From Nitrososphaeraceae archaeon (GTDB taxonomy: Archaea; Thermoproteota; Nitrososphaeria; Nitrososphaerales; Nitrososphaeraceae), in assembly GCA_036554685.1 (NCBI GenBank), contig DATBMS010000031.1, positions 949 to 64,948 on the forward strand: a stretch of DNA of 64,000 nt. The letters run 5' to 3'. The notes under the pieces are model-generated. The model saw only the letters and a program-made list of their open reading frames with translations, had not been told where the DNA came from and did no database searches. Of the stretch, positions 1 through 64,000 are shown in pieces. The translations under genes and the position numbers were made by a program. How positions within the stretch are numbered: position 1 is the stretch's first letter; every line of letters starts with the position of its first letter.

Positions 1-69
1 TGTTGGAATGTTTATGCGTCTTTGTGATCCCATTTTTGTAATCTGACCTACAAACCTAAAATGAAACAT
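1..69 (-). CDS. 5' part of a small AbrB/MazE-like (swapped-hairpin) protein, runs off the window
   Basis: Manual translation from ATG at 69: MFHFRFVGQITKMGSQRRINIPT; the 'ITKMG..RxxIP' pattern resembles AbrB-type N-termini. Not in the ORF track. Confidence 0.5.
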   Translation of the reverse strand, partial: MFHFRFVGQITKMGSQRRINIPT

Positions 70-149
70 TCGTGTATAACCATAAACGTAGATATTTAAA
101 CTTGCCTCGTGTATAAAAGCTATATGTCCAATGTTGCATTTAATTTAAT

Positions 150-242
150 GTGACAGCAAGTTTCGAATGTAAAGAATGTGGTCTTCTGTACCCTACACAA
201 GACGATTTAGACTTGCATGTTAAAGACATTCACTCAGAATAG
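150..242 (+). CDS. 30-aa stand-alone C2H2 zinc-finger microprotein
   Basis: GTG..TAG translates to VTASFECKECGLLYPTQDDLDLHVKDIHSE = F-x-C-x2-C-x3-Y-x5-L-x2-H-x4-H. Confidence 0.7.
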   Translation: MTASFECKECGLLYPTQDDLDLHVKDIHSE

Positions 243-280
243 TATAGCAGTAGGCTACGTTTTGCTAAATAATCTAGCGT

Positions 281-471
281 ATGACTGCAATTTCTAACCA
301 GAATTTACTTATTTTAGCAATAGCTCTCATTGTTATAGGCACAGTCCTACTATATGCGCGCCCATCCCATATCCAGCTCCAACAATTGGGAACATTCTAA
401 TAATTATTGGAATAATTGTATTAGTTATTTGAGTTGTGTTAATGGTTATTGCGGCAATAAGACGTCCGTAG
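281..471 (+). pseudogene. Disrupted small two-TM membrane protein
   Basis: MTAISNQNLLILAIALIVIGTVLLYA, frameshift at TATGCGCGCCC, then PIPYPAPTIGNILIIIGIIVLVI-TGA-VVLMVIAAIRRP-TAG. Confidence 0.5.
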
Positions 472-687
472 TTATTTCTTTCAACATTTCTAATACCATG
501 AACAAATAAAATCAGATTTACAACTTACCATTCAATTGAACATGAGCATGAGATCAACAATTAGATACACTGTCACCACTAACTAGTAAAGTTAACGTCA
601 GATATTATTTGGAATGTTGCTCAGTAGTACGGAAAAATATGGTAAGTTCCTAAGCAACGATTAGAGCATTAGACCTCGCAGATAGTG

Positions 688-1110
688 TTATTTTTTAACA
701 TTATTGTGAATGAATTCAATAATTACTTCGAGTGGTGTTCCTGGACCAAAATTACCTTTTACCCCTTTTTCTTCAAGTTGCTCCTTATCTTTACCAGGTA
801 TTACTCCCCCGCCAATCAAAAGAATGTCACTTATACCTCGTTCCTTCAATAAAGATGCAACTCTAGGAAATAAAGTAAGGTGAGCCCCATTCAACAGACT
901 CATCGCAACTACATCGACATCTTCATCAATGGCAATTTTTGCGACCTGTTCAGGGGTACAGAATAACCCCGAATAGATTACCTCCATGCCAGAATCTCTA
1001 AGGGCCCTGCATATTACTAAAGCTCCTCGATCATGACCATCCAGCCCCAGTTTAGATACAAGAACTCTTATCGGCTTTTTTTTGCCACGCATAGATGTTG
1101 ACGTTGACAT
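688..1110 (-). CDS. mcmA2: Methylmalonyl-CoA mutase small (cobalamin-binding) subunit
   Basis: DGHDRG B12-binding motif, SLLNG, GGG; divergent from meaB and the mutase large subunit. Confidence 0.95.
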   Translation of the reverse strand: MSTSTSMRGKKKPIRVLVSKLGLDGHDRGALVICRALRDSGMEVIYSGLFCTPEQVAKIAIDEDVDVVAMSLLNGAHLTLFPRVASLLKERGISDILLIGGGVIPGKDKEQLEEKGVKGNFGPGTPLEVIIEFIHNNVKK

Positions 1111-1226
1111 ATATCTAAAATTTATAATGGAGCTTTAAAATTTTTTGTCAGTTTCACCCTTAAATGACGACCTAATTGCCCGCATAGAAATAACTTTTAA
1201 TACTTAATTTTCCAGCTAAATCACTC

Positions 1227-2132
1227 GTGTCTCAGTTAGTATCCGGAATTTTGAAAGGAGATAAGAGATCAATTTCAAGAGCAATATCAATTATTGACAA
1301 TAATGAAGCCCAGTCAGTGAAAATAATTCATGAGATTTTCAAGAAAACAAAGAATGCAAGAACGATTGGATTTACCGGATCAGCAGGTTCGGGCAAAAGT
1401 ACACTAATTGGAAGATTGGCTGCAGAATTTCACTCACTGGGATATAAGGTGGCAGTCATAGCAGTCGATCCATCAAGTCCACTTACCGGTGGGGCATTGT
1501 TGGGAGATAGAGTACGCATGATGTCAATTAGCGACGAAATATACGTGAGGAGCTTGGCATCAAGGGGAGCTGAAGGTGGTATTTCAAGATCTCTGAGAAA
1601 TGTTGTCCGAATTTTGGATGCTGCCGGTTATAATTTAATATTAATAGAAAGTGTGGGAGCAGGACAACTCGAAATTGAAATCTCAAAAGCTGTAAATATT
1701 ACTGTAGTAATTTTTAACCCACAAACAGGTGACAGCATACAAGCGATAAAAGCTGGCTTAACAGAGATAGGCGATATCTACGTTGTAAATAAATCAGATT
1801 TGGACGGAGCCACGATACTATTCAATATTGTTTCAGACTTGGTCGGGAACAATAAAAAACTAGTGTTCAAGTGTTCAGCAAAGATGAATAAAGGAATAAA
1901 GGAACTAACAAAATCCTTAGTAAAACTATTGAACGATGAAGCATATCAGGCAAGAGAAAAATCCATTCTGGAAAATGAATTGAAAGATATGATTTTAAAC
2001 GTAATTAAAGAAAAATCTATTGAAAAGATAATGAAAAGTCATGAATACAGGAAACTTGTAACCAAAATCCTGAAAAAGGAAGTAGAACCATATAACGCAG
2101 CTTTAAATTTTGCTAATAAGATAATTGTATAG
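1227..2132 (+). CDS. meaB: MeaB/ArgK GTPase chaperone of methylmalonyl-CoA mutase
   Basis: GSAGSGKST P-loop, AVDPSSP..GGALLGDRVRM, ESVGAGQ, NKSD. Confidence 0.95.
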   Translation: MSQLVSGILKGDKRSISRAISIIDNNEAQSVKIIHEIFKKTKNARTIGFTGSAGSGKSTLIGRLAAEFHSLGYKVAVIAVDPSSPLTGGALLGDRVRMMSISDEIYVRSLASRGAEGGISRSLRNVVRILDAAGYNLILIESVGAGQLEIEISKAVNITVVIFNPQTGDSIQAIKAGLTEIGDIYVVNKSDLDGATILFNIVSDLVGNNKKLVFKCSAKMNKGIKELTKSLVKLLNDEAYQAREKSILENELKDMILNVIKEKSIEKIMKSHEYRKLVTKILKKEVEPYNAALNFANKIIV

Positions 2133-2144
2133 GAGGATAGGATA

Positions 2145-3737
2145 TTGGCAAAACAGGAGATAAAAAAATTTAAAACAGATTCAGGTATTCCTGTAAAGAA
2201 AATTTTTTCTTCAAAAGACATTACTAAAAACTCCAATGATGAAGAAGCCGGCAAATATCCGTATACAAGGGGGCTTTATCCCGACATGTACCGAGAAAGA
2301 GTGTGGACCATGCGACAGTACAGCGGATTTGGAAGTGCAGAAGAAACCAACAATAGATTTCGATTCTTGTTAGAGCATGGACAAACTGGGCTATCTCTGG
2401 CCTTTGATCTTCCAACGCAAACTGGGAGAGATTCGGACAATCCATACTCACAGGGCGAAGTTGGAAGGACGGGTGTCGCAATCAGTTCAATAGACAACAT
2501 GATGACATGTTTCCAAAATATACCCCTAGATAAAGTTAGTACTTCCATGACAATTAATTCGACTGCTTCAACTTTATTGTCCTTATACATCGTTGTTGCA
2601 GAATCGCAGGGCGTCTCATCTAATAATCTAAGGGGTACGACGCAAAATGATATCTTGAAGGAGTATATAGCTCGCAATACGTATATTTATCCTCCAAGAG
2701 AGTCGATGAGAATCATTGGAGATATGATTCAGTTTTGCTCAAAACATGTTCCGCAGTGGTATCCGATAAGCATCTCTGGATATCATATGCGGGAGGCGGG
2801 TTCGAATGCTATTCAAGAGTTAGCTTTTACATTCGCCAATGCAATAGAGTACATCAATACATGTGTATCAAGAGGGCTAAAGGTTGACGAATTTGCCCCA
2901 CGTTTATCGTTCTTTTTCTGCTGCACTATGGAATTGTTTGAAGAGATTGCCAAATTTCGAGCAGCTCGTCGTATCTATGCAAAAATTATGAAAGAAAGGT
3001 TCGGAGCAAAAAGCGATAAATCTACTCATCTGCGATTTCATGTACAGACAAGTGGAGAATCTCTCACAGCACAGCAAGTAGATAATAACGTAGTGAGAGT
3101 CACACTAGAAGCATTGTCGGCAGTATTAGGAGGATGTCAATCTTTACACACAAACTCTAGAGACGAGGCTTTGGCACTTCCAACTGAAGAGTCAGTTAAG
3201 GTAGCCCTAAGGACTCAACAAATCATAGCAAATGAGACCGGTGTAACAAAGACTGTTGACCCTCTTTCAGGGTCTTATTATATTGAATATCTGACATCTG
3301 AAATAGAAGAAGGAGTCGAGAAATATCTCAAAAATATTGAAAAGATTGGAGGATCTCTAGCAGCAATCGAAACTGGTTTCTTTCAAGAAGAAATAAGACG
3401 AAATGCCTACCAATTGAAGAAAGAAATTGACTATAATGATCGCATAATTGTAGGAGTAAACAAATTTCAAGATCAAAATGATGTAGAACCAAAATTAAAT
3501 ACAATAGATCCTGAAATAGAGATACGTCAAGTGAAAAAATTAAAAGAATTTAAGAAAAGCAGAGATCAAACAAAAGTAAACTCTGAATTAAGCAAGTTGC
3601 AAAGATTTGCTGAAAAAGAAGATGAGAACCTTATGCCACATATTATTTCTGCAGTTAAAGCACACGTAACCCTAGGAGAGATAAGCGATGTTTTTGTCGA
3701 TATATTTGGACGATATGAACCTAAATTCTCTTTTTGA
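2145..3737 (+). CDS. mcmA1: Methylmalonyl-CoA mutase large subunit
   Basis: YPYTRG, WTMRQYSGF, QNDILKEY, ISGYHMREAG, QSLHTN motifs. Confidence 0.97.
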   Translation: MAKQEIKKFKTDSGIPVKKIFSSKDITKNSNDEEAGKYPYTRGLYPDMYRERVWTMRQYSGFGSAEETNNRFRFLLEHGQTGLSLAFDLPTQTGRDSDNPYSQGEVGRTGVAISSIDNMMTCFQNIPLDKVSTSMTINSTASTLLSLYIVVAESQGVSSNNLRGTTQNDILKEYIARNTYIYPPRESMRIIGDMIQFCSKHVPQWYPISISGYHMREAGSNAIQELAFTFANAIEYINTCVSRGLKVDEFAPRLSFFFCCTMELFEEIAKFRAARRIYAKIMKERFGAKSDKSTHLRFHVQTSGESLTAQQVDNNVVRVTLEALSAVLGGCQSLHTNSRDEALALPTEESVKVALRTQQIIANETGVTKTVDPLSGSYYIEYLTSEIEEGVEKYLKNIEKIGGSLAAIETGFFQEEIRRNAYQLKKEIDYNDRIIVGVNKFQDQNDVEPKLNTIDPEIEIRQVKKLKEFKKSRDQTKVNSELSKLQRFAEKEDENLMPHIISAVKAHVTLGEISDVFVDIFGRYEPKFSF

Positions 3738-3749
3738 TGGTGATTTGAA

Positions 3750-4157
3750 ATGAGAGTTGATCATGTAGCTATAGCGGTAAATAGTATAAGTGAAGCGCTA
3801 AAGAACTATGAAAGGATTCTAAAAATTGATAAAATTGACATTGAGGAGGTTCCTACGGAAAGAGTCAAGGTTGCAATATTGAAGTTGGAAGATACGCGAA
3901 TAGAATTGATGGAACCAACGGCTGATGACAGTCCTATTAAAAAATTCTTGACAGATCGTGGTGAAGGCATACATCATGTGGCAATCACTGCAGATGATAT
4001 TGACAATGATGTCGAGAGGGCAATTGCAAATGGGACTAGGATGATTGGCAACATTCGAACTGGTTCTTATGGGCGTAAAATAACTTTCATCCATCCAAAA
4101 TCTATGAATGGTGTTTTGACAGAATTCTGTCAAGCTCCACGTGAGAACAAAGAATAG
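3750..4157 (+). CDS. mce: Methylmalonyl-CoA epimerase
   Basis: VOC fold: DHVAIAV, GEGIHHVA, FIHPKSMNGVLTE; follows the mutase gene. Confidence 0.93.
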   Translation: MRVDHVAIAVNSISEALKNYERILKIDKIDIEEVPTERVKVAILKLEDTRIELMEPTADDSPIKKFLTDRGEGIHHVAITADDIDNDVERAIANGTRMIGNIRTGSYGRKITFIHPKSMNGVLTEFCQAPRENKE

Positions 4158-4256
4158 TAACATTAAATATTCTTTTTTTATCTCAATCATAATTCAGAAT
4201 TAATCTACATCTACCAATCGTAATTCAGGCAAGAGTTCAGATTGGCAAGTTGAATT

Positions 4257-5294
4257 TCACGAAACTAGTTTGGATATAAACATCCCAGTAAATTCGTCAG
4301 TATGCATGTTACCTCCTATATCAATTGTTTTTAGGTTCTGTTCAAGGAGACTTATCAGCGTTTTTTCTATTTTTATTCCCAACTCGATAAGTCGATTTTC
4401 TTCGTTATTCTTGTTCTTACTGGCCAACCATTCAAACATCATCTTTATGGACAGGAACATCGATGAAGGATTTGCAATGTTCTTGTTTGCTATATCGAAT
4501 GCAGCTCCGTGAACAGGTTCAAATATGGCGAATTTTTTTCCAATGTTTCCAGCAGGTGCTAATCCCAAGCCTCCAACAACTTGAGCAGCCTCGTCTGAGA
4601 GGATATCTCCAAACAGATTAGTTGTCAAGAGCACATCATATTTCTCAGGATTTCTAATCAAATTCATCGCACATGCATCAACATAAGATTCACTAAACTC
4701 GACGTCAGGGAATTTTCTTGCAACTTCCTTACTAATTTTAGAAAACATGGTATCTCCAACTCTCATAACATTTGATTTGTGAACACAAACTACTCTTTTC
4801 TTAGTGTCTCTTCTCAAGGCCTCTTCACAGGCATACTCTGCAATTTTTCTTGACGCCTCTGCGGTTGTTAGTCTTAAGCCTATGACTGCTTCCTCTCCAA
4901 TCGGAAATTCCCATCCCAAATAAAGATCTTCGGTGTTTTCTCTGACAACTACTAAATCAACCGATGGATGAAGAGATTTCACATTTGGATATGATTTTGC
5001 CGGTCTAATATTGGCATATAGATCGAAATAACGCCTTAGTACTAGTATTACATCTGCCGCATGTTCCCCTACAGGTGCCTTGAGACAAACATCTGATTTT
5101 TTTATGCTCTCAAATGAAAAATCCGGAAGTGCCTTATTGTACTTTACCAATGCATTATCTCCTGCCTCTACATTAACTATATCAAACTTTATGCCGGAGT
5201 ATTCACTAATACTGTCAAGTAACATTTGACCTGAGTTAGCAAGATCAGGACCAATTCCGTCGCCATTAACCAATGAAATACTGTATTTCGTCAA
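4257..5294 (-). CDS. leuB: 3-isopropylmalate (isocitrate/isopropylmalate family) dehydrogenase
   Basis: GDGIG, RENTEDLY, NLFGDILSD, EPVHGAAFD; co-oriented behind leuA. Confidence 0.88.
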   Translation of the reverse strand: MTKYSISLVNGDGIGPDLANSGQMLLDSISEYSGIKFDIVNVEAGDNALVKYNKALPDFSFESIKKSDVCLKAPVGEHAADVILVLRRYFDLYANIRPAKSYPNVKSLHPSVDLVVVRENTEDLYLGWEFPIGEEAVIGLRLTTAEASRKIAEYACEEALRRDTKKRVVCVHKSNVMRVGDTMFSKISKEVARKFPDVEFSESYVDACAMNLIRNPEKYDVLLTTNLFGDILSDEAAQVVGGLGLAPAGNIGKKFAIFEPVHGAAFDIANKNIANPSSMFLSIKMMFEWLASKNKNNEENRLIELGIKIEKTLISLLEQNLKTIDIGGNMHTDEFTGMFISKLVS

Positions 5295-5321
5295 TACTCA
5301 TGACCTTGAGCTAGATAGATT

Positions 5322-6830
5322 TTAATTTTTTGAATAAAGCACTTTTCTCAACATGAGTTTGTTTACTGCGTCTATCATTGCTTCTACCGATGCAACCACC
5401 ACGTCTTCGCCTGATTTTCTGGAAGATACAACGTTACCATCTAGATCCTCCGCCTTTATAGTAACTTCAGCCATTGCGTCTGATCCCCCTGTTATAGATC
5501 CAAGTCTATATTCTCTTATGCGAATATTTGCCATATCTACTGCAATTTTTTGTATAGCTTTAAGTGCTGCATCGACAGGACCAACCCCGGTTTCTGACGC
5601 AACCAAGTCTTTCCCATGGGTATTCAATCTTATAACTGCCGTAGGAATGATATTCATGCCAGTAATAATATGAAAATCGTAAAGTTTGAATTTCTCCTCG
5701 AATTTAGAATTACCCATTACTTCGCTTGCAATTGACAAAAGTTGTGAAGTAGTAATAGACTTGCCCTTATCTGCGATGTCCTTCTGCTTTTCAATTATTT
5801 TATGTAATTGTTCCTCTGTAGGTTCGATTCCAAAATCAGTCAAAATTGCACGAATTCCATGAGTTCCTGCATGCTTTCCTGCCTGAAGCCATCTTTTTCT
5901 ACCAACCAACTCGGGACTTATTGGTTCGTATGTAAGTGGATTATTTATGATTCCATGAGTATGAATTCCTGATTCGTGACCAAAAGCGTTTTCTCCGATA
6001 ATGGCCTTGTTTGGTTGAACTATAATGCCCATTGTATTTGAAACAAACTTTGAAATTTCATACAACAAATTTACTTTTATACAATGTCTTTTAGAATAGA
6101 GACACTGCAAAGCCATAACAAATTCTTCCAATGAAGCATTTCCTGCTCTTTCACCAATTCCGTTAATGGTAACATGTGCACAAGATGCACCTGCATTTAT
6201 TGCCGCTATAGAATTCGCAACGGCAAGGCCAAAATCATTATGACAATGTACACTAATTGGAGTGTTCATTTTTGATCTTATTTCCTGAACGAGCGAAGTA
6301 AAATACTCGGGTGTCGAATATCCAACGGTATCTGGAATATCTATTCTATCTGCCCCCGAATCAGTTACTGCCTTAAAGACATCAATAAGAAATTTTCTAT
6401 CAGATCTTGTTGCGTCTTCCGCGGAAAATTCGACTTTTAATCCATGCGACTTTGCATATTCTACAGCCCATAGCGCTTTTTCCAAAACCTGCTCCCGCGA
6501 CATTTTTAGTTTGTATTGCATATGAATATCAGAAGTAGCAATAAATGTATGAACATAATCTACACCGCAATCTATAGCTGAATCTATGTCTGATTGAACA
6601 GTTCTAGCCAAGGCACACACTTCTGTGTCCAGTTTGTGTCTTACAATGCTCTTTATCCCTTCCTTTTCACCGTCAGATACCACTGGAAATCCAGCTTCGA
6701 TTGTATCTACACCCAGTTCAGATAGTTTTATTGCAATGTTGAGTTTTTGTTCTGGTGTTATAGAAACACCTGGTGTCTGCTCACCATCTCTTAATGTTGT
6801 ATCAAATATCCTTACCTTTTGAGATTCCAT
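5322..6830 (-). CDS. leuA: 2-isopropylmalate synthase (LeuA/CimA family)
   Basis: DTTLRDGEQ, HCHNDFG, GIGERAGN, HESGIH, C-terminal regulatory domain with GPVDA. Confidence 0.88.
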   Translation of the reverse strand: MESQKVRIFDTTLRDGEQTPGVSITPEQKLNIAIKLSELGVDTIEAGFPVVSDGEKEGIKSIVRHKLDTEVCALARTVQSDIDSAIDCGVDYVHTFIATSDIHMQYKLKMSREQVLEKALWAVEYAKSHGLKVEFSAEDATRSDRKFLIDVFKAVTDSGADRIDIPDTVGYSTPEYFTSLVQEIRSKMNTPISVHCHNDFGLAVANSIAAINAGASCAHVTINGIGERAGNASLEEFVMALQCLYSKRHCIKVNLLYEISKFVSNTMGIIVQPNKAIIGENAFGHESGIHTHGIINNPLTYEPISPELVGRKRWLQAGKHAGTHGIRAILTDFGIEPTEEQLHKIIEKQKDIADKGKSITTSQLLSIASEVMGNSKFEEKFKLYDFHIITGMNIIPTAVIRLNTHGKDLVASETGVGPVDAALKAIQKIAVDMANIRIREYRLGSITGGSDAMAEVTIKAEDLDGNVVSSRKSGEDVVVASVEAMIDAVNKLMLRKVLYSKN

Positions 6831-6833
6831 GAA

Positions 6834-7340
6834 TTACTCTCCTCTCTGAAGAGCGGATACACCCGTCCGAGCCATTTCTACTATATCATATTGTATGATT
6901 AGATTCTTAAATGCATCTATTTTATCTGGAGTTCCAATTACTTCCACGGTCACAGACTCCTTTCCTATATCCAAGATATTTGCTCTAAAGACGTTGGCAA
7001 AATTGATGATTTCATTTCTATTTGTAAAGTCTTTGGCTCTTATCTTTATCAAGGCTAACTCTCTATAGACAGTATTATTGATGTCAAGGACCTCTACTTC
7101 AACAATATCAATAAGTTTTCTCAATTGTTTAACTAGTTGATCGAGAATTGCTTCGTCTGTCCTTGTTGTTATTGTCATTCTAGACAAGTCTGGTTTTTCG
7201 GTAATCCCTACTGTAATACTCTCTATATTGAAATTTCTAGCACGAAAGAGATTGGTAATGCGAAATAACACACCTGGTTTGTTTTCTACTAGCGATGAAA
7301 TGATATACAGTGGTTTAGTTTTGAATTCTTTAGAGCTCAT
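6834..7340 (-). CDS. ilvN: Acetolactate synthase small subunit
   Basis: ENKPGVL..LF.ARNFNIESITVG ACT domain, RELALIK, ARTG. Confidence 0.95.
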   Translation of the reverse strand: MSSKEFKTKPLYIISSLVENKPGVLFRITNLFRARNFNIESITVGITEKPDLSRMTITTRTDEAILDQLVKQLRKLIDIVEVEVLDINNTVYRELALIKIRAKDFTNRNEIINFANVFRANILDIGKESVTVEVIGTPDKIDAFKNLIIQYDIVEMARTGVSALQRGE

Positions 7341-7343
7341 GTG

Positions 7344-9047
7344 CTATGCACCTGTAATCATATCCTTAAGTCCGGTACCGGGAGCAACAAATGGATATAC
7401 GTCTTCTTCGGGATCGATCCTAATGTCAATTACAGTTGCAACCTCTGTTTTAAGTGCGCTTTTTATTGCTTTTTCTAGCTCGTCCATTGATTGGACGCTA
7501 AAGCCGCTCGCTCCATATGCTTCTGCAATCTTGACATAATCAGGACAACTTTTTTGATGTACCCCCATATATCGTCTATCATAAAAAGTTCTCTGCCACT
7601 GTGCAACCATACCCAACATATCATTGTTCAACAAGAATACTATTACCGGTAAATTCTCTAATACAGAAACTGCCAATGAATTTTCAGTCATGTTAAATGA
7701 ACCGTCACCAGCAACGTCTACAACATGGACATCTGGTCTAGCAGCCTTTGCCCCTATTGATGCGGGAAATCCAAATCCCATTGTTCCCAATCCAGTGGAG
7801 CTAAAGAAGGTCCCAGGGGAGATAACATCAAAGTGCAATGAAGTCCACATTTGACACTGTCCTACTTCCGTTGTTACTATCGATTCAGCAGGCAATAGCT
7901 CTCTTAATTTTTTCAGTGCTTTTCTGGCAGTCACCTCTCTAGGGTAATCTTTGATATTTTGTGAAAAATAATCTATTAGCTCTCTTCTTCTTTTAAGCCA
8001 AGGGTTCTCGGCGTTCTTCTTGACAGCCACTTTTGTTAACATTTTAGCCATTGTTCTAAGTGCTGACTTTACATCACCAACGATGGCAATGTCTACTGAT
8101 TTGTTTTTACCTATTTCAGCTGGGTCTATATCAAGATGTATGATATTCATTCCTTTACCAAATTCATCAAACCTTCCTACAGAACGATCTGAAAATCTAG
8201 CGCCTACAGCAAGTATGCAATCTGCTTCAAGTATGATCCTGTTAGCTTCTGCGTGTCCATGCATCCCTATTGGGCCCATTGCCAGAGGGTGGTTTTCAGG
8301 AAAAGCTCCCTTTCCCTTGAATGTAGTAACAACAGGCGCCATAATTAATTCAGCTACTGCCTGAAGTTCTGAGAAAGCTCCGGACAAAATAACTCCACCG
8401 CCTGCCATGATGATTGGCTGCTGTGCAGAAACTAAGAGTTCAACTGCTTTTCCAACATTAGATAGGTCAGGATCAACTATTGGTTTGTATCCCCTCACTT
8501 TAATGAGATCTGGAAATGGTATTTCAGTAACATCTTGCTGTACATCTTTTGGAATGTCAATTAGAACTGGTCCTGGTCTACCACTTTCTGCGATATAGAA
8601 TGACTTTTTTACAACTTCCGGGATTTCAGTTGCGTTTCTGGGCTGAAAAGCATATTTTGTGCATGGATTAGCAACACCAATAATATCTGTTTCTTGAAAT
8701 GCATCTTTTCCTATCATATTCATTGGCACTTGACCAGTTATCGCAATTAGAGGAGAAGAATCTGCATAAGCTGTGGCTATACCGGTAATTAGGTTTGTTG
8801 CACCAGGCCCAGATGTTGCTAGACATACTCCAGCTTTCCTTTTTATTCTGGCATAACCATCAGCCATATGAGCAGCAGACTGTTCATGTCTGACCAAAAC
8901 GTGCCTAAATTTAGCGTCAACCAATGCATCATAAATTGGCAAATTTGCCCCACCTGGAAGTCCAAAAACTATGTCAACACCCTCTTTTTCCAGGGAATTC
9001 ATAAGTGCTTTTGCACCACTCATTTCAGACATTGTACGAATATTCAT
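7344..9047 (-). CDS. ilvB: Acetolactate synthase large subunit (alternative start at 9032)
   Basis: FGLPGG, RHEQ, TSGPGATN, GRPGPV, GDGSF TPP motif. Confidence 0.96.
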   Translation of the reverse strand: MNIRTMSEMSGAKALMNSLEKEGVDIVFGLPGGANLPIYDALVDAKFRHVLVRHEQSAAHMADGYARIKRKAGVCLATSGPGATNLITGIATAYADSSPLIAITGQVPMNMIGKDAFQETDIIGVANPCTKYAFQPRNATEIPEVVKKSFYIAESGRPGPVLIDIPKDVQQDVTEIPFPDLIKVRGYKPIVDPDLSNVGKAVELLVSAQQPIIMAGGGVILSGAFSELQAVAELIMAPVVTTFKGKGAFPENHPLAMGPIGMHGHAEANRIILEADCILAVGARFSDRSVGRFDEFGKGMNIIHLDIDPAEIGKNKSVDIAIVGDVKSALRTMAKMLTKVAVKKNAENPWLKRRRELIDYFSQNIKDYPREVTARKALKKLRELLPAESIVTTEVGQCQMWTSLHFDVISPGTFFSSTGLGTMGFGFPASIGAKAARPDVHVVDVAGDGSFNMTENSLAVSVLENLPVIVFLLNNDMLGMVAQWQRTFYDRRYMGVHQKSCPDYVKIAEAYGASGFSVQSMDELEKAIKSALKTEVATVIDIRIDPEEDVYPFVAPGTGLKDMITGA

Positions 9048-9209
9048 TGATACTTCGTATATATACTCGTTGTCAATTCATCAAGAGATATAGGATGAGT
9101 TATCCATCTAGGCTTTCCGAATAAACGAACGAAGATATTTATCACCATATTCTGAAATTCAGGTTTCTTGTAAAGATTAAAGTACACATTAATAGTTCCT
9201 TTTAACCAC

Positions 9210-9917
9210 ATGAGTTCAGGAAACAAGAACCATCAATTTTTTAATGATAGCAAGTATGTCGCACTTTCTCAGGATTTTTTTAAGAAATACATTTCTAAAG
9301 GAAATACTATCGGATTAGGGAGCGGAAGCACAGTAGAGAAAATTGTCCGAAATTTTGGATTATTAGAATATAAAGATACTTTGGAATTTGTTGTTACGTC
9401 TCTTCAAATAAGAATCGTTTCTGAATCCATAGGGTTAAAGATAATTGATCAAAAAGATGGACATATTGATGTTGTCTTGGATGGAGCTGATCAGATAGAT
9501 TCCGGTTTCAACATGATAAAGGGTGGTGGTGGAGCTCTACTGAAGGAGAAGATATTAATTTCGTCGGCAAAAAAATTTGTAGTTTTCGCTCAGGCTAACA
9601 AATTTGTAGACAAATTTAGCATGGCGATTCCTATAGAGGTTACTCCATTTGGAAGAATCTTTGTTATGAGGGAGCTAGAGAAAATTGGAGCTTTACCAAG
9701 GATGCGTATGTTAGATAAAGGCTATCCATTCGTAACCGAAAATGGCAATATAATTTACGATACTTTATTACCAAAATACGATAACATTAAGGAGATTGAA
9801 AGGGACCTGAAAAATATTCCGGGCGTTATTGAAGTAGGACTATTTACGAATCATGCTGATTGTTATTATAAGATAGATAGCGAAAACGATTTTGAATCAA
9901 TAATGCCTAAACAGTAG
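9210..9917 (+). CDS. rpiA: Ribose-5-phosphate isomerase A
   Basis: GLGSGST, DGAD, IKGGGGALLKEK motifs. Confidence 0.95.
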   Translation: MSSGNKNHQFFNDSKYVALSQDFFKKYISKGNTIGLGSGSTVEKIVRNFGLLEYKDTLEFVVTSLQIRIVSESIGLKIIDQKDGHIDVVLDGADQIDSGFNMIKGGGGALLKEKILISSAKKFVVFAQANKFVDKFSMAIPIEVTPFGRIFVMRELEKIGALPRMRMLDKGYPFVTENGNIIYDTLLPKYDNIKEIERDLKNIPGVIEVGLFTNHADCYYKIDSENDFESIMPKQ

Positions 9918-10001
9918 AAGTGTATCAACTGAATGATCATTAAATTGGACTTCTAGTGCACTGTAGTATTGATCTTAGCGATACCACTAATTATAACCGA
10001 A

Positions 10002-10187
10002 TCAGACAAATTTTTCATATCTTCTTTCAGCTGATATTGCAAAGTCAAAAGGATTTAATGAAATTCCGCAATTCTTGCACGTACTGTTTATCGGCTTTAA
10101 CATATCACGGACAGATTTCAGGTTTGAAATTCTATTGTTTAAGCTCCCGCATTTGTTGCAAACCAATTCAATATTGTAATATGACAA
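10002..10187 (-). CDS. Small zinc-ribbon protein
   Basis: Two CxxCG pairs (CNKCG, CKNCG) in 61 aa. Confidence 0.7.
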   Translation of the reverse strand: MSYYNIELVCNKCGSLNNRISNLKSVRDMLKPINSTCKNCGISLNPFDFAISAERRYEKFV

Positions 10188-10282
10188 TATGAAATTACAT
10201 ACAGAACCAAATATCTAATGTTAGGTTAATTAGTTATGACTAGAGAAACTAATTCATGTAACAATTTTTTACACACAATAGA

Positions 10283-10426
10283 CTACTTTTTTGAATATTT
10301 TCCAGGCTTTCTTGAAAAGATGCTCTTACAACCCTCACAGCAGAAATAGTACTTCCTGCCATTATACTCATGAATGGTCGCTAGGTCCTCATCCATTTCT
10401 ATTCCACATACAGGATCAACTGGCAT
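10283..10426 (-). CDS. YHS/TRASH-domain metal-binding protein
   Basis: MPVDPVCG...YNGRKYYFCCEGC...F...P.KY; likely start is ATG at 10426. Confidence 0.88.
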   Translation of the reverse strand: MPVDPVCGIEMDEDLATIHEYNGRKYYFCCEGCKSIFSRKPGKYSKK

Positions 10427-10629
10427 TAAGTTGTAGTATATTGTGTTTCTATTTATACTGTGTTCCCCAAAAGCATTCACTGTATTTGAGTTCAATATTG
10501 GACATAAAATAATCTTTAAAGAAAAGTTTATGAATTCTTAAATCATAGTGTCTGTCACGTATATTTTCGTAATAATTTTAAAATATTTATTGAGAAAGGC
10601 ATAAATAATTTAATAACATAAAATTTTCG

Positions 10630-10875
10630 TTGATAGGTGAGACACAGCTCCGCGCAAGGAGAACAAGAATCAAAATTTTACAAGCGATTGCTGATAGCAA
10701 CGGGGCGGCAGGCTTTTCTGAAATAAAATACGCCACAGACTTGTCCACAGGTTCCATATACTACCATCTCGGAAGAATGGTTCGATATGTCATAAAAAAA
10801 TCGAAGCAGTACCATATAACAAATGAAGGTATAGAATTATTACGTGAGCACAACGCAGCGAGTACAATGAAATAG
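10630..10875 (+). CDS. Winged helix-turn-helix (ArsR-like) regulator
   Basis: RIKIL..FSEIK..LSTGSIYYHL..YHITNEG pattern. Confidence 0.75.
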   Translation: MIGETQLRARRTRIKILQAIADSNGAAGFSEIKYATDLSTGSIYYHLGRMVRYVIKKSKQYHITNEGIELLREHNAASTMK

Positions 10876-10933
10876 ACATTTACTTTATTACAGCCAAATT
10901 TTTATTCGTAATAGGCGGATTTTTTATCCTATC

Positions 10934-11881
10934 TTGTCATTGTCCCACACGGAGACGAAATTAAAAAGCAAATTAAAGAAAGTAGTTAGTAAATATCTTG
11001 ATAACTCGTTACTCTTGTCCGGTGGGTTAGATAGTAGTATATTGTGCTATTTGATGAGGCCCAAATTGAGCATTGTGACATCTTTGAGTGTAGATTCACA
11101 AGATCTAAAGTATGCAAAGAATGTCGCAAAAAAATATAGTGATAATCATGTTGAATGCATTGTCGATTTTGATGACATTGTTAGGATAGTTCCTAACATA
11201 GTAAAGACATTCAAAACTTTTGATCCACTTGAAATAAGAAATTCCGCAGTTATTTTCTTTGGACTAAGGCAGGCCAAGCAGAGCGGTTTTGGAAGTATAG
11301 TTACTGGAGATGGGGCGGACGAATTATTTGCAGGATATAATTATTTTCAAAGATATTTCGCAGATCTAAAAAAACTACAGGCGATTTTAGAAGACCTATG
11401 GAAAATAATGCGATTTTCATCAATAAAAATAGGAGAAACACTGGGAATAAGAGTAAATACTCCATATTTGGAAAAGCCTCTCTATGACTTGGCTACTTCA
11501 ATCGACATCTATGAAAAGGTAGGCGAACATGAGGACAAAAAGTGGGGAAAATTCATTTTAAGAAAGGCGTATGAAATGGAACTTGGCTCAATTGTATGGA
11601 GAAAGAAGATGGCATTGGAGGAAGGTTCTGGGTTTGATCAAATTTCAAATAAATTTGGAGGTCTGATCGATGATGAAGTATATGCAAAGGAATCAAAAAT
11701 TGCCGCACTTGATAAGGTGATAGTACGAGATAAGGAGCATCTCTATTATTATAGAATTTACAAATCATTTTTTGGATGTCCTCTAAAGGAGACATGCAAT
11801 TCACCTAGGTGTTCATTCTGTAGTGCGTGCTTAACGTACCCCAAATATTGCTATACATGCGGAGCTTTTCCCCCTGTCTGA
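10934..11881 (+). CDS. Asparagine synthase C-terminal-domain protein with Cys-rich tail (no glutaminase domain)
   Basis: LLSGGLDSS PP-loop, TGDGADELFAGY, K.ILR, WRKK; C-terminal CSFC..C..YCYTCG. Confidence 0.85.
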   Translation: MSLSHTETKLKSKLKKVVSKYLDNSLLLSGGLDSSILCYLMRPKLSIVTSLSVDSQDLKYAKNVAKKYSDNHVECIVDFDDIVRIVPNIVKTFKTFDPLEIRNSAVIFFGLRQAKQSGFGSIVTGDGADELFAGYNYFQRYFADLKKLQAILEDLWKIMRFSSIKIGETLGIRVNTPYLEKPLYDLATSIDIYEKVGEHEDKKWGKFILRKAYEMELGSIVWRKKMALEEGSGFDQISNKFGGLIDDEVYAKESKIAALDKVIVRDKEHLYYYRIYKSFFGCPLKETCNSPRCSFCSACLTYPKYCYTCGAFPPV

Positions 11882-11943
11882 ATTCCTTCTGTACACACTT
11901 CAAACCGTAAACGTCTAAATATCTTTTTTTTAGGAAATAATCT

Positions 11944-13293
11944 ATGGCTGGTATGGGAAGCAATCCATTTAAAAAATGCATAAACCCCTCATGTAACCTC
12001 ACATATGAAATCAATAACAATATACTCATCTGCAAATGCGGCTCATTTTTGGATATTATTTATCAATATAATTTTACGCGGGAATTAATCCAAGTATTCT
12101 ACCAACGTAGAAACCATGGTGAAAATATTTACAACGAAAGTGGAGTATGGAGATTTCGAGAACTAATCAATTTTGCCCATTTGGATACAGAAAATTTTCA
12201 ACAATGCTCAAAGATCCTGGTTTCACTTGATGGGTCTGAAGGGAGGCAATCCAAGCCTTACAAAATGAAAAAAGTATCAGAATATTCACTAATTGATTAC
12301 GATTCGCTTCTATTACAACCAGAAGGTTACAACCCCAGTGGCTCTTTTAAAGATAATGGAATGTCAACCGCTGTAACTCATGCCAAAATGATAAACATGA
12401 ATAGAATCATCTGTGCCTCCACTGGAAATACTTCAGCATCTGCTGCAATGTATGCCGCAAATGAGAATATTGAATGTGAAGTTTTTGTACCAAAGGGAGA
12501 GATTGCACCCGGCAAACTTGGTCAAGCATTCCAATTTGGCGCACAAGTAATTGAAGTTGATGGCAATTTTGACGATGCTTTATCATATTCATTGAATGAA
12601 GCACAGCAATTAGGTGCGTATACGGTAAACTCTATTAATCCATTTAGGATTGAAGGACAAAAAACAATATTATATAGAGCTCTAGAATACCTGGATTGGA
12701 ATCCACCTGATTGGATCGTTTATCCGGGCGGTGCCTTAGGAAACACTTCTAGTTGCGGAAAGGCCCTAATCGAACTATACAATCTGGGTTGGATAAAAAA
12801 AATTCCAAGATTGCTGGTGGTAAATGCAGAAGGAGCAAACACATTGTATGAATTAACAAATGGTTTGTTTGGAGGCAAGAAACTAACTTGGAATAATGGG
12901 AGGCCAGACATGAATTTGATTAAAGAATACTATATTGAAAAAGACAAGAAGGGTATCAAACCACATACCAAAGCTACCGCAATACAAATAGGCAAACCGG
13001 CTAATTTGATCAAGGCATTAAGATCTATGCACTTTACTAATGGTATAGTTACGCAAGTTTCCGATAAGGAAATGAGTGATGGAATGGCCTTAGTTGGGTT
13101 GAATGGTTTTGACTGTGAGATGGCCTCAGGTGCTGTGCCCGCAGGAATAAGGAAACTGAGGAAACAAGAGATAATAAAAAAGGACGATGTAGTAGTTGGA
13201 ATATTGACTGGAAAACAAAAGGATCCCAGATTATCAATTGATTATCATTTGAATAAAAACAATACATTTTCCAAACCCCCAGTAGCAAAATAA
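11944..13293 (+). CDS. thrC: Threonine synthase
   Basis: NPSGSFKD PLP-lysine motif, CASTGNTS, NSINPFRIEGQKT; N-terminal Cys knuckle. Confidence 0.93.
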   Translation: MAGMGSNPFKKCINPSCNLTYEINNNILICKCGSFLDIIYQYNFTRELIQVFYQRRNHGENIYNESGVWRFRELINFAHLDTENFQQCSKILVSLDGSEGRQSKPYKMKKVSEYSLIDYDSLLLQPEGYNPSGSFKDNGMSTAVTHAKMINMNRIICASTGNTSASAAMYAANENIECEVFVPKGEIAPGKLGQAFQFGAQVIEVDGNFDDALSYSLNEAQQLGAYTVNSINPFRIEGQKTILYRALEYLDWNPPDWIVYPGGALGNTSSCGKALIELYNLGWIKKIPRLLVVNAEGANTLYELTNGLFGGKKLTWNNGRPDMNLIKEYYIEKDKKGIKPHTKATAIQIGKPANLIKALRSMHFTNGIVTQVSDKEMSDGMALVGLNGFDCEMASGAVPAGIRKLRKQEIIKKDDVVVGILTGKQKDPRLSIDYHLNKNNTFSKPPVAK

Positions 13294-13295
13294 GA

Positions 13296-14060
13296 ATGTC
13301 TCACGATTTTTTATCACTAAATTACGAGAAAATAGTTCATCAAATAACTAAATTCATTTCAGAACAAGTAAAATCAAGAAAGAAAAATGGTGTGGTTATA
13401 GGATTGAGTGGTGGTCTTGATTCTTCTGTGTGCCTTGTACTAGCTTGCAAAGCACTGGGAAGGAATAGAATGTTTGGTCTTATCATGCCAGAAAGAGGAC
13501 AAACACCTCAAAAAGACATTATCAATGCTTATGATCTAGCACACAAGTTGAGAATTAAGTATAAGGAAATTCATTTTGAACACGCAAAAAAAATATTGCT
13601 AAGCGACCTGCCAAATGACAAACTCTCTGGCGGGAATCTATCAGCAAGACTTAGAATGGCCCTTCTATACCACTATGCGGGCAAGAACAATCTATTGGTA
13701 CTAGGAACCTCAGATAAAAGTGAACTGATGATTGGTTATTTTACAAAATTTGGCGATGGCGGATCTGATATACTTCCCCTTGGTGGATTGTACAAGAGTC
13801 AAGTAAAGATATTGGGAAAAAAATTGGGACTTTCTGAACATATTATTAATCAGCCAAGCAGCCCCAGGTTTTGGAAGGGACATGTAGCAGAAAAAGAACT
13901 TGGGCTCACATATCATGAGATAGATACAATTTTACGATATTATCTTGAAAATAATTTGGCTAGCTGTAATTTGAGCAAAAAGAAGAAAAAATTGGTAACT
14001 GATATGGTTAGAAAATCTCGACACAAGAGGGAACTGATACCAGTTTGCAACCCGACATAG
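13296..14060 (+). CDS. nadE: NH3-dependent NAD+ synthetase
   Basis: GLSGGLDS, NLSARLRM, GYFTKFGDG, LYKSQV; no glutaminase domain. Confidence 0.95.
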   Translation: MSHDFLSLNYEKIVHQITKFISEQVKSRKKNGVVIGLSGGLDSSVCLVLACKALGRNRMFGLIMPERGQTPQKDIINAYDLAHKLRIKYKEIHFEHAKKILLSDLPNDKLSGGNLSARLRMALLYHYAGKNNLLVLGTSDKSELMIGYFTKFGDGGSDILPLGGLYKSQVKILGKKLGLSEHIINQPSSPRFWKGHVAEKELGLTYHEIDTILRYYLENNLASCNLSKKKKKLVTDMVRKSRHKRELIPVCNPT

Positions 14061-14096
14061 TTTGACTTTTATACTGTTTAAAACATTTGAATAAGG

Positions 14097-14300
14097 TTGC
14101 CAATATCTATTAGTCAGTTAAAGATTATTTCCATCGTTGCAACTGTTGTAGGGATTTACGGACTTGTGGTATTTATACAGATAAATTCCCCGATATTTCT
14201 GTTCACTTCAATTGCTAATTTGGGCCTTGCAGCTTTTTTTTGGTATAAGTATACAAAAAAAAATAAGCAACCTTTGTCCAAAAAAGGCAATAAGACATAG
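14097..14300 (+). CDS. Small two-TM membrane protein
   Basis: Two hydrophobic helices and a Lys-rich tail; fills the gap between nadE and the J-domain gene. Confidence 0.6.
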   Translation: MPISISQLKIISIVATVVGIYGLVVFIQINSPIFLFTSIANLGLAAFFWYKYTKKNKQPLSKKGNKT

Positions 14301-14311
14301 TACTTACATAT

Positions 14312-14725
14312 CTAAGGAAGGAACAGTATCAGTAGGGCCATTGACGCAAGTGAAGCAAGAAGTATGATTGTTGCCTTCCACATTGCTTTGGAGGCCTTTT
14401 CGCCAATATCCCATATTCCTCCTCCTCCATATGTGCTTTTTATTCTCGAGTAGCTGTAAACTTTATCGAAGTCAGCTGATGGTGTCCAGGAAAAATCATA
14501 TTTGGGTGTACTCTTTCTAATGGTAATTGACTCGTCATAATTTTTTTTACCATTTGCGTCAGACAACACTTCATATGCTTCGACTATTCTCATGAATTTT
14601 TCCTTGGATCCTTCGTCCTTATTCTTGTCCGGATGATACTTCAGTGCAAGTGTCCTGAATGATTTCCTAATTTCATCTAATGAAGCATTCTTGTTCAGTT
14701 CAAGGGCTCTGTAGTAATCATCCAC
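14312..14725 (-). CDS. J-domain (DnaJ-like) protein with C-terminal membrane anchor
   Basis: DYY..L..A...EI...YHPDKN...AYEVLSD; hydrophobic C-terminus. Confidence 0.9.
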   Translation of the reverse strand: MDDYYRALELNKNASLDEIRKSFRTLALKYHPDKNKDEGSKEKFMRIVEAYEVLSDANGKKNYDESITIRKSTPKYDFSWTPSADFDKVYSYSRIKSTYGGGGIWDIGEKASKAMWKATIILLASLASMALLILFLP

Positions 14726-14889
14726 ATGTTATTTGACAAATATCAAATAAATAATCATTTCACATTTTCAGCGAGAGTTTTAGGAACTTTGATAGCAAAT
14801 GTCCTGATACTCGTTATAGCGGTTCAAAATTTTACCTCTAAATATGATAGCAAGCATCATATACACGGACAAAATATCATTAATTATTT

Positions 14890-15183
14890 ATGAGTGCGGA
14901 AAATCCTGATACGAAATTCATTGTTCCCGTTAAAGGGGTGGAGAAAAGTATCAAGTTGGATGACAGGGCTAAAAAAGAATTACAATCTATCGGAATGATG
15001 GATGAAAAAGGCAAATTGAAATTAAAGGGTGTAAGTCCTAAAATGTTAAAGCGAATGAAGCTTGAGGCTGTTGATTGTCCTGTTTTTGAAAAGGAATTGG
15101 GATTCATACAGTGCTATGTATGCAGTAACTTCCATAGTAGAACTATGGGTAAAGTCTATTGTAAAGGAGAACCATTAACGTAA
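14890..15183 (+). CDS. Hypothetical protein with four Cys (possible metal site)
   Basis: 97-aa ORF with CPV..CYVC..C, co-oriented just upstream of proS. Confidence 0.7.
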   Translation: MSAENPDTKFIVPVKGVEKSIKLDDRAKKELQSIGMMDEKGKLKLKGVSPKMLKRMKLEAVDCPVFEKELGFIQCYVCSNFHSRTMGKVYCKGEPLT

Positions 15184-15214
15184 CATTACAAAAAAAATCT
15201 TGTAGTAATGCGAC

Positions 15215-16657
15215 TTGACAAAAGAAATAGGGATAACAGTAAAAAAATCGCTTGATTTCAGTGATTGGTATACTCAATGCGTACTCAAATCAGGTATAGC
15301 AGATTATTCACCTAGTAAAGGTTTCATTATCCTTCGTCCATATGGCTATGCAATATGGGAAATTATTAGAGAGATATTAGACGAAGAATTAAAGAAAACA
15401 GGACATAAGAATGGTTTTCTCCCAGTGTTAATACCGGAAAGTCTCCTTACTAAAGAGAAGGATCATTTTGATGGATTTTTGCCAGAAGTTTTTTGGGTTA
15501 CGAAATCAGGTGATTGCGATCTCGGTGAAAAATTGGCAGTCAGACCAACTTCAGAAACTCTTGCTTATTCTATGTTCTCAAAATGGATATCGAGTTATAG
15601 AGATTTACCACTAAAATTAAATTTTTGGAATAGTGCTTTGAGAGCTGAAATAAAATCTACCAAACCGTTAATTAGAAATTCAGAATTTCTTTGGCAGGAG
15701 GGACATACAGCTCATACTGATGAAAATGAGGCTAACAAAGAGGTTAGCATGATACTTGATATTTATAAAATGTTGATAGAAGAATATCTAGCCATTCCGA
15801 CCGTTTCGGGATTCAAGACTGACAAGGAGAAATTTGTTGGTGCAAAGTACACTACTTGTCTAGAATCAGCAATGGCGGATGGAAAGGCATTACAAATGGC
15901 TACATCCCATCATTTGGGTCAAAATTTTTCAAAACCGTTCGAGATAAAATTTCTAGATAAGGATACGGCAGAACACTACGTCTGGCAAACTTCCTGGGGA
16001 ATTTCTTGGAGAGTAATTGGCGCCATAATAATGGTTCATGGAGATGATAAAGGTCTTATACTCCCACCCAAGATTTCGCCAACACAGGTCATCATTGTTC
16101 CTATTTATAAGGATGAAAGCAAGACAGTCGTCAAACAAAAGGCATATGAATTAGAGCAAAAACTAAAAGATTCTCTGATTCGTGTTCAGACAGATGACAG
16201 AGACGAGTTTACCTCAGGTTGGAAATTTAATGATTGGGAGATGAAAGGAGTGCCTCTAAGAGCTAATATTGGACTTCGAGACATACAAGAAAATCAAGTC
16301 GAATTGATAAGGAGAGATACTAAGGAAAGATTTTATGTCAAAGAAAAAGAACTTGTTAACCAAACCTTGTCCATTTTAGAGAAAATACAGTCAAACATGT
16401 TTGATCGTGCAAATAACCTTCTTCAAGAAAAAACAAGATCTGCGGCAACTTTGGAAGAACTACTCTCAGTACTTGACACAACTGGGGGCTTTGTATTGTG
16501 TAGCTGGTGTGGAAAGAGGGAATGTGAGGACCTTGTTAAGGAAAAAACAACGGCCGATATCAGAATAGTCCCATTTAATCCTAAAAATAATATTTCATCA
16601 TGCATTGGATGTGGAAACCAAGAAACGATCGACGTATATTTTGGTAGAGCATATTAG
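15215..16657 (+). CDS. proS: Proline--tRNA ligase (archaeal/eukaryote type)
   Basis: RPTSET, EFLWQEGHT, TSHHLGQNF, HGDDKGL, C-terminal GRAY. Confidence 0.97.
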   Translation: MTKEIGITVKKSLDFSDWYTQCVLKSGIADYSPSKGFIILRPYGYAIWEIIREILDEELKKTGHKNGFLPVLIPESLLTKEKDHFDGFLPEVFWVTKSGDCDLGEKLAVRPTSETLAYSMFSKWISSYRDLPLKLNFWNSALRAEIKSTKPLIRNSEFLWQEGHTAHTDENEANKEVSMILDIYKMLIEEYLAIPTVSGFKTDKEKFVGAKYTTCLESAMADGKALQMATSHHLGQNFSKPFEIKFLDKDTAEHYVWQTSWGISWRVIGAIIMVHGDDKGLILPPKISPTQVIIVPIYKDESKTVVKQKAYELEQKLKDSLIRVQTDDRDEFTSGWKFNDWEMKGVPLRANIGLRDIQENQVELIRRDTKERFYVKEKELVNQTLSILEKIQSNMFDRANNLLQEKTRSAATLEELLSVLDTTGGFVLCSWCGKRECEDLVKEKTTADIRIVPFNPKNNISSCIGCGNQETIDVYFGRAY

Positions 16658-16683
16658 GAAAGAGATTAAAGTTCTGAGAAGAA

Positions 16684-17322
16684 TTGAATATTGAAGAATT
16701 ATTTTCATTTTATGACGATTTTGGATATCTAGGCATCTTACTAATTAGTTTCGTTGGTAGCATCATTGTCTTTGTTCCTGTCCCATATTTTCCGGTGTTG
16801 ATTACAGCAACATTTAATGAAAACTTGAATCCTACACTGATTGCACTCTCAAGTGCAATAGGCGCAGTGATAGCAAAATTGATTATTTTTTATGCCAGTT
16901 ATTATGGTAGAAATATTCTCAGTTCAAAAATTAAGGGAAAAATGGTTCCTCTACAGAGATTACTTGCTAGGTATGGCGCTATAGGTGCATTTGTTGCAGC
17001 CGTTAGCCCGATACCAGATGATATCGTGTATATTCCATTAGGTCTTGCTAAATATAGTCCATGGAAATTTGCAACAGCGACATTCCTCGGAAAGTTTGTA
17101 TTAAATGAAATTTTCGTTTTGGGAGCTATCTATTTAGGAAAGCCCTTTGTAAACAACCTTATGTCTAATTCAACAAATATAGATTACCTTATCATAGTAA
17201 CTATTGCTAGTATAGCAGCTTTGGGAGTAATAATTTATTTCGCCTTGAAAATAGACTGGGCGAAAATTATCGGACACTGGTTTCCATGGACTTTGGACAA
17301 GGACCAAGGGAATGGCAAATAG
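16684..17322 (+). CDS. DedA/VTT-family membrane protein
   Basis: PVP..., SPIPDDIV..PLG...Y..WKF...GK pattern; several TM segments. Confidence 0.85.
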   Translation: MNIEELFSFYDDFGYLGILLISFVGSIIVFVPVPYFPVLITATFNENLNPTLIALSSAIGAVIAKLIIFYASYYGRNILSSKIKGKMVPLQRLLARYGAIGAFVAAVSPIPDDIVYIPLGLAKYSPWKFATATFLGKFVLNEIFVLGAIYLGKPFVNNLMSNSTNIDYLIIVTIASIAALGVIIYFALKIDWAKIIGHWFPWTLDKDQGNGK

Positions 17323-17538
17323 TAACTACTGTATTTTTTTCTATCTCAATCAATGGTGAAAGACGAAATCTTTGATTTTCTAATTGTATGAATCTGCAAC
17401 ATCGCATTGAAACTCCTTGACAGTTAAGTTTCAACAACTGAGTTGTTAATTGATTACTGTTTTCATTTTGAAATATTTCCCTTACTTGATAAGTTGAAGA
17501 TAAAATGGAGCTTGAAATTCAAAACAAAATAACAGCTT

Positions 17539-18693
17539 TCAAATATTTTGTTCATTTTTCTTGCTTAGGCGCAAATGTGTTATACCTAGGAAAGTTATCT
17601 GGAAGAGCATTGCAATAACTACTGACATTGATATACCATCGGTTCCATATTGTTTTCCAAGAATAACAATAAGAATAATCTGCGTAACTTGATAGGTTAT
17701 AGAAGAAAAAAGTACGTAGCGGGTTAGTTTCATTGCCAAGAATTTTGAGTTAAGCATACTCGTAATCATCATTGGAATGATCCCAAAAGTCAGAATTCTT
17801 ATGGAATTTAGTGAATTAATATAGTTTGGAAAGAAGACTTGGAGAATTACGGGAGCTAAAACGAATACTAGTATGGTTATAATTACAGAAAGGGCTATTC
17901 CATACAGTCGTAGTCTGTTTCTTTTGCTTCCACTTGATTCTTCAGGTATTAAATATTGATAGAAGCTGACTGAAATCATACTGAAAAACATCAAGAACTG
18001 AAATCCCAATTGATAATAACCCAGAATTGTATATCCGTAAATAGGAGCAATAATTAATTTATCAAAATACAACAACAATGCGTTGGAGAGATTATAAGAA
18101 TATAGATGCAATGATGTTTTAAATTCCTTTGCAATCTTATCAAAGTTTTTACTAAATTGTGGAATAGTCTTAAAGTAAGTAATGCTAAAAGCAAAGAAAG
18201 AGATTATGAAACCTATAATAATTCCTTGAAGTCCAAAAAAACTATACAGTATTATTGACAAAACAAGTTGTGATCCCCTCGAGCCAATTATATTGATTGC
18301 ATATTTCCTGTATAACTTTCTACTCAACAGCTCATAGGATGACATCATCCAAAAAGCCATTCCCATCACAAACAATCCAAGTAACCAGTTAAAGAGCGAG
18401 GCGATTATGGCACAAACCGTAGCAGAAATTAGGATCACCTGATTAGCCTGTACATCTATTTTCTTGTGGCCTTGAGGTACTAGGGTTGTTACCGCCGTAT
18501 TGAGACCAAGTAACGAGACGCTAGATGCCAAGGAACCAATTGCTATGACATAATTTATTTGTCCATATTCATGAACATCCTGGAACATGGCCAACAAGAG
18601 CCAGAAAATTCCAGTAAGGGTTGCTCCAACAAAATTACCAACAGTTATGTAGATTAATCCTTCATGATGACGAACCGATTTGAATATCTTGTC
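17539..18693 (-). CDS. Oligosaccharide flippase (Wzx/MOP family); 5' end irregular
   Basis: Polytopic membrane protein with YG.I.Y, DKLII..G.Y, YG..G motifs. Frame stays open to 18693 including the first TM (GLIYITVGNFVGATLTGIFWLLL); nearest ATG (18697) is 1 nt out of frame. Confidence 0.8.
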   Translation of the reverse strand, partial: DKIFKSVRHHEGLIYITVGNFVGATLTGIFWLLLAMFQDVHEYGQINYVIAIGSLASSVSLLGLNTAVTTLVPQGHKKIDVQANQVILISATVCAIIASLFNWLLGLFVMGMAFWMMSSYELLSRKLYRKYAINIIGSRGSQLVLSIILYSFFGLQGIIIGFIISFFAFSITYFKTIPQFSKNFDKIAKEFKTSLHLYSYNLSNALLLYFDKLIIAPIYGYTILGYYQLGFQFLMFFSMISVSFYQYLIPEESSGSKRNRLRLYGIALSVIITILVFVLAPVILQVFFPNYINSLNSIRILTFGIIPMMITSMLNSKFLAMKLTRYVLFSSITYQVTQIILIVILGKQYGTDGISMSVVIAMLFQITFLGITHLRLSKKNEQNI

Positions 18694-18771
18694 TCATCTC
18701 CAATATGTCAATTATTACGGGTATAATTTGAATCATTGTAGAATATATCCAATCTGCATTTCTCACCGTGT

Positions 18772-19830
18772 CTACGCTTTTTTTTCAGTGGATTTTGAAA
18801 TCATGTTAAACCATGCCCTTGTTTCACTTTTAGCGATATAGCAACTTATTCCCGATAGAAATGAATTTAACAGTTTTTTTTCTTCTTCCAATAATTCAAA
18901 TGCGGTCTTTCCATTAATTGAAATGTATTTTAGTAATTCGGCATACGGTGGAAAAATAAAAGCGTCATCACTATTTTCAACAGCAAGATCAAGCGCAGTG
19001 GTAGTATCGAGTTGAATGAATTCATTACCTTCCCTTTTGAGAAAGTACAGTTTATCTACTTTGGTATCCTTTTTTATTTTTGCATCTTGCAGAATTGAAT
19101 TGATACTATATTTTGGGGGTCTTATCATAGATTGACCAATAGTATTTATGGTAAAAATAGGTACGTTTAGCTTTGCTAATTTGTGCATAAAAGCTCGACC
19201 TGTTTTCGAATGAACTAGACTTCGAAGCCTCAAACTGCGATCAGTATCCCGAGAATTAGAAACACTAACAGCAGTTTTAAAAGTATGGGAGCTGATAGTC
19301 ATAGGTTTCGGAAAACACAAGGCCACATTGGGCAACCTAATTATTGTCATATCATCTGATAGAAAAGAAAATCCCTTTTTGACGCATTTCAAAACAGTTG
19401 TCGTTTTTCCGGTATCCGGTGGAGCAGACATGAGTAATCCGGAAGCATTCTTGTCCAGACATGCAGAGTGCAATAATATGAATCCCCTTGATATGAAAAG
19501 AAATCGAAGCAATGGTTCGACTAGATTAACATAGAGTACATGCTTGGAGTTGGATATCAATTTGTTGATAGTTACTTCAATTCTCTCTCCAAATTCAATA
19601 CTGAATTGAGCACCGGCTGAACCAAAATGTTCTGTATAGAGTATCTTGTGCGTATTATTTGATCTGTCTTCTATTATTTTTCTTGTAAATCTCAGTCCCC
19701 CTTGTAATGAATCAGAAGTCTTTATACTAAGATCTGATTTTTCGAATTCTTTTGACTTGAAGTACTCTAATTCGTACAAAATCACATCTGATTCAACTTT
19801 TATTATGTCATGAATATTATAGTAATACAA
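18772..19830 (-). CDS. HPr kinase/PEPCK-type P-loop kinase
   Basis: LLHSAC...APPDTGKTT (Walker A)...FLSDD signature. Confidence 0.75.
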   Translation of the reverse strand: MYYYNIHDIIKVESDVILYELEYFKSKEFEKSDLSIKTSDSLQGGLRFTRKIIEDRSNNTHKILYTEHFGSAGAQFSIEFGERIEVTINKLISNSKHVLYVNLVEPLLRFLFISRGFILLHSACLDKNASGLLMSAPPDTGKTTTVLKCVKKGFSFLSDDMTIIRLPNVALCFPKPMTISSHTFKTAVSVSNSRDTDRSLRLRSLVHSKTGRAFMHKLAKLNVPIFTINTIGQSMIRPPKYSINSILQDAKIKKDTKVDKLYFLKREGNEFIQLDTTTALDLAVENSDDAFIFPPYAELLKYISINGKTAFELLEEEKKLLNSFLSGISCYIAKSETRAWFNMISKSTEKKA

Positions 19831-20210
19831 CTGAATTTAAATAGATATATCAAACTTGAGCACTATATTAAAGTTATAGCAGTTACTATCTAGATTTAGT
19901 AAAAGATCTTAATTTTGACATCTCAAATTGTAAAGATTCAGGATAATTGTTATAGAAAAATTGATTATTATTAATAAAGATAGTTACGATTCAATACTAA
20001 AAAAGAGTCTTATGTTCAATACTTTGAATACCTAATTTAGGTAGAAATTATGGTTTTGTATTAATATCTTGTTTTCAGCTATCAAGACGTGTATTTTGTA
20101 AAAGGGCTACTTACTAGTCATAAAATTAAATCATATAGAGTATCCAAGCCGTTCATAGTCTTCCTAGTTTTTATGATAATTTATGATATATTGGCGGTGA
20201 CTCTTTTCAA

Positions 20211-21653
20211 ATGAAGAAAAATTTAAGCAACAGAATTTTACTTGCGTATTTCATACTTGCAATATTATTCTCATTTAACCTTTCTATACCACAATTAGTG
20301 CAAAACTCAGAAGCATATCCATCAGTCTATGTTTCAGAGATTGCAGCTAAAGATAATCCGTTTTACAAATCATCTGGAGCCGACCAAATCATTTATGACT
20401 ATTTCCCTACCACTGAGAAGAAAGTATCTAACTCCAATACTAATGATATGATTAACCAATTGATAGATAGTTTGATCCAGGAAAAGGTTGCAAAACCAGA
20501 AATATGTGGAGACGGTCAGGATAACGATGGAAACGGACAGATTGATGAATACTGTGATGTAAGCAATATTCCACCACAGGATGATAATCAATCCCCTCAA
20601 GTAGAACCTGAACAGGAAATATGTGGAGACGGTCAGGATAACGATGGAAACGGACAGATTGATGAATACTGTGATGTAAGCAATATTCCACCACAGGATG
20701 ATAATCAATCCCCACAAGTAGAACCTGAACAGGAAATATGTGGAGACGGTCAGGATAACGATGGAAACGGACAGATTGATGAATACTGTGATGTAAGCAA
20801 TATTCCTCTAGATGTCGAACAGTCAAGTGATGACAATAATCAGAAGGATGACAGCCAGTCAACTGATGAAAAAAAAAACTTTGACAAATTTGGAGTAAGT
20901 AAAATCTATCCAACAAAGAAGGACGGGGAACAATGGTATCTCAAATCAAATCCCGACAGCGACACTAGGTTTTCACCTCAGACTACATTGACAAAGAATC
21001 CTGATGGTTCATTTAAGATAAAATCAATTAAAGTAAGAATGGGTGTATTTACCTCTTCTGGATTTCATCCTGAAGAAATTAAGACGTTAAATCACGACAA
21101 AATTGCCTTAGCAGGATACATGCAATCTCCAAACGATTGGAAAGATGTAGAGATAACAGGATATGTTAAGCTTAACAGTGGTAATAATGACAATTTTGTG
21201 TGGTATGCCAGAGGAGCAAGACACACTGGATATGGATCACCCCAAGGATGCGAGGGCGTTGCATATAAGGGCGACTTATTTTATGATGGCTCGACCAGAT
21301 TCTCAAAAGAACAATGGCACCCTGGAGGTTATGTCTTTGGAGAATTTGGAAAAAATATTGGACCTATCAAAGACAAGTGGGTGGGACTGAAGGTAATCAT
21401 GTACAACATGGTCCAGGACGACAAAACTATGGTAAAATTAGAGCTATGGGTGGATAAAAACAATAATAATGATTGGACCAAGGCTGCTGAGAAAATAGAC
21501 AAAGGTGGCTGGGGAAATACTGGTGGTGAATGCGGAGGAGAAGCTGATCAGATTATTACATGGGGCGGCCCAATTGCCACTTTCAGATGGGATGGCGCTA
21601 CAGACGTAGATTTCAAGAAATTTAGCGTAAGGGAAATTGAACCTCTCAACTAG
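20211..21653 (+). CDS. Secreted protein: signal/anchor, 3 MopE-like metal-binding repeats, C-terminal Trp-rich beta-sandwich domain
   Basis: Hydrophobic N-terminus; EICGDGQDNDGNGQIDEYC x3; aromatic-rich C-domain. Confidence 0.8.
   Translation: MKKNLSNRILLAYFILAILFSFNLSIPQLVQNSEAYPSVYVSEIAAKDNPFYKSSGADQIIYDYFPTTEKKVSNSNTNDMINQLIDSLIQEKVAKPEICGDGQDNDGNGQIDEYCDVSNIPPQDDNQSPQVEPEQEICGDGQDNDGNGQIDEYCDVSNIPPQDDNQSPQVEPEQEICGDGQDNDGNGQIDEYCDVSNIPLDVEQSSDDNNQKDDSQSTDEKKNFDKFGVSKIYPTKKDGEQWYLKSNPDSDTRFSPQTTLTKNPDGSFKIKSIKVRMGVFTSSGFHPEEIKTLNHDKIALAGYMQSPNDWKDVEITGYVKLNSGNNDNFVWYARGARHTGYGSPQGCEGVAYKGDLFYDGSTRFSKEQWHPGGYVFGEFGKNIGPIKDKWVGLKVIMYNMVQDDKTMVKLELWVDKNNNNDWTKAAEKIDKGGWGNTGGECGGEADQIITWGGPIATFRWDGATDVDFKKFSVREIEPLN
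20499..20806 (+). repeat. Intragenic 117-bp tandem repeat (~2.6 copies)
   Basis: GAAATATGTGGAGACGGTCAGG recurs at 20499, 20616 and 20733; units are almost identical. Confidence 0.95.
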
Positions 21654-21786
21654 GTTAACCCTTTTTTGCAATACAATCATGTTTATGTTTATTGCAATAA
21701 CAAAATTAATAAGAAAAATGAACTCTATATGTAGTGAATTACCCATAATGACGTTATTATCTAGTTATTCAGATAGGTGTCTATGA

Positions 21787-23217
21787 ATGACCTTACAAGA
21801 ACAAACTTCACGCTATTCAGAGCTTGAAAAAAGGAAATGGCTAGTAAGAGTTCTGATAGTAATTGCAGTGGGATGTGTTTTAGGGGCGAAAGTATATTTT
21901 ACTATCTATCTTGTTGATCCGTTAGTAGGTATCTACAGTATTCTCACTAGTTTTGTTTTATTGTGTGTCCTAGTGCTTTCCTATTTTAAGTATAAGGACC
22001 CTTATTTGGATGCTAAAAACGTTGATATTTCAAATGGTCCTCTAATAAGTATAGTAGTACCAGCAAAAAATGAGGACAAGAATATTCGAAACTGCGTTCA
22101 ATCATGTTTGAATCAAACGTATAGGAATAAGGAAATAATTGTTGTAAATGATGGTAGTACCGACGGGACTGGAGAAATTCTTGATGAAATGCGTAAAGAA
22201 AACCGCACAGACGATTTACGTATTTTGCATCTTTCTAAGAGCGTTGGAAAGAAAAAGGCTGTAGAAGCAGCAAGTGAGATAGCTCGGGGTGAAATTTATG
22301 CATTTATGGACAGTGATTGTGACATGGCAATTGACGCTGTAGAGAAAGCCGCTAAAATATTCTATAACGATAGAAAATTAGGTGCATTGACCTGTCATGG
22401 GACAGTTAGGAGTGCGCTACGCGGAAACACAATGGAAAAGTTTCAACAAGTGTACATAGATATATCTTGTAGATCAATTAAAGCTGCCGAGAGTTCATTT
22501 AATTCAGTAACATGCTGTTCTGGATCGCTCAGCTTTTACAGGCGAGTGGCAATTCAGGACTTTATTCACGAGTGGGCCAATGACAGATTTTTGGGTATGG
22601 ATTTTAAATTCTGTACTGATAGGAGAATGACGGCGCATATTTTGGGCACTCGTACAACACTTGATACTTTACGTAATAAGAAACGTGAACATATGCCTAT
22701 CTTGCAGACAGGCGACGATGATATTGAAACAATGAAAAAATCATTGGATCCTGATGCTGAATTTTCCAACCGTCCCATAAAATGGAATGTGGAATACTCA
22801 AACAGCATCAGAGTAAACGTGGGTGTGCCCAAAACATTCGGATCTCTAGCAAGACAACAAATACGTTGGAAGAAGAGCTTTATTCGCAGTCTTTTTGCAA
22901 CTGGTGGAATATATTGGAAAAGACCTTCATTTATTGCGCTTTTATATTATATTCAAACTGCTATGAAGCTAATTAGACCATACGTTCTTTTTTACACTAT
23001 AGCAATTTTGCCGATTAAAGGAGATTATATTTCAGTGTTATTCTGGATTGCAGGAGTAATGTTTACAGGAATGATTTATGCAGTAGAGTACAGGTTAAGA
23101 AACCCTGATGATGGGCTATGGCTGTATAGACCGCCCTTTACATTCATTACTACTTTCGTGTACACTTGGCTTCTGATATATTCGGCAATAACTATTAGAA
23201 ATAAGAGTTGGAGATAA
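21787..23217 (+). CDS. Processive GT2 glycosyltransferase, hyaluronan synthase/NodC-like
   Basis: N-terminal TMs, NDGSTD, GKK.A, DSD, CSGSLSFYRR, TDRRMT, QQIRW.KSF.R, C-terminal TMs. Confidence 0.88.
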   Translation: MTLQEQTSRYSELEKRKWLVRVLIVIAVGCVLGAKVYFTIYLVDPLVGIYSILTSFVLLCVLVLSYFKYKDPYLDAKNVDISNGPLISIVVPAKNEDKNIRNCVQSCLNQTYRNKEIIVVNDGSTDGTGEILDEMRKENRTDDLRILHLSKSVGKKKAVEAASEIARGEIYAFMDSDCDMAIDAVEKAAKIFYNDRKLGALTCHGTVRSALRGNTMEKFQQVYIDISCRSIKAAESSFNSVTCCSGSLSFYRRVAIQDFIHEWANDRFLGMDFKFCTDRRMTAHILGTRTTLDTLRNKKREHMPILQTGDDDIETMKKSLDPDAEFSNRPIKWNVEYSNSIRVNVGVPKTFGSLARQQIRWKKSFIRSLFATGGIYWKRPSFIALLYYIQTAMKLIRPYVLFYTIAILPIKGDYISVLFWIAGVMFTGMIYAVEYRLRNPDDGLWLYRPPFTFITTFVYTWLLIYSAITIRNKSWR

Positions 23218-23276
23218 TAAAAACCTGATTCTGCCCTTGGGCAACTCGACCATTCTCTTGCAAGTGATTCTTCATA

Positions 23277-23510
23277 ATGACCTATATTAGTGCAATACTT
23301 GTTACCTTTATAATGATAGTAGGGTTTTCAGTGATTATGATGAAATTTACCGGATATTGGCCGTGTAAGATTGGTGAGGTACTTGAAATAAAGGATATTA
23401 GCTGCGGAAAAAACTTCCAACAAAATATGGATGTCATACTAAATTCAAGTCATATTACATTACCTTTCAATTTTCCACTACTATCTCTTCAAAATATCGT
23501 ACTACGGTGA
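23277..23510 (+). CDS. Small single-TM hypothetical protein
   Basis: N-terminal TM, two Cys; directly behind the GT2; 3' end overlaps the convergent ATP-grasp gene. Confidence 0.45.
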   Translation: MTYISAILVTFIMIVGFSVIMMKFTGYWPCKIGEVLEIKDISCGKNFQQNMDVILNSSHITLPFNFPLLSLQNIVLR

Positions 23511-24414
23511 TTTCAGATATCTTCGGTATTTTGAGTTTCTTTCCTTTTACCATATCCAAGATCATTGCGGGGAAATTTGCTCCCGCCAGGGTAGTGAATA
23601 AAGTACCACCTCCCAACCGTGGATTAACTTCAACTATTTGGAGGATACCTTCTTCTGATTCCTTCATCTGAATGCAACACGGTCCTCTTATTTTCAGATA
23701 TTTTGCAACCGATTTGCACGTTTCAGAAATATTTTCATCCTTGACAATTTTACCCATGGTTGAGATTCCTGCCCTTGTCTGAAGTCTGATTCTAGGAACG
23801 GCAATTATTGGTTCACCTTCCAAGTTTGAGAGTACATCTATTGTATATTCGGTACCAGGTAAATATTGTTGAAAAATCAAGTCATCTTGTTTTGATAGAA
23901 CATATTTCAAATCATTTTCATTATCTATTTTTACAATACCTTTGCTTCCTTTTCCATATCTTGGTTTTGCAATTAGTGGAAATCCCTCTATTTTCCTTGA
24001 GTCTAATGTAGTGAAAGGCAATTCGAATTTTTTCGAAAGATAATTAAAAGTCTGCATCTTGTCTCTGCATGTCTCCATAGTCTTTTCATCACTTACTACC
24101 GGTAATGCCCCTAATTTCAATAATTTTTCCTTGTACTTACTATAAGGGTAGATATCATACCCGGAAGATGGCATAAGAATACTAATCTTATGTTTTGCGA
24201 TTATTTCAAATAGCCGAGTTAAATATAATTTGCTTTCTATTTCTGGTAACAGTTCATGAGCATCAGACATGTAAAATCCCGCTGAAACACGGTTTGTATC
24301 AGAACTAACGATCCTTACTGGATATTTTACCATTTTCAGAGATTTTATGGTGTTAATTGCAGCCGGTGCGGAAGCACCCGGAACCAAAATAGTGGAATTT
24401 GATAGCCCTTTCAA
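23467..24414 (-). CDS. ATP-grasp ligase (CarB-like, stand-alone)
   Basis: CRDK, AKPRYGKGSKG, QQYLPGTEYTID, EVNPRLGGG. Confidence 0.88.
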   Translation of the reverse strand: MKGLSNSTILVPGASAPAAINTIKSLKMVKYPVRIVSSDTNRVSAGFYMSDAHELLPEIESKLYLTRLFEIIAKHKISILMPSSGYDIYPYSKYKEKLLKLGALPVVSDEKTMETCRDKMQTFNYLSKKFELPFTTLDSRKIEGFPLIAKPRYGKGSKGIVKIDNENDLKYVLSKQDDLIFQQYLPGTEYTIDVLSNLEGEPIIAVPRIRLQTRAGISTMGKIVKDENISETCKSVAKYLKIRGPCCIQMKESEEGILQIVEVNPRLGGGTLFTTLAGANFPAMILDMVKGKKLKIPKISEITVVRYFEEIVVEN

Positions 24415-24541
24415 GCAGTATTCCTTATCCGAATTAAAATTTTGTTTAGTATCATATAAAAATTTTGAGAGATTTTCGGCTTGCTATTTGATTTAAGATT
24501 TCAAAACAAATTAAATATGCAACTAGATTATCAAAGGGTAC

Positions 24542-25165
24542 TTGCTCGACCTAAAGAAAGACCATCATGTCCATAGCAACTATAATGATCATTCACCTCA
24601 GGAATTATCGATTGAAAAAGTAACAAGGTATGCAGAAAAGATTGAGTTAAGTACTTTGGCCTTTACAGAACATGTTAGAAAGACTTCTGATTGGATACCA
24701 AGATATTTGGAGGAAATAGACAAAATTGTAGCATCTGGAACTAAGATAACTATAATTTCTGGTTTTGAAGCAAAAATACTAAAGGATGGCACAGTTGATT
24801 TTCCAACCGAATATGAAGGTCATTTTCTGATTGCAAGTTTTCATACAAGGTATAACAATAAGGAAGATTGGCTCTCAGCTCTGAAATCCGTAATTGAATT
24901 ACCGTATGTGAACGTTATTGGTCATTTGGCCCCTGAAGAATCATTTGACTTGACAGATGATGAATTGGTTGAATTATCACAACTATTAAAACTAAATTAT
25001 AAGGTTGTAGAGATAAACGCGAAATATCGCAGGCCTCCTATGGAATGGTTAAGAATTTTCAAAGATAATAATGTAAATTTTCACTTAGGTAGTGACGCTC
25101 ACAATTTGATTGAAGTGGGTAACTTCAATTCTATAAACAACCTAATAGAATATGTCAATTATTAA
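24542..25165 (+). CDS. PHP-family metallo-phosphoesterase
   Basis: DHHVHS, FTEH, GFE, SFH, IGH, EIN, LGSDAH. Confidence 0.88.
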   Translation: MLDLKKDHHVHSNYNDHSPQELSIEKVTRYAEKIELSTLAFTEHVRKTSDWIPRYLEEIDKIVASGTKITIISGFEAKILKDGTVDFPTEYEGHFLIASFHTRYNNKEDWLSALKSVIELPYVNVIGHLAPEESFDLTDDELVELSQLLKLNYKVVEINAKYRRPPMEWLRIFKDNNVNFHLGSDAHNLIEVGNFNSINNLIEYVNY

Positions 25166-25431
25166 AAATGACTCAGCAGTTGCAACAGAACCTATGCAAC
25201 TACAATTAATGATAACGCGATAGGCAATTGCAATCCTTAATAGTGCTATACAAAGGATCAATATTTTTGATAATTTAAAAAAGAACAACTATGTGAAATA
25301 CTATAACGAATTTATTTCCATCATTTAATTATTTTTTAGTCTTCTATGTTGAAGATGTCAATCTAAATTGGTAATAAACAATAATCTTTAAATTATGTAA
25401 ATAGGATATAGTAGGGAGATTTTTCATTTAT

Positions 25432-26673
25432 ATGGCCAAGATAGTAATTATTGATTCACAAATTGCTGGAATTTCTGGCGACATGCTTCTAAGCAGTCTA
25501 ATTGATGTTGGTGCAAATAAAAAAAAAGTTATTGATTCCATTTATGTTTGCCAGAATTATTTTGAAGGATCCAAAATACGCAATGTAGACTTTGTAAAAA
25601 CAAGCTCTTGTGGAATTTCATGCACCAAGTTTTTGTTTGATTATAAGGATTCAGCAAACTCACGAATAGGAACTGAAGTATACAGAGCGATTGCTGCTTG
25701 TAGCGATTCATTGAATTTACCAAATGTTGCTAAATCATTTGTTCTCAATTCTATGAAAAAGATAATTCAAGCAGAATCAAAAATTCATGGAAGAAGTTAT
25801 ACCAGCGTCCGATTGCATGAAGTTTCAACTATCGATACTGCAGCAGACCTAATAGGTACGGCTGTTGCCTTGGATAATCTGGACCTTCTTTCAAAAAAAT
25901 TCTATGTGACTGATGTGGCTGTTGGTAACGGATTATTAGAATTTTCTCACGGCGTAGTTCCAAATCCTGGCAATGCAATTTTGGAGATTTTAAGTGATAG
26001 ACAAATATTACTAGTACCTGGTAAACTTGATGGAGAGCTGACTACTCCTACCGGTGCGGCTATGCTGGTCAACCTAGCTTCGGAGCATATCTCTCAATAT
26101 CCTCCAATCACACCTGAAAAAATAGGAAATGGTGGTGGACAAAAAGAGAGTAAAAATGTTGCGAACATACTTAGATTAGTCATTGGAAGTTCAAACTTAA
26201 AGTTGGATTATACTTCTGAAAGTGTCTATGAGTTTGAAACTAATGTTGATGATGTTACAGGCGAGATAATCGGAAACATGATAGATGTCCTCTACGCAAA
26301 TAATGCAAAGGATGTTACTGTGCTAAATGGTATATCTAAAAAAAACAGGCCCTCATTTGTAGTCAAAGTATTGGCAGACAAATCATCCAGAGACGCTCTT
26401 ATTCAAATTCTTTTAAATGAAACAGGTTCCCTTGGATGCAGAGTAAGTGAAGTAAATAGAATAACAACATCTAGATCTTTCATAACTCTTCCCATAGCCA
26501 TTGAGAATCGCAAATTTGAAGTAAAGGTAAAGATTTCAAAGAATGGAAATGGATCAATTAAGTCCGTAAAGCCAGAATATGAGGACATCAAAAATATTTC
26601 AACAGTACTAAGAATTCCTTACAAGAAAGTCTATGATTCAGTGTACCATGAGTTAATAGAAAAATACAAGTGA
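25432..26673 (+). CDS. larC: Nickel pincer cofactor nickel insertase LarC
   Basis: AGISGDMLL, ES.IHG..LHEV, HG.VP.P, ELTTPTGAA, ETNVDD, KKNRP, KPEYED. Confidence 0.93.
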   Translation: MAKIVIIDSQIAGISGDMLLSSLIDVGANKKKVIDSIYVCQNYFEGSKIRNVDFVKTSSCGISCTKFLFDYKDSANSRIGTEVYRAIAACSDSLNLPNVAKSFVLNSMKKIIQAESKIHGRSYTSVRLHEVSTIDTAADLIGTAVALDNLDLLSKKFYVTDVAVGNGLLEFSHGVVPNPGNAILEILSDRQILLVPGKLDGELTTPTGAAMLVNLASEHISQYPPITPEKIGNGGGQKESKNVANILRLVIGSSNLKLDYTSESVYEFETNVDDVTGEIIGNMIDVLYANNAKDVTVLNGISKKNRPSFVVKVLADKSSRDALIQILLNETGSLGCRVSEVNRITTSRSFITLPIAIENRKFEVKVKISKNGNGSIKSVKPEYEDIKNISTVLRIPYKKVYDSVYHELIEKYK

Positions 26674-27506
26674 TAATGAGTTTGGAGGATAAATTTTTTC
26701 AACAATTAGTATCATGGTTTCATGATAAAAATCAAAAGGCCATAGTTGCATTGTCGGGAGGAGTAGATAGTGCTGTTGTTGCTATGGCAGCAAAGAAAGC
26801 ATTGGACGAAAACGCAATTGCTATTACTGCAAATTATAACACTCTTTCTGCTGACGAATTAAAGTCTGCAAAAAAAATTGCAAAGGAAATAAACATTGAA
26901 CATAAAATAATAAAATATAATGAGTTAGACAATATAGAATTTGTCAAGAATGATTCGTTACGATGTTATCATTGTAGGACTGAATTGTCAACATATTTGT
27001 TGAAGGAAGCAAGACAAATGAATGTACATTTGATTGCAGATGGTACAAATACAGACGATTTGGCTGATTATCGGCCAGGAATCAAAGCCTTGAGAGAAAA
27101 TGGTATCCAAAGTCCTCTTGTAGAACTAGGCATAAACAAGCAAAATGTAAGAAATATTGCTAAATCAAATAATTTATCAGTATATGACAAACCCTCAAAT
27201 TCATGCTTGGCTTCAAGAATACCGCATGGAATGCCAGTAACATTTGAAAAATTAAAAAGAATAGAAACAGCAGAATCATTGGTCAAGTCAATTTTCAAAG
27301 TCAAACAGGTAAGAGTCAGAGATCATCAAGACATCGCAAGAATTGAAGTCGGTAGAGGAGAAATAAAAGATATGTTTGATACAATTAAACTCTCAGAAAT
27401 AGATTCAAAATTAAAAGACTTGGGATTCATACATATAGCGTTAGATCTATCAGGCTACAAAAGCAAAGAGAATATCAATACGCCGTCAAGCAATAAAAAA
27501 ATTTAG
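26670..27506 (+). CDS. larE: ATP-dependent sulfur transferase LarE
   Basis: SGGVDS, RCYHC, DGTN.DD..DYRPG, CLASRIP, VRVR.H..ARIEV. Confidence 0.93.
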   Translation: MIMSLEDKFFQQLVSWFHDKNQKAIVALSGGVDSAVVAMAAKKALDENAIAITANYNTLSADELKSAKKIAKEINIEHKIIKYNELDNIEFVKNDSLRCYHCRTELSTYLLKEARQMNVHLIADGTNTDDLADYRPGIKALRENGIQSPLVELGINKQNVRNIAKSNNLSVYDKPSNSCLASRIPHGMPVTFEKLKRIETAESLVKSIFKVKQVRVRDHQDIARIEVGRGEIKDMFDTIKLSEIDSKLKDLGFIHIALDLSGYKSKENINTPSSNKKI

Positions 27507-27595
27507 CTCTAGAACAAGTCGGCACAAATTCCATTTCCATTTGAATGGTTGATTTTGATAGAAAGATTAACATTGAGCAGATTACAAAAAAAGAC

Positions 27596-28075
27596 ATGGC
27601 TAAACTAAGAGAAGGAGATGTGGCTCCTGATTTTGAATTACCCGATATTGACATGAACATGCATAAACTTAGAGAGTTTAGAGGCAAGAATACGTTACTG
27701 GCATTCTTTCCAGCTGCAGAATCTCCAGTGTGCACTACTGAAATGTGCGTTTTCAGAGACTCTCTGAGCGAATTTGAAAATAATAATACCGCAGTATTAG
27801 GCATTTCAGTAGATGGTCCATTCGCAAATAAAATATTCAAAGTAAACAGACACCTGAATTTCCATCTTTTGAGTGATTACAAGAAACAAACAATTAGTGA
27901 CTATGATATAGTAATGAAGGATCTTGGACCATTGAAGGATTACAATGCGGCAAAAAGATCTGTCTTCCTACTAGACAAAGAGGGAGTAATTAAGTATATT
28001 TGGATTTCAGACAATCCACTAATTGAGCCAAATTATGATGAAATTAGAAGTAAATTAAAAGAAATCAATAACTGA
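27596..28075 (+). CDS. Peroxiredoxin (AhpC/TSA, BCP/AhpE-like)
   Basis: APDFEL, FFPAAESPVCTTE (PxxxSxxC), GISVD, LLSD, KRSVF. Confidence 0.88.
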   Translation: MAKLREGDVAPDFELPDIDMNMHKLREFRGKNTLLAFFPAAESPVCTTEMCVFRDSLSEFENNNTAVLGISVDGPFANKIFKVNRHLNFHLLSDYKKQTISDYDIVMKDLGPLKDYNAAKRSVFLLDKEGVIKYIWISDNPLIEPNYDEIRSKLKEINN

Positions 28076-28126
28076 AATGCAGGTTACAAAACATGTTTGA
28101 GTAATATCCAATACAGGATTGTTCTT

Positions 28127-28639
28127 TTATTCTATTACTGCCACAACATCGTTTCTTGATACGGTATCGCCTATTTTTACCTTTGTGTCTCTAATTTGAC
28201 CGTCTTTATGAGCCTTTACAGCAACTTGCATCTTCATAGATTCAAGTACAATTACAGAGTCTCCTTTTTTTATTTGATCACCTGCCTTTACCATAATGGA
28301 TACAACTCTACCTGGAATTTGACTGAAGAGCTTGTTTTCTCCGGATGAAGATCCCCCTAATGCCATTGATTTTTCCAAAATTTCAGTTAATTTTGAATGC
28401 TTCTTGAGAATAATTTGCTCTCCATTCATCAACAATTTGATATGAGAGCTTCCGAATTCTAGTATCTTGGCTGTTCTATATGAATTGTCCAAAATAAATT
28501 CCAATATACTATTTTTGAGACCGACTATTTTTATAGAATGTTCTTTACCATTTATAGTAGCAACCATTTTGCCATTTCCACTATATTCGTTAATTGAACC
28601 TGATAGTATGTTATCTGAGTTATCTATCTTAAATTCCAT
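28127..28639 (-). CDS. accB: Biotin carboxyl carrier subunit of acetyl/propionyl-CoA carboxylase
   Basis: ESMKM biotinylation motif. Confidence 0.93.
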   Translation of the reverse strand: MEFKIDNSDNILSGSINEYSGNGKMVATINGKEHSIKIVGLKNSILEFILDNSYRTAKILEFGSSHIKLLMNGEQIILKKHSKLTEILEKSMALGGSSSGENKLFSQIPGRVVSIMVKAGDQIKKGDSVIVLESMKMQVAVKAHKDGQIRDTKVKIGDTVSRNDVVAVIE

Positions 28640-30152
28640 TTTCAATATTTCCTGTTCTTACCCAGTTAGACAAAGAACGCTCTTTTGATGAATTTCCCGC
28701 ACTGTATTGTCCCTTCAGATATTCTGAAAAAAGAAGAGCAGCGGCAATTGCCGTATCAGATTCCTTTAGGTGCTTTTCTTTGAGTTCACCTTGCATTACA
28801 TTTAACATATTGTACTTTTCTAAGTAATCTGTGGAGATGTTTCCATTAATAAAGTTCTTCTCATCCATTATTGTTCTGTATAAAGGAATAGTAGTGTTTA
28901 TTCCCTCTATCACAAATTCATCCAGCGCGTTGGACATTCTTACTCTTGCTTCATTAAAGTCTTGTCCCCATGTTATTAATTTTGCGACCAAAGAGTCATA
29001 ATAGCCTGACACATTGCACCCAGGGTACAAATATGTATCCACCCTAACACCAGGTCCATACGGAAGATTGCAATCTGGTACAAGTCCAACTGATGGCACA
29101 AAGTCATGAAATGGATCTTCAGCGTTTATTCTGCATTCAATTGCTGAACCGTTCAGATTGAGATCGGATTGTTTAAATGGAATCTCCTCACCACACGCAA
29201 TTCTAATCTGCAATTTAACGAGGTCAATGCCTGTGACTAATTCTGTCACAGGATGCTCAACCTGGAGACGAGAGTTAACCTCAATGAAATAAAAATTACC
29301 TTTTTCATCCCTTAAAAATTCAGCAGTCCCTGCATTAAGATAGTCTACCGATTCTGCGGCCCTCACAGCTATTTCTCCTATCTTCGCTCTGGTTTTCTTA
29401 TCTACAACAGAAGATGGAGAAAATTCTATTAACTTTTGATGACGTCTTTGTATGGAACATTCTCGTTCAAATAGATGTCTGCCGTTGCCACTGGAGTCTC
29501 TAGCGAGTTGGAACTCTATGTGTCTTATTCCTTGAAGGAATTTTTCAACATACAGTCCAGACTTACCAAACGCTGCCCTTGATTCAGCAGCTGCCATTTC
29601 AAATTCTTCTCTAAGTTTCTTTTCGTCATCCGCAAACCGGATACCTCTGCCACCGCCACCGTATGCAGATTTAAGCAGAACAGGATATCCAGCTTCTTGA
29701 GCAATCTCAACTGCCTTATCAACTTCTTCCAAGATATCATCGCTACCTGGTATTGTTGGAACTTCAGCTTTTTTCATTATTTCTTTACACTTCATTTTAT
29801 CACCAGTAAGCGCCATAGCCTCACTTGTCGGACCAATAAAGGTAATTCCCTTTTCTTCACATTTTGCTGCAAAGGTCTCATTTTCGGAAAGAAATCCATA
29901 CCCCGGATGAATTGCTTCAGCGCCTGCACTTTCAGCAATTTCAATTATCTTGTCAATGTTAAGATAACTTTTAGTCGGTGGTGGGGGACCGAGATAGTAT
30001 GTTTCATCGGCACTCTTCACATGTTTTGATCGTAAATCCTCATCCGAATAAAGTGCAATAGATTTTATCTTCATTTCCTTGCAGGCTCTAATCACTCTTA
30101 GTGCTATCTCGCCCCTATTTGCAATTAGTATACTTGAAATTAATTTTACCAT
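28629..30152 (-). CDS. accC: Biotin carboxylase subunit
   Basis: ANRGEIA, HPGYGFLSEN, GGGGRG, ERECSIQRRHQK, RLQVEHPVTE. Confidence 0.96.
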   Translation of the reverse strand: MVKLISSILIANRGEIALRVIRACKEMKIKSIALYSDEDLRSKHVKSADETYYLGPPPPTKSYLNIDKIIEIAESAGAEAIHPGYGFLSENETFAAKCEEKGITFIGPTSEAMALTGDKMKCKEIMKKAEVPTIPGSDDILEEVDKAVEIAQEAGYPVLLKSAYGGGGRGIRFADDEKKLREEFEMAAAESRAAFGKSGLYVEKFLQGIRHIEFQLARDSSGNGRHLFERECSIQRRHQKLIEFSPSSVVDKKTRAKIGEIAVRAAESVDYLNAGTAEFLRDEKGNFYFIEVNSRLQVEHPVTELVTGIDLVKLQIRIACGEEIPFKQSDLNLNGSAIECRINAEDPFHDFVPSVGLVPDCNLPYGPGVRVDTYLYPGCNVSGYYDSLVAKLITWGQDFNEARVRMSNALDEFVIEGINTTIPLYRTIMDEKNFINGNISTDYLEKYNMLNVMQGELKEKHLKESDTAIAAALLFSEYLKGQYSAGNSSKERSLSNWVRTGNIENGI

Positions 30153-30164
30153 TTCATTTCTCCC

Positions 30165-31706
30165 CTAAAGATTAATGTTACCATGTTTCCTAACCGGTCT
30201 TGATTCCCTCTTATTCTGCAATATATTTAGAGCCTTTACAATCATTATCCTAGTTTCAAGCGGGTCAATAACTAAATCAATTATTCCTTTTTCTGCCGCA
30301 ATGTAGGGATTTGCGAACTTTTGGCGATATTCTTTTGCCAACTTCTTTTTGATCTCAATCGGGTTCTTGGAATTCTTGAGATCCTTTCTGTGAACGATTG
30401 TTATAGCAGCCTCTGGACCCAAAACAGCAATTTCTGCGGTTGGCCATGCATAATTTATGTCCGCCCTAAGATTCTTGCTACCCATTGCAATGTATGCACC
30501 ACCATAAGCCTTTCCAATAATACATGTTACCTTTGGAACAGATGCTTCACAGTAAGCATATAGTAACTTGCTACCATGTCGTATTATGCCATTATGTTCC
30601 TGATCTGTCCCCGGCATGTAGCCCGGGGTATCAACGAGAGTAACAATTGGGATGTTGAAACAATCGCAAAAGCGAATGAAGCGAGCTGCTTTGGTTGATG
30701 AATTGATATCAAGTGCACCGGCAAGATACATGGGTTGATTGGCAATAAATCCAATTGCTTTCCCATCAATTCTTGCAAAGCCAACTAGAATATTTTCCGC
30801 AAAATGTTCATGTACTTCAAGGAAATCGCCTTTATCAACGAGTAATTTAATAATTTGCTTCATGTCGTACTGTTCATAAGGATTTTCCGGTAATATCTTT
30901 GAGAATTCTGGTTCAAGTCTATTTGGATCATCCTGTGATTCAGCAGCAGGCGATACCTCAAGATTATTCTGAGGCAAAAATGAAATCAATTTTTTTATTT
31001 TGTCCATACATTCGTATTCGTTTTCTGCAACAAAGTGGGCAACCCCTGATTTAGTTGAATGGGTTCTTGCTCCACCCAGGTCTTCAAAAGACACTTCTTG
31101 GCTGAGAACTTCCTTTACTACTTCGGGGCCTGTAACAAACATCTGACCAATATTTTCAACCATTATAACAAAGTCTGTCATCGCAGGTGAATAAACTGCT
31201 CCACCAGCACACGGACCAATGCTCGCTGTTATTTGGGGGATTACACCAGAAGCCATAGTATTTCTGAAAAATATATCCCCATATCCATCAAGACTCATTA
31301 CACCTTCCTGGATTCTTGCTCCTCCAGAATCTAAAATCCCTATGAGCGGTGCACCAACCTTAATTGCATGATCCATTAATTTTACGATTTTCTTGCCAGC
31401 CATTTCACCAAGGGAACCACCCAAAATTGTAAAATCATAGGCATAGACAAAAACCTGTCTTCCATTGATAGTACCAAAACCCGTAATGACACCATCACCA
31501 TAGTATTTTGTCGAATCAGTATCAGTAGATCTCTGGACAACATACTTGTCTATTTCGATGAAAGAATTACTGTCGAGAAGTAAATCCAGTCTTTCTCTTG
31601 CGGTTAATTTCCCCTTTGTGTGTTGAGCATCAATTCTCTCTTGACCTCCTCCTATCTCTGCTTTTTTTTTCATTTCGTGCAGGCGGTTTATCTTTTCATC
31701 ATGCAT
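30165..31706 (-). CDS. pccB: Carboxyltransferase subunit of acetyl/propionyl-CoA carboxylase
   Basis: GKLTARER, DSGGARIQEG, GPCAGGAVY, KAYGGAY, RKHGNINL. Confidence 0.95.
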   Translation of the reverse strand: MHDEKINRLHEMKKKAEIGGGQERIDAQHTKGKLTARERLDLLLDSNSFIEIDKYVVQRSTDTDSTKYYGDGVITGFGTINGRQVFVYAYDFTILGGSLGEMAGKKIVKLMDHAIKVGAPLIGILDSGGARIQEGVMSLDGYGDIFFRNTMASGVIPQITASIGPCAGGAVYSPAMTDFVIMVENIGQMFVTGPEVVKEVLSQEVSFEDLGGARTHSTKSGVAHFVAENEYECMDKIKKLISFLPQNNLEVSPAAESQDDPNRLEPEFSKILPENPYEQYDMKQIIKLLVDKGDFLEVHEHFAENILVGFARIDGKAIGFIANQPMYLAGALDINSSTKAARFIRFCDCFNIPIVTLVDTPGYMPGTDQEHNGIIRHGSKLLYAYCEASVPKVTCIIGKAYGGAYIAMGSKNLRADINYAWPTAEIAVLGPEAAITIVHRKDLKNSKNPIEIKKKLAKEYRQKFANPYIAAEKGIIDLVIDPLETRIMIVKALNILQNKRESRPVRKHGNINL

Positions 31707-31826
31707 AACAGTTTTAAACAGCATATATTCGCATATAAATTCATTATAGCTAAACCTAGAACTTCTTAATTAGATTGGGTTGTACTTTTGCTAATAATTT
31801 ATTGATTGATTGTATAGAATAGGTTT

Positions 31827-32039
31827 TTATTCCCTCAAACCTGTTCTTCCGCCTCTGGCTCGTCGGAAGTAGTTCATGCCTAGATTATAATTATCATATA
31901 ATGATTCCAACGATTCTATTTCAGACGAAAGACTTTCAAGTTGGGTCTTTGAAACGCTGGGATCATTTTTCATTAATTCAAACTTTTCAATCTTTTCGGC
32001 GAGGAGCTTTCCAACGTTCTGTTCGTACTCGCTAGACAT
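31827..32039 (-). CDS. Small helical hypothetical protein
   Basis: 70-aa ORF co-oriented between rfcL and the carboxylase operon. Confidence 0.65.
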   Translation of the reverse strand: MSSEYEQNVGKLLAEKIEKFELMKNDPSVSKTQLESLSSEIESLESLYDNYNLGMNYFRRARGGRTGLRE

Positions 32040-32188
32040 AAGAAATAGAGAATTTTTGGGGGTTTAATGTTTTTCTATTTCATCGGAAAAGAACCGGAAC
32101 TATCATTATCAGTAACTAGATTATTTCTAATATCTTTCCAGAACTTGTCGCTTGGCGTCAGAACAGTATTCTATTTTGTAGTTAAATT

Positions 32189-33406
32189 CTATCTACGATA
32201 CATCTCTTCTGTTCGTGATATTTCCCTGACCATGACATCGGCTTCTTTCTCTAATGTAATGGTACTTCTAATCAAATTCTCATACTCAGCTGTGCGGGTC
32301 AGGATCTGTTTTAGAGGCTCGAAGTAAAAAGAACCAAATGTACTCCTTGAAGTATGGAAATATAGTGCCAGAATTCGTAGGGTTTTTTTCAATCCCTGTG
32401 CCCTTGAAAAAATGCCCATGTGTTCAAAGCCGATGCTATATCTGTTGTATCGAATATACTTATTCCGGGACTCGTAAAATAATGATTTAGTTAATATCAG
32501 TGGGAAATATCTCAATATCTTCCAGTTTCTCATAACAAGAGATCTACTTAAGATTACATCGAGCTCTGACAGTCGGTCCAAAAGTAAACTGATGGTTGGA
32601 ATACCAATCTTTGACATGACAATGCTTGAGAAAAAAGCAGCGAGTATGTCTTTGCGCCTATCTTCAGAAGACTGTCCAAATCTAGGATCCGAATATGATG
32701 TATCGGCTCTCTGAACAACATCCAGTGCTTCTCCAAAAGTCGTGGAAGAAAAGAATTGGTTTATCATATTTTCAATATCAATATCAAGTACTGGATTTTT
32801 CATGGTTGTATATCCCGCCTTCATGACCTGTGCTGCATTCAAAAGCGACCTAATATCACCAAAGCAATTACGTACTACTGCAATCCTGTCTTCTAGTTTC
32901 ATTGAAGATTTTTGATTTCTAAGAATCCTATTCAAATAAAGCATTGATAGCCTTGGAGGGATTGGTGAGAATGTGATTGTTTTTGATACTTTTGAAATTT
33001 TCTTTATTGCCTCATTTGACTTGTTTGCGGCCATAACTACTCTTATTGAGGGTTCTTTGAATAGATCTAGCAAAAAATCCAGTCCTCCTGAATCTTCCCT
33101 ATTTGAAATTCCATCTATCTCGTCTAGAAAAAGGAGAAAGTTTTTTCCAGTAAGACTCGCATTTGAAAAGATAGGGAAAATAACCTGAGCAAGCCAGTTC
33201 TTATTACGAGTATCGCTTGCATTTAATTCAATCAGATCAATATCAAATTCGCGGCATAATGCATGAACAAATGATGTTTTACCAACACCCGGCGGACCTA
33301 CAAGTAATAGGGGCTTTGATCCATCTGACCACTTAACTAACCATTCCACTATTTTTTTACGGGAATTTTCATTTCCAACAAATTCTGATATTTTGGGGTG
33401 GATCAC
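32189..33406 (-). CDS. rfcL: Replication factor C large subunit
   Basis: GPPGVGKT, ELNASDTR, LDEIDG, GDIRS. Confidence 0.88.
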   Translation of the reverse strand: MIHPKISEFVGNENSRKKIVEWLVKWSDGSKPLLLVGPPGVGKTSFVHALCREFDIDLIELNASDTRNKNWLAQVIFPIFSNASLTGKNFLLFLDEIDGISNREDSGGLDFLLDLFKEPSIRVVMAANKSNEAIKKISKVSKTITFSPIPPRLSMLYLNRILRNQKSSMKLEDRIAVVRNCFGDIRSLLNAAQVMKAGYTTMKNPVLDIDIENMINQFFSSTTFGEALDVVQRADTSYSDPRFGQSSEDRRKDILAAFFSSIVMSKIGIPTISLLLDRLSELDVILSRSLVMRNWKILRYFPLILTKSLFYESRNKYIRYNRYSIGFEHMGIFSRAQGLKKTLRILALYFHTSRSTFGSFYFEPLKQILTRTAEYENLIRSTITLEKEADVMVREISRTEEMYRR

Positions 33407-33441
33407 AAATTAACACCAACATCTTAATAATATTATTAATT

Positions 33442-34578
33442 TCACTTGGAATTTTTGATACTTATTGAGAGATTCTTTTGGAAATACGGGAACAAGTCTC
33501 TACGCTTCATTTCATTAAACCAATAGTGGTTATAATGACTCACTGTCAGGAATAGGAATTTCAAGAAAGGTTTTATTGTCACCTCATCTGGTAACATCTT
33601 CAATGCTGTCCTTGCTTCATCCAAATAGATTTCGCTTTTATCCAATGTAAGTTCAAACGCCATTTCAACATTTTTTGTAACTAGGGAATAGTATAAAGGC
33701 CATGATGGAATCTTTATTCCTCCAGTTACTATTGCATCTTCCATTTCATTGCCACATCCAACACATTCAGCTGCCTTTGCCATACCCAAATGAAAGATAT
33801 CGTTGAGAGGAGGTAGATTTAAGGCCATGTTTCTACCCGCAGTTCCCATGACCGCTCGATATTTTTTGTAACACCCAATCATATTCTCATCACTTATAGA
33901 TTCAGGTTTCAATTTTAGTCTGGCATCAATATACTGTCCAGTCCTTGCATCTTTAAATCCATCTTCAAAAGCCTTTAGTACTGCATCACCTCCAATCGAG
34001 ATTTTATGTCGGGCTATCTCAAGGATATAGGGATTCATCAGCTTGTAATCATCTAGAAATTCGATATCTTCGTCTGCGTCCATTATCCTGTCCATTGGTT
34101 CACTTAGGTCAATGGCAATTAAATGCCCATCAACAATAGCGTTCCTTACCTCTTTAGATACAGGCTCTTTATAGAAATCTGAAGCACTGTCAATAAGAGC
34201 GGTGAGGACAGGAAAGGTCATTTTTACAAAGTTAGAATTCAGTATCCTCTGCACCCTATCGGCCAACACGTCTGGGTTTGAGAGCCTTTTCCGTACTGAA
34301 TCAATCTTTGAATCATCTAAGGATAAATCATTTGCTTTTATCTCACCTACAAATTTTTTCATTGTTGCTTTAGGATTTGGATCTGAAATCAGTTTTTGAT
34401 GCAAAGATAGCAGAAATCTTTTTGTAAATTCTGCAAATTCCTTTTCAGACTGGACCTTGTATTTACTATATTGCTTATACCCTTGTTCCTGTAATAGTAC
34501 CTGCTTTATTATTTTCTTACCTGAGTTAGTACTCATTAATGAAACCTTTGAAAAAATTTTATTTTCTTTAGCGCTCAT
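33442..34578 (-). CDS. Hypothetical all-alpha protein, possibly degenerate isoprenoid-synthase fold
   Basis: 378-aa ORF behind rps7; DRIMDADED, GQYID, NEMED, K.PSWP, Y..EA..AL..LP (see findings). Confidence 0.75.
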   Translation of the reverse strand: MSAKENKIFSKVSLMSTNSGKKIIKQVLLQEQGYKQYSKYKVQSEKEFAEFTKRFLLSLHQKLISDPNPKATMKKFVGEIKANDLSLDDSKIDSVRKRLSNPDVLADRVQRILNSNFVKMTFPVLTALIDSASDFYKEPVSKEVRNAIVDGHLIAIDLSEPMDRIMDADEDIEFLDDYKLMNPYILEIARHKISIGGDAVLKAFEDGFKDARTGQYIDARLKLKPESISDENMIGCYKKYRAVMGTAGRNMALNLPPLNDIFHLGMAKAAECVGCGNEMEDAIVTGGIKIPSWPLYYSLVTKNVEMAFELTLDKSEIYLDEARTALKMLPDEVTIKPFLKFLFLTVSHYNHYWFNEMKRRDLFPYFQKNLSISIKNSK

Positions 34579-34691
34579 TTACAATTCTTTCAGAATATTC
34601 CGTAGTTATTTAACTTTCAGCTTAAATATATTTACTTGGAAATTCAAGGGTTAAAAAAAGCCCCGATTAATATTTAGCAGAGCAAACACCG

Positions 34692-35294
34692 CTACCTTGA
34701 CGACATTGCAATTCTTTCTTGTTCATTCTTCTTCTTTACAGAATGACTTTCCATGGAATTTTTTGAGGCCGAAATGATCTCTTTTGCCAGAGCCTCTTCG
34801 ATAGTCTTTGGATTTGAATAACTCGATTCCCTTACTCCTTCTGCGATAAACCTGAGTGCAAGATCAATCCGTCTTAACGGTGCCACATCAACAGAGACGT
34901 GATATACAACACCTCCATAAACGATTCTAGTGGTGTCTTCGTTAGGTGCAGCATTTTCAATTGCCCTAATTAGAAGTTCCACGGGATTGTTGCCAGTTTC
35001 ATGATAGATCAAGTCAAGTGCAGTTTTCACAGTTTTTATCATTCTGCCCTTTTTACCACCCATTCTTCCAGTATTTTTTGCATATTTCTTGCCAAAGTGC
35101 ATTAATTTGTTTACCAGTCTTTCAATAATATGGACTTCTGCTTTCTTTAATCGCTGATGTTCATGCCTTCCAAAGCTAATAGGAATTATTGCAGGATCTA
35201 ATGCAATGACATTTTTCAAACCTGAATCCTGGATTTCAATATCATCTGTATTCCACTTGTTAAACAACAGCATGACACTTTCTTTTGTAACCAT
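34692..35294 (-). CDS. rps7: 30S ribosomal protein S7
   Basis: IIERLVNKLM, AIENAAP.E, VDVAPLRRIDLAL, ERIA.SSR. Confidence 0.97.
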   Translation of the reverse strand: MVTKESVMLLFNKWNTDDIEIQDSGLKNVIALDPAIIPISFGRHEHQRLKKAEVHIIERLVNKLMHFGKKYAKNTGRMGGKKGRMIKTVKTALDLIYHETGNNPVELLIRAIENAAPNEDTTRIVYGGVVYHVSVDVAPLRRIDLALRFIAEGVRESSYSNPKTIEEALAKEIISASKNSMESHSVKKKNEQERIAMSSR

Positions 35295-35299
35295 TCAAA

Positions 35300-35737
35300 T
35301 CATCTCCTCGGTTTTTCTTTTCTTCCGTAGACGAGCTCTATAAGTGATACTCCGTTTACTTTAAACACTTGCCATCTAACTCCCGGAATATCTCCCATAG
35401 CACCACCCATTGAACCTCCAATTCCCTCTAACAAGACTTCGTCATGCTCATCTATATAATTTAGAGCACCGTCTCGTGGAAGGAATGCTGTAATGGATTT
35501 TCCATTCTTGATTAATTGGACTCTAACACACTTTCTCACAGCAGAGTTTGGCTGCTTTGATTCGATTCCAACTTTTTCTAGAACAATTGCTCTTGCCTGT
35601 GGAGCTCCTTCCAACGGGTTTGCTTTTTTGTCGAGCATCAACTTTCGCCTCTTATAGTACTTGTTTGACCATCTCATGCTTTTTCTTTTTGATTTTAAAA
35701 CTCTTCCAGAAAAAAGTCCTAATGGTGATTTTGCCAT
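35300..35737 (-). CDS. rps12: 30S ribosomal protein S12
   Basis: [22 protein letters not shown]. Confidence 0.98.
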
Positions 35738-35750
35738 TTACCATCTAACC

Positions 35751-36212
35751 TCAATTATTCTGAGCATGATCTTCACTCACTATCATAACGTTTGAAATCT
35801 GAAAATATCTTTTTGCCAACATTCTTGCCTTCTCAGCATTACGTCCCTCTTTACCCACTACTATGCCTTTCTTTTTTGAATCGACTACCACAACAGCTTG
35901 TCTTGAACCATCAAATCTATTATTAATCTTTATTTCGTTTATCATGTCTGAGTTAAGGACATTCCCCAAAAAAGCAGAAGGATCTTCTGAGTATTCAACC
36001 AATTCAACTTTCTTTGTAACAATTCCTTGTAGCTGTCTTATTGTTGCCCCACCTTTTCCAATTGCCAGGCCCATCTGACCCTTATTTACAATGAAAATTA
36101 CCCTATCCATCTTCTCGTCAACAACACAATCGCGTGCAACAGCACCAGTTATATTTTGAAATAAGGACATTAATCTTAATTCTCCGGAAGTTAGTTTGAT
36201 TTTTTCAGTCAA
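35751..36212 (-). CDS. nusA: Archaeal NusA-like transcription factor
   Basis: Two KH motifs (AIGKGG, VGKEGRN); canonical position in the operon. Confidence 0.95.
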   Translation of the reverse strand: MTEKIKLTSGELRLMSLFQNITGAVARDCVVDEKMDRVIFIVNKGQMGLAIGKGGATIRQLQGIVTKKVELVEYSEDPSAFLGNVLNSDMINEIKINNRFDGSRQAVVVVDSKKKGIVVGKEGRNAEKARMLAKRYFQISNVMIVSEDHAQNN

Positions 36213-36342
36213 TTTAATCCTTCATCTACAATTAATTTGTTTGACGGATTTGAAATTTGGTTGTCCCTTTCCATTTTGCAGTCATTCATTAATTTCAATT
36301 ATGTGAAAATTTTTTCAAAACAACAGTAATTTACCATTTATA

Positions 36343-36651
36343 TCATTTATTTCCAAATTCATTTAGTAATTCCTCAATTTCATTATCCTTGCCAATTTTG
36401 AGAGATATCGCACTGATTCTAAACGTCTTGTTACATAATCTGCCTAGTTGAACCGAATTACCATTATAGTTAAACGTTGGTACCTTTGTAGCTTTTGCTT
36501 CCTGCAAGATTTTAGATCTATCCGTGTCCATTAATGAGTCTGAAAGAACTATTAATTTTGAGCCCTTAATAGAACCCATTACTTCCCTGGTTCCTATTTT
36601 GCATTTGTTAGAACTAATTGCTTCCTTGATTGTTTTTTCGAGATTTTTCAT
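36343..36651 (-). CDS. rpl30e: 50S ribosomal protein L30e
   Basis: IGTREV, GNSVQLGRLCNK.FR; lies between rpoA and nusA. Confidence 0.9.
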   Translation of the reverse strand: MKNLEKTIKEAISSNKCKIGTREVMGSIKGSKLIVLSDSLMDTDRSKILQEAKATKVPTFNYNGNSVQLGRLCNKTFRISAISLKIGKDNEIEELLNEFGNK

Positions 36652-39600
36652 TTTCATCCTTCACACTCATATATAGATCGACCATACCCGTACCGATAGG
36701 TACAGTGGCGCCTACTATAACGTTTTCTGTTACGCCTTTAAGGGACTCTACCTGTCCTTCCAAAGATGCTTTTGCTATTGTGGGTACAGTAATTTCAAAG
36801 GCAGCACGTGCCAGTACCGAAGTTTTGGTACCTGCAATTCCATGTCTTCCAATTTGCTGCAAATGTCCTTTTGAAGTCATTAGATCAGCAACCAGCATTA
36901 TATGTCTCATGTCAACTTCTAGTCCTTGCTCTTCCAACGTATTAGTTATTTCCTTAATTAGCGCATTTCTTGCAGCTTCTATTCCGAGAGTCTGCCAAAC
37001 TTCATAAACATTATTTGTTGTAACTCTTGAAGTGTCGATACCATCTATTGCAATAATCTTGGACAGATTTGAACCAGCAGTTTGAATAACCCATTCTTCA
37101 TCTTGTTTCACTATTGTTACTCTTTCGATATCCTGTACACCTTTGACTCTTGCATTCAATAGTTTGTTTTTCATTGTTAGTAACGTTTGTGCATCGGGTT
37201 CACCTGCAATAGTAATTTTTATAATTTTCTTTGCTTCCTGTAAAGTAACATCATATTTTTTCTTGGGCCCCTTTAGCACTTCCATAATATCTTCTATTGA
37301 ACAGCCTCGCTCAGATAATTTTGAGTCAGAAATATGGAATGTCAGTATACCAGAATAATCAGTCTCGCTCCTTTCAATTAGATCAGCAACCTTTGTAAAT
37401 ATTATCTCTCTTGCTACGTTAAGAGCCTTTTCCCTTGAGACTCTATGTTCCTCGTCCAGATATACATCCATTGTAGGTGTAACAGGCTTCTTTCTTGCAT
37501 CGACGAGTTCTATTAGCCTTGGAAGTCCCAACGTGACATTTCTTTCCTTAACTCCTGCAAAGTGGAATGTTCTAAGTGTCATCTGAGTTCCTGGTTCACC
37601 TATTGATTGAGCAGTAACAACTCCCACAGCCTCTCCGGGTTCTACCATGGCTCTGTTGATTAGATCAATCATTTTCTTTATAACTTTGTTAGCGCCATCT
37701 CTGCTTATTTTGCTTTGACTAAGAGACAGTAACAATTTTTCTCTAAGCTTTGGATTAAGAGTTTTTGAGTGTTTATTCACAAGTTCTGAAATCTCCTTTT
37801 CGGTGGCTTTTTTGCCTTCATCGACAAGTAGTTCTCCTTCTATTAGTCTAGAAATATTTACAGCATCACCATGATCACTTTTTGCTGGATCTATCCCGTC
37901 TTCTCCATACACAAATTGGATTATGTTGCCATGTGGATCTCTAACAGTTTGATCATATTCTATCTTCAGGTGTTCAAGGGCATTGATCAATCTTCTTTGC
38001 ATATATCCAGACTGTTGTGTCCTTACTGCAGTATCGACAAGTCCCTCTCTACCTCCCATAGCATGGAAGAAAAATTCTAGTGGACTTAAACCGTCTCTAT
38101 AATTGGATTTTACAAACCCTTTAGAATCAGGATTAGCGTCATTCGGTTTGAAATGAGGAAGTGATCTTTCTCTATATCCTTTGGTGATTCTTCTACCTCG
38201 AATTGACTGCTGGCCTAGTGCAGCCGTCATCTGTCCAATATTTAGTGTTGAACCCCTTGCTCCGGTGGATGCCATAATGACACCTGAGTTGTCATCTGGA
38301 AAGGCACGGTCTGCTGTTTTTCCAGCTCTGTCACGAGCTCTTGAAAGTTCGTTTACTACATAGAGTTCCAATGCTTCTGAAGGTGATAAACCTCTTGTTA
38401 ATGGTAATGTTTCATCATCGTGTTGTTTTATTAATTCATATACTTTTTCATATGCCTTGAGAATAACATTACTAATCTCCTCTCTCGTTTCATCTGACAA
38501 CCAGAGATCAGAGTAGCCGTATGAAAAACCGTTATGTGTAATATAGGTTTTTAATACAATTAGGATTGAATCCAAAAATCGCTTTGCTGCCTCGTTTCCA
38601 TAATCTTTGGCTATTCTGTGTAAAACACTGTCTGGTTCTTCTGCACCAATAGAGGCCTTGTCAATAACTCCACTGATCAGTTCGCCATTCTTTATGACAA
38701 CGTCTTTGCCTTCGCCCTTTGATGCCTTGTTCCATTTTGAGGTAATAACAAAATTAAAGTCCTTTGGCAAGAAGAGTGAAAAAAGCTGTTTTCCAGTATA
38801 GATTTTTCTGCCGTTCTCATGATGCTTTGGCTCAGGTAGAGGTCCTGAATATCCGCCTAGTAATGCCAGATTTGTAAATTCTTCTTCTTTCAAAAATGTC
38901 TTATCCTGCGTAAGGATAAATGCACCAGTTATGAAATCCCTTATTGCACCAATTATTGGCCCTCCGTACCTTGGAGAAATTAACTGGTCCTGTACTCTCA
39001 TCAATAGCGCAGCCTCGGCACGTGCCTCTTCGCTCTGTGGAACGTGAAGGTTCATTTCATCACCATCAAAATCTGCGTTATAAGGAGGGCATACTGCAGG
39101 ATGTAGTCTAAATGTTCTGTACGGCAGTACCTTTACATAATGTGCCATAATTGACATCCTATGTAAAGATGGTTGTCTGTTAAAGATTACCGCATCTCCA
39201 TCACGTAAGTGCCTCTCTACAACGTATCCAGGACTAATTGAATCGGCCAGGATATTTCTATCGGTAACATAATCAAGTCGTATTTTTACGCCATCCGTTC
39301 TAATTATATAATTGGCTCCAGGATATTCGTTTGGTCCGTTAGTTATCATTTTCTTCAAGTCTTCAATGTTCCAGTCGCTAACTGTTTCTGGTATCGTTAG
39401 TTTTTTTGCTACATCAACAGGTACACCAACATCGGAGATTGTCAAATTGGGATCTGGAGAGATAACGGTTCTGCTGGAAAAATCTACTCTCTTGCCAGAT
39501 AACGAACCTCTGAAGCGTCCTTCCTTTCCCTTTAGCCTCTGAGTTAGTGTTTTTAATGGCCTGCCGGATCTATGATGAGCCTGTGGAATGCCAGATACTT

Positions 39601-40450
39601 CATTATCAAAATACGTAGTTACATGATACTGTAGTAGATCTACCAAGTCCTGAACAATCAGAGGAGGAGTGCCGGCTTCTTTGCTTTCTTTAAGTCTTTG
39701 ATTGACTCGGATAATGTCGACTAATTTATGAGTGAGGTCGTCCTCTGATCTTATTCCAGTTTCTAGAATAATTGACGGCCTAACGGTAACCGGAGGTACC
39801 GGTAGAACTTGCAAAACAAACCATTCTGGCCTTGCCGTTTGCGGGTCATATCCTAAGAGAACCAGATCATCATTTGGAATATTCATCAGCCTTTCTCTGA
39901 TTGTAATTGGAAGAAGCCTGTTTTCACCAATTTCTGTTTTTTCTACAAATATTGTGGGCTTTGTAAAGACAAGATCATATTGCTCCTTTTGACAATGAGG
40001 ACAAATCTTTACCTTCTTGGCTTTTTCTATTATTTCCTCTTTGATATTTTCAAGAGTGATTACTGCATATGCAGCCTTTGTATCTCGAAGAGTCTTGTAT
40101 TTTGCGAGGTCCTCATTTGAAAGTTTTATTCTGCTACATGACCTGCAAGAGACAAGTAATAGTTTGTGAATATCATCCACAAAAGCAATATGCAATACTG
40201 CTTCAGCCAATTCAATATGGCCAAAGTGTCCGGGGCAGTTGGCAGATGTATTTCCACAAGTTCCACACTTTTGTCCGGGTTCTAATGTTCCGAGTCTATT
40301 GTCCATGAGACCACCCTGGACGGCCATCCCATCCTCATCATATGTTTCTGGAGCAGTGATTTCAACCACACTGTACTTGCGTGTCTCAACAGGGGATAGT
40401 ACGCTAAACCTTATGCTGCCTAAAATTTTTAGAGTGTCTACAAGTTCCAT
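36614..40450 (-). CDS. rpoA1: DNA-directed RNA polymerase subunit A (fused A'/A'')
   Basis: CPGHFGH, NADFDGDEMN catalytic motif, AQSIGEPGTQMT in one 1278-aa ORF. Confidence 0.98.
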   Translation of the reverse strand: MELVDTLKILGSIRFSVLSPVETRKYSVVEITAPETYDEDGMAVQGGLMDNRLGTLEPGQKCGTCGNTSANCPGHFGHIELAEAVLHIAFVDDIHKLLLVSCRSCSRIKLSNEDLAKYKTLRDTKAAYAVITLENIKEEIIEKAKKVKICPHCQKEQYDLVFTKPTIFVEKTEIGENRLLPITIRERLMNIPNDDLVLLGYDPQTARPEWFVLQVLPVPPVTVRPSIILETGIRSEDDLTHKLVDIIRVNQRLKESKEAGTPPLIVQDLVDLLQYHVTTYFDNEVSGIPQAHHRSGRPLKTLTQRLKGKEGRFRGSLSGKRVDFSSRTVISPDPNLTISDVGVPVDVAKKLTIPETVSDWNIEDLKKMITNGPNEYPGANYIIRTDGVKIRLDYVTDRNILADSISPGYVVERHLRDGDAVIFNRQPSLHRMSIMAHYVKVLPYRTFRLHPAVCPPYNADFDGDEMNLHVPQSEEARAEAALLMRVQDQLISPRYGGPIIGAIRDFITGAFILTQDKTFLKEEEFTNLALLGGYSGPLPEPKHHENGRKIYTGKQLFSLFLPKDFNFVITSKWNKASKGEGKDVVIKNGELISGVIDKASIGAEEPDSVLHRIAKDYGNEAAKRFLDSILIVLKTYITHNGFSYGYSDLWLSDETREEISNVILKAYEKVYELIKQHDDETLPLTRGLSPSEALELYVVNELSRARDRAGKTADRAFPDDNSGVIMASTGARGSTLNIGQMTAALGQQSIRGRRITKGYRERSLPHFKPNDANPDSKGFVKSNYRDGLSPLEFFFHAMGGREGLVDTAVRTQQSGYMQRRLINALEHLKIEYDQTVRDPHGNIIQFVYGEDGIDPAKSDHGDAVNISRLIEGELLVDEGKKATEKEISELVNKHSKTLNPKLREKLLLSLSQSKISRDGANKVIKKMIDLINRAMVEPGEAVGVVTAQSIGEPGTQMTLRTFHFAGVKERNVTLGLPRLIELVDARKKPVTPTMDVYLDEEHRVSREKALNVAREIIFTKVADLIERSETDYSGILTFHISDSKLSERGCSIEDIMEVLKGPKKKYDVTLQEAKKIIKITIAGEPDAQTLLTMKNKLLNARVKGVQDIERVTIVKQDEEWVIQTAGSNLSKIIAIDGIDTSRVTTNNVYEVWQTLGIEAARNALIKEITNTLEEQGLEVDMRHIMLVADLMTSKGHLQQIGRHGIAGTKTSVLARAAFEITVPTIAKASLEGQVESLKGVTENVIVGATVPIGTGMVDLYMSVKDENEKSRKNNQGSN

Positions 40451-40455
40451 AATCT

Positions 40456-43400
40456 TTACACCTTCTCCATTGGAATCAGTCTTGGAGCAACGTTAAGACT
40501 CATCATTTCTTGCAATAATAGTTTAAACGCATAGGCAATGGCCACCGAAGAAATTTTTGCTCTGTCACCATCCACCCGGCATACATACCTTCTTTGTTTG
40601 ATATCATAATAGGCTAGCAGTCCGCAGCGTTCACAAATATTTACTTCAGCCTTGTCAGACTCTTCTAAAAGCCTGTCTTTTAGCATCATAGAAGCCCCGT
40701 ACGCAATCAAACAGTCCCGCTCCATCTCGCCGAACCTAAGACCTCCACCTCGAGCACGACCTTCTGTAGGTTGTTTTGTAAGCATCTGAACCTGGCCTCT
40801 TGCTCTACTGTGAATCTTATCAGCCACCATGTGATGAAGTTTCTGGTAATAAACTACACCGACATACACTTCAGCATTAAACTTCTTGCCAGTACGTCCA
40901 TCATACATCACTTCTTTGCCAGTCGCTTTGAAGCCATATTTTTCTAGTATTTCCTTAAGATCGTTAACCTTTTCTCCCACAAAGGCCGAACCATCAACCA
41001 CTTTACCCCGAAGGGCAGAAGATTTTCCTGCCAGTGATTCCATGAATTGGCCGACAGTCATTCTTGATGGAAATGCGTGTGGATTAATCATAACATCTGG
41101 AACTACCCCATCTTCTGTATAAGGAAGGTCTTCTTGTGGAACAAGCATGCCAACAACTCCTTTTTGGCCATGTCTTGAAGCAAATTTATCTCCAATTTCT
41201 GGTATTCTCATGTCCCTCACTCGAATCTTATACATTTTCCCTCCATCAACGGATTGGGTCATTACAACTGAATCGATTACTCCATTCTCAGAAGGTCTTA
41301 CACCTATTGATGTATCTCTTCTATACGGACCCTTTACCTCAAATTCCTTGTATTCTTCCATAAACCTTGGCGGCGAGGTTCGACCAATCAATATGTCTCC
41401 TCCATTTACTATTGATTCATGCATTATAGCACCGTCATCTTCAAGTAACCTGTATGATTTTTCACCACGGTAACCTCTAATATTTGCATCAGACGATGGA
41501 ATCTCAAATTTGTCTTTCATTCCTCCTGGATACTGTTTTGCTTCTGCCTCATACACTCTGTAAAAGAAGGTTCTGCCAAGACCTCTATCTACTGATGACT
41601 TGTTAAAGACTACTGCATCTTCTATATTATATCCTTCAAATGGTAATACTGTGACAATACAGTTTTGGCCTGTAGGACGTTCTTCCAGTCCAAGAAGGTT
41701 TATCGCTTTAGTAGTAACAACTGGTATTTGTGGATACAGCATAAAGTGTTGTCTTACGTAGGTGCTTGCATTCATTAAAGGTGTGGAAAATCCCAGACTC
41801 TGTTTTGCCATAGCACTTTCATAAGTATTTCTTGGAGATTGATTGTGCTCTGGATATGGAATTATGGAAGCTCCAACGCCCAGTATCGATGGTGGATAAA
41901 TTTCAAGATGTGTGTGATTTGGTTCAAGGCTGGCATAATTCATTGCCACATAACAATTTTCCTCTTCATTCGCATCGATTAATTCTATCATACCCATCCA
42001 TAGCAAGTCGGACCAGGATTTCATATTCCTTTTTATCAAATCAAGAACATCCAGTGTTATTACTGGCTTGCCTTCCTTTACAATTGCAAGTGGCCTAAGT
42101 ATTCTTCCAGAATTACAGCTTACATACAGACGCTTTGTTGCATTTTCATTTTCGTTTGAATAATAGTATATCCCAACATGCGCGTGCATTTTTCCGGACC
42201 TTCTTAAACTTCTAAGAGTATCCGTCAAGTGCTGCCCGTTATCGTAGTAACCAATTAAGCGACCGTCTACAAATATTCTGGTTCCATTTTTTCGCAACAT
42301 ATCAGAAGCCTCTTCAACAGGATGGGCGCCCAGTTCGTACAACTTTTCAATTATCTCTGAAACAGAGACGCTTACTGATATTATGGAAGATAAAGCAATA
42401 TTTTTTACTAGACCGCAGTTTGACCCTTCAGGAGTTTCTGCAGGGCATATCCTACCAAAGTGTGTAGAATGAAGATCCCTTGCTTCAAAATTAGGTTGAC
42501 TTCTGCTTAAAGGTGATTGAATTCTGCGAAGATGACTAATAGTTGATATGTAATTTGTTCTGTCTAAGAGTTGGGTAACACCCACTCTTCCCCTTCCCCA
42601 GTTTCCTGTTGCAATGGCATTGTTTAATTTATCAGAAATTATTCCTGGCCTTACTGCTGCAGCGACTGCATTTATCCCTCGCTTTTGACCGGACCTTTCC
42701 AGTTGATATTTCATATCTCGCACAAGATTTCTAAAGGCTGTTCTGAAGAGGTCTGCTAACATCTGACCAGCAAATTTTATAACTTTATTACCATAATGGT
42801 CCTTATCATCAGACGCCACCAAATTAAGTCTAAGTTCAACAAGTTTGCATGTTGCCTCACCCAAGAAGAGCGCCTTTTCGTTTCTGTTCTCAGGATTCTT
42901 TCCAAGATGTGGAAGCAATCCCCAGTCTAGTAAAGTTTCGGCCCTCTTTATCTGAAATTCTTCCAACATTCCAGGTGCTATTCTTTTGCTTATGTAGACA
43001 ATTGCGTCCCTACTGGTCACAATTTCTCCTGATTTCTCAAATGAGGGTTCTAACTCATCTTGTATTATTGAATTTAGAGATACACCATCTGCAATATCTT
43101 TATCAGATTCAAGACCCAGAGCCCTAATTAATGTAATAAGTGGAATGTCGACAGGAGATCCTGGAATTTTGGCAACAATTGAACTGTCTGGTCTCATAAT
43201 TAGTTCCAATTTTGCACGATATCCGACAATTGAAGAGTAAACTTTTGCCTTGTAAACTAAGTTACCAGTTGTTTCTTCTGTATCAACAATAATCTTGTTG
43301 TATGATAAATCTTCTAAGCCAATAATTACCCTCTCCGAACCATTAATTACAAAATAGCCTCCTGGGTCTTTTGGATCTTCTCCAAGTTCAATGAGTTTTG

Positions 43401-43806
43401 TATCGGGAAGGTTATGTAGTATGCAGGCGTTTGACTTTACCATAACTGGAATATCTCCAATATGGATAAATCGTGATTCTAGAATTTTTTCATCTTCAAC
43501 AATACTGCATTCAAGCATTATAGGGGATCCATAAGTTAAGTTGCGAAGCCTAGCCTCCACAGGAGCTACATGAGTTACCGAACCGTCTAGTTCCATGATT
43601 CTGGGTTGCTGCAGTTTAATTTTGCCTAATCTTATTTTGTACGGATATTCTGCAGTTTCAATTTCTATCTCTCCCACTTCATCGATAATACTTTGCAGTC
43701 CTCGTTCAATAAATTCGCCATAGGAATTGAGATGTTGTCTTGCTACTCCTTCCTTTTGTAAGATATTGTGGATAATCGACCACATATCAAGTGTATTTTG
43801 TGACAT
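40456..43806 (-). CDS. rpoB: DNA-directed RNA polymerase subunit B (unsplit)
   Basis: GYFVINGSER, ETPEG, GDKFASRHGQKG, GLRFGEMERD. Confidence 0.98.
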   Translation of the reverse strand: MSQNTLDMWSIIHNILQKEGVARQHLNSYGEFIERGLQSIIDEVGEIEIETAEYPYKIRLGKIKLQQPRIMELDGSVTHVAPVEARLRNLTYGSPIMLECSIVEDEKILESRFIHIGDIPVMVKSNACILHNLPDTKLIELGEDPKDPGGYFVINGSERVIIGLEDLSYNKIIVDTEETTGNLVYKAKVYSSIVGYRAKLELIMRPDSSIVAKIPGSPVDIPLITLIRALGLESDKDIADGVSLNSIIQDELEPSFEKSGEIVTSRDAIVYISKRIAPGMLEEFQIKRAETLLDWGLLPHLGKNPENRNEKALFLGEATCKLVELRLNLVASDDKDHYGNKVIKFAGQMLADLFRTAFRNLVRDMKYQLERSGQKRGINAVAAAVRPGIISDKLNNAIATGNWGRGRVGVTQLLDRTNYISTISHLRRIQSPLSRSQPNFEARDLHSTHFGRICPAETPEGSNCGLVKNIALSSIISVSVSVSEIIEKLYELGAHPVEEASDMLRKNGTRIFVDGRLIGYYDNGQHLTDTLRSLRRSGKMHAHVGIYYYSNENENATKRLYVSCNSGRILRPLAIVKEGKPVITLDVLDLIKRNMKSWSDLLWMGMIELIDANEEENCYVAMNYASLEPNHTHLEIYPPSILGVGASIIPYPEHNQSPRNTYESAMAKQSLGFSTPLMNASTYVRQHFMLYPQIPVVTTKAINLLGLEERPTGQNCIVTVLPFEGYNIEDAVVFNKSSVDRGLGRTFFYRVYEAEAKQYPGGMKDKFEIPSSDANIRGYRGEKSYRLLEDDGAIMHESIVNGGDILIGRTSPPRFMEEYKEFEVKGPYRRDTSIGVRPSENGVIDSVVMTQSVDGGKMYKIRVRDMRIPEIGDKFASRHGQKGVVGMLVPQEDLPYTEDGVVPDVMINPHAFPSRMTVGQFMESLAGKSSALRGKVVDGSAFVGEKVNDLKEILEKYGFKATGKEVMYDGRTGKKFNAEVYVGVVYYQKLHHMVADKIHSRARGQVQMLTKQPTEGRARGGGLRFGEMERDCLIAYGASMMLKDRLLEESDKAEVNICERCGLLAYYDIKQRRYVCRVDGDRAKISSVAIAYAFKLLLQEMMSLNVAPRLIPMEKV

Positions 43807-43813
43807 GACTGCT

Positions 43814-44065
43814 CTAGTCCTCCACTACATATCTATAATAAACACTTTCGCCGGCAGTAAATGACATTCTTGTTATTTTAATAATATCTCCTGGTCTCAC
43901 ATCTAAATCCTCTAATCCCTTGTCGTTAATTAATATGTATGGGAGCTGACTTGGCTTAGTATTGTATTTCTTTAAAACTACTTCAGCATCTTTTTTGGAT
44001 AAAATTTCATGTTTAGGCTGATATACATGATTCGTAATTTTAATATCTTTTTTATCAGAAGACAA
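43814..44065 (-). CDS. rpoH: DNA-directed RNA polymerase subunit H
   Basis: HVYQPKHEIL, LP.I, GDIIKITR.S.TAG...YYRYV. Confidence 0.96.
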   Translation of the reverse strand: MSSDKKDIKITNHVYQPKHEILSKKDAEVVLKKYNTKPSQLPYILINDKGLEDLDVRPGDIIKITRMSFTAGESVYYRYVVED

Positions 44066-44423
44066 AATTCGAGAGTCTTGATTCCAAATCTTACTTCCGT
44101 AATAAATAGATTCTCCGTTTGACCTTATTATTCAATTATAAATCGATTTGACCACGATTATAATGATACATCTTGATGATTTCAAGAGTATGACTATGAC
44201 ATCAATCTCTTTTTAGCTAGGTCGATGTGTCCTAATTAATCAAAGCTTTACCTTACAAATAATTCTATCAAACACTCATTATCAAACCTACAAACTTGGC
44301 AACTTAGATTAATATTTGACTTTAGTTGACCCAGAAAATATTTCAAGGTATTTGCGTAGTTACAACAGTTTACCGTTCTACTATACTAGAATTAATTTAC
44401 TTGTCGACCTACCAAGAATTGCT

Positions 44424-44756
44424 TTAGTGTTCTGTGGATTTTTCTACTTCTATTTTGCATCTAGTTATTATTCCTGCAATAACTCCTATGGCGGCAAGCC
44501 ATGGTGCTAGCGTAATCATTGCAACTGCTCCTGCCGTTCCCCATGTCACTGGGATGGAAAGGAGTAGATTTCCTTTTTCATCTTTTATCACTATTCTCTT
44601 AACTCTTGCATCCTGAATTATCTCTTTGACTTTTCCTACCAGGCCGCCGGCAGACACCTCATAGACATCTTTTTGTAGTCCTATTTGGGTTCCACAATTT
44701 GGACAAAATTTAGCATTTTGTGGAAGCTCACTTCCACATTCTGCACATTTTACCAT
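44424..44756 (-). CDS. Zinc-ribbon + DUF4342-like membrane-anchored protein
   Basis: CAECG..AKFCPNCG, then LV.KVKEII...VKRI.IK...IP..G..A..AP.LAA.G...C.IEV. Confidence 0.8.
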   Translation of the reverse strand: MVKCAECGSELPQNAKFCPNCGTQIGLQKDVYEVSAGGLVGKVKEIIQDARVKRIVIKDEKGNLLLSIPVTWGTAGAVAMITLAPWLAAIGVIAGIITRCKIEVEKSTEH

Positions 44757-44914
44757 AAAGATCTTTATTATATCCTAAATCCATCTCTTTAAGTCTTTAG
44801 TAATAAACTATCAATGGCGCCAAAATATGGTCATTGTTTATTCTCAAAAAAAATTAACCCAAAACCAAATTGTAAATTTTAGTGATCCTGTGACACATAA
44901 TAGTTAATGATAAT

Positions 44915-45589
44915 TTGAAATATAGAGGGTACCTTATCATTCACATCGTGGTTAATGAAAAAGAAAACATCGAAAATAAGAATACGAAATTGAATAATAA
45001 TTCTAATGATGATAATTCCAATAGTACAGACAAAAAACAAAGATCTCTCTTCAAGACAATAACAATCATGATTATTGCAATTACTGTTGTAATTGTTGCG
45101 AGTAGTTTCATTGAACAATTGCTCGAAGATCGTTATGGACCGTATTTGAACATAGTTGTGGTTGCAATCATTGGATATTTTGTAATCAATTCTCTTGCAA
45201 ACGTGTTTTACAGGCTTTCCTACGATGCCTTGAAAAAAAATGCGGAAATTATACGCATTCTAATTAAAATCCTTGGAGCTATTATTGTTATCTCCATTAT
45301 AATTTCGTATTTGAGCCAGGATCCTCTTATTGCCGCATCTATTGGAACTATTACTGCTATTGTAATAGGGTTTGCAAGCCAAAGCGTGTTAGGAAATTTA
45401 ATTTCTGGTCTGTATCTAGCCATCACTAGACCCTTCAGGATTGGAGAGAAAGTTACTGTATTTGGTAACACAGGTATAATTTACGACATCGGGTTATTGT
45501 ACAGTAAACTTAAAACAGATGAAGGAGATATCATTCTGGCACCAAACACATCTATGATAACTACTACTATTATTATTAGAAAAGCCTAG
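44915..45589 (+). CDS. mscS: Small-conductance mechanosensitive channel (MscS family, short form)
   Basis: IGFASQSVLGNLISG...RPFRIGE, IGLLYS, PN; true start probably downstream of 44915. Confidence 0.85.
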   Translation: MKYRGYLIIHIVVNEKENIENKNTKLNNNSNDDNSNSTDKKQRSLFKTITIMIIAITVVIVASSFIEQLLEDRYGPYLNIVVVAIIGYFVINSLANVFYRLSYDALKKNAEIIRILIKILGAIIVISIIISYLSQDPLIAASIGTITAIVIGFASQSVLGNLISGLYLAITRPFRIGEKVTVFGNTGIIYDIGLLYSKLKTDEGDIILAPNTSMITTTIIIRKA

Positions 45590-45883
45590 CTATTTACCAA
45601 AAAATGATCCAAACGAGTCCTTTAGTGCATTAAATGCATCATCTATAATCCCTGAAGTATTCTGCATTATTCCACTATCATTAGACGTGCCTACTGTATT
45701 GGTGTTGTTATCCGGAGTAACTATTCCAGTGGTATTGCCTATCTGTCCAAACGTGTAAGGGTTTGGAAATAAGATTTGAACGACCAGAGAAAGGCAAATG
45801 ATGACCAGGTGAACTAAGTTCATGTGCTTGATAGCAGAAAGATATGAATTAGTTCGTAATATTATTTTCATCAACGGACACAA
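45590..45883 (-). CDS. Small secreted low-complexity hypothetical protein
   Basis: Hydrophobic signal-like segment followed by an N/T/G-rich stretch (NTT, NTS sequons); start uncertain. Confidence 0.55.
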   Translation of the reverse strand: MCPLMKIILRTNSYLSAIKHMNLVHLVIICLSLVVQILFPNPYTFGQIGNTTGIVTPDNNTNTVGTSNDSGIMQNTSGIIDDAFNALKDSFGSFFGK

Positions 45884-46132
45884 CTACTTTTTGATTAAGA
45901 TTTAACTCGACACCTTGTAGAATCAATGCGATATTAAAAGTTTAAAATACAGTGATATGAGCCGGGAAAATTTCTCATGTATATATTTTATCTGAGAGTA
46001 TCTTTTATTTGGAGTTGCTGACCGCCAAGAAACTGATAATTGTTTTATTAATATTCGATTTGAATTCAACTTCGTAAATCGAGTGTAAACGTCAATGAAT
46101 CAATCACTAGCGTCAGTGAATTCGTCAAAGGA

Positions 46133-46805
46133 TTATTGATGCCTTCTTCTTCTCCTAGCGACAAACGAAATATCCTCATTTGCACTCTCTGGAAGATATT
46201 TTTCGTTCGAATAGGTATCAGTAGTTACTTTTAACGAGAGCAATTCGTTTGAAACAAAGAACTTTTCTTCTTTTAAGCCTTGCAATGATAGCCAAACATG
46301 GAAAGATTCGTCTCTCATCTGCTGCAATTTGTATTGTAAATTACTATATTCGAATTTCATCGACTCTACCCATCGAGCATATTGCAGTCCCTCTATGGCG
46401 TCACGAACAGTAAGATTCGCGTTTTTAAGCTGATTATACAGCTGCAAATAGGAGTCGAGATCGTCTTTCATTACATCGTAAAACTCACAGAATTTTTCCA
46501 TATTAATAAGTCGCCTGAATTGCTTTTGTTTTTCTATAGTTTCGTAATCGCTTAGTCCGACTTTAATGGCTACCTGTAGATTTGAATGGCCGGTACGAAA
46601 CAGGTCTAACGCTTGACTATGCTTACTATATGCCGCAGACTTGTCAGCAGGTTCGGGATACCCAGAAATCTTCCTAGAGATTTTTGCATATATCGGTAAA
46701 GGACATACGCACTCGCTTGGAAATTTCCCTGATATTTGCACCAGTTTGTAGTAATTCTATTACCTTTCTTTCCTTTTCTTCTTTTGTCAGGTACACTTTC
46801 TTCAT
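46133..46805 (-). pseudogene. Frameshifted tandem-HTH/coiled-coil protein
   Basis: ATG 46805 gives MKKVYLTKEEKERKVIELLQTGANIREISKRVRMSFTDICK (HTH). Removing one base of the T5 run at 46681-46685 fuses it to ISRKISG..ALDLFRTGHSNLQVAIKVGL (second HTH). Confidence 0.75.
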
Positions 46806-46858
46806 TATATGTAGGTATGCTACAAATACAAACAGATAGACTTTACTCTCGGCATACC

Positions 46859-46934
46859 TTGCTACTTCTTGCTATCAGTTATTGTTGATTGCTACTTCAT
46901 GTTACTACTTGATACACTTGTTACAATAAGCTAC
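46859..46934. repeat. Helically phased ~10-bp repeat array (TTGCTAC-like), probable operator/iteron
   Basis: TTGCTAC 46859, TTGCTAT 46869, TTGCTAC 46889, ATGTTAC 46899, TTGATAC 46909, TTGTTAC 46918, AAGCTAC 46928. Confidence 0.65.
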
Positions 46935-47856
46935 AAGGACTGTTGTGAAACCGTACAAGGAGAATCTCGAAATCGAATATTATTTTGTGGTCTTTGATTT
47001 ATTCTCATTAATTTCTACTTTACATTAATTTCTCCTGAACATGAAAAGACGCTCAAATAAACAACATATAGGCAAGTATATTGATTTTTACATTATTCGT
47101 ATTTGAACTTAGAAAGTACAAGACGGATTTTCAGTGTTCTATTCTGAAGCCGGAAATTCATTAATGGTCAATAATATACTCATAGTCCTGATCTTGACAT
47201 CGCAAAGAATTAACCCTAATTGCAATCCCCAAACTCTTTTTTAAGTCGCTTTGACAGAAAATAATCGCCTTGTAGGTAGTCCTATTTTTTCGCGTCACTA
47301 TCAAATTATGAGTAACGATTTATAATCTACCTGTATCTGAAGGATCCCATGAAGATCTTCAGTTTAAAATATAAAAATCATTAAATGATGAAAAATATAA
47401 AAATTTAGATCTCATTATAGGATCTCTGAATTATTAATTGAAAGCCATATTTACCAAGAGCAGGACGAATTAATATTTACAGTAGAGTTTTAGGTACTGG
47501 GGCCCGATGCTAATTGAACTGTAAATGATAATACGGATCTAATCCCAGAGGAAGTAACTGAGTACTGTAACAGAACTAAATTATAGATTCTGAAATTAAC
47601 TCGTCTAACCTTGAATTCTGTTCACTAGTTTATGTTACTAGTTTCTATGTGTTACTTTTTATTAGGTGTTCGTTTCTGGAAGAGTACCGATTACAAATTA
47701 TCCCAAGAAGGATTCAGATGGTCATCATATAGTTGTAATTTGTATTTAATTTTAGGTCCAATAGTTTGTAATAGAAATTTTATCAAATCTTGATTGCTAC
47801 GTTTAGATTACCAAAAGTTTTTTAATCTACGATTACCTGAACAGGTTAGAAACATA

Positions 47857-49452
47857 GTGGAAATTGGACCTCAAGAACTCTCAGGCTACTATACATATCG
47901 TAGTTTCATAGACATACCATTACCTGTTATTGACTTTAACAAGATAAAAGTATCAGAGGCAGAACTTTTTTTAATCGTACAAATTAATGGTGTAGTAACT
48001 GGCACTCTTTCACTTCCTGCTCAGCCGGGAGCATCTGAAAGGGCTTTCATGGATATCATTGGAACAGTAAAAAGCTGGTGGCCTGAAATCACTCTCGAGT
48101 TTGAAGCTCAAGGACGACCAAATACAACAATTTCTGACTTTTTATACCAATACTCTGGTTCAGTAACAAGAACATGGGAGAATGGAATTGGTCAACGTCT
48201 TTCGTTGTCTGGAACTGAATTTAGAGTTAAGGATCATGGATCGGGAGATCAAACACATAGAGCTGGTGCAACAGCAAGTTTTGTTTCTGTAAAAAGAGAT
48301 TTTGTAGAACCTAGAGAAATTAATGGAGTAGCCATAATTCCAGATGCTTTATCTATGCTAGCATCAAAGTCACACAGACTTGTACATGCAATATGGCACA
48401 CTATTCGTCTGTATGAAATATGGTGGAAAATATTAAATGAAAATGACAAACAAAAGATTCGTAACCTAAATTGGGAACTTGACCGTCACCCTTTCACTGC
48501 AGGTGGCACACTAGACCTGACTAATGGTGCTGGAGAAGATTTTCTCTTTATGCATAGAAAGATGATTGCAATGGTTAAAGACAAATATAAATCACAAGGA
48601 GTTTCTTATATTGAAAGCTGGAAAACACTACCCGTTCCGAGTGCTCAACAGTTCTCGTATTCAGAACAAGAAGATCCTCAAAACCCAGGTAAAAAGATCT
48701 ACAGATTTAATCCATTAGAATCTGGTTATATGATACCATCAGCATATTTCATATCTAATGGTCCTGAATCCGAACAAGAGGACCTTGAAGACCTAAAATC
48801 CCTGATGTTTCTAAAAAGTTCTAGTTACTTCACATCAATTATGAGATATCTTGAAAGGCAATTTAGGGATCATCGTAAGCTTGGTTCTCTTTCACTAGGA
48901 GAATTAGGCAACCTCTTAGAATTTGTAATTCATAACCAAATGCATATGCGATGGTCTAGTGCTCCCATAGATCCACAGACTGGAATACCGCCGATAAATC
49001 CAGAAACTGGAAAACCGACAGGAAGGGGATCATTTGATTTCAACGAGAAATGGGATGATCCAAAATATGACTACCTTGGTGACTTTTATTCATCTCATGT
49101 AAATCCAGTATTTTGGAGACTTCATGGATGGGTGGACGATCGAATAGACGACTGGTTCAACGCCCATGAGGCTTCTCATCCAGGAGAGATTGAACGATAT
49201 CAATACAATGATGTTTCATGGTTCAAACCTGGAAAGTGGGTCCAAGTTTCTCAACCGTTTTATTGGCCTGAGAACCATAATCATACACATACAGGAAGTG
49301 GGTTGAGCTCAATCGAAAATATGCTAAAAGTTATGGAAATTATAGAGGAGGCCATACAAAGAAATCAAGAAAGAGCCGACGTTAGATTTTTAGCAAGAAA
49401 ACAAGTCTTTAATATCATGACATTTATGCAAGATATTTTAACCAATTTATAG
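47857..49452 (+). CDS. PvdP-like tyrosinase (beta-barrel + type-3 di-copper domain)
   Basis: HRLVHAIWH, GEDFLFMHR, HNQMHMRW, SSHVNPVFWRLHGWVD give six His ligands; N-terminal YTYRSF..FVSVKR domain; likely GTG start 47857 (ORF track 47794). Confidence 0.85.
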   Translation: MEIGPQELSGYYTYRSFIDIPLPVIDFNKIKVSEAELFLIVQINGVVTGTLSLPAQPGASERAFMDIIGTVKSWWPEITLEFEAQGRPNTTISDFLYQYSGSVTRTWENGIGQRLSLSGTEFRVKDHGSGDQTHRAGATASFVSVKRDFVEPREINGVAIIPDALSMLASKSHRLVHAIWHTIRLYEIWWKILNENDKQKIRNLNWELDRHPFTAGGTLDLTNGAGEDFLFMHRKMIAMVKDKYKSQGVSYIESWKTLPVPSAQQFSYSEQEDPQNPGKKIYRFNPLESGYMIPSAYFISNGPESEQEDLEDLKSLMFLKSSSYFTSIMRYLERQFRDHRKLGSLSLGELGNLLEFVIHNQMHMRWSSAPIDPQTGIPPINPETGKPTGRGSFDFNEKWDDPKYDYLGDFYSSHVNPVFWRLHGWVDDRIDDWFNAHEASHPGEIERYQYNDVSWFKPGKWVQVSQPFYWPENHNHTHTGSGLSSIENMLKVMEIIEEAIQRNQERADVRFLARKQVFNIMTFMQDILTNL

Positions 49453-50010
49453 TAACGGTGACCCATTTATCATTTTATCTCTTTAATCTAACTTAATATT
49501 ATCTGATATAACAGTCCTTTTTTATAGAATTGCTATAACTTTATTAGAATTTTAATTTCATCGGGCCGGATACTTTTCAAAATATGACCAACATTCTTCT
49601 AATCGTATTAAAATAAACTCGTGATTATTAGAATTACTAGAACGATCTCTATGGTAAATTTGTTTGATTTTTTGTATTTTAATGGATTTCTGCGACTGCT
49701 TCGCATAAGCACTATTACTATGATTATCATTATTCAAGCCGAGAACCTGTACTAGATTTTAATTTCTAAACATTTTTTAGAATGTGATAGAATTTTATAG
49801 TGTTAAATGAATTATCAATTCAATTCTTTCCTTACCAGAACAAAATGTTTTGATGATCACTTTCAATTGGAAAGACTCATTGTAACAAGCAGCATGTTCG
49901 AAACTAATTAGTTATGCAGGTACATTAATTGCATCTAGGAATTAATATTAGAGTTATGAAATTTATATTGTTTGATAGGCACTGAGTCAAGTCCCCCATA
50001 AGGGTAAGAT

Positions 50011-50907
50011 ATGTTTATATGCGATCTGGCCCGTTTTGAATTGAGAAATATTGGTCCAATGGTCAGCAATAGTGAGGTGGAGAATGTGACAGGTTTTGAT
50101 CAAGGTTTCCTCTCTGTGGTAATCAATCTTCCTACTTTATCAACATCAAATAAGGAAAATGCGTTCAGTATTAATGGGTCAGAAGTGATCGACTATACTC
50201 ACTTTTCACTTTCTGTCAATAAGGTGCGAAGATTCGCATTTTGGGTGGCTTGGAATATAGATGGTGGGAGCATCCGTAGGCTGAGCCGCAAGGGTATTCC
50301 GTTCATTATTGATCCGCGAGTTCCGCAGGAGTTCCAAGTGGGTGACGAATTATATGCAGGGAATCGGCTAGATCGCGGTCACCTCGCCCGTCGTGCGGAC
50401 CTGCTCTGGGGAGCGCCTGCAGAAGCGGAGAAGGCTAACAAAGATTCGTTCTTCTTTACCAACATTACTCCTCAGATGGATGATTTCAACCAAGGACAAA
50501 GAGGGGGGTTATGGGGTCGATTGGAGGACGCAGTTTTTGAGGATACAAATGTGGAGGACTTGAAAGTTAGTTTATTCGGTGGTCCGGTTTTTCGTGATGA
50601 TGACCGTAATTTTATGAATTTGAAGCTTCCTCGAGAATTCTGGAAAGTGATAGTGTTCGTGGAGGATGGGATACTTAAGGCCAAAGCATTCTTACTTGCA
50701 CAGAACTTGGATGAACTAAAAGCCTTTGAACTTGATGCGTTCAAGGTGTATCAAGTAGCGCTGACAGAGGTTGAGGAAAGATGTGGACTAATATTTCCTG
50801 ACGCTCTCAAGGGGGCAGATTCCGTGGGAAGAAGCCTAACGAGTGCACGAGAGGTTTTAAGTGAACGCAAGCCGCTTGCATCACTTAAAGGTATAGATTG
50901 GTCTTAA
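50011..50907 (+). CDS. DNA/RNA non-specific endonuclease (NucA/EndoG, beta-beta-alpha-Me)
   Basis: YTHFS, AWNIDG, DRGHL, FTNITPQ..FNQ..W..LE, GGPV, P.EFWKV. Confidence 0.92.
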   Translation: MFICDLARFELRNIGPMVSNSEVENVTGFDQGFLSVVINLPTLSTSNKENAFSINGSEVIDYTHFSLSVNKVRRFAFWVAWNIDGGSIRRLSRKGIPFIIDPRVPQEFQVGDELYAGNRLDRGHLARRADLLWGAPAEAEKANKDSFFFTNITPQMDDFNQGQRGGLWGRLEDAVFEDTNVEDLKVSLFGGPVFRDDDRNFMNLKLPREFWKVIVFVEDGILKAKAFLLAQNLDELKAFELDAFKVYQVALTEVEERCGLIFPDALKGADSVGRSLTSAREVLSERKPLASLKGIDWS

Positions 50908-51475
50908 AATAGTTGAATGCAGTTACGGCTGTAATCTCTTTCCTTTTATCATTTCCTTATTGATTGAAGAAATATTTTCATATCAGCCTATAACGCATGG
51001 ATTCATCCTTAGATTTTATTGCAAAGGGTTATTCACTTTTTCTGAATCGTTCCCTTAAGTGTAATAAAATCAAAGAAATTGTTTAAAATAGGTACATACA
51101 TCCTATTTCTTGGTCAAACTATAAGTAAAAGGTTAGTCTTTCACAGAATTTTTAATAAATTAAATCCCAACAGTTACTTTAATAGAGAACTAAATCCTGT
51201 TTGGGTTGCTCCATTAGACTGAAGATTATTTCAATAAGATCGGCCAGTACTATTTGTCTGTCTGCCGTTAGTTATCTTATTGTTAATCACCGATCTTCCA
51301 CTTGCAGGTTCGACTAATCCAGGGTACGTGGTCGGTTTTACTTTCTTGGGTATGTCTGAAGATACAGTATTGGCTGTGGGTATCTTTATTGGAATAGTTC
51401 TCATTCCGATGGGAATATTCATAAAACTAAACGATCTCATGATTACAGTTCTATCTTAATGAAAATTAAAAATTC

Positions 51476-51507
51476 TTAATGAATAAATGGATTAATGAAT
51501 AAATGGA
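51476..51507. repeat. Perfect 16-bp tandem duplication
   Basis: TTAATGAATAAATGGA x2. Confidence 0.8.
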
Positions 51508-51728
51508 AATTGTCCCCAATGAAAATCATGAATATCATAGCAGGCCCGTCGGTACCCGCGACGGGATCGGTTCTAAATTAGGATTCTAGATTTAAAAAAG
51601 CTTTAATGTTTTCTTAACGGTAGAATCATAAATGACTCAATTTATATTCATTTTATATTAGATTCGCAGTTCATCTTAATCGTGGACCAATACTTGAATA
51701 TGAGACTTGACTAACACATGAGCACCAA

Positions 51729-51983
51729 CTAATTCGCTTTCCTAATTTTTTCCGCCAGAAGAGTTGTGCCGATCAAAAACCCGTCGCATTCGACTACTTG
51801 TTCTACGTACTTCATTAATTCGACATCGTCGAATACGGGACCATTCTTACGACGCAAGATGTAACGGGCATTGGCAGTTTCTATAAAGATGGCTTTCCGT
51901 TCGCTCTTGCTTGTCTCGCCGTACGATCCTCGTACAACACGACCGCGCACGGCAGTCACCCGACTTGGCCGTGCCGAACTCAT
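51729..51983 (-). CDS. Small basic beta-rich (OB-fold-like) partner protein of the C25 peptidase
   Basis: 84 aa from ATG 51983, 10 bp after the peptidase stop; GRVV..SKSERKAIFIET...YILRR..G..F.D. Confidence 0.75.
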   Translation of the reverse strand: MSSARPSRVTAVRGRVVRGSYGETSKSERKAIFIETANARYILRRKNGPVFDDVELMKYVEQVVECDGFLIGTTLLAEKIRKAN

Positions 51984-51993
51984 GACAATATGC

Positions 51994-53529
51994 CTAGCGT
52001 TGATGATAGATACGGTAACCAACTATGCGGCCGTTTAATTCTTTGGCCACGACAGCAATACCTCGCTTTATCTTTTCATCCTTCTTTCCTTTTGGTATCG
52101 TTATGGTCACAAGGTAACGTGACGGCACAGTTGTAATCTTTGTCATCCGATCTTTTACTGTGGATGGAACTTGTACAGCAAAAGCTATAAACTTCTGTTT
52201 ATTGCGAAGTCCCGCACGCTTAGTTATGTTGTTTAGCGCGGCTGTTGATTTCGATGACAGTTTATGTATTGGTATCCTTTTGGATGCGGTGGGCTTGGTC
52301 TTGGCTAGAAAATCTCCAGTCATCTTCAACTTCTGCCTGCGCTCAATTCGGGAGAACCGTTCTGCATCGGCTTCATTTACCCCCGTCGGTACAACTTTCC
52401 CGCTGGGCTGAGCGATGGGTTGCACGCTAGGATCACCAAGCAAACAAAACTGTGCGAGGGTCTTGAGATCAAATGCATCCATTTGTGCAGTATTTCCTAC
52501 GAATTGCTGACGAGCCATTAGCGCAGCACGACCTACAGAGGCGCCATTCAACACATTTTGAAGATAGTATTGGCAGATAAAATCCGCTGCTCCGTTGCTA
52601 TCTGCCGGACCGTAAGCTATAGTTGTGCTGCCAAAATATCCGTAGCTCCCTTGTTCTAGATAGCTTTGGCAGATAGGTCTGTCTATCGCCAATGTAATCG
52701 AATCGTAAAGCTCTGCACCATAGCAACATTCTACGGCTGCGACCGTGCCTTCGGGGATCTTGCCGCTGATCGATTTGGTAGTCAGTGATACAGGATAGCT
52801 GTTACCCGATTGGCCATAAAACTCGGGTGATGCTGGACCACCATGACAGTTGATGAAATGCATAGGAGGACGTAATTTGTTCTTCGGAAAGTTGGGACCT
52901 GACGGCGGTGCAAGAAGCAGGTTGTCATCACTTCCAAACAAGTTCTTGACACTTATCCGAGAAGAGCCTTGCCAAACCTTCGCAGAAAGACCTATATAGC
53001 TTTTGTAGTCGTCTAGTAACGCCATTTTGTAGTTTACTACTTTTTTTAGCAATGAGATGATATAAGACGGTTCAGTAGCGCTGAACAAATCTGGAAGCCT
53101 CCCCACTACTCGCGTTGGACCTACAAAGAGAGATGGATCTCTTGAATAGGGCGTATCACATGCGTATGGCAAATCACTCCAGACTTCTCTATCATCGTCC
53201 TTACCTGGAATATAAGCAGGGTTATCGAGATCTTGGTGTGGAACTACATCCGGGGCGCCCAAAATCATTATATAATGGGGATTGAATGATTTGAACACAG
53301 CATCGATTGCCTCTTTGTTCTCACGCGGGTCTGTTGCATTAGTCACAGCCTTGCCGCGAACCTTTTTCATACTTGATTTATCATCAAGATAAATAACATT
53401 GGTCTTAATTCCGCGTTCTTTATCTGATGCTGATAATTCAGTGAGCGCCTTACAGATCCTCGCGAGACCCTTGTCCTCATATTTCTTAATCAAGGCATTG
53501 CTATTGGTAACGATTATTTTGTCATCCAT
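51994..53529 (-). CDS. C25 (gingipain/caspase clan CD)-like cysteine peptidase, no signal peptide
   Basis: MILG..DVVP, SDLPY, VGRLP, FINCHG (His), VECCYG (Cys), GST.IAYG, F.LLGDPS. Confidence 0.82.
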   Translation of the reverse strand: MDDKIIVTNSNALIKKYEDKGLARICKALTELSASDKERGIKTNVIYLDDKSSMKKVRGKAVTNATDPRENKEAIDAVFKSFNPHYIMILGAPDVVPHQDLDNPAYIPGKDDDREVWSDLPYACDTPYSRDPSLFVGPTRVVGRLPDLFSATEPSYIISLLKKVVNYKMALLDDYKSYIGLSAKVWQGSSRISVKNLFGSDDNLLLAPPSGPNFPKNKLRPPMHFINCHGGPASPEFYGQSGNSYPVSLTTKSISGKIPEGTVAAVECCYGAELYDSITLAIDRPICQSYLEQGSYGYFGSTTIAYGPADSNGAADFICQYYLQNVLNGASVGRAALMARQQFVGNTAQMDAFDLKTLAQFCLLGDPSVQPIAQPSGKVVPTGVNEADAERFSRIERRQKLKMTGDFLAKTKPTASKRIPIHKLSSKSTAALNNITKRAGLRNKQKFIAFAVQVPSTVKDRMTKITTVPSRYLVTITIPKGKKDEKIKRGIAVVAKELNGRIVGYRIYHQR

Positions 53530-53776
53530 ACAAATCTTGGTACATAATAAATGATAACTTATGTAAAAGTTTTCTTCCTATGATTAAATTGTCCACAACC
53601 GGCACGGTAGTCAATCCAATACTTACGAATGTTATCTTCTAAAAATCAAGGCTTTAAAGCTAATATACTTATTTGCCAATTCATGCAATCGCATAAATCA
53701 ACTCTACGTAAGAACTAGTAATGCATGTATTGCTTAATCGCTGATTGTACACAAGTGTATTGCATTTCTGACGACA

Positions 53777-53965
53777 TCAATGATCAGTGTCTTTCTGACT
53801 TGTAATGGAAGCATCTGGGCAATTGTCTCGGAAGTCGGACACTCCGTCATTATCGTCATCATTATCCGGATCGCATATGTCTCCTATGCCGTCATGATCA
53901 GAATCTTTTTGATCTGAATTCGGAGCGAGTAAAGGATTGTCACTTACATCTAGTAGACAGAGCAT
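53777..53965 (-). pseudogene. Remnant of thrombospondin type-3 (Ca-binding) repeat protein
   Basis: [37 protein letters not shown], truncated by a stop mid-repeat; no signal or anchor. Confidence 0.65.
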
Positions 53966-54259
53966 AAATAGCGTCTATTGATTAAGAGCGATAGAGAATT
54001 TAGAAAGCCTTGATTATGCTTGATGGGTTGCGTTTTTTCAATACAGATTATGAATAATAGTGTTACTGAAATTGGTATATCATTAATCCAAAATAGCTTA
54101 GGCCCTCAATAAATGAACGAATAAAGAACTTGCCTGCCTTAGGTTCAAATAAAATTTATGAGAAGCGGTTGGGATACGAATGAATATTCAATTGAACTTA
54201 AATGGATTAAAGAAAAAAGTGCTAATAAGGGCTCAATGGCTAAGGGGTGAGTAATGAAT

Positions 54260-57115
54260 TTAAACTAATTCTACTATCTCGCCTGAGTCGTCATCCAAGA
54301 TAATCCCTGAATATTTAATATTGAATACCGATGTATTAGGCGTTGTCTCCACCTTTGCAGATATAATTTCCCATGTTCCAGTATTAGGTTCAGTTCGTAA
54401 ATACATTGGAAATTTCCTTATGTCAGTAGTGTCAATAAATGGATTTCTTGGATCGTTAATTGTGGAATCTTCAACATTACCACCAAATCCAAATACTAGC
54501 GACACAGTTTGATGCTTCAAGTGAAATGGATTTGCATCACTGTCGCCATCCTTTCTACATCTAAATTCTCTTCCGGCAATTCCAAGATAAACCCTATCAT
54601 CTTTGTTTATATCCTTCTCGCCTGTAGTAACAGTGAGATTTATCTGTGATATACCTTGTACAGGAAACATATTTCTCTGTCCTATGTTATTGTCATTTGG
54701 TACCAATCTCCAGTCAAGAATAGTCTCACCTGTTGTAAAGTTATCCATGTTGCTCGCATCATTATCGGCAGATACTACCATAATTACAGAATCATGACCA
54801 TGAGCATTTATTTCAGGTATCCAGTCAAACGGTCCTATTATTTTTTCTTCAGTATTATTAGCTGCAACAGTTCCAGCGGATAATTCAGCTATTGTGAGTG
54901 GTTGAATATCATCTGGTAGCAATAGACCAGCTCCAGGTCTACTATGATAACCGCGAACTCTAACGTTATTAGCGACCTCAGTACCTCGATTTTTTATTTT
55001 GACATAAATGTAATTAGTTGATCCAACAATAGGTTTTTCATGTACTGCTAATGTATCTGCTTTTCTCCTATTCCATATCGAAGTGTTATTCCAATGTATT
55101 GGTTGAAATTGATATTCTCCATTTCGACCGTCATCAATATAGACATCTACTGGAGGAGGCGCGCCTTCAGTAGTTACATTTGGAGGAGCAGGTGCACTAG
55201 GTGGTTGATATAGTCCCTGTTTCTCAAATGACCAACGGATCACTTTATTATAAGCACCGCCAAAAACTCCTTCTGTAGTCCAATTTAGAAGATCTACTGC
55301 CATTAATGCATTGGCAAAACCTAATGCATTGTCTGGATTTGTTGCTGGAGTAAGGGTACTAATTGCTCGTAGGATTAAATATGCCATCATTCTAGATGAA
55401 AATCTTTTTCTCTGTGCGTCAGTAGAATCACCACCAATAGAACGATATATTCTAAAAAGCGTAGTTGCAAGGATTTGTTCAGCTAAATAACCTGCCGGAT
55501 CTATAGAAGTAAATGGATTATCATTTGGACCTCCCCAAGCCCAGCCTGCAAGTACATCACGATCAAAACGACGAATAGGTCTCCATGGTGTATATAAAAA
55601 TCGATCGGGGGCTATTGAATCTGGGTCATTTACAACAGATGCAAGACTATCTCCCGCACTATGCGAAAAGCCAAAGTTTGCGGAATCTACATGTTCATAT
55701 AAAACGCCGTGCCCCCCAAGTTCGTGGTAGTGAACCCAAGGATCACATGCTCTGCCTACAGGATTTGTTGTATCCGTAAGGTCACCTAGACCATAACAAC
55801 AATGATCTATACCACCGGTTCCATTTCCAACACAATGTGCATTGATAGCATTACCTAGTCCTCTATGATCAACTTCTATTGGAAATGCAGTTCCATCAAA
55901 GTAAGAAGAAATAGGAAAGCCCAAACTTTCAACTAAAGCAAGGAATCGTTCAGTATGATAATAAGCACTTACAGCTGCGAAATCATTAGTTCTAACATCG
56001 TAATTGAAGTCGGCACCAGTGGGATTTGTTGGAGAAGCAATATTTGGAATTTCAACATTTGTAATATTTACATGAGCTCCACTTAGCGATTGTAAGTTAC
56101 CTACCGGTAAATTGAGATTATTTAATACTTCTGGTGATCTAAATGGATTCAATATTGCATTACTTTGATCTGGAGAATGTACCGCATTACCTGAAATAGA
56201 AATGGGATTATGTTTAAACACTTGTCCATTAACATTTGCTGCCAAAGCTCGCAAATAAAGTACAGACTTTGTTTCAAGTTCGACCAATGCAATCCAATTG
56301 ATTGCCCCATATTCTTCAGTTGTAAATGAAAAAGTGATTTCATCTACAACATAATATTTATCATGCTTTATCTTATTGTTTACTGGATAAAGTGGCAATA
56401 TTGGTATTTCTTGTCTTATATTTTCAAAATCTTGAGCTTCCTTATCTTTATTTACTTTTCCAGATGTGTCTATTTTTGGTAACTTTGGAAGTCTTTTATC
56501 TTTATCATATTTATAGACATAAAGGCGTCTTCTAATTAGATGTGCATTATTATTTATTCTTTTTTTGGCAGTTTTTTTTAACTTATCTTTATTTATTAGA
56601 CTGCTTATGAAGTTACTTGACACTGATTCCTTTTTCTTGTAAGAAAACGATTTTTTCTTGTCTCTTTGTTTTTTTTCATTACCTATATAAAATAACTTTT
56701 TATGACGTTGAATTATATTTGATGGCGGCAGTTTGGCAACAATCCCTTTTTGACTGTTATTCACTGCGTGAAGTATACGATATTTACTATCTTTGAGGGA
56801 TGGAGTATGTTTAACAGTTACGGTTATTCCTGCATGCCAAATTGGAAGATTAAGATATGTTTGAGAGAATTCCACTGTCGTAGAATCAAAAAATTGTTTT
56901 TGTTTAGAAAGTCTGTATTGTACATCTTGTTCTAATGGATGATCAAAGGAAACTTTTTCATCTACGTTATTTAATGTTTTTTCAGGAACCTTAAAAATAT
57001 TTACCACACTTTGTAAGTAATTGATAGCAGCATCAAGTGGATTTTGTGCATTGGATTTCCAATTTTCCTGAAAGTGATTAATGCCTCTAACGTTTTCATT
57101 TTCATCTATAGACAA
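54260..57115 (-). CDS. M36/thermolysin-like zinc metalloprotease with propeptide, CARDB-like and C-terminal beta-sandwich domains
   Basis: F.Q.Y..LPIW propeptide pattern, F.AVSAYYH, INAH, HELGGH, HSAGD; C-terminal IYVKIKNRG...A.NV.V..Y. Confidence 0.75.
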   Translation of the reverse strand: MSIDENENVRGINHFQENWKSNAQNPLDAAINYLQSVVNIFKVPEKTLNNVDEKVSFDHPLEQDVQYRLSKQKQFFDSTTVEFSQTYLNLPIWHAGITVTVKHTPSLKDSKYRILHAVNNSQKGIVAKLPPSNIIQRHKKLFYIGNEKKQRDKKKSFSYKKKESVSSNFISSLINKDKLKKTAKKRINNNAHLIRRRLYVYKYDKDKRLPKLPKIDTSGKVNKDKEAQDFENIRQEIPILPLYPVNNKIKHDKYYVVDEITFSFTTEEYGAINWIALVELETKSVLYLRALAANVNGQVFKHNPISISGNAVHSPDQSNAILNPFRSPEVLNNLNLPVGNLQSLSGAHVNITNVEIPNIASPTNPTGADFNYDVRTNDFAAVSAYYHTERFLALVESLGFPISSYFDGTAFPIEVDHRGLGNAINAHCVGNGTGGIDHCCYGLGDLTDTTNPVGRACDPWVHYHELGGHGVLYEHVDSANFGFSHSAGDSLASVVNDPDSIAPDRFLYTPWRPIRRFDRDVLAGWAWGGPNDNPFTSIDPAGYLAEQILATTLFRIYRSIGGDSTDAQRKRFSSRMMAYLILRAISTLTPATNPDNALGFANALMAVDLLNWTTEGVFGGAYNKVIRWSFEKQGLYQPPSAPAPPNVTTEGAPPPVDVYIDDGRNGEYQFQPIHWNNTSIWNRRKADTLAVHEKPIVGSTNYIYVKIKNRGTEVANNVRVRGYHSRPGAGLLLPDDIQPLTIAELSAGTVAANNTEEKIIGPFDWIPEINAHGHDSVIMVVSADNDASNMDNFTTGETILDWRLVPNDNNIGQRNMFPVQGISQINLTVTTGEKDINKDDRVYLGIAGREFRCRKDGDSDANPFHLKHQTVSLVFGFGGNVEDSTINDPRNPFIDTTDIRKFPMYLRTEPNTGTWEIISAKVETTPNTSVFNIKYSGIILDDDSGEIVELV

Positions 57116-57536
57116 TTTAGCTCTTAGATCAGAATTAAAAATTTCTTTTATTTCGCTAACACCTCTAAATCAATCTTGTTATCAATTTCTAGAAAGGGTA
57201 ACTTGCATAACATGCATCTTAATAAATGCAATATTATTTATGCCTTTTTAGTCCATTCTTGCAGATTCTAAAGCTTTAAACGAGCCGTCTTTATCTTTTG
57301 TATTTAACTCCATGGTAACGGTGAATCTTTGTTCATTAAACTCCTTCGCAAGAATCAGGAAAACAGATTTCTTACTTCGTTAGATAGCTACGCGACTCGT
57401 CAGGAACAAGTTCCGCAAACCTTGGAAATTTAAAATAATCAATGAAGTTAATAATCAGTTCTTACTTATTGCCACTTCTCTTTTTGATCCATTTCTTTAA
57501 CACCGTATGGATTTTTTTCTTTTCTTTCCTTTATCA

Positions 57537-57555
57537 ATTTTTCGGCGCCGAAAAA
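57537..57555. repeat. GC-core palindrome, copy 1
   Basis: ATTTTTCGGCGCCGAAAAA; perfect 18-bp inverted repeat at 57538-57555. Confidence 0.85.
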
Positions 57556-57973
57556 ATATACTTATTGAGTAACAGACTTCATAAGAGATTGTTGTACTCT
57601 ATATAATAAATTTCTTAAATACATGTGAATTTTATATCGAACACGGTTGGGACTAGTACTGCCTCACGTTTGATAGAATTATCTTTGGTTGAATCGATGG
57701 AAATCATAATTATCATAGGTAAATGTCTTAATATGCTACTATTAATCTTTGTTACCAAGCCTTTGTGGATTTTAAAGACATAAAATACTCTTCATACACG
57801 AAGTCGGACTGGTATCTAAAAATATTTCAAGTAAAAATTCAGTTTGATGAAAAACCATATAAACCCTAACTACAAATCCTAACCAAATGATATGCATTGA
57901 AATAGATGGTATTACAAGTATAAACCTAATTAAACGTAGATTTCGACTCCATGATAGGAGAGATAATTAAGAT

Positions 57974-59341
57974 ATGTCCAAAGAAAAAAAGACAACGGCA
58001 GATGATGGTGGAAAGAAAACAGTAGTTGATGAACAAAATCGGGTTCAAGTTATTGTTGAGCTTACTAAACCAAAAAGCAAAGCATTGAGTGCTATGTCCT
58101 TAGCAGAAAATTTGAGTCAACAAGGATTTGAATTGGATACTGAGTACGGAACTATCCCTATGACTCCAAGTAAGGATCTTGGCCCTAGCTTAAAATCAGA
58201 AGGGAAGGAGGTTGTTCTTATAAGAGGTAAGGTTGATAAAAACAAGATCAAGGAGCTTGAAGATCAACCTAACGTTATCAAGGTTTGGGAAGATACGGAG
58301 GGAATCCAACCATTTGATGATAAAGATAGCAATTTCGTTGAAATGACTCCAGTTGCTAAGGGGCCTTGTCCGATACCTCCATGTGATTGTAATCCTGGTA
58401 CTCCAAGGGGAACTATTAATGATGTAGTAGAATTTCTTGGAGTAGATGCGATTCATGCGGATGGAATCAAAGGACAAAATATTGTTGTTGCTGTTCATGA
58501 TGGGGGGATTACTGCAATAGGTAAAACTACGAATCCTTCAGATACGAGTAATCCTAGATGGCCAGGAAAGCTTATTCCAAATGTAGTCGATGGATCTAAT
58601 CCCGACTGGGGAACTACTGGTGTAGATTGGGGATGGCATGGAAACATGTGCGCGACTGATGTTCTCGGAATGGCACCAGAAGCAAAAATCTATGACCTTA
58701 GAATTAAATCTAATGTATTATCAAGTGCACTTGCAAATTTCCAATGGGCTATCGATAGGCATAAGGCAGATGGAACCCCTCACATTATTACCAATAGTTG
58801 GGGTTTTTTTCAAAAGGCTTGGGATCCTGATTACACTACCAATATAAATCATCCTGTTACTCGGAAAGTAATTGAAGCTATTGATGAGGGCATAATCGTT
58901 CTCTTTGCTGCAGGCAACTGTGGTGGCAATCCTTGTTCAGATAATCGATGCGGAAACGATACTGGTACAGGAAAGAGCATTTGGGGTCCAAATGGACATA
59001 ATCGAGTAATTACTGTTGCGGCGGTTAACAAGAATGAAGAGTACGTAGGTTATAGCAGTGTTGGCCCGGCAATCCTCGATCCAAAGAAACCAGACTTTGC
59101 CTCCGTTACACATTTCACGGGATTTTTCAATAGTGATAGTGGAACCTCAGCTGCAACCCCAATCGCAGCAGGTGTTACTGCACTTTTGAAACAGGCTTCT
59201 CCAGGACTTACACAAGATGGAGCTAAAGAGGTACTTATGGTGACTGCTAAAGATAAAGGTCCCTCCGGTTGGGACATTTTTCTAGGTGCAGGGATAATTC
59301 AGGCAAAGGTGGCATATAATCATCTGAAGTCTAACAGTTAG
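57974..59341 (+). CDS. Subtilisin-like S8 serine protease with N-terminal prodomain, no signal peptide
   Basis: Catalytic triad VAVHDGG / WHGNM / SGTSAATP, oxyanion FAAGN; GGAG upstream of the ATG. Confidence 0.92.
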   Translation: MSKEKKTTADDGGKKTVVDEQNRVQVIVELTKPKSKALSAMSLAENLSQQGFELDTEYGTIPMTPSKDLGPSLKSEGKEVVLIRGKVDKNKIKELEDQPNVIKVWEDTEGIQPFDDKDSNFVEMTPVAKGPCPIPPCDCNPGTPRGTINDVVEFLGVDAIHADGIKGQNIVVAVHDGGITAIGKTTNPSDTSNPRWPGKLIPNVVDGSNPDWGTTGVDWGWHGNMCATDVLGMAPEAKIYDLRIKSNVLSSALANFQWAIDRHKADGTPHIITNSWGFFQKAWDPDYTTNINHPVTRKVIEAIDEGIIVLFAAGNCGGNPCSDNRCGNDTGTGKSIWGPNGHNRVITVAAVNKNEEYVGYSSVGPAILDPKKPDFASVTHFTGFFNSDSGTSAATPIAAGVTALLKQASPGLTQDGAKEVLMVTAKDKGPSGWDIFLGAGIIQAKVAYNHLKSNS

Positions 59342-59857
59342 GTAACGAGCTGACCTACTCGAACCCTTATGGGAGACCGATCTCAATGCAGATGTGGACA
59401 CTTTTCTAATATTTGTAATATTCATAAATGGATTCAATTCTATTATAATCAGTCAGGACTTATGGAGTTTGAGATATCAACATGGCCTTCCAACCCTCAA
59501 TGATATTTTGGAGATTAGTTGGTCGATCACTTGATACAGGTTTAATGATATGATAACAAGCAAGACAGGAAAAAGAGGGTAAAGAATTTAAATTACGAAA
59601 CTTAGTGCTGAAAATATGAAAGAGACGCTGATCGACTACGAGATAGTTAGGAACTCGTCATTCTAGAATTTATTTGATGTCCCAACCAGTGATCAATGAT
59701 ATTATTTGTTCTCAAAGATTCCAAGGAGTGTGCAATTTTGTAGATGTGATATAATACATACTACGAACTCCTCGATAAGCCATTGCAATTTGGAATAAAT
59801 TTTTCATCAGTTGAACTAGCAGTAAAATCATTTATAGTAGGTTTGCCGCTTTCATAC

Positions 59858-60457
59858 ATGACTAAATATTTAATCAAAGGAAAAATTAATGACGATAATG
59901 GTGCACCAATTGCTGATTTACATTTACAGGCGATGGATAGCGACCAACAGTTGTTTGAAGATCATAATGATGATCTTTTAGGGTCATCAAGATCTATTTC
60001 AGATGGGTCATTTGAAATTCCCATTGATGAATCAACCTTTAAAGACAGTTGGTTGGAGAAAAACCCCGAAATCTATCTAATACTCCGAAACGAGCATGGT
60101 CAAGTTGTTCATAGGACAGAAACCATCAAGGTCAAATCGGATGAAAATGTAAATGGAATTATCACTATTCCAGCTAATATTACCATAAACCAGAAACAGC
60201 AGCAAATAAATCTACCCAATACAAGCCTTTATTGGAATAATCAAAGAATTCTATCGGCCTTTTCCTCCATAGGAGATACCACCACCCTGAACAATAGCGA
60301 ATTTCAAAGGAATTTTAGACTGTTAATTAGTTCAATTAATGCGTGGTTAACCTATACTAACGACGTCATTTGGAAAAAAATTGGATATGATGGACCTCAG
60401 GTTCCTCGTTATCCTTGGAGGGTACCGGACCATCGTCACAAACTCGCTTGGGAGTAA
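59858..60457 (+). CDS. Transthyretin/carboxypeptidase-regulatory-like domain protein
   Basis: IKG.I.D.NG.PI..L...AMDSD..F..DDLLG....DGSFEI...NPEIY; likely start ATG 59858. Confidence 0.7.
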   Translation: MTKYLIKGKINDDNGAPIADLHLQAMDSDQQLFEDHNDDLLGSSRSISDGSFEIPIDESTFKDSWLEKNPEIYLILRNEHGQVVHRTETIKVKSDENVNGIITIPANITINQKQQQINLPNTSLYWNNQRILSAFSSIGDTTTLNNSEFQRNFRLLISSINAWLTYTNDVIWKKIGYDGPQVPRYPWRVPDHRHKLAWE

Positions 60458-60462
60458 AAAAA

Positions 60463-63162
60463 TTGACAAATTGCATATATGGAACTGAAACATTCGAACG
60501 ACGTAAAGAATTTTATAAAGTAATAAACTCAGATGTAGTTTGTAATGTTGACGTATGCGTTATCGGTTCGGGTGCAGCTGGTGCGATACTGGGAGCTAAA
60601 CTTGCACAGGCGGGAAAATCGGTTGTCATATTAGAAAGGGGCCCATATTACGATGGCGAATCTATGAACCAGAGGGAAGCCGACATGATACCAATTTTAT
60701 GGAAAAATGCTGGTGCAAACTTTACGTCAAATTTACGAATTGCCATCGCTCAGGGGTCGTGTCTAGGTGGCTCCACTGTGATAAATGATGCGGTCTGTTT
60801 TAGAATCCCCGACATTGTTATTGACCAGTGGCAGAAAATGGGCGTTTCGATTTCAAAGTCTGAATGGGATAGTGCTAACGACGAAGTTTCAAAGCGAATT
60901 AATGTAACACTAGTAACAGAAGAAGAGCTGAATACTAATGCAAAAAAATTGAGAGAAGCCTGCCAAAAATATCTCCACGAAGGAAATCACATAGCTCATT
61001 CTAATAATCATAGAAACTGTGGATCTTCACTATCGGATCCTTCCCTTAAATCGTGTGTAAAGTGTGGTTTTTGTCACATGGGATGCCATTATGATACCAA
61101 ACAAAGTATGTTAGTAACTTATATTCATGACGCATTAAATGACGATAAGTTAAATTATAATGCGTATTGCAATTGTCGAGCTGATTCAATAACGTATAAT
61201 AATGGAATTGCCACCGGAGTTAATGGAACATTCATCGATTCAAACGGTTCGGAATCATACAGAATTCGTGTCAATGCAAATGTTGTTATAGTATCGGCGG
61301 GCGCTATAGCATCTTCAAATCTCTTGCAAAAGTCTCAAATTGGTGGGCAAAATACTGGAAAGGGACTTGCGCTACATCCTGCACCTTTTGTTATGGGATT
61401 ATTTGAAGACGAAATTTATGGTAACAGAGGGATCCCCATGTCTTACACGTGTCACGAATTTGGCATAACAAATGGAATAGAAAAAGGAGGATTTTTAATA
61501 GAGAGCATATTTTTGCCAATTTTTCAGATGGCGCTTGCCATACCAACTCTTGGGTTTGATCATAAAAGAATGATGGAAAACTATAATAGATACACAATGG
61601 CCGGAATATTGTCGCGGGATGATTCTGTAGGAAAAGTCTCGATCTCGTATAATGGTAACCCAAAAGTAATTTATAGTTTGTCAGATCAGACTATAGAAGA
61701 TATGGCCAGGGGTATGGGGATCTTGGCTAGGATGTGGTTTAGTATTGGTGCAAAATCCGTGATTACGTCTCACAGAGATGTCCCAGAGATAGCAACTAAA
61801 GCTGACGTACCCAAATTAAAAGACGCAGTAAGAGAGAATCCGAACAACCTTATGCTCGGCTCGGCACACCCGCAAGGAGGCAATAGGATGGGTAACAACG
61901 AAAGAGAGTGCGTGGTAGATTCCGATTGTAAGGTGTTTGGATTTGATAACCTCTACGTTTGTGATGCAAGTGTTTTCCCTACGGCACTGGGAGTTAATCC
62001 GCAATTGACTGTAATGGCACTTGCAGCAATAACCGCTGACAAGATTATCAAAAAGTGGAAAGATAGAAATATCGAGCTGATCTATGGTAACACCTGTCAT
62101 CTAACACAACCAAGATATTGCAAAACAGAACAAATATCAGAGCATTTTGCCGTAGTAGAACATAACGACAAGCTTTTTAGCTCTCTTTCCAATTCTGACG
62201 AGGACAAAATTGTTGTTGGTAAGAACTGGAAATTTGATCCAATAACGCTTAAAATTTATAACAATTTGTACTGGAAAGGATTCTACGGTAGGGATAGTGA
62301 TCTAATGACGATTGCCCTACAATACTTTGGAGGATTTTATAAAAGATTTGGCCGCCTTAATAATGGCAAGATGGAGGGAACTACGCATCCTTTTGAAACT
62401 CCAATTGTAAATGCCAAAAATATTGCTTCTGAAAAAAACGTTCCTGGATACGGCAAAGTAATCCATCTCGAGTACACCGAATTTCCTTATTCTACGGCAT
62501 ATGACCTGTTAAAGATGGTAGACGAAAATACCATTCTTGGAAAAGCATTTTTGGGTCCTTTTCCCAAGGGAAGAGAACTATTTAGCTTTAGTATGTCTAG
62601 AATATATGATGTAAATTTCCTCACAGAATCGGATTTGATGACATTGTTTCACAATGGTGAATTCAGCCATAAACCAAATGAAAAAGAGCTAGTGGGGACT
62701 TGGGAAGGCATGCTGGTTTCTGATTCGTCGCTATCCCCGCGATCACAGCAATTTTATTTTAATTATGAAGATGGCGAAGTTGATATGAGATATTCTTTCG
62801 CTAATTTGTTGACTGGAAGATCGGATGTTACTACCGAAGGAAGTGTGCTGCGTCTGGATGATCCCACTCCTTTTCATGATGAAATTAGAATCGTGAGTCC
62901 AAATTTCGCTGTAGGTGTATGGATGAGCGAATGGTCTTCTAAAGATAGTTTACAACCAATTATAGACGACTTGCGCAGATATTTCCCAATTGGAATATCC
63001 AACAATGATATTTTAGAAAATAAGCTTTCATTTTTAGAGCGACTTCGGTTGCGAGGAATTCCATTACCCAAAGAACTAGGTTTAAGTTTCCTTCATGTTG
63101 AGGAGAATCAGAAACATGAAACAAGGGTGGGTTTATTGTATGCTCTAAAAAAGGTATCATGA
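60463..63162 (+). CDS. GMC-family FAD oxidoreductase fused to a ~350-aa C-terminal extension
   Basis: IGSGAAG, LERG, LGGSTVIN, C..CG.C.MGC, SAHPQG, DASVFPT.LGVNPQLT; likely TTG start 60463 after GGAG. Confidence 0.9.
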   Translation: MTNCIYGTETFERRKEFYKVINSDVVCNVDVCVIGSGAAGAILGAKLAQAGKSVVILERGPYYDGESMNQREADMIPILWKNAGANFTSNLRIAIAQGSCLGGSTVINDAVCFRIPDIVIDQWQKMGVSISKSEWDSANDEVSKRINVTLVTEEELNTNAKKLREACQKYLHEGNHIAHSNNHRNCGSSLSDPSLKSCVKCGFCHMGCHYDTKQSMLVTYIHDALNDDKLNYNAYCNCRADSITYNNGIATGVNGTFIDSNGSESYRIRVNANVVIVSAGAIASSNLLQKSQIGGQNTGKGLALHPAPFVMGLFEDEIYGNRGIPMSYTCHEFGITNGIEKGGFLIESIFLPIFQMALAIPTLGFDHKRMMENYNRYTMAGILSRDDSVGKVSISYNGNPKVIYSLSDQTIEDMARGMGILARMWFSIGAKSVITSHRDVPEIATKADVPKLKDAVRENPNNLMLGSAHPQGGNRMGNNERECVVDSDCKVFGFDNLYVCDASVFPTALGVNPQLTVMALAAITADKIIKKWKDRNIELIYGNTCHLTQPRYCKTEQISEHFAVVEHNDKLFSSLSNSDEDKIVVGKNWKFDPITLKIYNNLYWKGFYGRDSDLMTIALQYFGGFYKRFGRLNNGKMEGTTHPFETPIVNAKNIASEKNVPGYGKVIHLEYTEFPYSTAYDLLKMVDENTILGKAFLGPFPKGRELFSFSMSRIYDVNFLTESDLMTLFHNGEFSHKPNEKELVGTWEGMLVSDSSLSPRSQQFYFNYEDGEVDMRYSFANLLTGRSDVTTEGSVLRLDDPTPFHDEIRIVSPNFAVGVWMSEWSSKDSLQPIIDDLRRYFPIGISNNDILENKLSFLERLRLRGIPLPKELGLSFLHVEENQKHETRVGLLYALKKVS

Positions 63163-63200
63163 GTGCTTTCATAGACTCAATGCTTGTAGCAAGTAGCAAT

Positions 63201-63218
63201 ATTTTTCGGCGCCGAAAA
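63201..63218. repeat. GC-core palindrome, copy 2
   Basis: ATTTTTCGGCGCCGAAAA, identical to 57537-57554. Confidence 0.85.
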
Positions 63219-63798
63219 GTTTCGTACTTTAAATTAATCAATAAACTAAAAATAAAAAAAAGCGCGAAAGTGTAAGGCCTCAGCTATGGAACATTTCAAT
63301 ATTTCGTAGATTTTATTTGACATATAGTTTGATCATTATTTTTTTCGCATATTCAAATTACATCTATTTGTATGATATTGTATAAGCATTACAAGTTTTG
63401 CGGATATGGATCATACTTAGATAATGCTACGTCCAATTCATGTCCAGCTACATTAAATCCTTAGACAATGGGAGATACAAACCATGACATTTCCGCGGAT
63501 AAGAGATTCATGAAAGAAGAATATCCATAAAGTTATCCAGTTGTTCCTTTGGAGGGATTTGGATTTTTGTGCAACGCGATGAGAATAAAGTAAAATATTT
63601 CTATATGGCTCTTGACCCTATTTGATTTGTAAAGTCGGCAATTTGTTATAAAAAAGCCTAAATACATACTATTGATTACATTTGTAATGTGCCTATTTGG
63701 CTATATTGCTTCAATATTGACCGGGAGATTAAAACCAATTGAATCTTAAGATATTAAACGAGCTTAAACCAAATGTATTACAATACCTTCCTTATGGG

Positions 63799-64000
63799 GT
63801 GACAACGCTTGAAATCAAGATTGATGGAGACATTGATGAACTATTAGGCTATATATGTCCTATTAAGATAGCAGATAGACAAAAGAAACTCTTTGTTGGA
63901 TTTGCGGACGAAAGTGAAGACCTTTTGGTACTTTGGGGTGGGGGAAGTGAAGAAGGACTTAAGCTTACAAATACGAATGTCAGTGGGAGAATGTATTTTC
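63799..64000 (+). CDS. 5' part of hypothetical protein, runs off the window
   Basis: Open frame from GTG 63799: VTTLEIKIDGDIDELLGYICPIKIADRQKKLFVGFADESEDLLVLWGGG... Confidence 0.5.
   Translation, partial: MTTLEIKIDGDIDELLGYICPIKIADRQKKLFVGFADESEDLLVLWGGGSEEGLKLTNTNVSGRMYF

Follow-up and report, generated by a model that had tools for sequence, protein, structure and literature searches.

Gene content of the island

The window, a stretch of 64,000 nucleotides from contig DATBMS010000031.1 of a Nitrososphaeraceae archaeon (GenBank assembly GCA_036554685.1, here G000), carries an accessory island in which genes for three proteases, a nuclease, a tyrosinase and a GMC oxidoreductase lie among gene remnants and intergenic repeats (Table 1). 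The six enzyme ORFs listed in the first-pass annotation were all located, between 47794 and 63218; its inventory had overlooked two small partner genes, and two of its starts were revised from the N-termini of homologues, to a likely GTG for the tyrosinase (longest ORF from 47794) and a likely TTG for the GMC oxidoreductase.

Table 1 Features of the island and its borders, by position in the window.
Feature	Position	Strand	Details
Gene remnant	46133-46741		
PvdP-like type-3 copper protein, extra N-terminal domain, no signal	47857..49452	+	single-gene cassette; start putative
NucA-type (Endonuclease_NS) nuclease	50011..50907	+	DRGH at 121; likely start 50059
45-bp dispersed repeat, imperfect inverted repeat	51543..51587	.	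between cassettes
84-aa unannotated C25 partner	51729..51983	-	10 bp downstream of C25 gene; G-x-K-S-E and LRR motifs conserved
Signal-less clan-CD (C25-like) cysteine peptidase	51994..53529	-	His229-Gly230, Cys268/Cys269
Thermolysin-like (M4/M36-fold, predicted) metalloprotease	54260..57115	-	propeptide, HELGGH and His485, Ig/CARDB domain, PLAT-like tail
Palindrome copy 1, 22 bp, consensus AWTTTTTCGGCGCCGAAAAAWT	57536..57557	.	intergenic
Signal-less S8 subtilase, N-terminal prodomain-like region	57974..59341	+	D176, H222, N315, S392
Frameshifted remnant of a 206-214-aa membrane-protein gene	59380..59621	+	blastx, blastn
199-aa GMC partner	59858..60457	+	5 bp upstream of GMC; weak transthyretin-like lead only
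GMC oxidoreductase, long unannotated C-terminal part	60463..63162	+	GSGAAG, H485, N528 (ORF numbering); start putative
Palindrome copy 2	63200..63221	.	ParB-like gene begins ~2 kb on, outside the window (G000:C32:66221)
418-aa unannotated gene (start)	63739..64000	+	homologues flank GMC pair in G183, G186, G107

The genes of the island switch strand and the spacers between units measure 516-858 bp, so that the island is not an operon. The GC3 values of its genes (0.20, 0.27, 0.285, 0.34, 0.43, 0.43 and 0.51; genome mean 0.30, s.d. 0.03) point to different origins, as judged from codon composition.

The enzymes had been described as lacking export signals, and none of the window proteins was flagged by a charge-free hydrophobic-run test (not SignalP), which flagged 9 of 11 positive controls; no Tat motif was seen. 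The in-frame upstream extensions of the ORFs are at most 18 residues long. Prodomain-like N-termini had likewise been proposed for two of the proteases, and the predicted model of the metalloprotease indeed matches propeptides, while the N-terminus of the subtilase is prodomain-like.

The label 'ammonia-oxidising' rests on relatives classed in the Nitrososphaeraceae/Nitrososphaerales; a search of the 62%-complete assembly did not turn up amoA and is uninformative. Contigs from three soil RNA libraries, possibly of one campaign and with DNA carry-over possible, map to the nuclease, C25 and S8 genes, mostly at >=99% identity; none cover the spacers, and little of the metalloprotease gene is covered, which proves nothing.

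The individual cassettes

The tyrosinase had no Pfam match. It aligned with PvdP structures at E 3.5e-54, histidine motifs included, and scored 239.5 bits against the PvdP equivalog model NF051454 (cut-off 625); it thus appears to be a PvdP-like type-3 copper protein outside the PvdP equivalog. Homologues occur in 13/150 genomes of the family. The nuclease matches PF01223 (E 1e-44), and its closest homologues are trypsin-NucA fusions of 633-644 aa in relatives, of which it is a nuclease-only relative. No trypsin gene was found in the island or its spacers, and no trypsin remnant upstream of the nuclease.

In the cysteine peptidase, H229-G230 and C268-C269 are invariant across 121 homologues, and the nucleophile is either cysteine. 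Its match to PF01364 is weak (21.5 bits; gathering cut-off 23), while 22 of 32 homologues match this family at E<=0.001 and two natural C-terminal fusions of the partner to the peptidase (P0293 and P0355) score over the cut-off. The structure model is poor (pLDDT 60), and fold searches yielded no clear match: gingipain K appeared weakly (E 0.027), and the highest Z (6.8) belonged to Rossmann-like domains that are unrelated. A search of PDB sequences with the C25 profile gave no match, and with the 84-aa partner, which has no Pfam family, chance-level matches only. An initial GTDB scan that used one C25 sequence returned no match; 2673 homologues were later counted among 8000 candidates, the archaeal copies grouping among bacterial ones. 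Peptidase and partner are adjacent in 75/80 loci, the remaining five being cut by contig ends, and form a fixed pair; the predicted complex of the two scored 0.24 (mark 0.32).

H464-E465-x-x-G468-H469 and H485 of the metalloprotease are invariant in 25 homologues. Foldseek matched the predicted model with aureolysin, with fungalysins and with propeptide chains (E 3e-5 to 9e-4), which suggests a fold and propeptide like those of M4/M36 enzymes. FTP was found in 3 of the 25 homologues and an M4 or M36 catalytic Pfam domain in none; a PDB sequence search gave no match.

The subtilase matches PF00082 (E 3e-29), with the Asp-His-Ser triad and the oxyanion Asn present. A 70% identical homologue lies among other proteases in the complete genome G064, flanked by the only caspase and the only astacin of that genome. 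The GMC oxidoreductase is above cut-off for both PF00732 and PF05199 and retains GxGxxG and the His/Asn pair. Its 199-aa neighbour adjoins GMC in all 14 other GMC loci (L136-L149), and the two are a fixed pair. The membrane-protein gene that is frameshifted in the window precedes this pair in G022 and G131.

Independent movement of the units

Three further neighbourhoods (L244; L245; L246/247) contain the metalloprotease gene with 95-96% identical DNA, over the gene and 50-255 bp only, and a fourth contains it at 88%. None of the first three contains the tyrosinase, nuclease, C25 or S8 gene of the window, and the tyrosinase, C25 and S8 genes are missing from all 80 metalloprotease loci; this protease moves as a single gene. 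Likewise, 0/80 C25 loci hold the tyrosinase, nuclease, metalloprotease or S8.

The site itself is variable. In G022 it is occupied by two proteases, one papain-like and one of family M4 beside an emfourin-like gene, and in G010 and G021 by other genes. In G013 (59% complete) it holds a tyrosinase copy 92% identical to that of the window, and a longer block may be shared since the G013 contig ends there. The units thus move independently of one another, and relatives carry different genes at this site.

The first-pass annotation had raised the possibility of a single zymogen cascade, in which one protease activates the next and the output is nucleolytic or a melanin-like oxidation. Propeptide-bearing proteases are present, trypsin-NucA systems are proposed to act by a proteolytic cascade in the available text of Kaur et al. 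2020 (PMC7159879), and the RNA contigs, for all their caveats, fall on three of the genes. Tyrosinases of different types also turn up repeatedly close to either the GMC pair or a metalloprotease homologue (L131, L165/166, L175, L253, L257). Among 48 archaeal loci with a homologue, however, 43 have one, five have two and none has three of the six, contrary to the conserved co-occurrence that a fixed system would show. PADLOC 2.0 recognised no system, its weak matches being a generic subtilase (9e-12) and a desaturase FAD motif. Together with the near-identical metalloprotease among other genes, the alternating strands and long spacers, the mixed codon composition and the absence of a trypsin beside the nuclease, this makes a dedicated cascade very improbable. 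Some selection for combinations may exist, because five of the 48 loci hold two homologues and L253 combines a metalloprotease (75%) with NucA, a classical tyrosinase and caspases.

A pool of signal-less proteases

Around homologues of the island genes in relatives, with own-genome references excluded, 29 other signal-less proteases were counted in 426 kb (17/33 loci), whereas random DNA yielded one in 486 kb (1/40 loci) and control DNA none in 359 kb (0/20 loci). This comparison is imperfect: the 38 protease references were drawn from such islands and miss HtrA-type trypsins, the loci are partly syntenic and not independent of one another (G138/G179/G130; G183/G186), and the gene chosen as control, present in 54/151 genomes, may be less mobile. 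In relatives, other signal-less proteases, tyrosinases and NucA nucleases are far more frequent at such sites than in control DNA. Few bacterial homologues have protease neighbours, which were seen at 3/77 C25 loci and at 5/65 more distant metalloprotease loci.

A neutral accumulation, with incoming DNA recombining at shared flanks from a few donor regions and the theme reflecting history instead of function, would account for the two gene remnants, for a coding density of 0.78 in the island vs 0.89 in the remaining window, for the stops that interrupt several tyrosinase homologues and for the IS elements near many palindromes. This is nevertheless unlikely: the six genes are intact with their catalytic motifs, the partner genes remain coupled, and at least 12 unrelated protease families recur in the pool, which one donor block explains poorly. 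The earlier alternative of a hotspot of unrelated acquisitions holds as to the hotspot, while 'unrelated' undersells the shared enrichment in proteases, tyrosinases and NucA.

Emfourin and chagasin (I42) inhibitors neighbour pool members, and TIR-SIR2, nSTAND1, SLATT, CHAT and caspase-next-to-TPR genes lie beside some GMC and tyrosinase homologues. The suggested theme of defence or cell death remains tenable for the gene pool and not for the six-gene set. Caspase, TIR and STAND neighbours and inhibitors of cytosolic type would suit an intracellular role and, like the lack of hydrophobic signals in the window proteins, argue against an exit by vesicles, lysis or an unrecognised system through which the enzymes would break down or cross-link organic matter in soil or the matrix of biofilms. 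Such an export would suit the closest solved folds, which are of secreted enzymes, and the Ig/CARDB and PLAT-like tails of the window, as well as the peptidoglycan-binding or FG-GAP domains of some pool members, all suggestive of extracellular substrates. We regard it as decidedly unlikely; that the gene for a contractile injection tail sheath was not found in the 62%-complete assembly weighs little.

Palindrome and ParB-like genes

The 22-bp palindrome has four copies in 1.08 Mb (0.01 expected), all at the two protease clusters of G000, this island and a second one on C66. ParB-like genes occur in 8/40 palindrome-centred regions vs 0/60 controls, and in G093 and G103, which have no copy of the motif, variant palindromes lie just downstream of four ParB-like genes. 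The palindrome is thus linked to ParB-like genes and is a candidate parS-like site, and the pool clusters with both. No ParA gene was noticed by eye beside the ParB-like gene just past the window. Taken prospectively, palindromes led to proteases in 6/39 regions, a weaker outcome than that of the homologue-centred test, and the protease cluster of G064 has no motif. Among viral contigs there was one unrelated match, and a prophage or virus link is not supported. A bacterial-type terminator was ruled out because the T-run precedes the GC core, and a fixed-position operator is unlikely since distances to flanking genes range from ~40 to 1200 bp.

Copies of the 45-bp repeat are found elsewhere in G000, in L245-L247 and in 5/5 genus genomes searched; the near-complete G010 and G023 match this repeat only. 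No flanking direct (att) repeats were detected in window positions 44000-64000 and no tRNA gene at the island; as the repeat scan covered that interval, the island may belong to a larger integrated element.

Interpretation

The reading that we favour, and hold to be rather probable, is a themed accessory hotspot: six separately moving units (tyrosinase; nuclease; C25 peptidase and small partner; metalloprotease; subtilase; GMC oxidase and partner), parked at a variable chromosomal site and taken from a family-wide pool of signal-less enzymes, which would act singly in stress or conflict and not as a cascade. A common role of this kind for the pool members is what we infer. The proteases would be made in the cytoplasm in restrained form, the metalloprotease and the subtilase by their own propeptides and the C25 peptidase by its 84-aa partner as putative inhibitor or adaptor, like the emfourin and chagasin beside pool members, and self-processing that follows damage, infection or lysis would release them. 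The window nuclease is probably a copy that has shed the gating trypsin of its relatives. As for the palindrome, the ParB-like protein probably binds it, and it is probably left over from, or a tag on, the mobile DNA in which the pool travels.

A bolder version, possible but doubtful, envisages that soil Nitrososphaeraceae freely combine cytoplasmic zymogens, oxidases and nucleases in palindrome-tagged islands, where a ParB-like protein would bind the palindrome and so co-control unrelated cassettes, an undescribed clan-CD protease with its partner among them. If true, this arsenal would be an archaeal equivalent, not organised in operons, of the conflict systems that proteases trigger in multicellular bacteria.

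Nitrososphaeraceae gain and duplicate foreign genes according to the available text of PMC7603488, and neither 'protease' nor 'peptidase' occurs in its main text. Going by titles and the start of abstracts, no paper on the topic was found; supplements may bear on novelty. What is added here is that acquired genes of one class (signal-less proteases together with GMC oxidases, tyrosinases and NucA nucleases) lie clustered in variable islands that carry a searchable DNA tag, which offers a way to find such islands and to probe protease-gated defence or cell death in soil nitrifying archaea. The C25 peptidase and its partner, which occur in many bacterial phyla, are a well-defined two-protein target.

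Comparison with known systems

The tyrosinase resembles Pseudomonas PvdP in its catalytic domain and differs in the missing Tat motif, the absence of pyoverdine genes nearby and the score below the equivalog cut-off. Thermolysin-like M4/M36 enzymes have HExxH and a downstream Glu as third zinc ligand, whereas the window metalloprotease has HELGGH with the invariant His485; it would work like M4/M36 enzymes and, from its sequence, appears to form a separate family. The cysteine peptidase shares with gingipains (family C25, clan CD) the His-Gly and Cys motifs and the weak PF01364 match. Unlike the gingipain architecture, it has no signal peptide, starts with its domain at residue 1, shows no separate propeptide, and has another C-terminal region and an obligate partner. 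A signal-less protease followed by a small gene is also the arrangement of the protealysin-emfourin and papain-chagasin pairs, both present in the same pool, one of them at L031 immediately next to a C25 pair; the 84-aa protein shows no relationship to emfourin or chagasin, and its inhibitor role is putative.

parS and O_B, bound by ParB and KorB, are dispersed operators. The palindrome is similarly short, perfect and dispersed, with unconserved flanks, and is often beside a ParB-family gene, with variants beside other ParB-like genes. It differs in that ParB-like genes are lacking within 10 kb of most of its copies in genus g33, and ParB binding is putative.

Cryptic integrated and integrative-conjugative elements of thaumarchaea (Krupovic et al. 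2019, PMC6563490), as described in the available text, resemble the island in their accessory cargo, a ParB-like gene nearby, genes shared between elements and CheY-like receiver genes, these last in loci related to the window; there, 'palindrom' appears in the reference list only. The island differs from them in having no integrase among its ORFs and a cargo that changes gene by gene. From the NucA-peptidase 'System 3' conflict systems, mostly alphaproteobacterial in the available part of Kaur et al. 2020 (PMC7159879), it is set apart by a nuclease with no fused or adjacent trypsin, no visible EAD domain and no operon. The likeness to System 3 lies in a NucA-type nuclease with an S8 gene nearby, and in the trypsin-NucA fusions that are its closest homologues.

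Setting of the island and its six enzymes

The assembly under study (G000, 1.08 Mb, 62% complete; window G000:C32:949-64948) belongs with soil Nitrososphaerota, judging by homologues that bear the labels Nitrososphaeraceae or Nitrososphaerales. It carries the island with its start ~3.8 kb beyond the RNA polymerase genes, which were identified from sequence. All six enzymes reported by the first-pass annotation are present and intact, catalytic motifs included. The nuclease, the S8 protease and the GMC oxidoreductase pass their Pfam cut-offs, the tyrosinase is PvdP-like, and the C25 protease scores just below its cut-off, with His229-Gly230 and Cys268-Cys269 invariant in 121 homologues. HELGGH and His485 are invariant in the 951-aa metalloprotease, for which a structure model (pLDDT 66) predicts a thermolysin-like fold, a propeptide and an Ig/CARDB domain; its tail is kin to stand-alone PLAT-like proteins, and some bacterial-type homologues (P0163, P0164, P0226 and others) carry a fused S1/P1 nuclease domain. 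The C-terminal part of the GMC ORF (residues 558-842) matched no Pfam family; it also occurs as stand-alone proteins of 320-365 aa in several family genomes.

The apparent absence of signal peptides held in a hydrophobic-run test (a heuristic, not SignalP), which flagged 9 of 11 positive controls and no window protein; among 50 island-type rows it flagged a true surface C11 protease. Contigs of three soil RNA libraries, mostly at least 99% identical, overlie the nuclease, C25 and S8 genes, a hint of expression.

The same chromosomal site was compared in four genomes, and was found to contain the tyrosinase in G013 and other genes in G010 and G021; in G022 it has two proteases, a papain-like one and an M4 whose neighbour resembles emfourin. 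A junction is marked by a gene remnant with a frameshift (59380..59621), which lies upstream of the GMC pair. A further frameshifted remnant occupies the left edge of the island (window 46133-46741), its gene family occurring also in neighbourhood L224. A 45-bp repeat containing an imperfect inverted repeat (window 51543-51587) occurs scattered across the genus, with a cluster of copies on a single contig of G010.

Separate units and two fixed gene pairs

A proteolytic cascade, as first proposed, is not supported, nor are the six enzymes one inherited module: among 89 archaeal loci, 48 have a homologue of the six enzymes, one in 43, two in 5 and three in none. Of the C25-family loci in GTDB, 80 were checked: the tyrosinase, nuclease, metalloprotease and S8 were missing from all, and a distant GMC was present in one. 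Likewise, 80 metagenome loci of the metalloprotease had none of the window's tyrosinase, C25 or S8; GMC (29-46%) was present in three and NucA (36%) in one. Metalloprotease gene copies with 95-96% DNA identity lie in three different neighbourhoods, their homology extending 135-255 bp beyond the gene on its upstream side and 50-95 bp on its downstream side, and the units are independent cassettes.

Homologues are rare and patchy in 150 family genomes (tyrosinase 13, nuclease 14, GMC 28, S8 2 at E<=1e-30, metalloprotease 8, one of them full length); C25 was found in 1 of 39 genus genomes, including G020 and G034, both flagged unpublished. GC3 is 0.20 for the metalloprotease and 0.43-0.51 for the nuclease, C25 and its partner (genome mean 0.30, sd 0.03, n=456). 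In a FastTree phylogeny (midpoint root, no clade test) the archaeal C25s and three unassigned proteins form one well-supported set amid bacterial sequences.

Two gene pairs are real. The 84-aa gene lies downstream of C25 in 75 of 80 loci (HMM), the remaining five ending within 37 bp; its family (734 representatives at E<=0.001) has no Pfam name and is fused C-terminally to C25 in 2 of the best 150. The 199-aa gene precedes GMC in 14/14 other loci, and in L248 its counterpart is apparently fused to a distant GMC.

Protease theme around the homologues

Pfam analysis of 120 hand-picked neighbour proteins of homologues disclosed proteases (C14, C1, C11, CHAT, trypsin, S8, M4, M6, M10, M12A, M14 and M28) together with classical tyrosinases, emfourin, chagasin, TIR-SIR2, nSTAND1, SLATT, ParB and receiver domains. 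A search used 38 protease references, mostly confirmed by Pfam, and omitted those taken from the genome being searched. It gave 29 proteases, spread over 17 of the 33 test loci (426 kb in all) and 12 of 22 genomes; 40 unselected regions from these genomes (486 kb) yielded one, and 20 regions surrounding a patchy control gene (359 kb) yielded none. With a Fisher p of 4e-5 this enrichment is overstated, because the loci are related, the references are island-derived and HtrA-type trypsins are missed by them. The alternative of a hotspot of unrelated acquisitions is supported as to the hotspot, but "unrelated" says too little. In bacteria the theme is weak (proteases near 3/77 C25 loci and 5/65 more distant metalloprotease loci).

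Independent support comes from three genomes. A second G000 cluster, on contig C66 and the source of no reference, has trypsin-like, M14, caspase and astacin genes within 10 kb and one palindrome copy on either side; the complete genome G064 has its sole caspase and sole astacin within 5 kb of the S8 homologue, and G103 its sole M14 ~2 kb from a ParB-like gene. Over a stretch of 200 bp, window 63362-63559 and C66:20313-20514 share 71% identity.

Features outside the window in the assembly under study
Feature	Location	Remarks
Second protease cluster	G000:C66:9969-23690	V8-like trypsin, M14, 1118-aa CHAT-like (by eye), caspase, astacin
ParB-like gene	G000:C32:66221-67090	Beyond window, 2 kb past palindrome copy 2

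An island of the same genus (L165/L166, G022:C16) contains a classical tyrosinase with a His-rich upstream gene, ParB-like, SLATT, MAP3K_TRAF_bd/TPR-S, TIR-SIR2, nSTAND1-TPR and TIR-Ig genes and the GMC pair. Syntenic loci of genus g23 (L179, L181, L182) contain a trypsin-NucA fusion, an M6 metalloprotease and an M14 carboxypeptidase preceded by a small gene; a further trypsin is present in two of the three.

Palindrome and ParB-like genes

The sequence TTCGGCGCCGAA occurs four times in G000, twice in the window island and twice on C66, versus 0.01 expected; 72 contexts give as their consensus a palindrome of 22 bp, the flanks of which are not conserved. Its 14-mer was found in 43 of 151 family genomes (genus g33 21/21, g23 0/21), the reversed 14-mer, as control, in three with one match each. 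G101 and G082 have their sole copies within their tyrosinase loci.

The palindrome is linked to ParB-like genes, which were found in 8 of 40 regions picked by palindrome alone versus 0 of 60 controls; proteases were found in 7/40 (6/39 without the reference source). Several copies lie directly beyond the end of a ParB-like gene. Variant palindromes directly follow 4 of 7 ParB-like genes scored in G093 and G103, where the motif is absent. In L388, L391, L385 and L389, from genomes without the CGGCGCCG form, variant perfect palindromes lie 820-1020 bp from the ParB-like gene start. The palindrome may be read as a candidate parS- or KorB-operator-like site. The ParB-like gene on C32 is the only one found in the 62%-complete G000; downstream of it come genes for surface proteins with signals, a second S8 among them. 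All six palindrome copies of G104 fall within 64 kb of one contig (G104:C41:38626-101973), where transposases, two ParB-like genes and a tyrosinase also occur.

Proposed working and comparison with described systems

The island is a themed accessory hotspot, not a random one, that includes two fixed gene pairs and is tagged by a palindrome. We lean towards a working in which each unit would act singly in the cytoplasm, held in check by its propeptide or partner and set free by damage, infection or lysis, the island being a probable landing site for DNA moving among Nitrososphaeraceae.

No description of such islands or of the palindrome was found in the open-access literature searched, supplements aside. 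Lateral gene gain in the order of Nitrososphaeraceae is already known (PMC7603488). Integrated elements of thaumarchaea (PMC6563490) have an integrase and att sites; neither was found in the region, which was scanned for repeats over window 44000-64000. Among systems already described, NucA-trypsin System 3 (PMC7159879) comes closest; it includes a trypsin that the window lacks.
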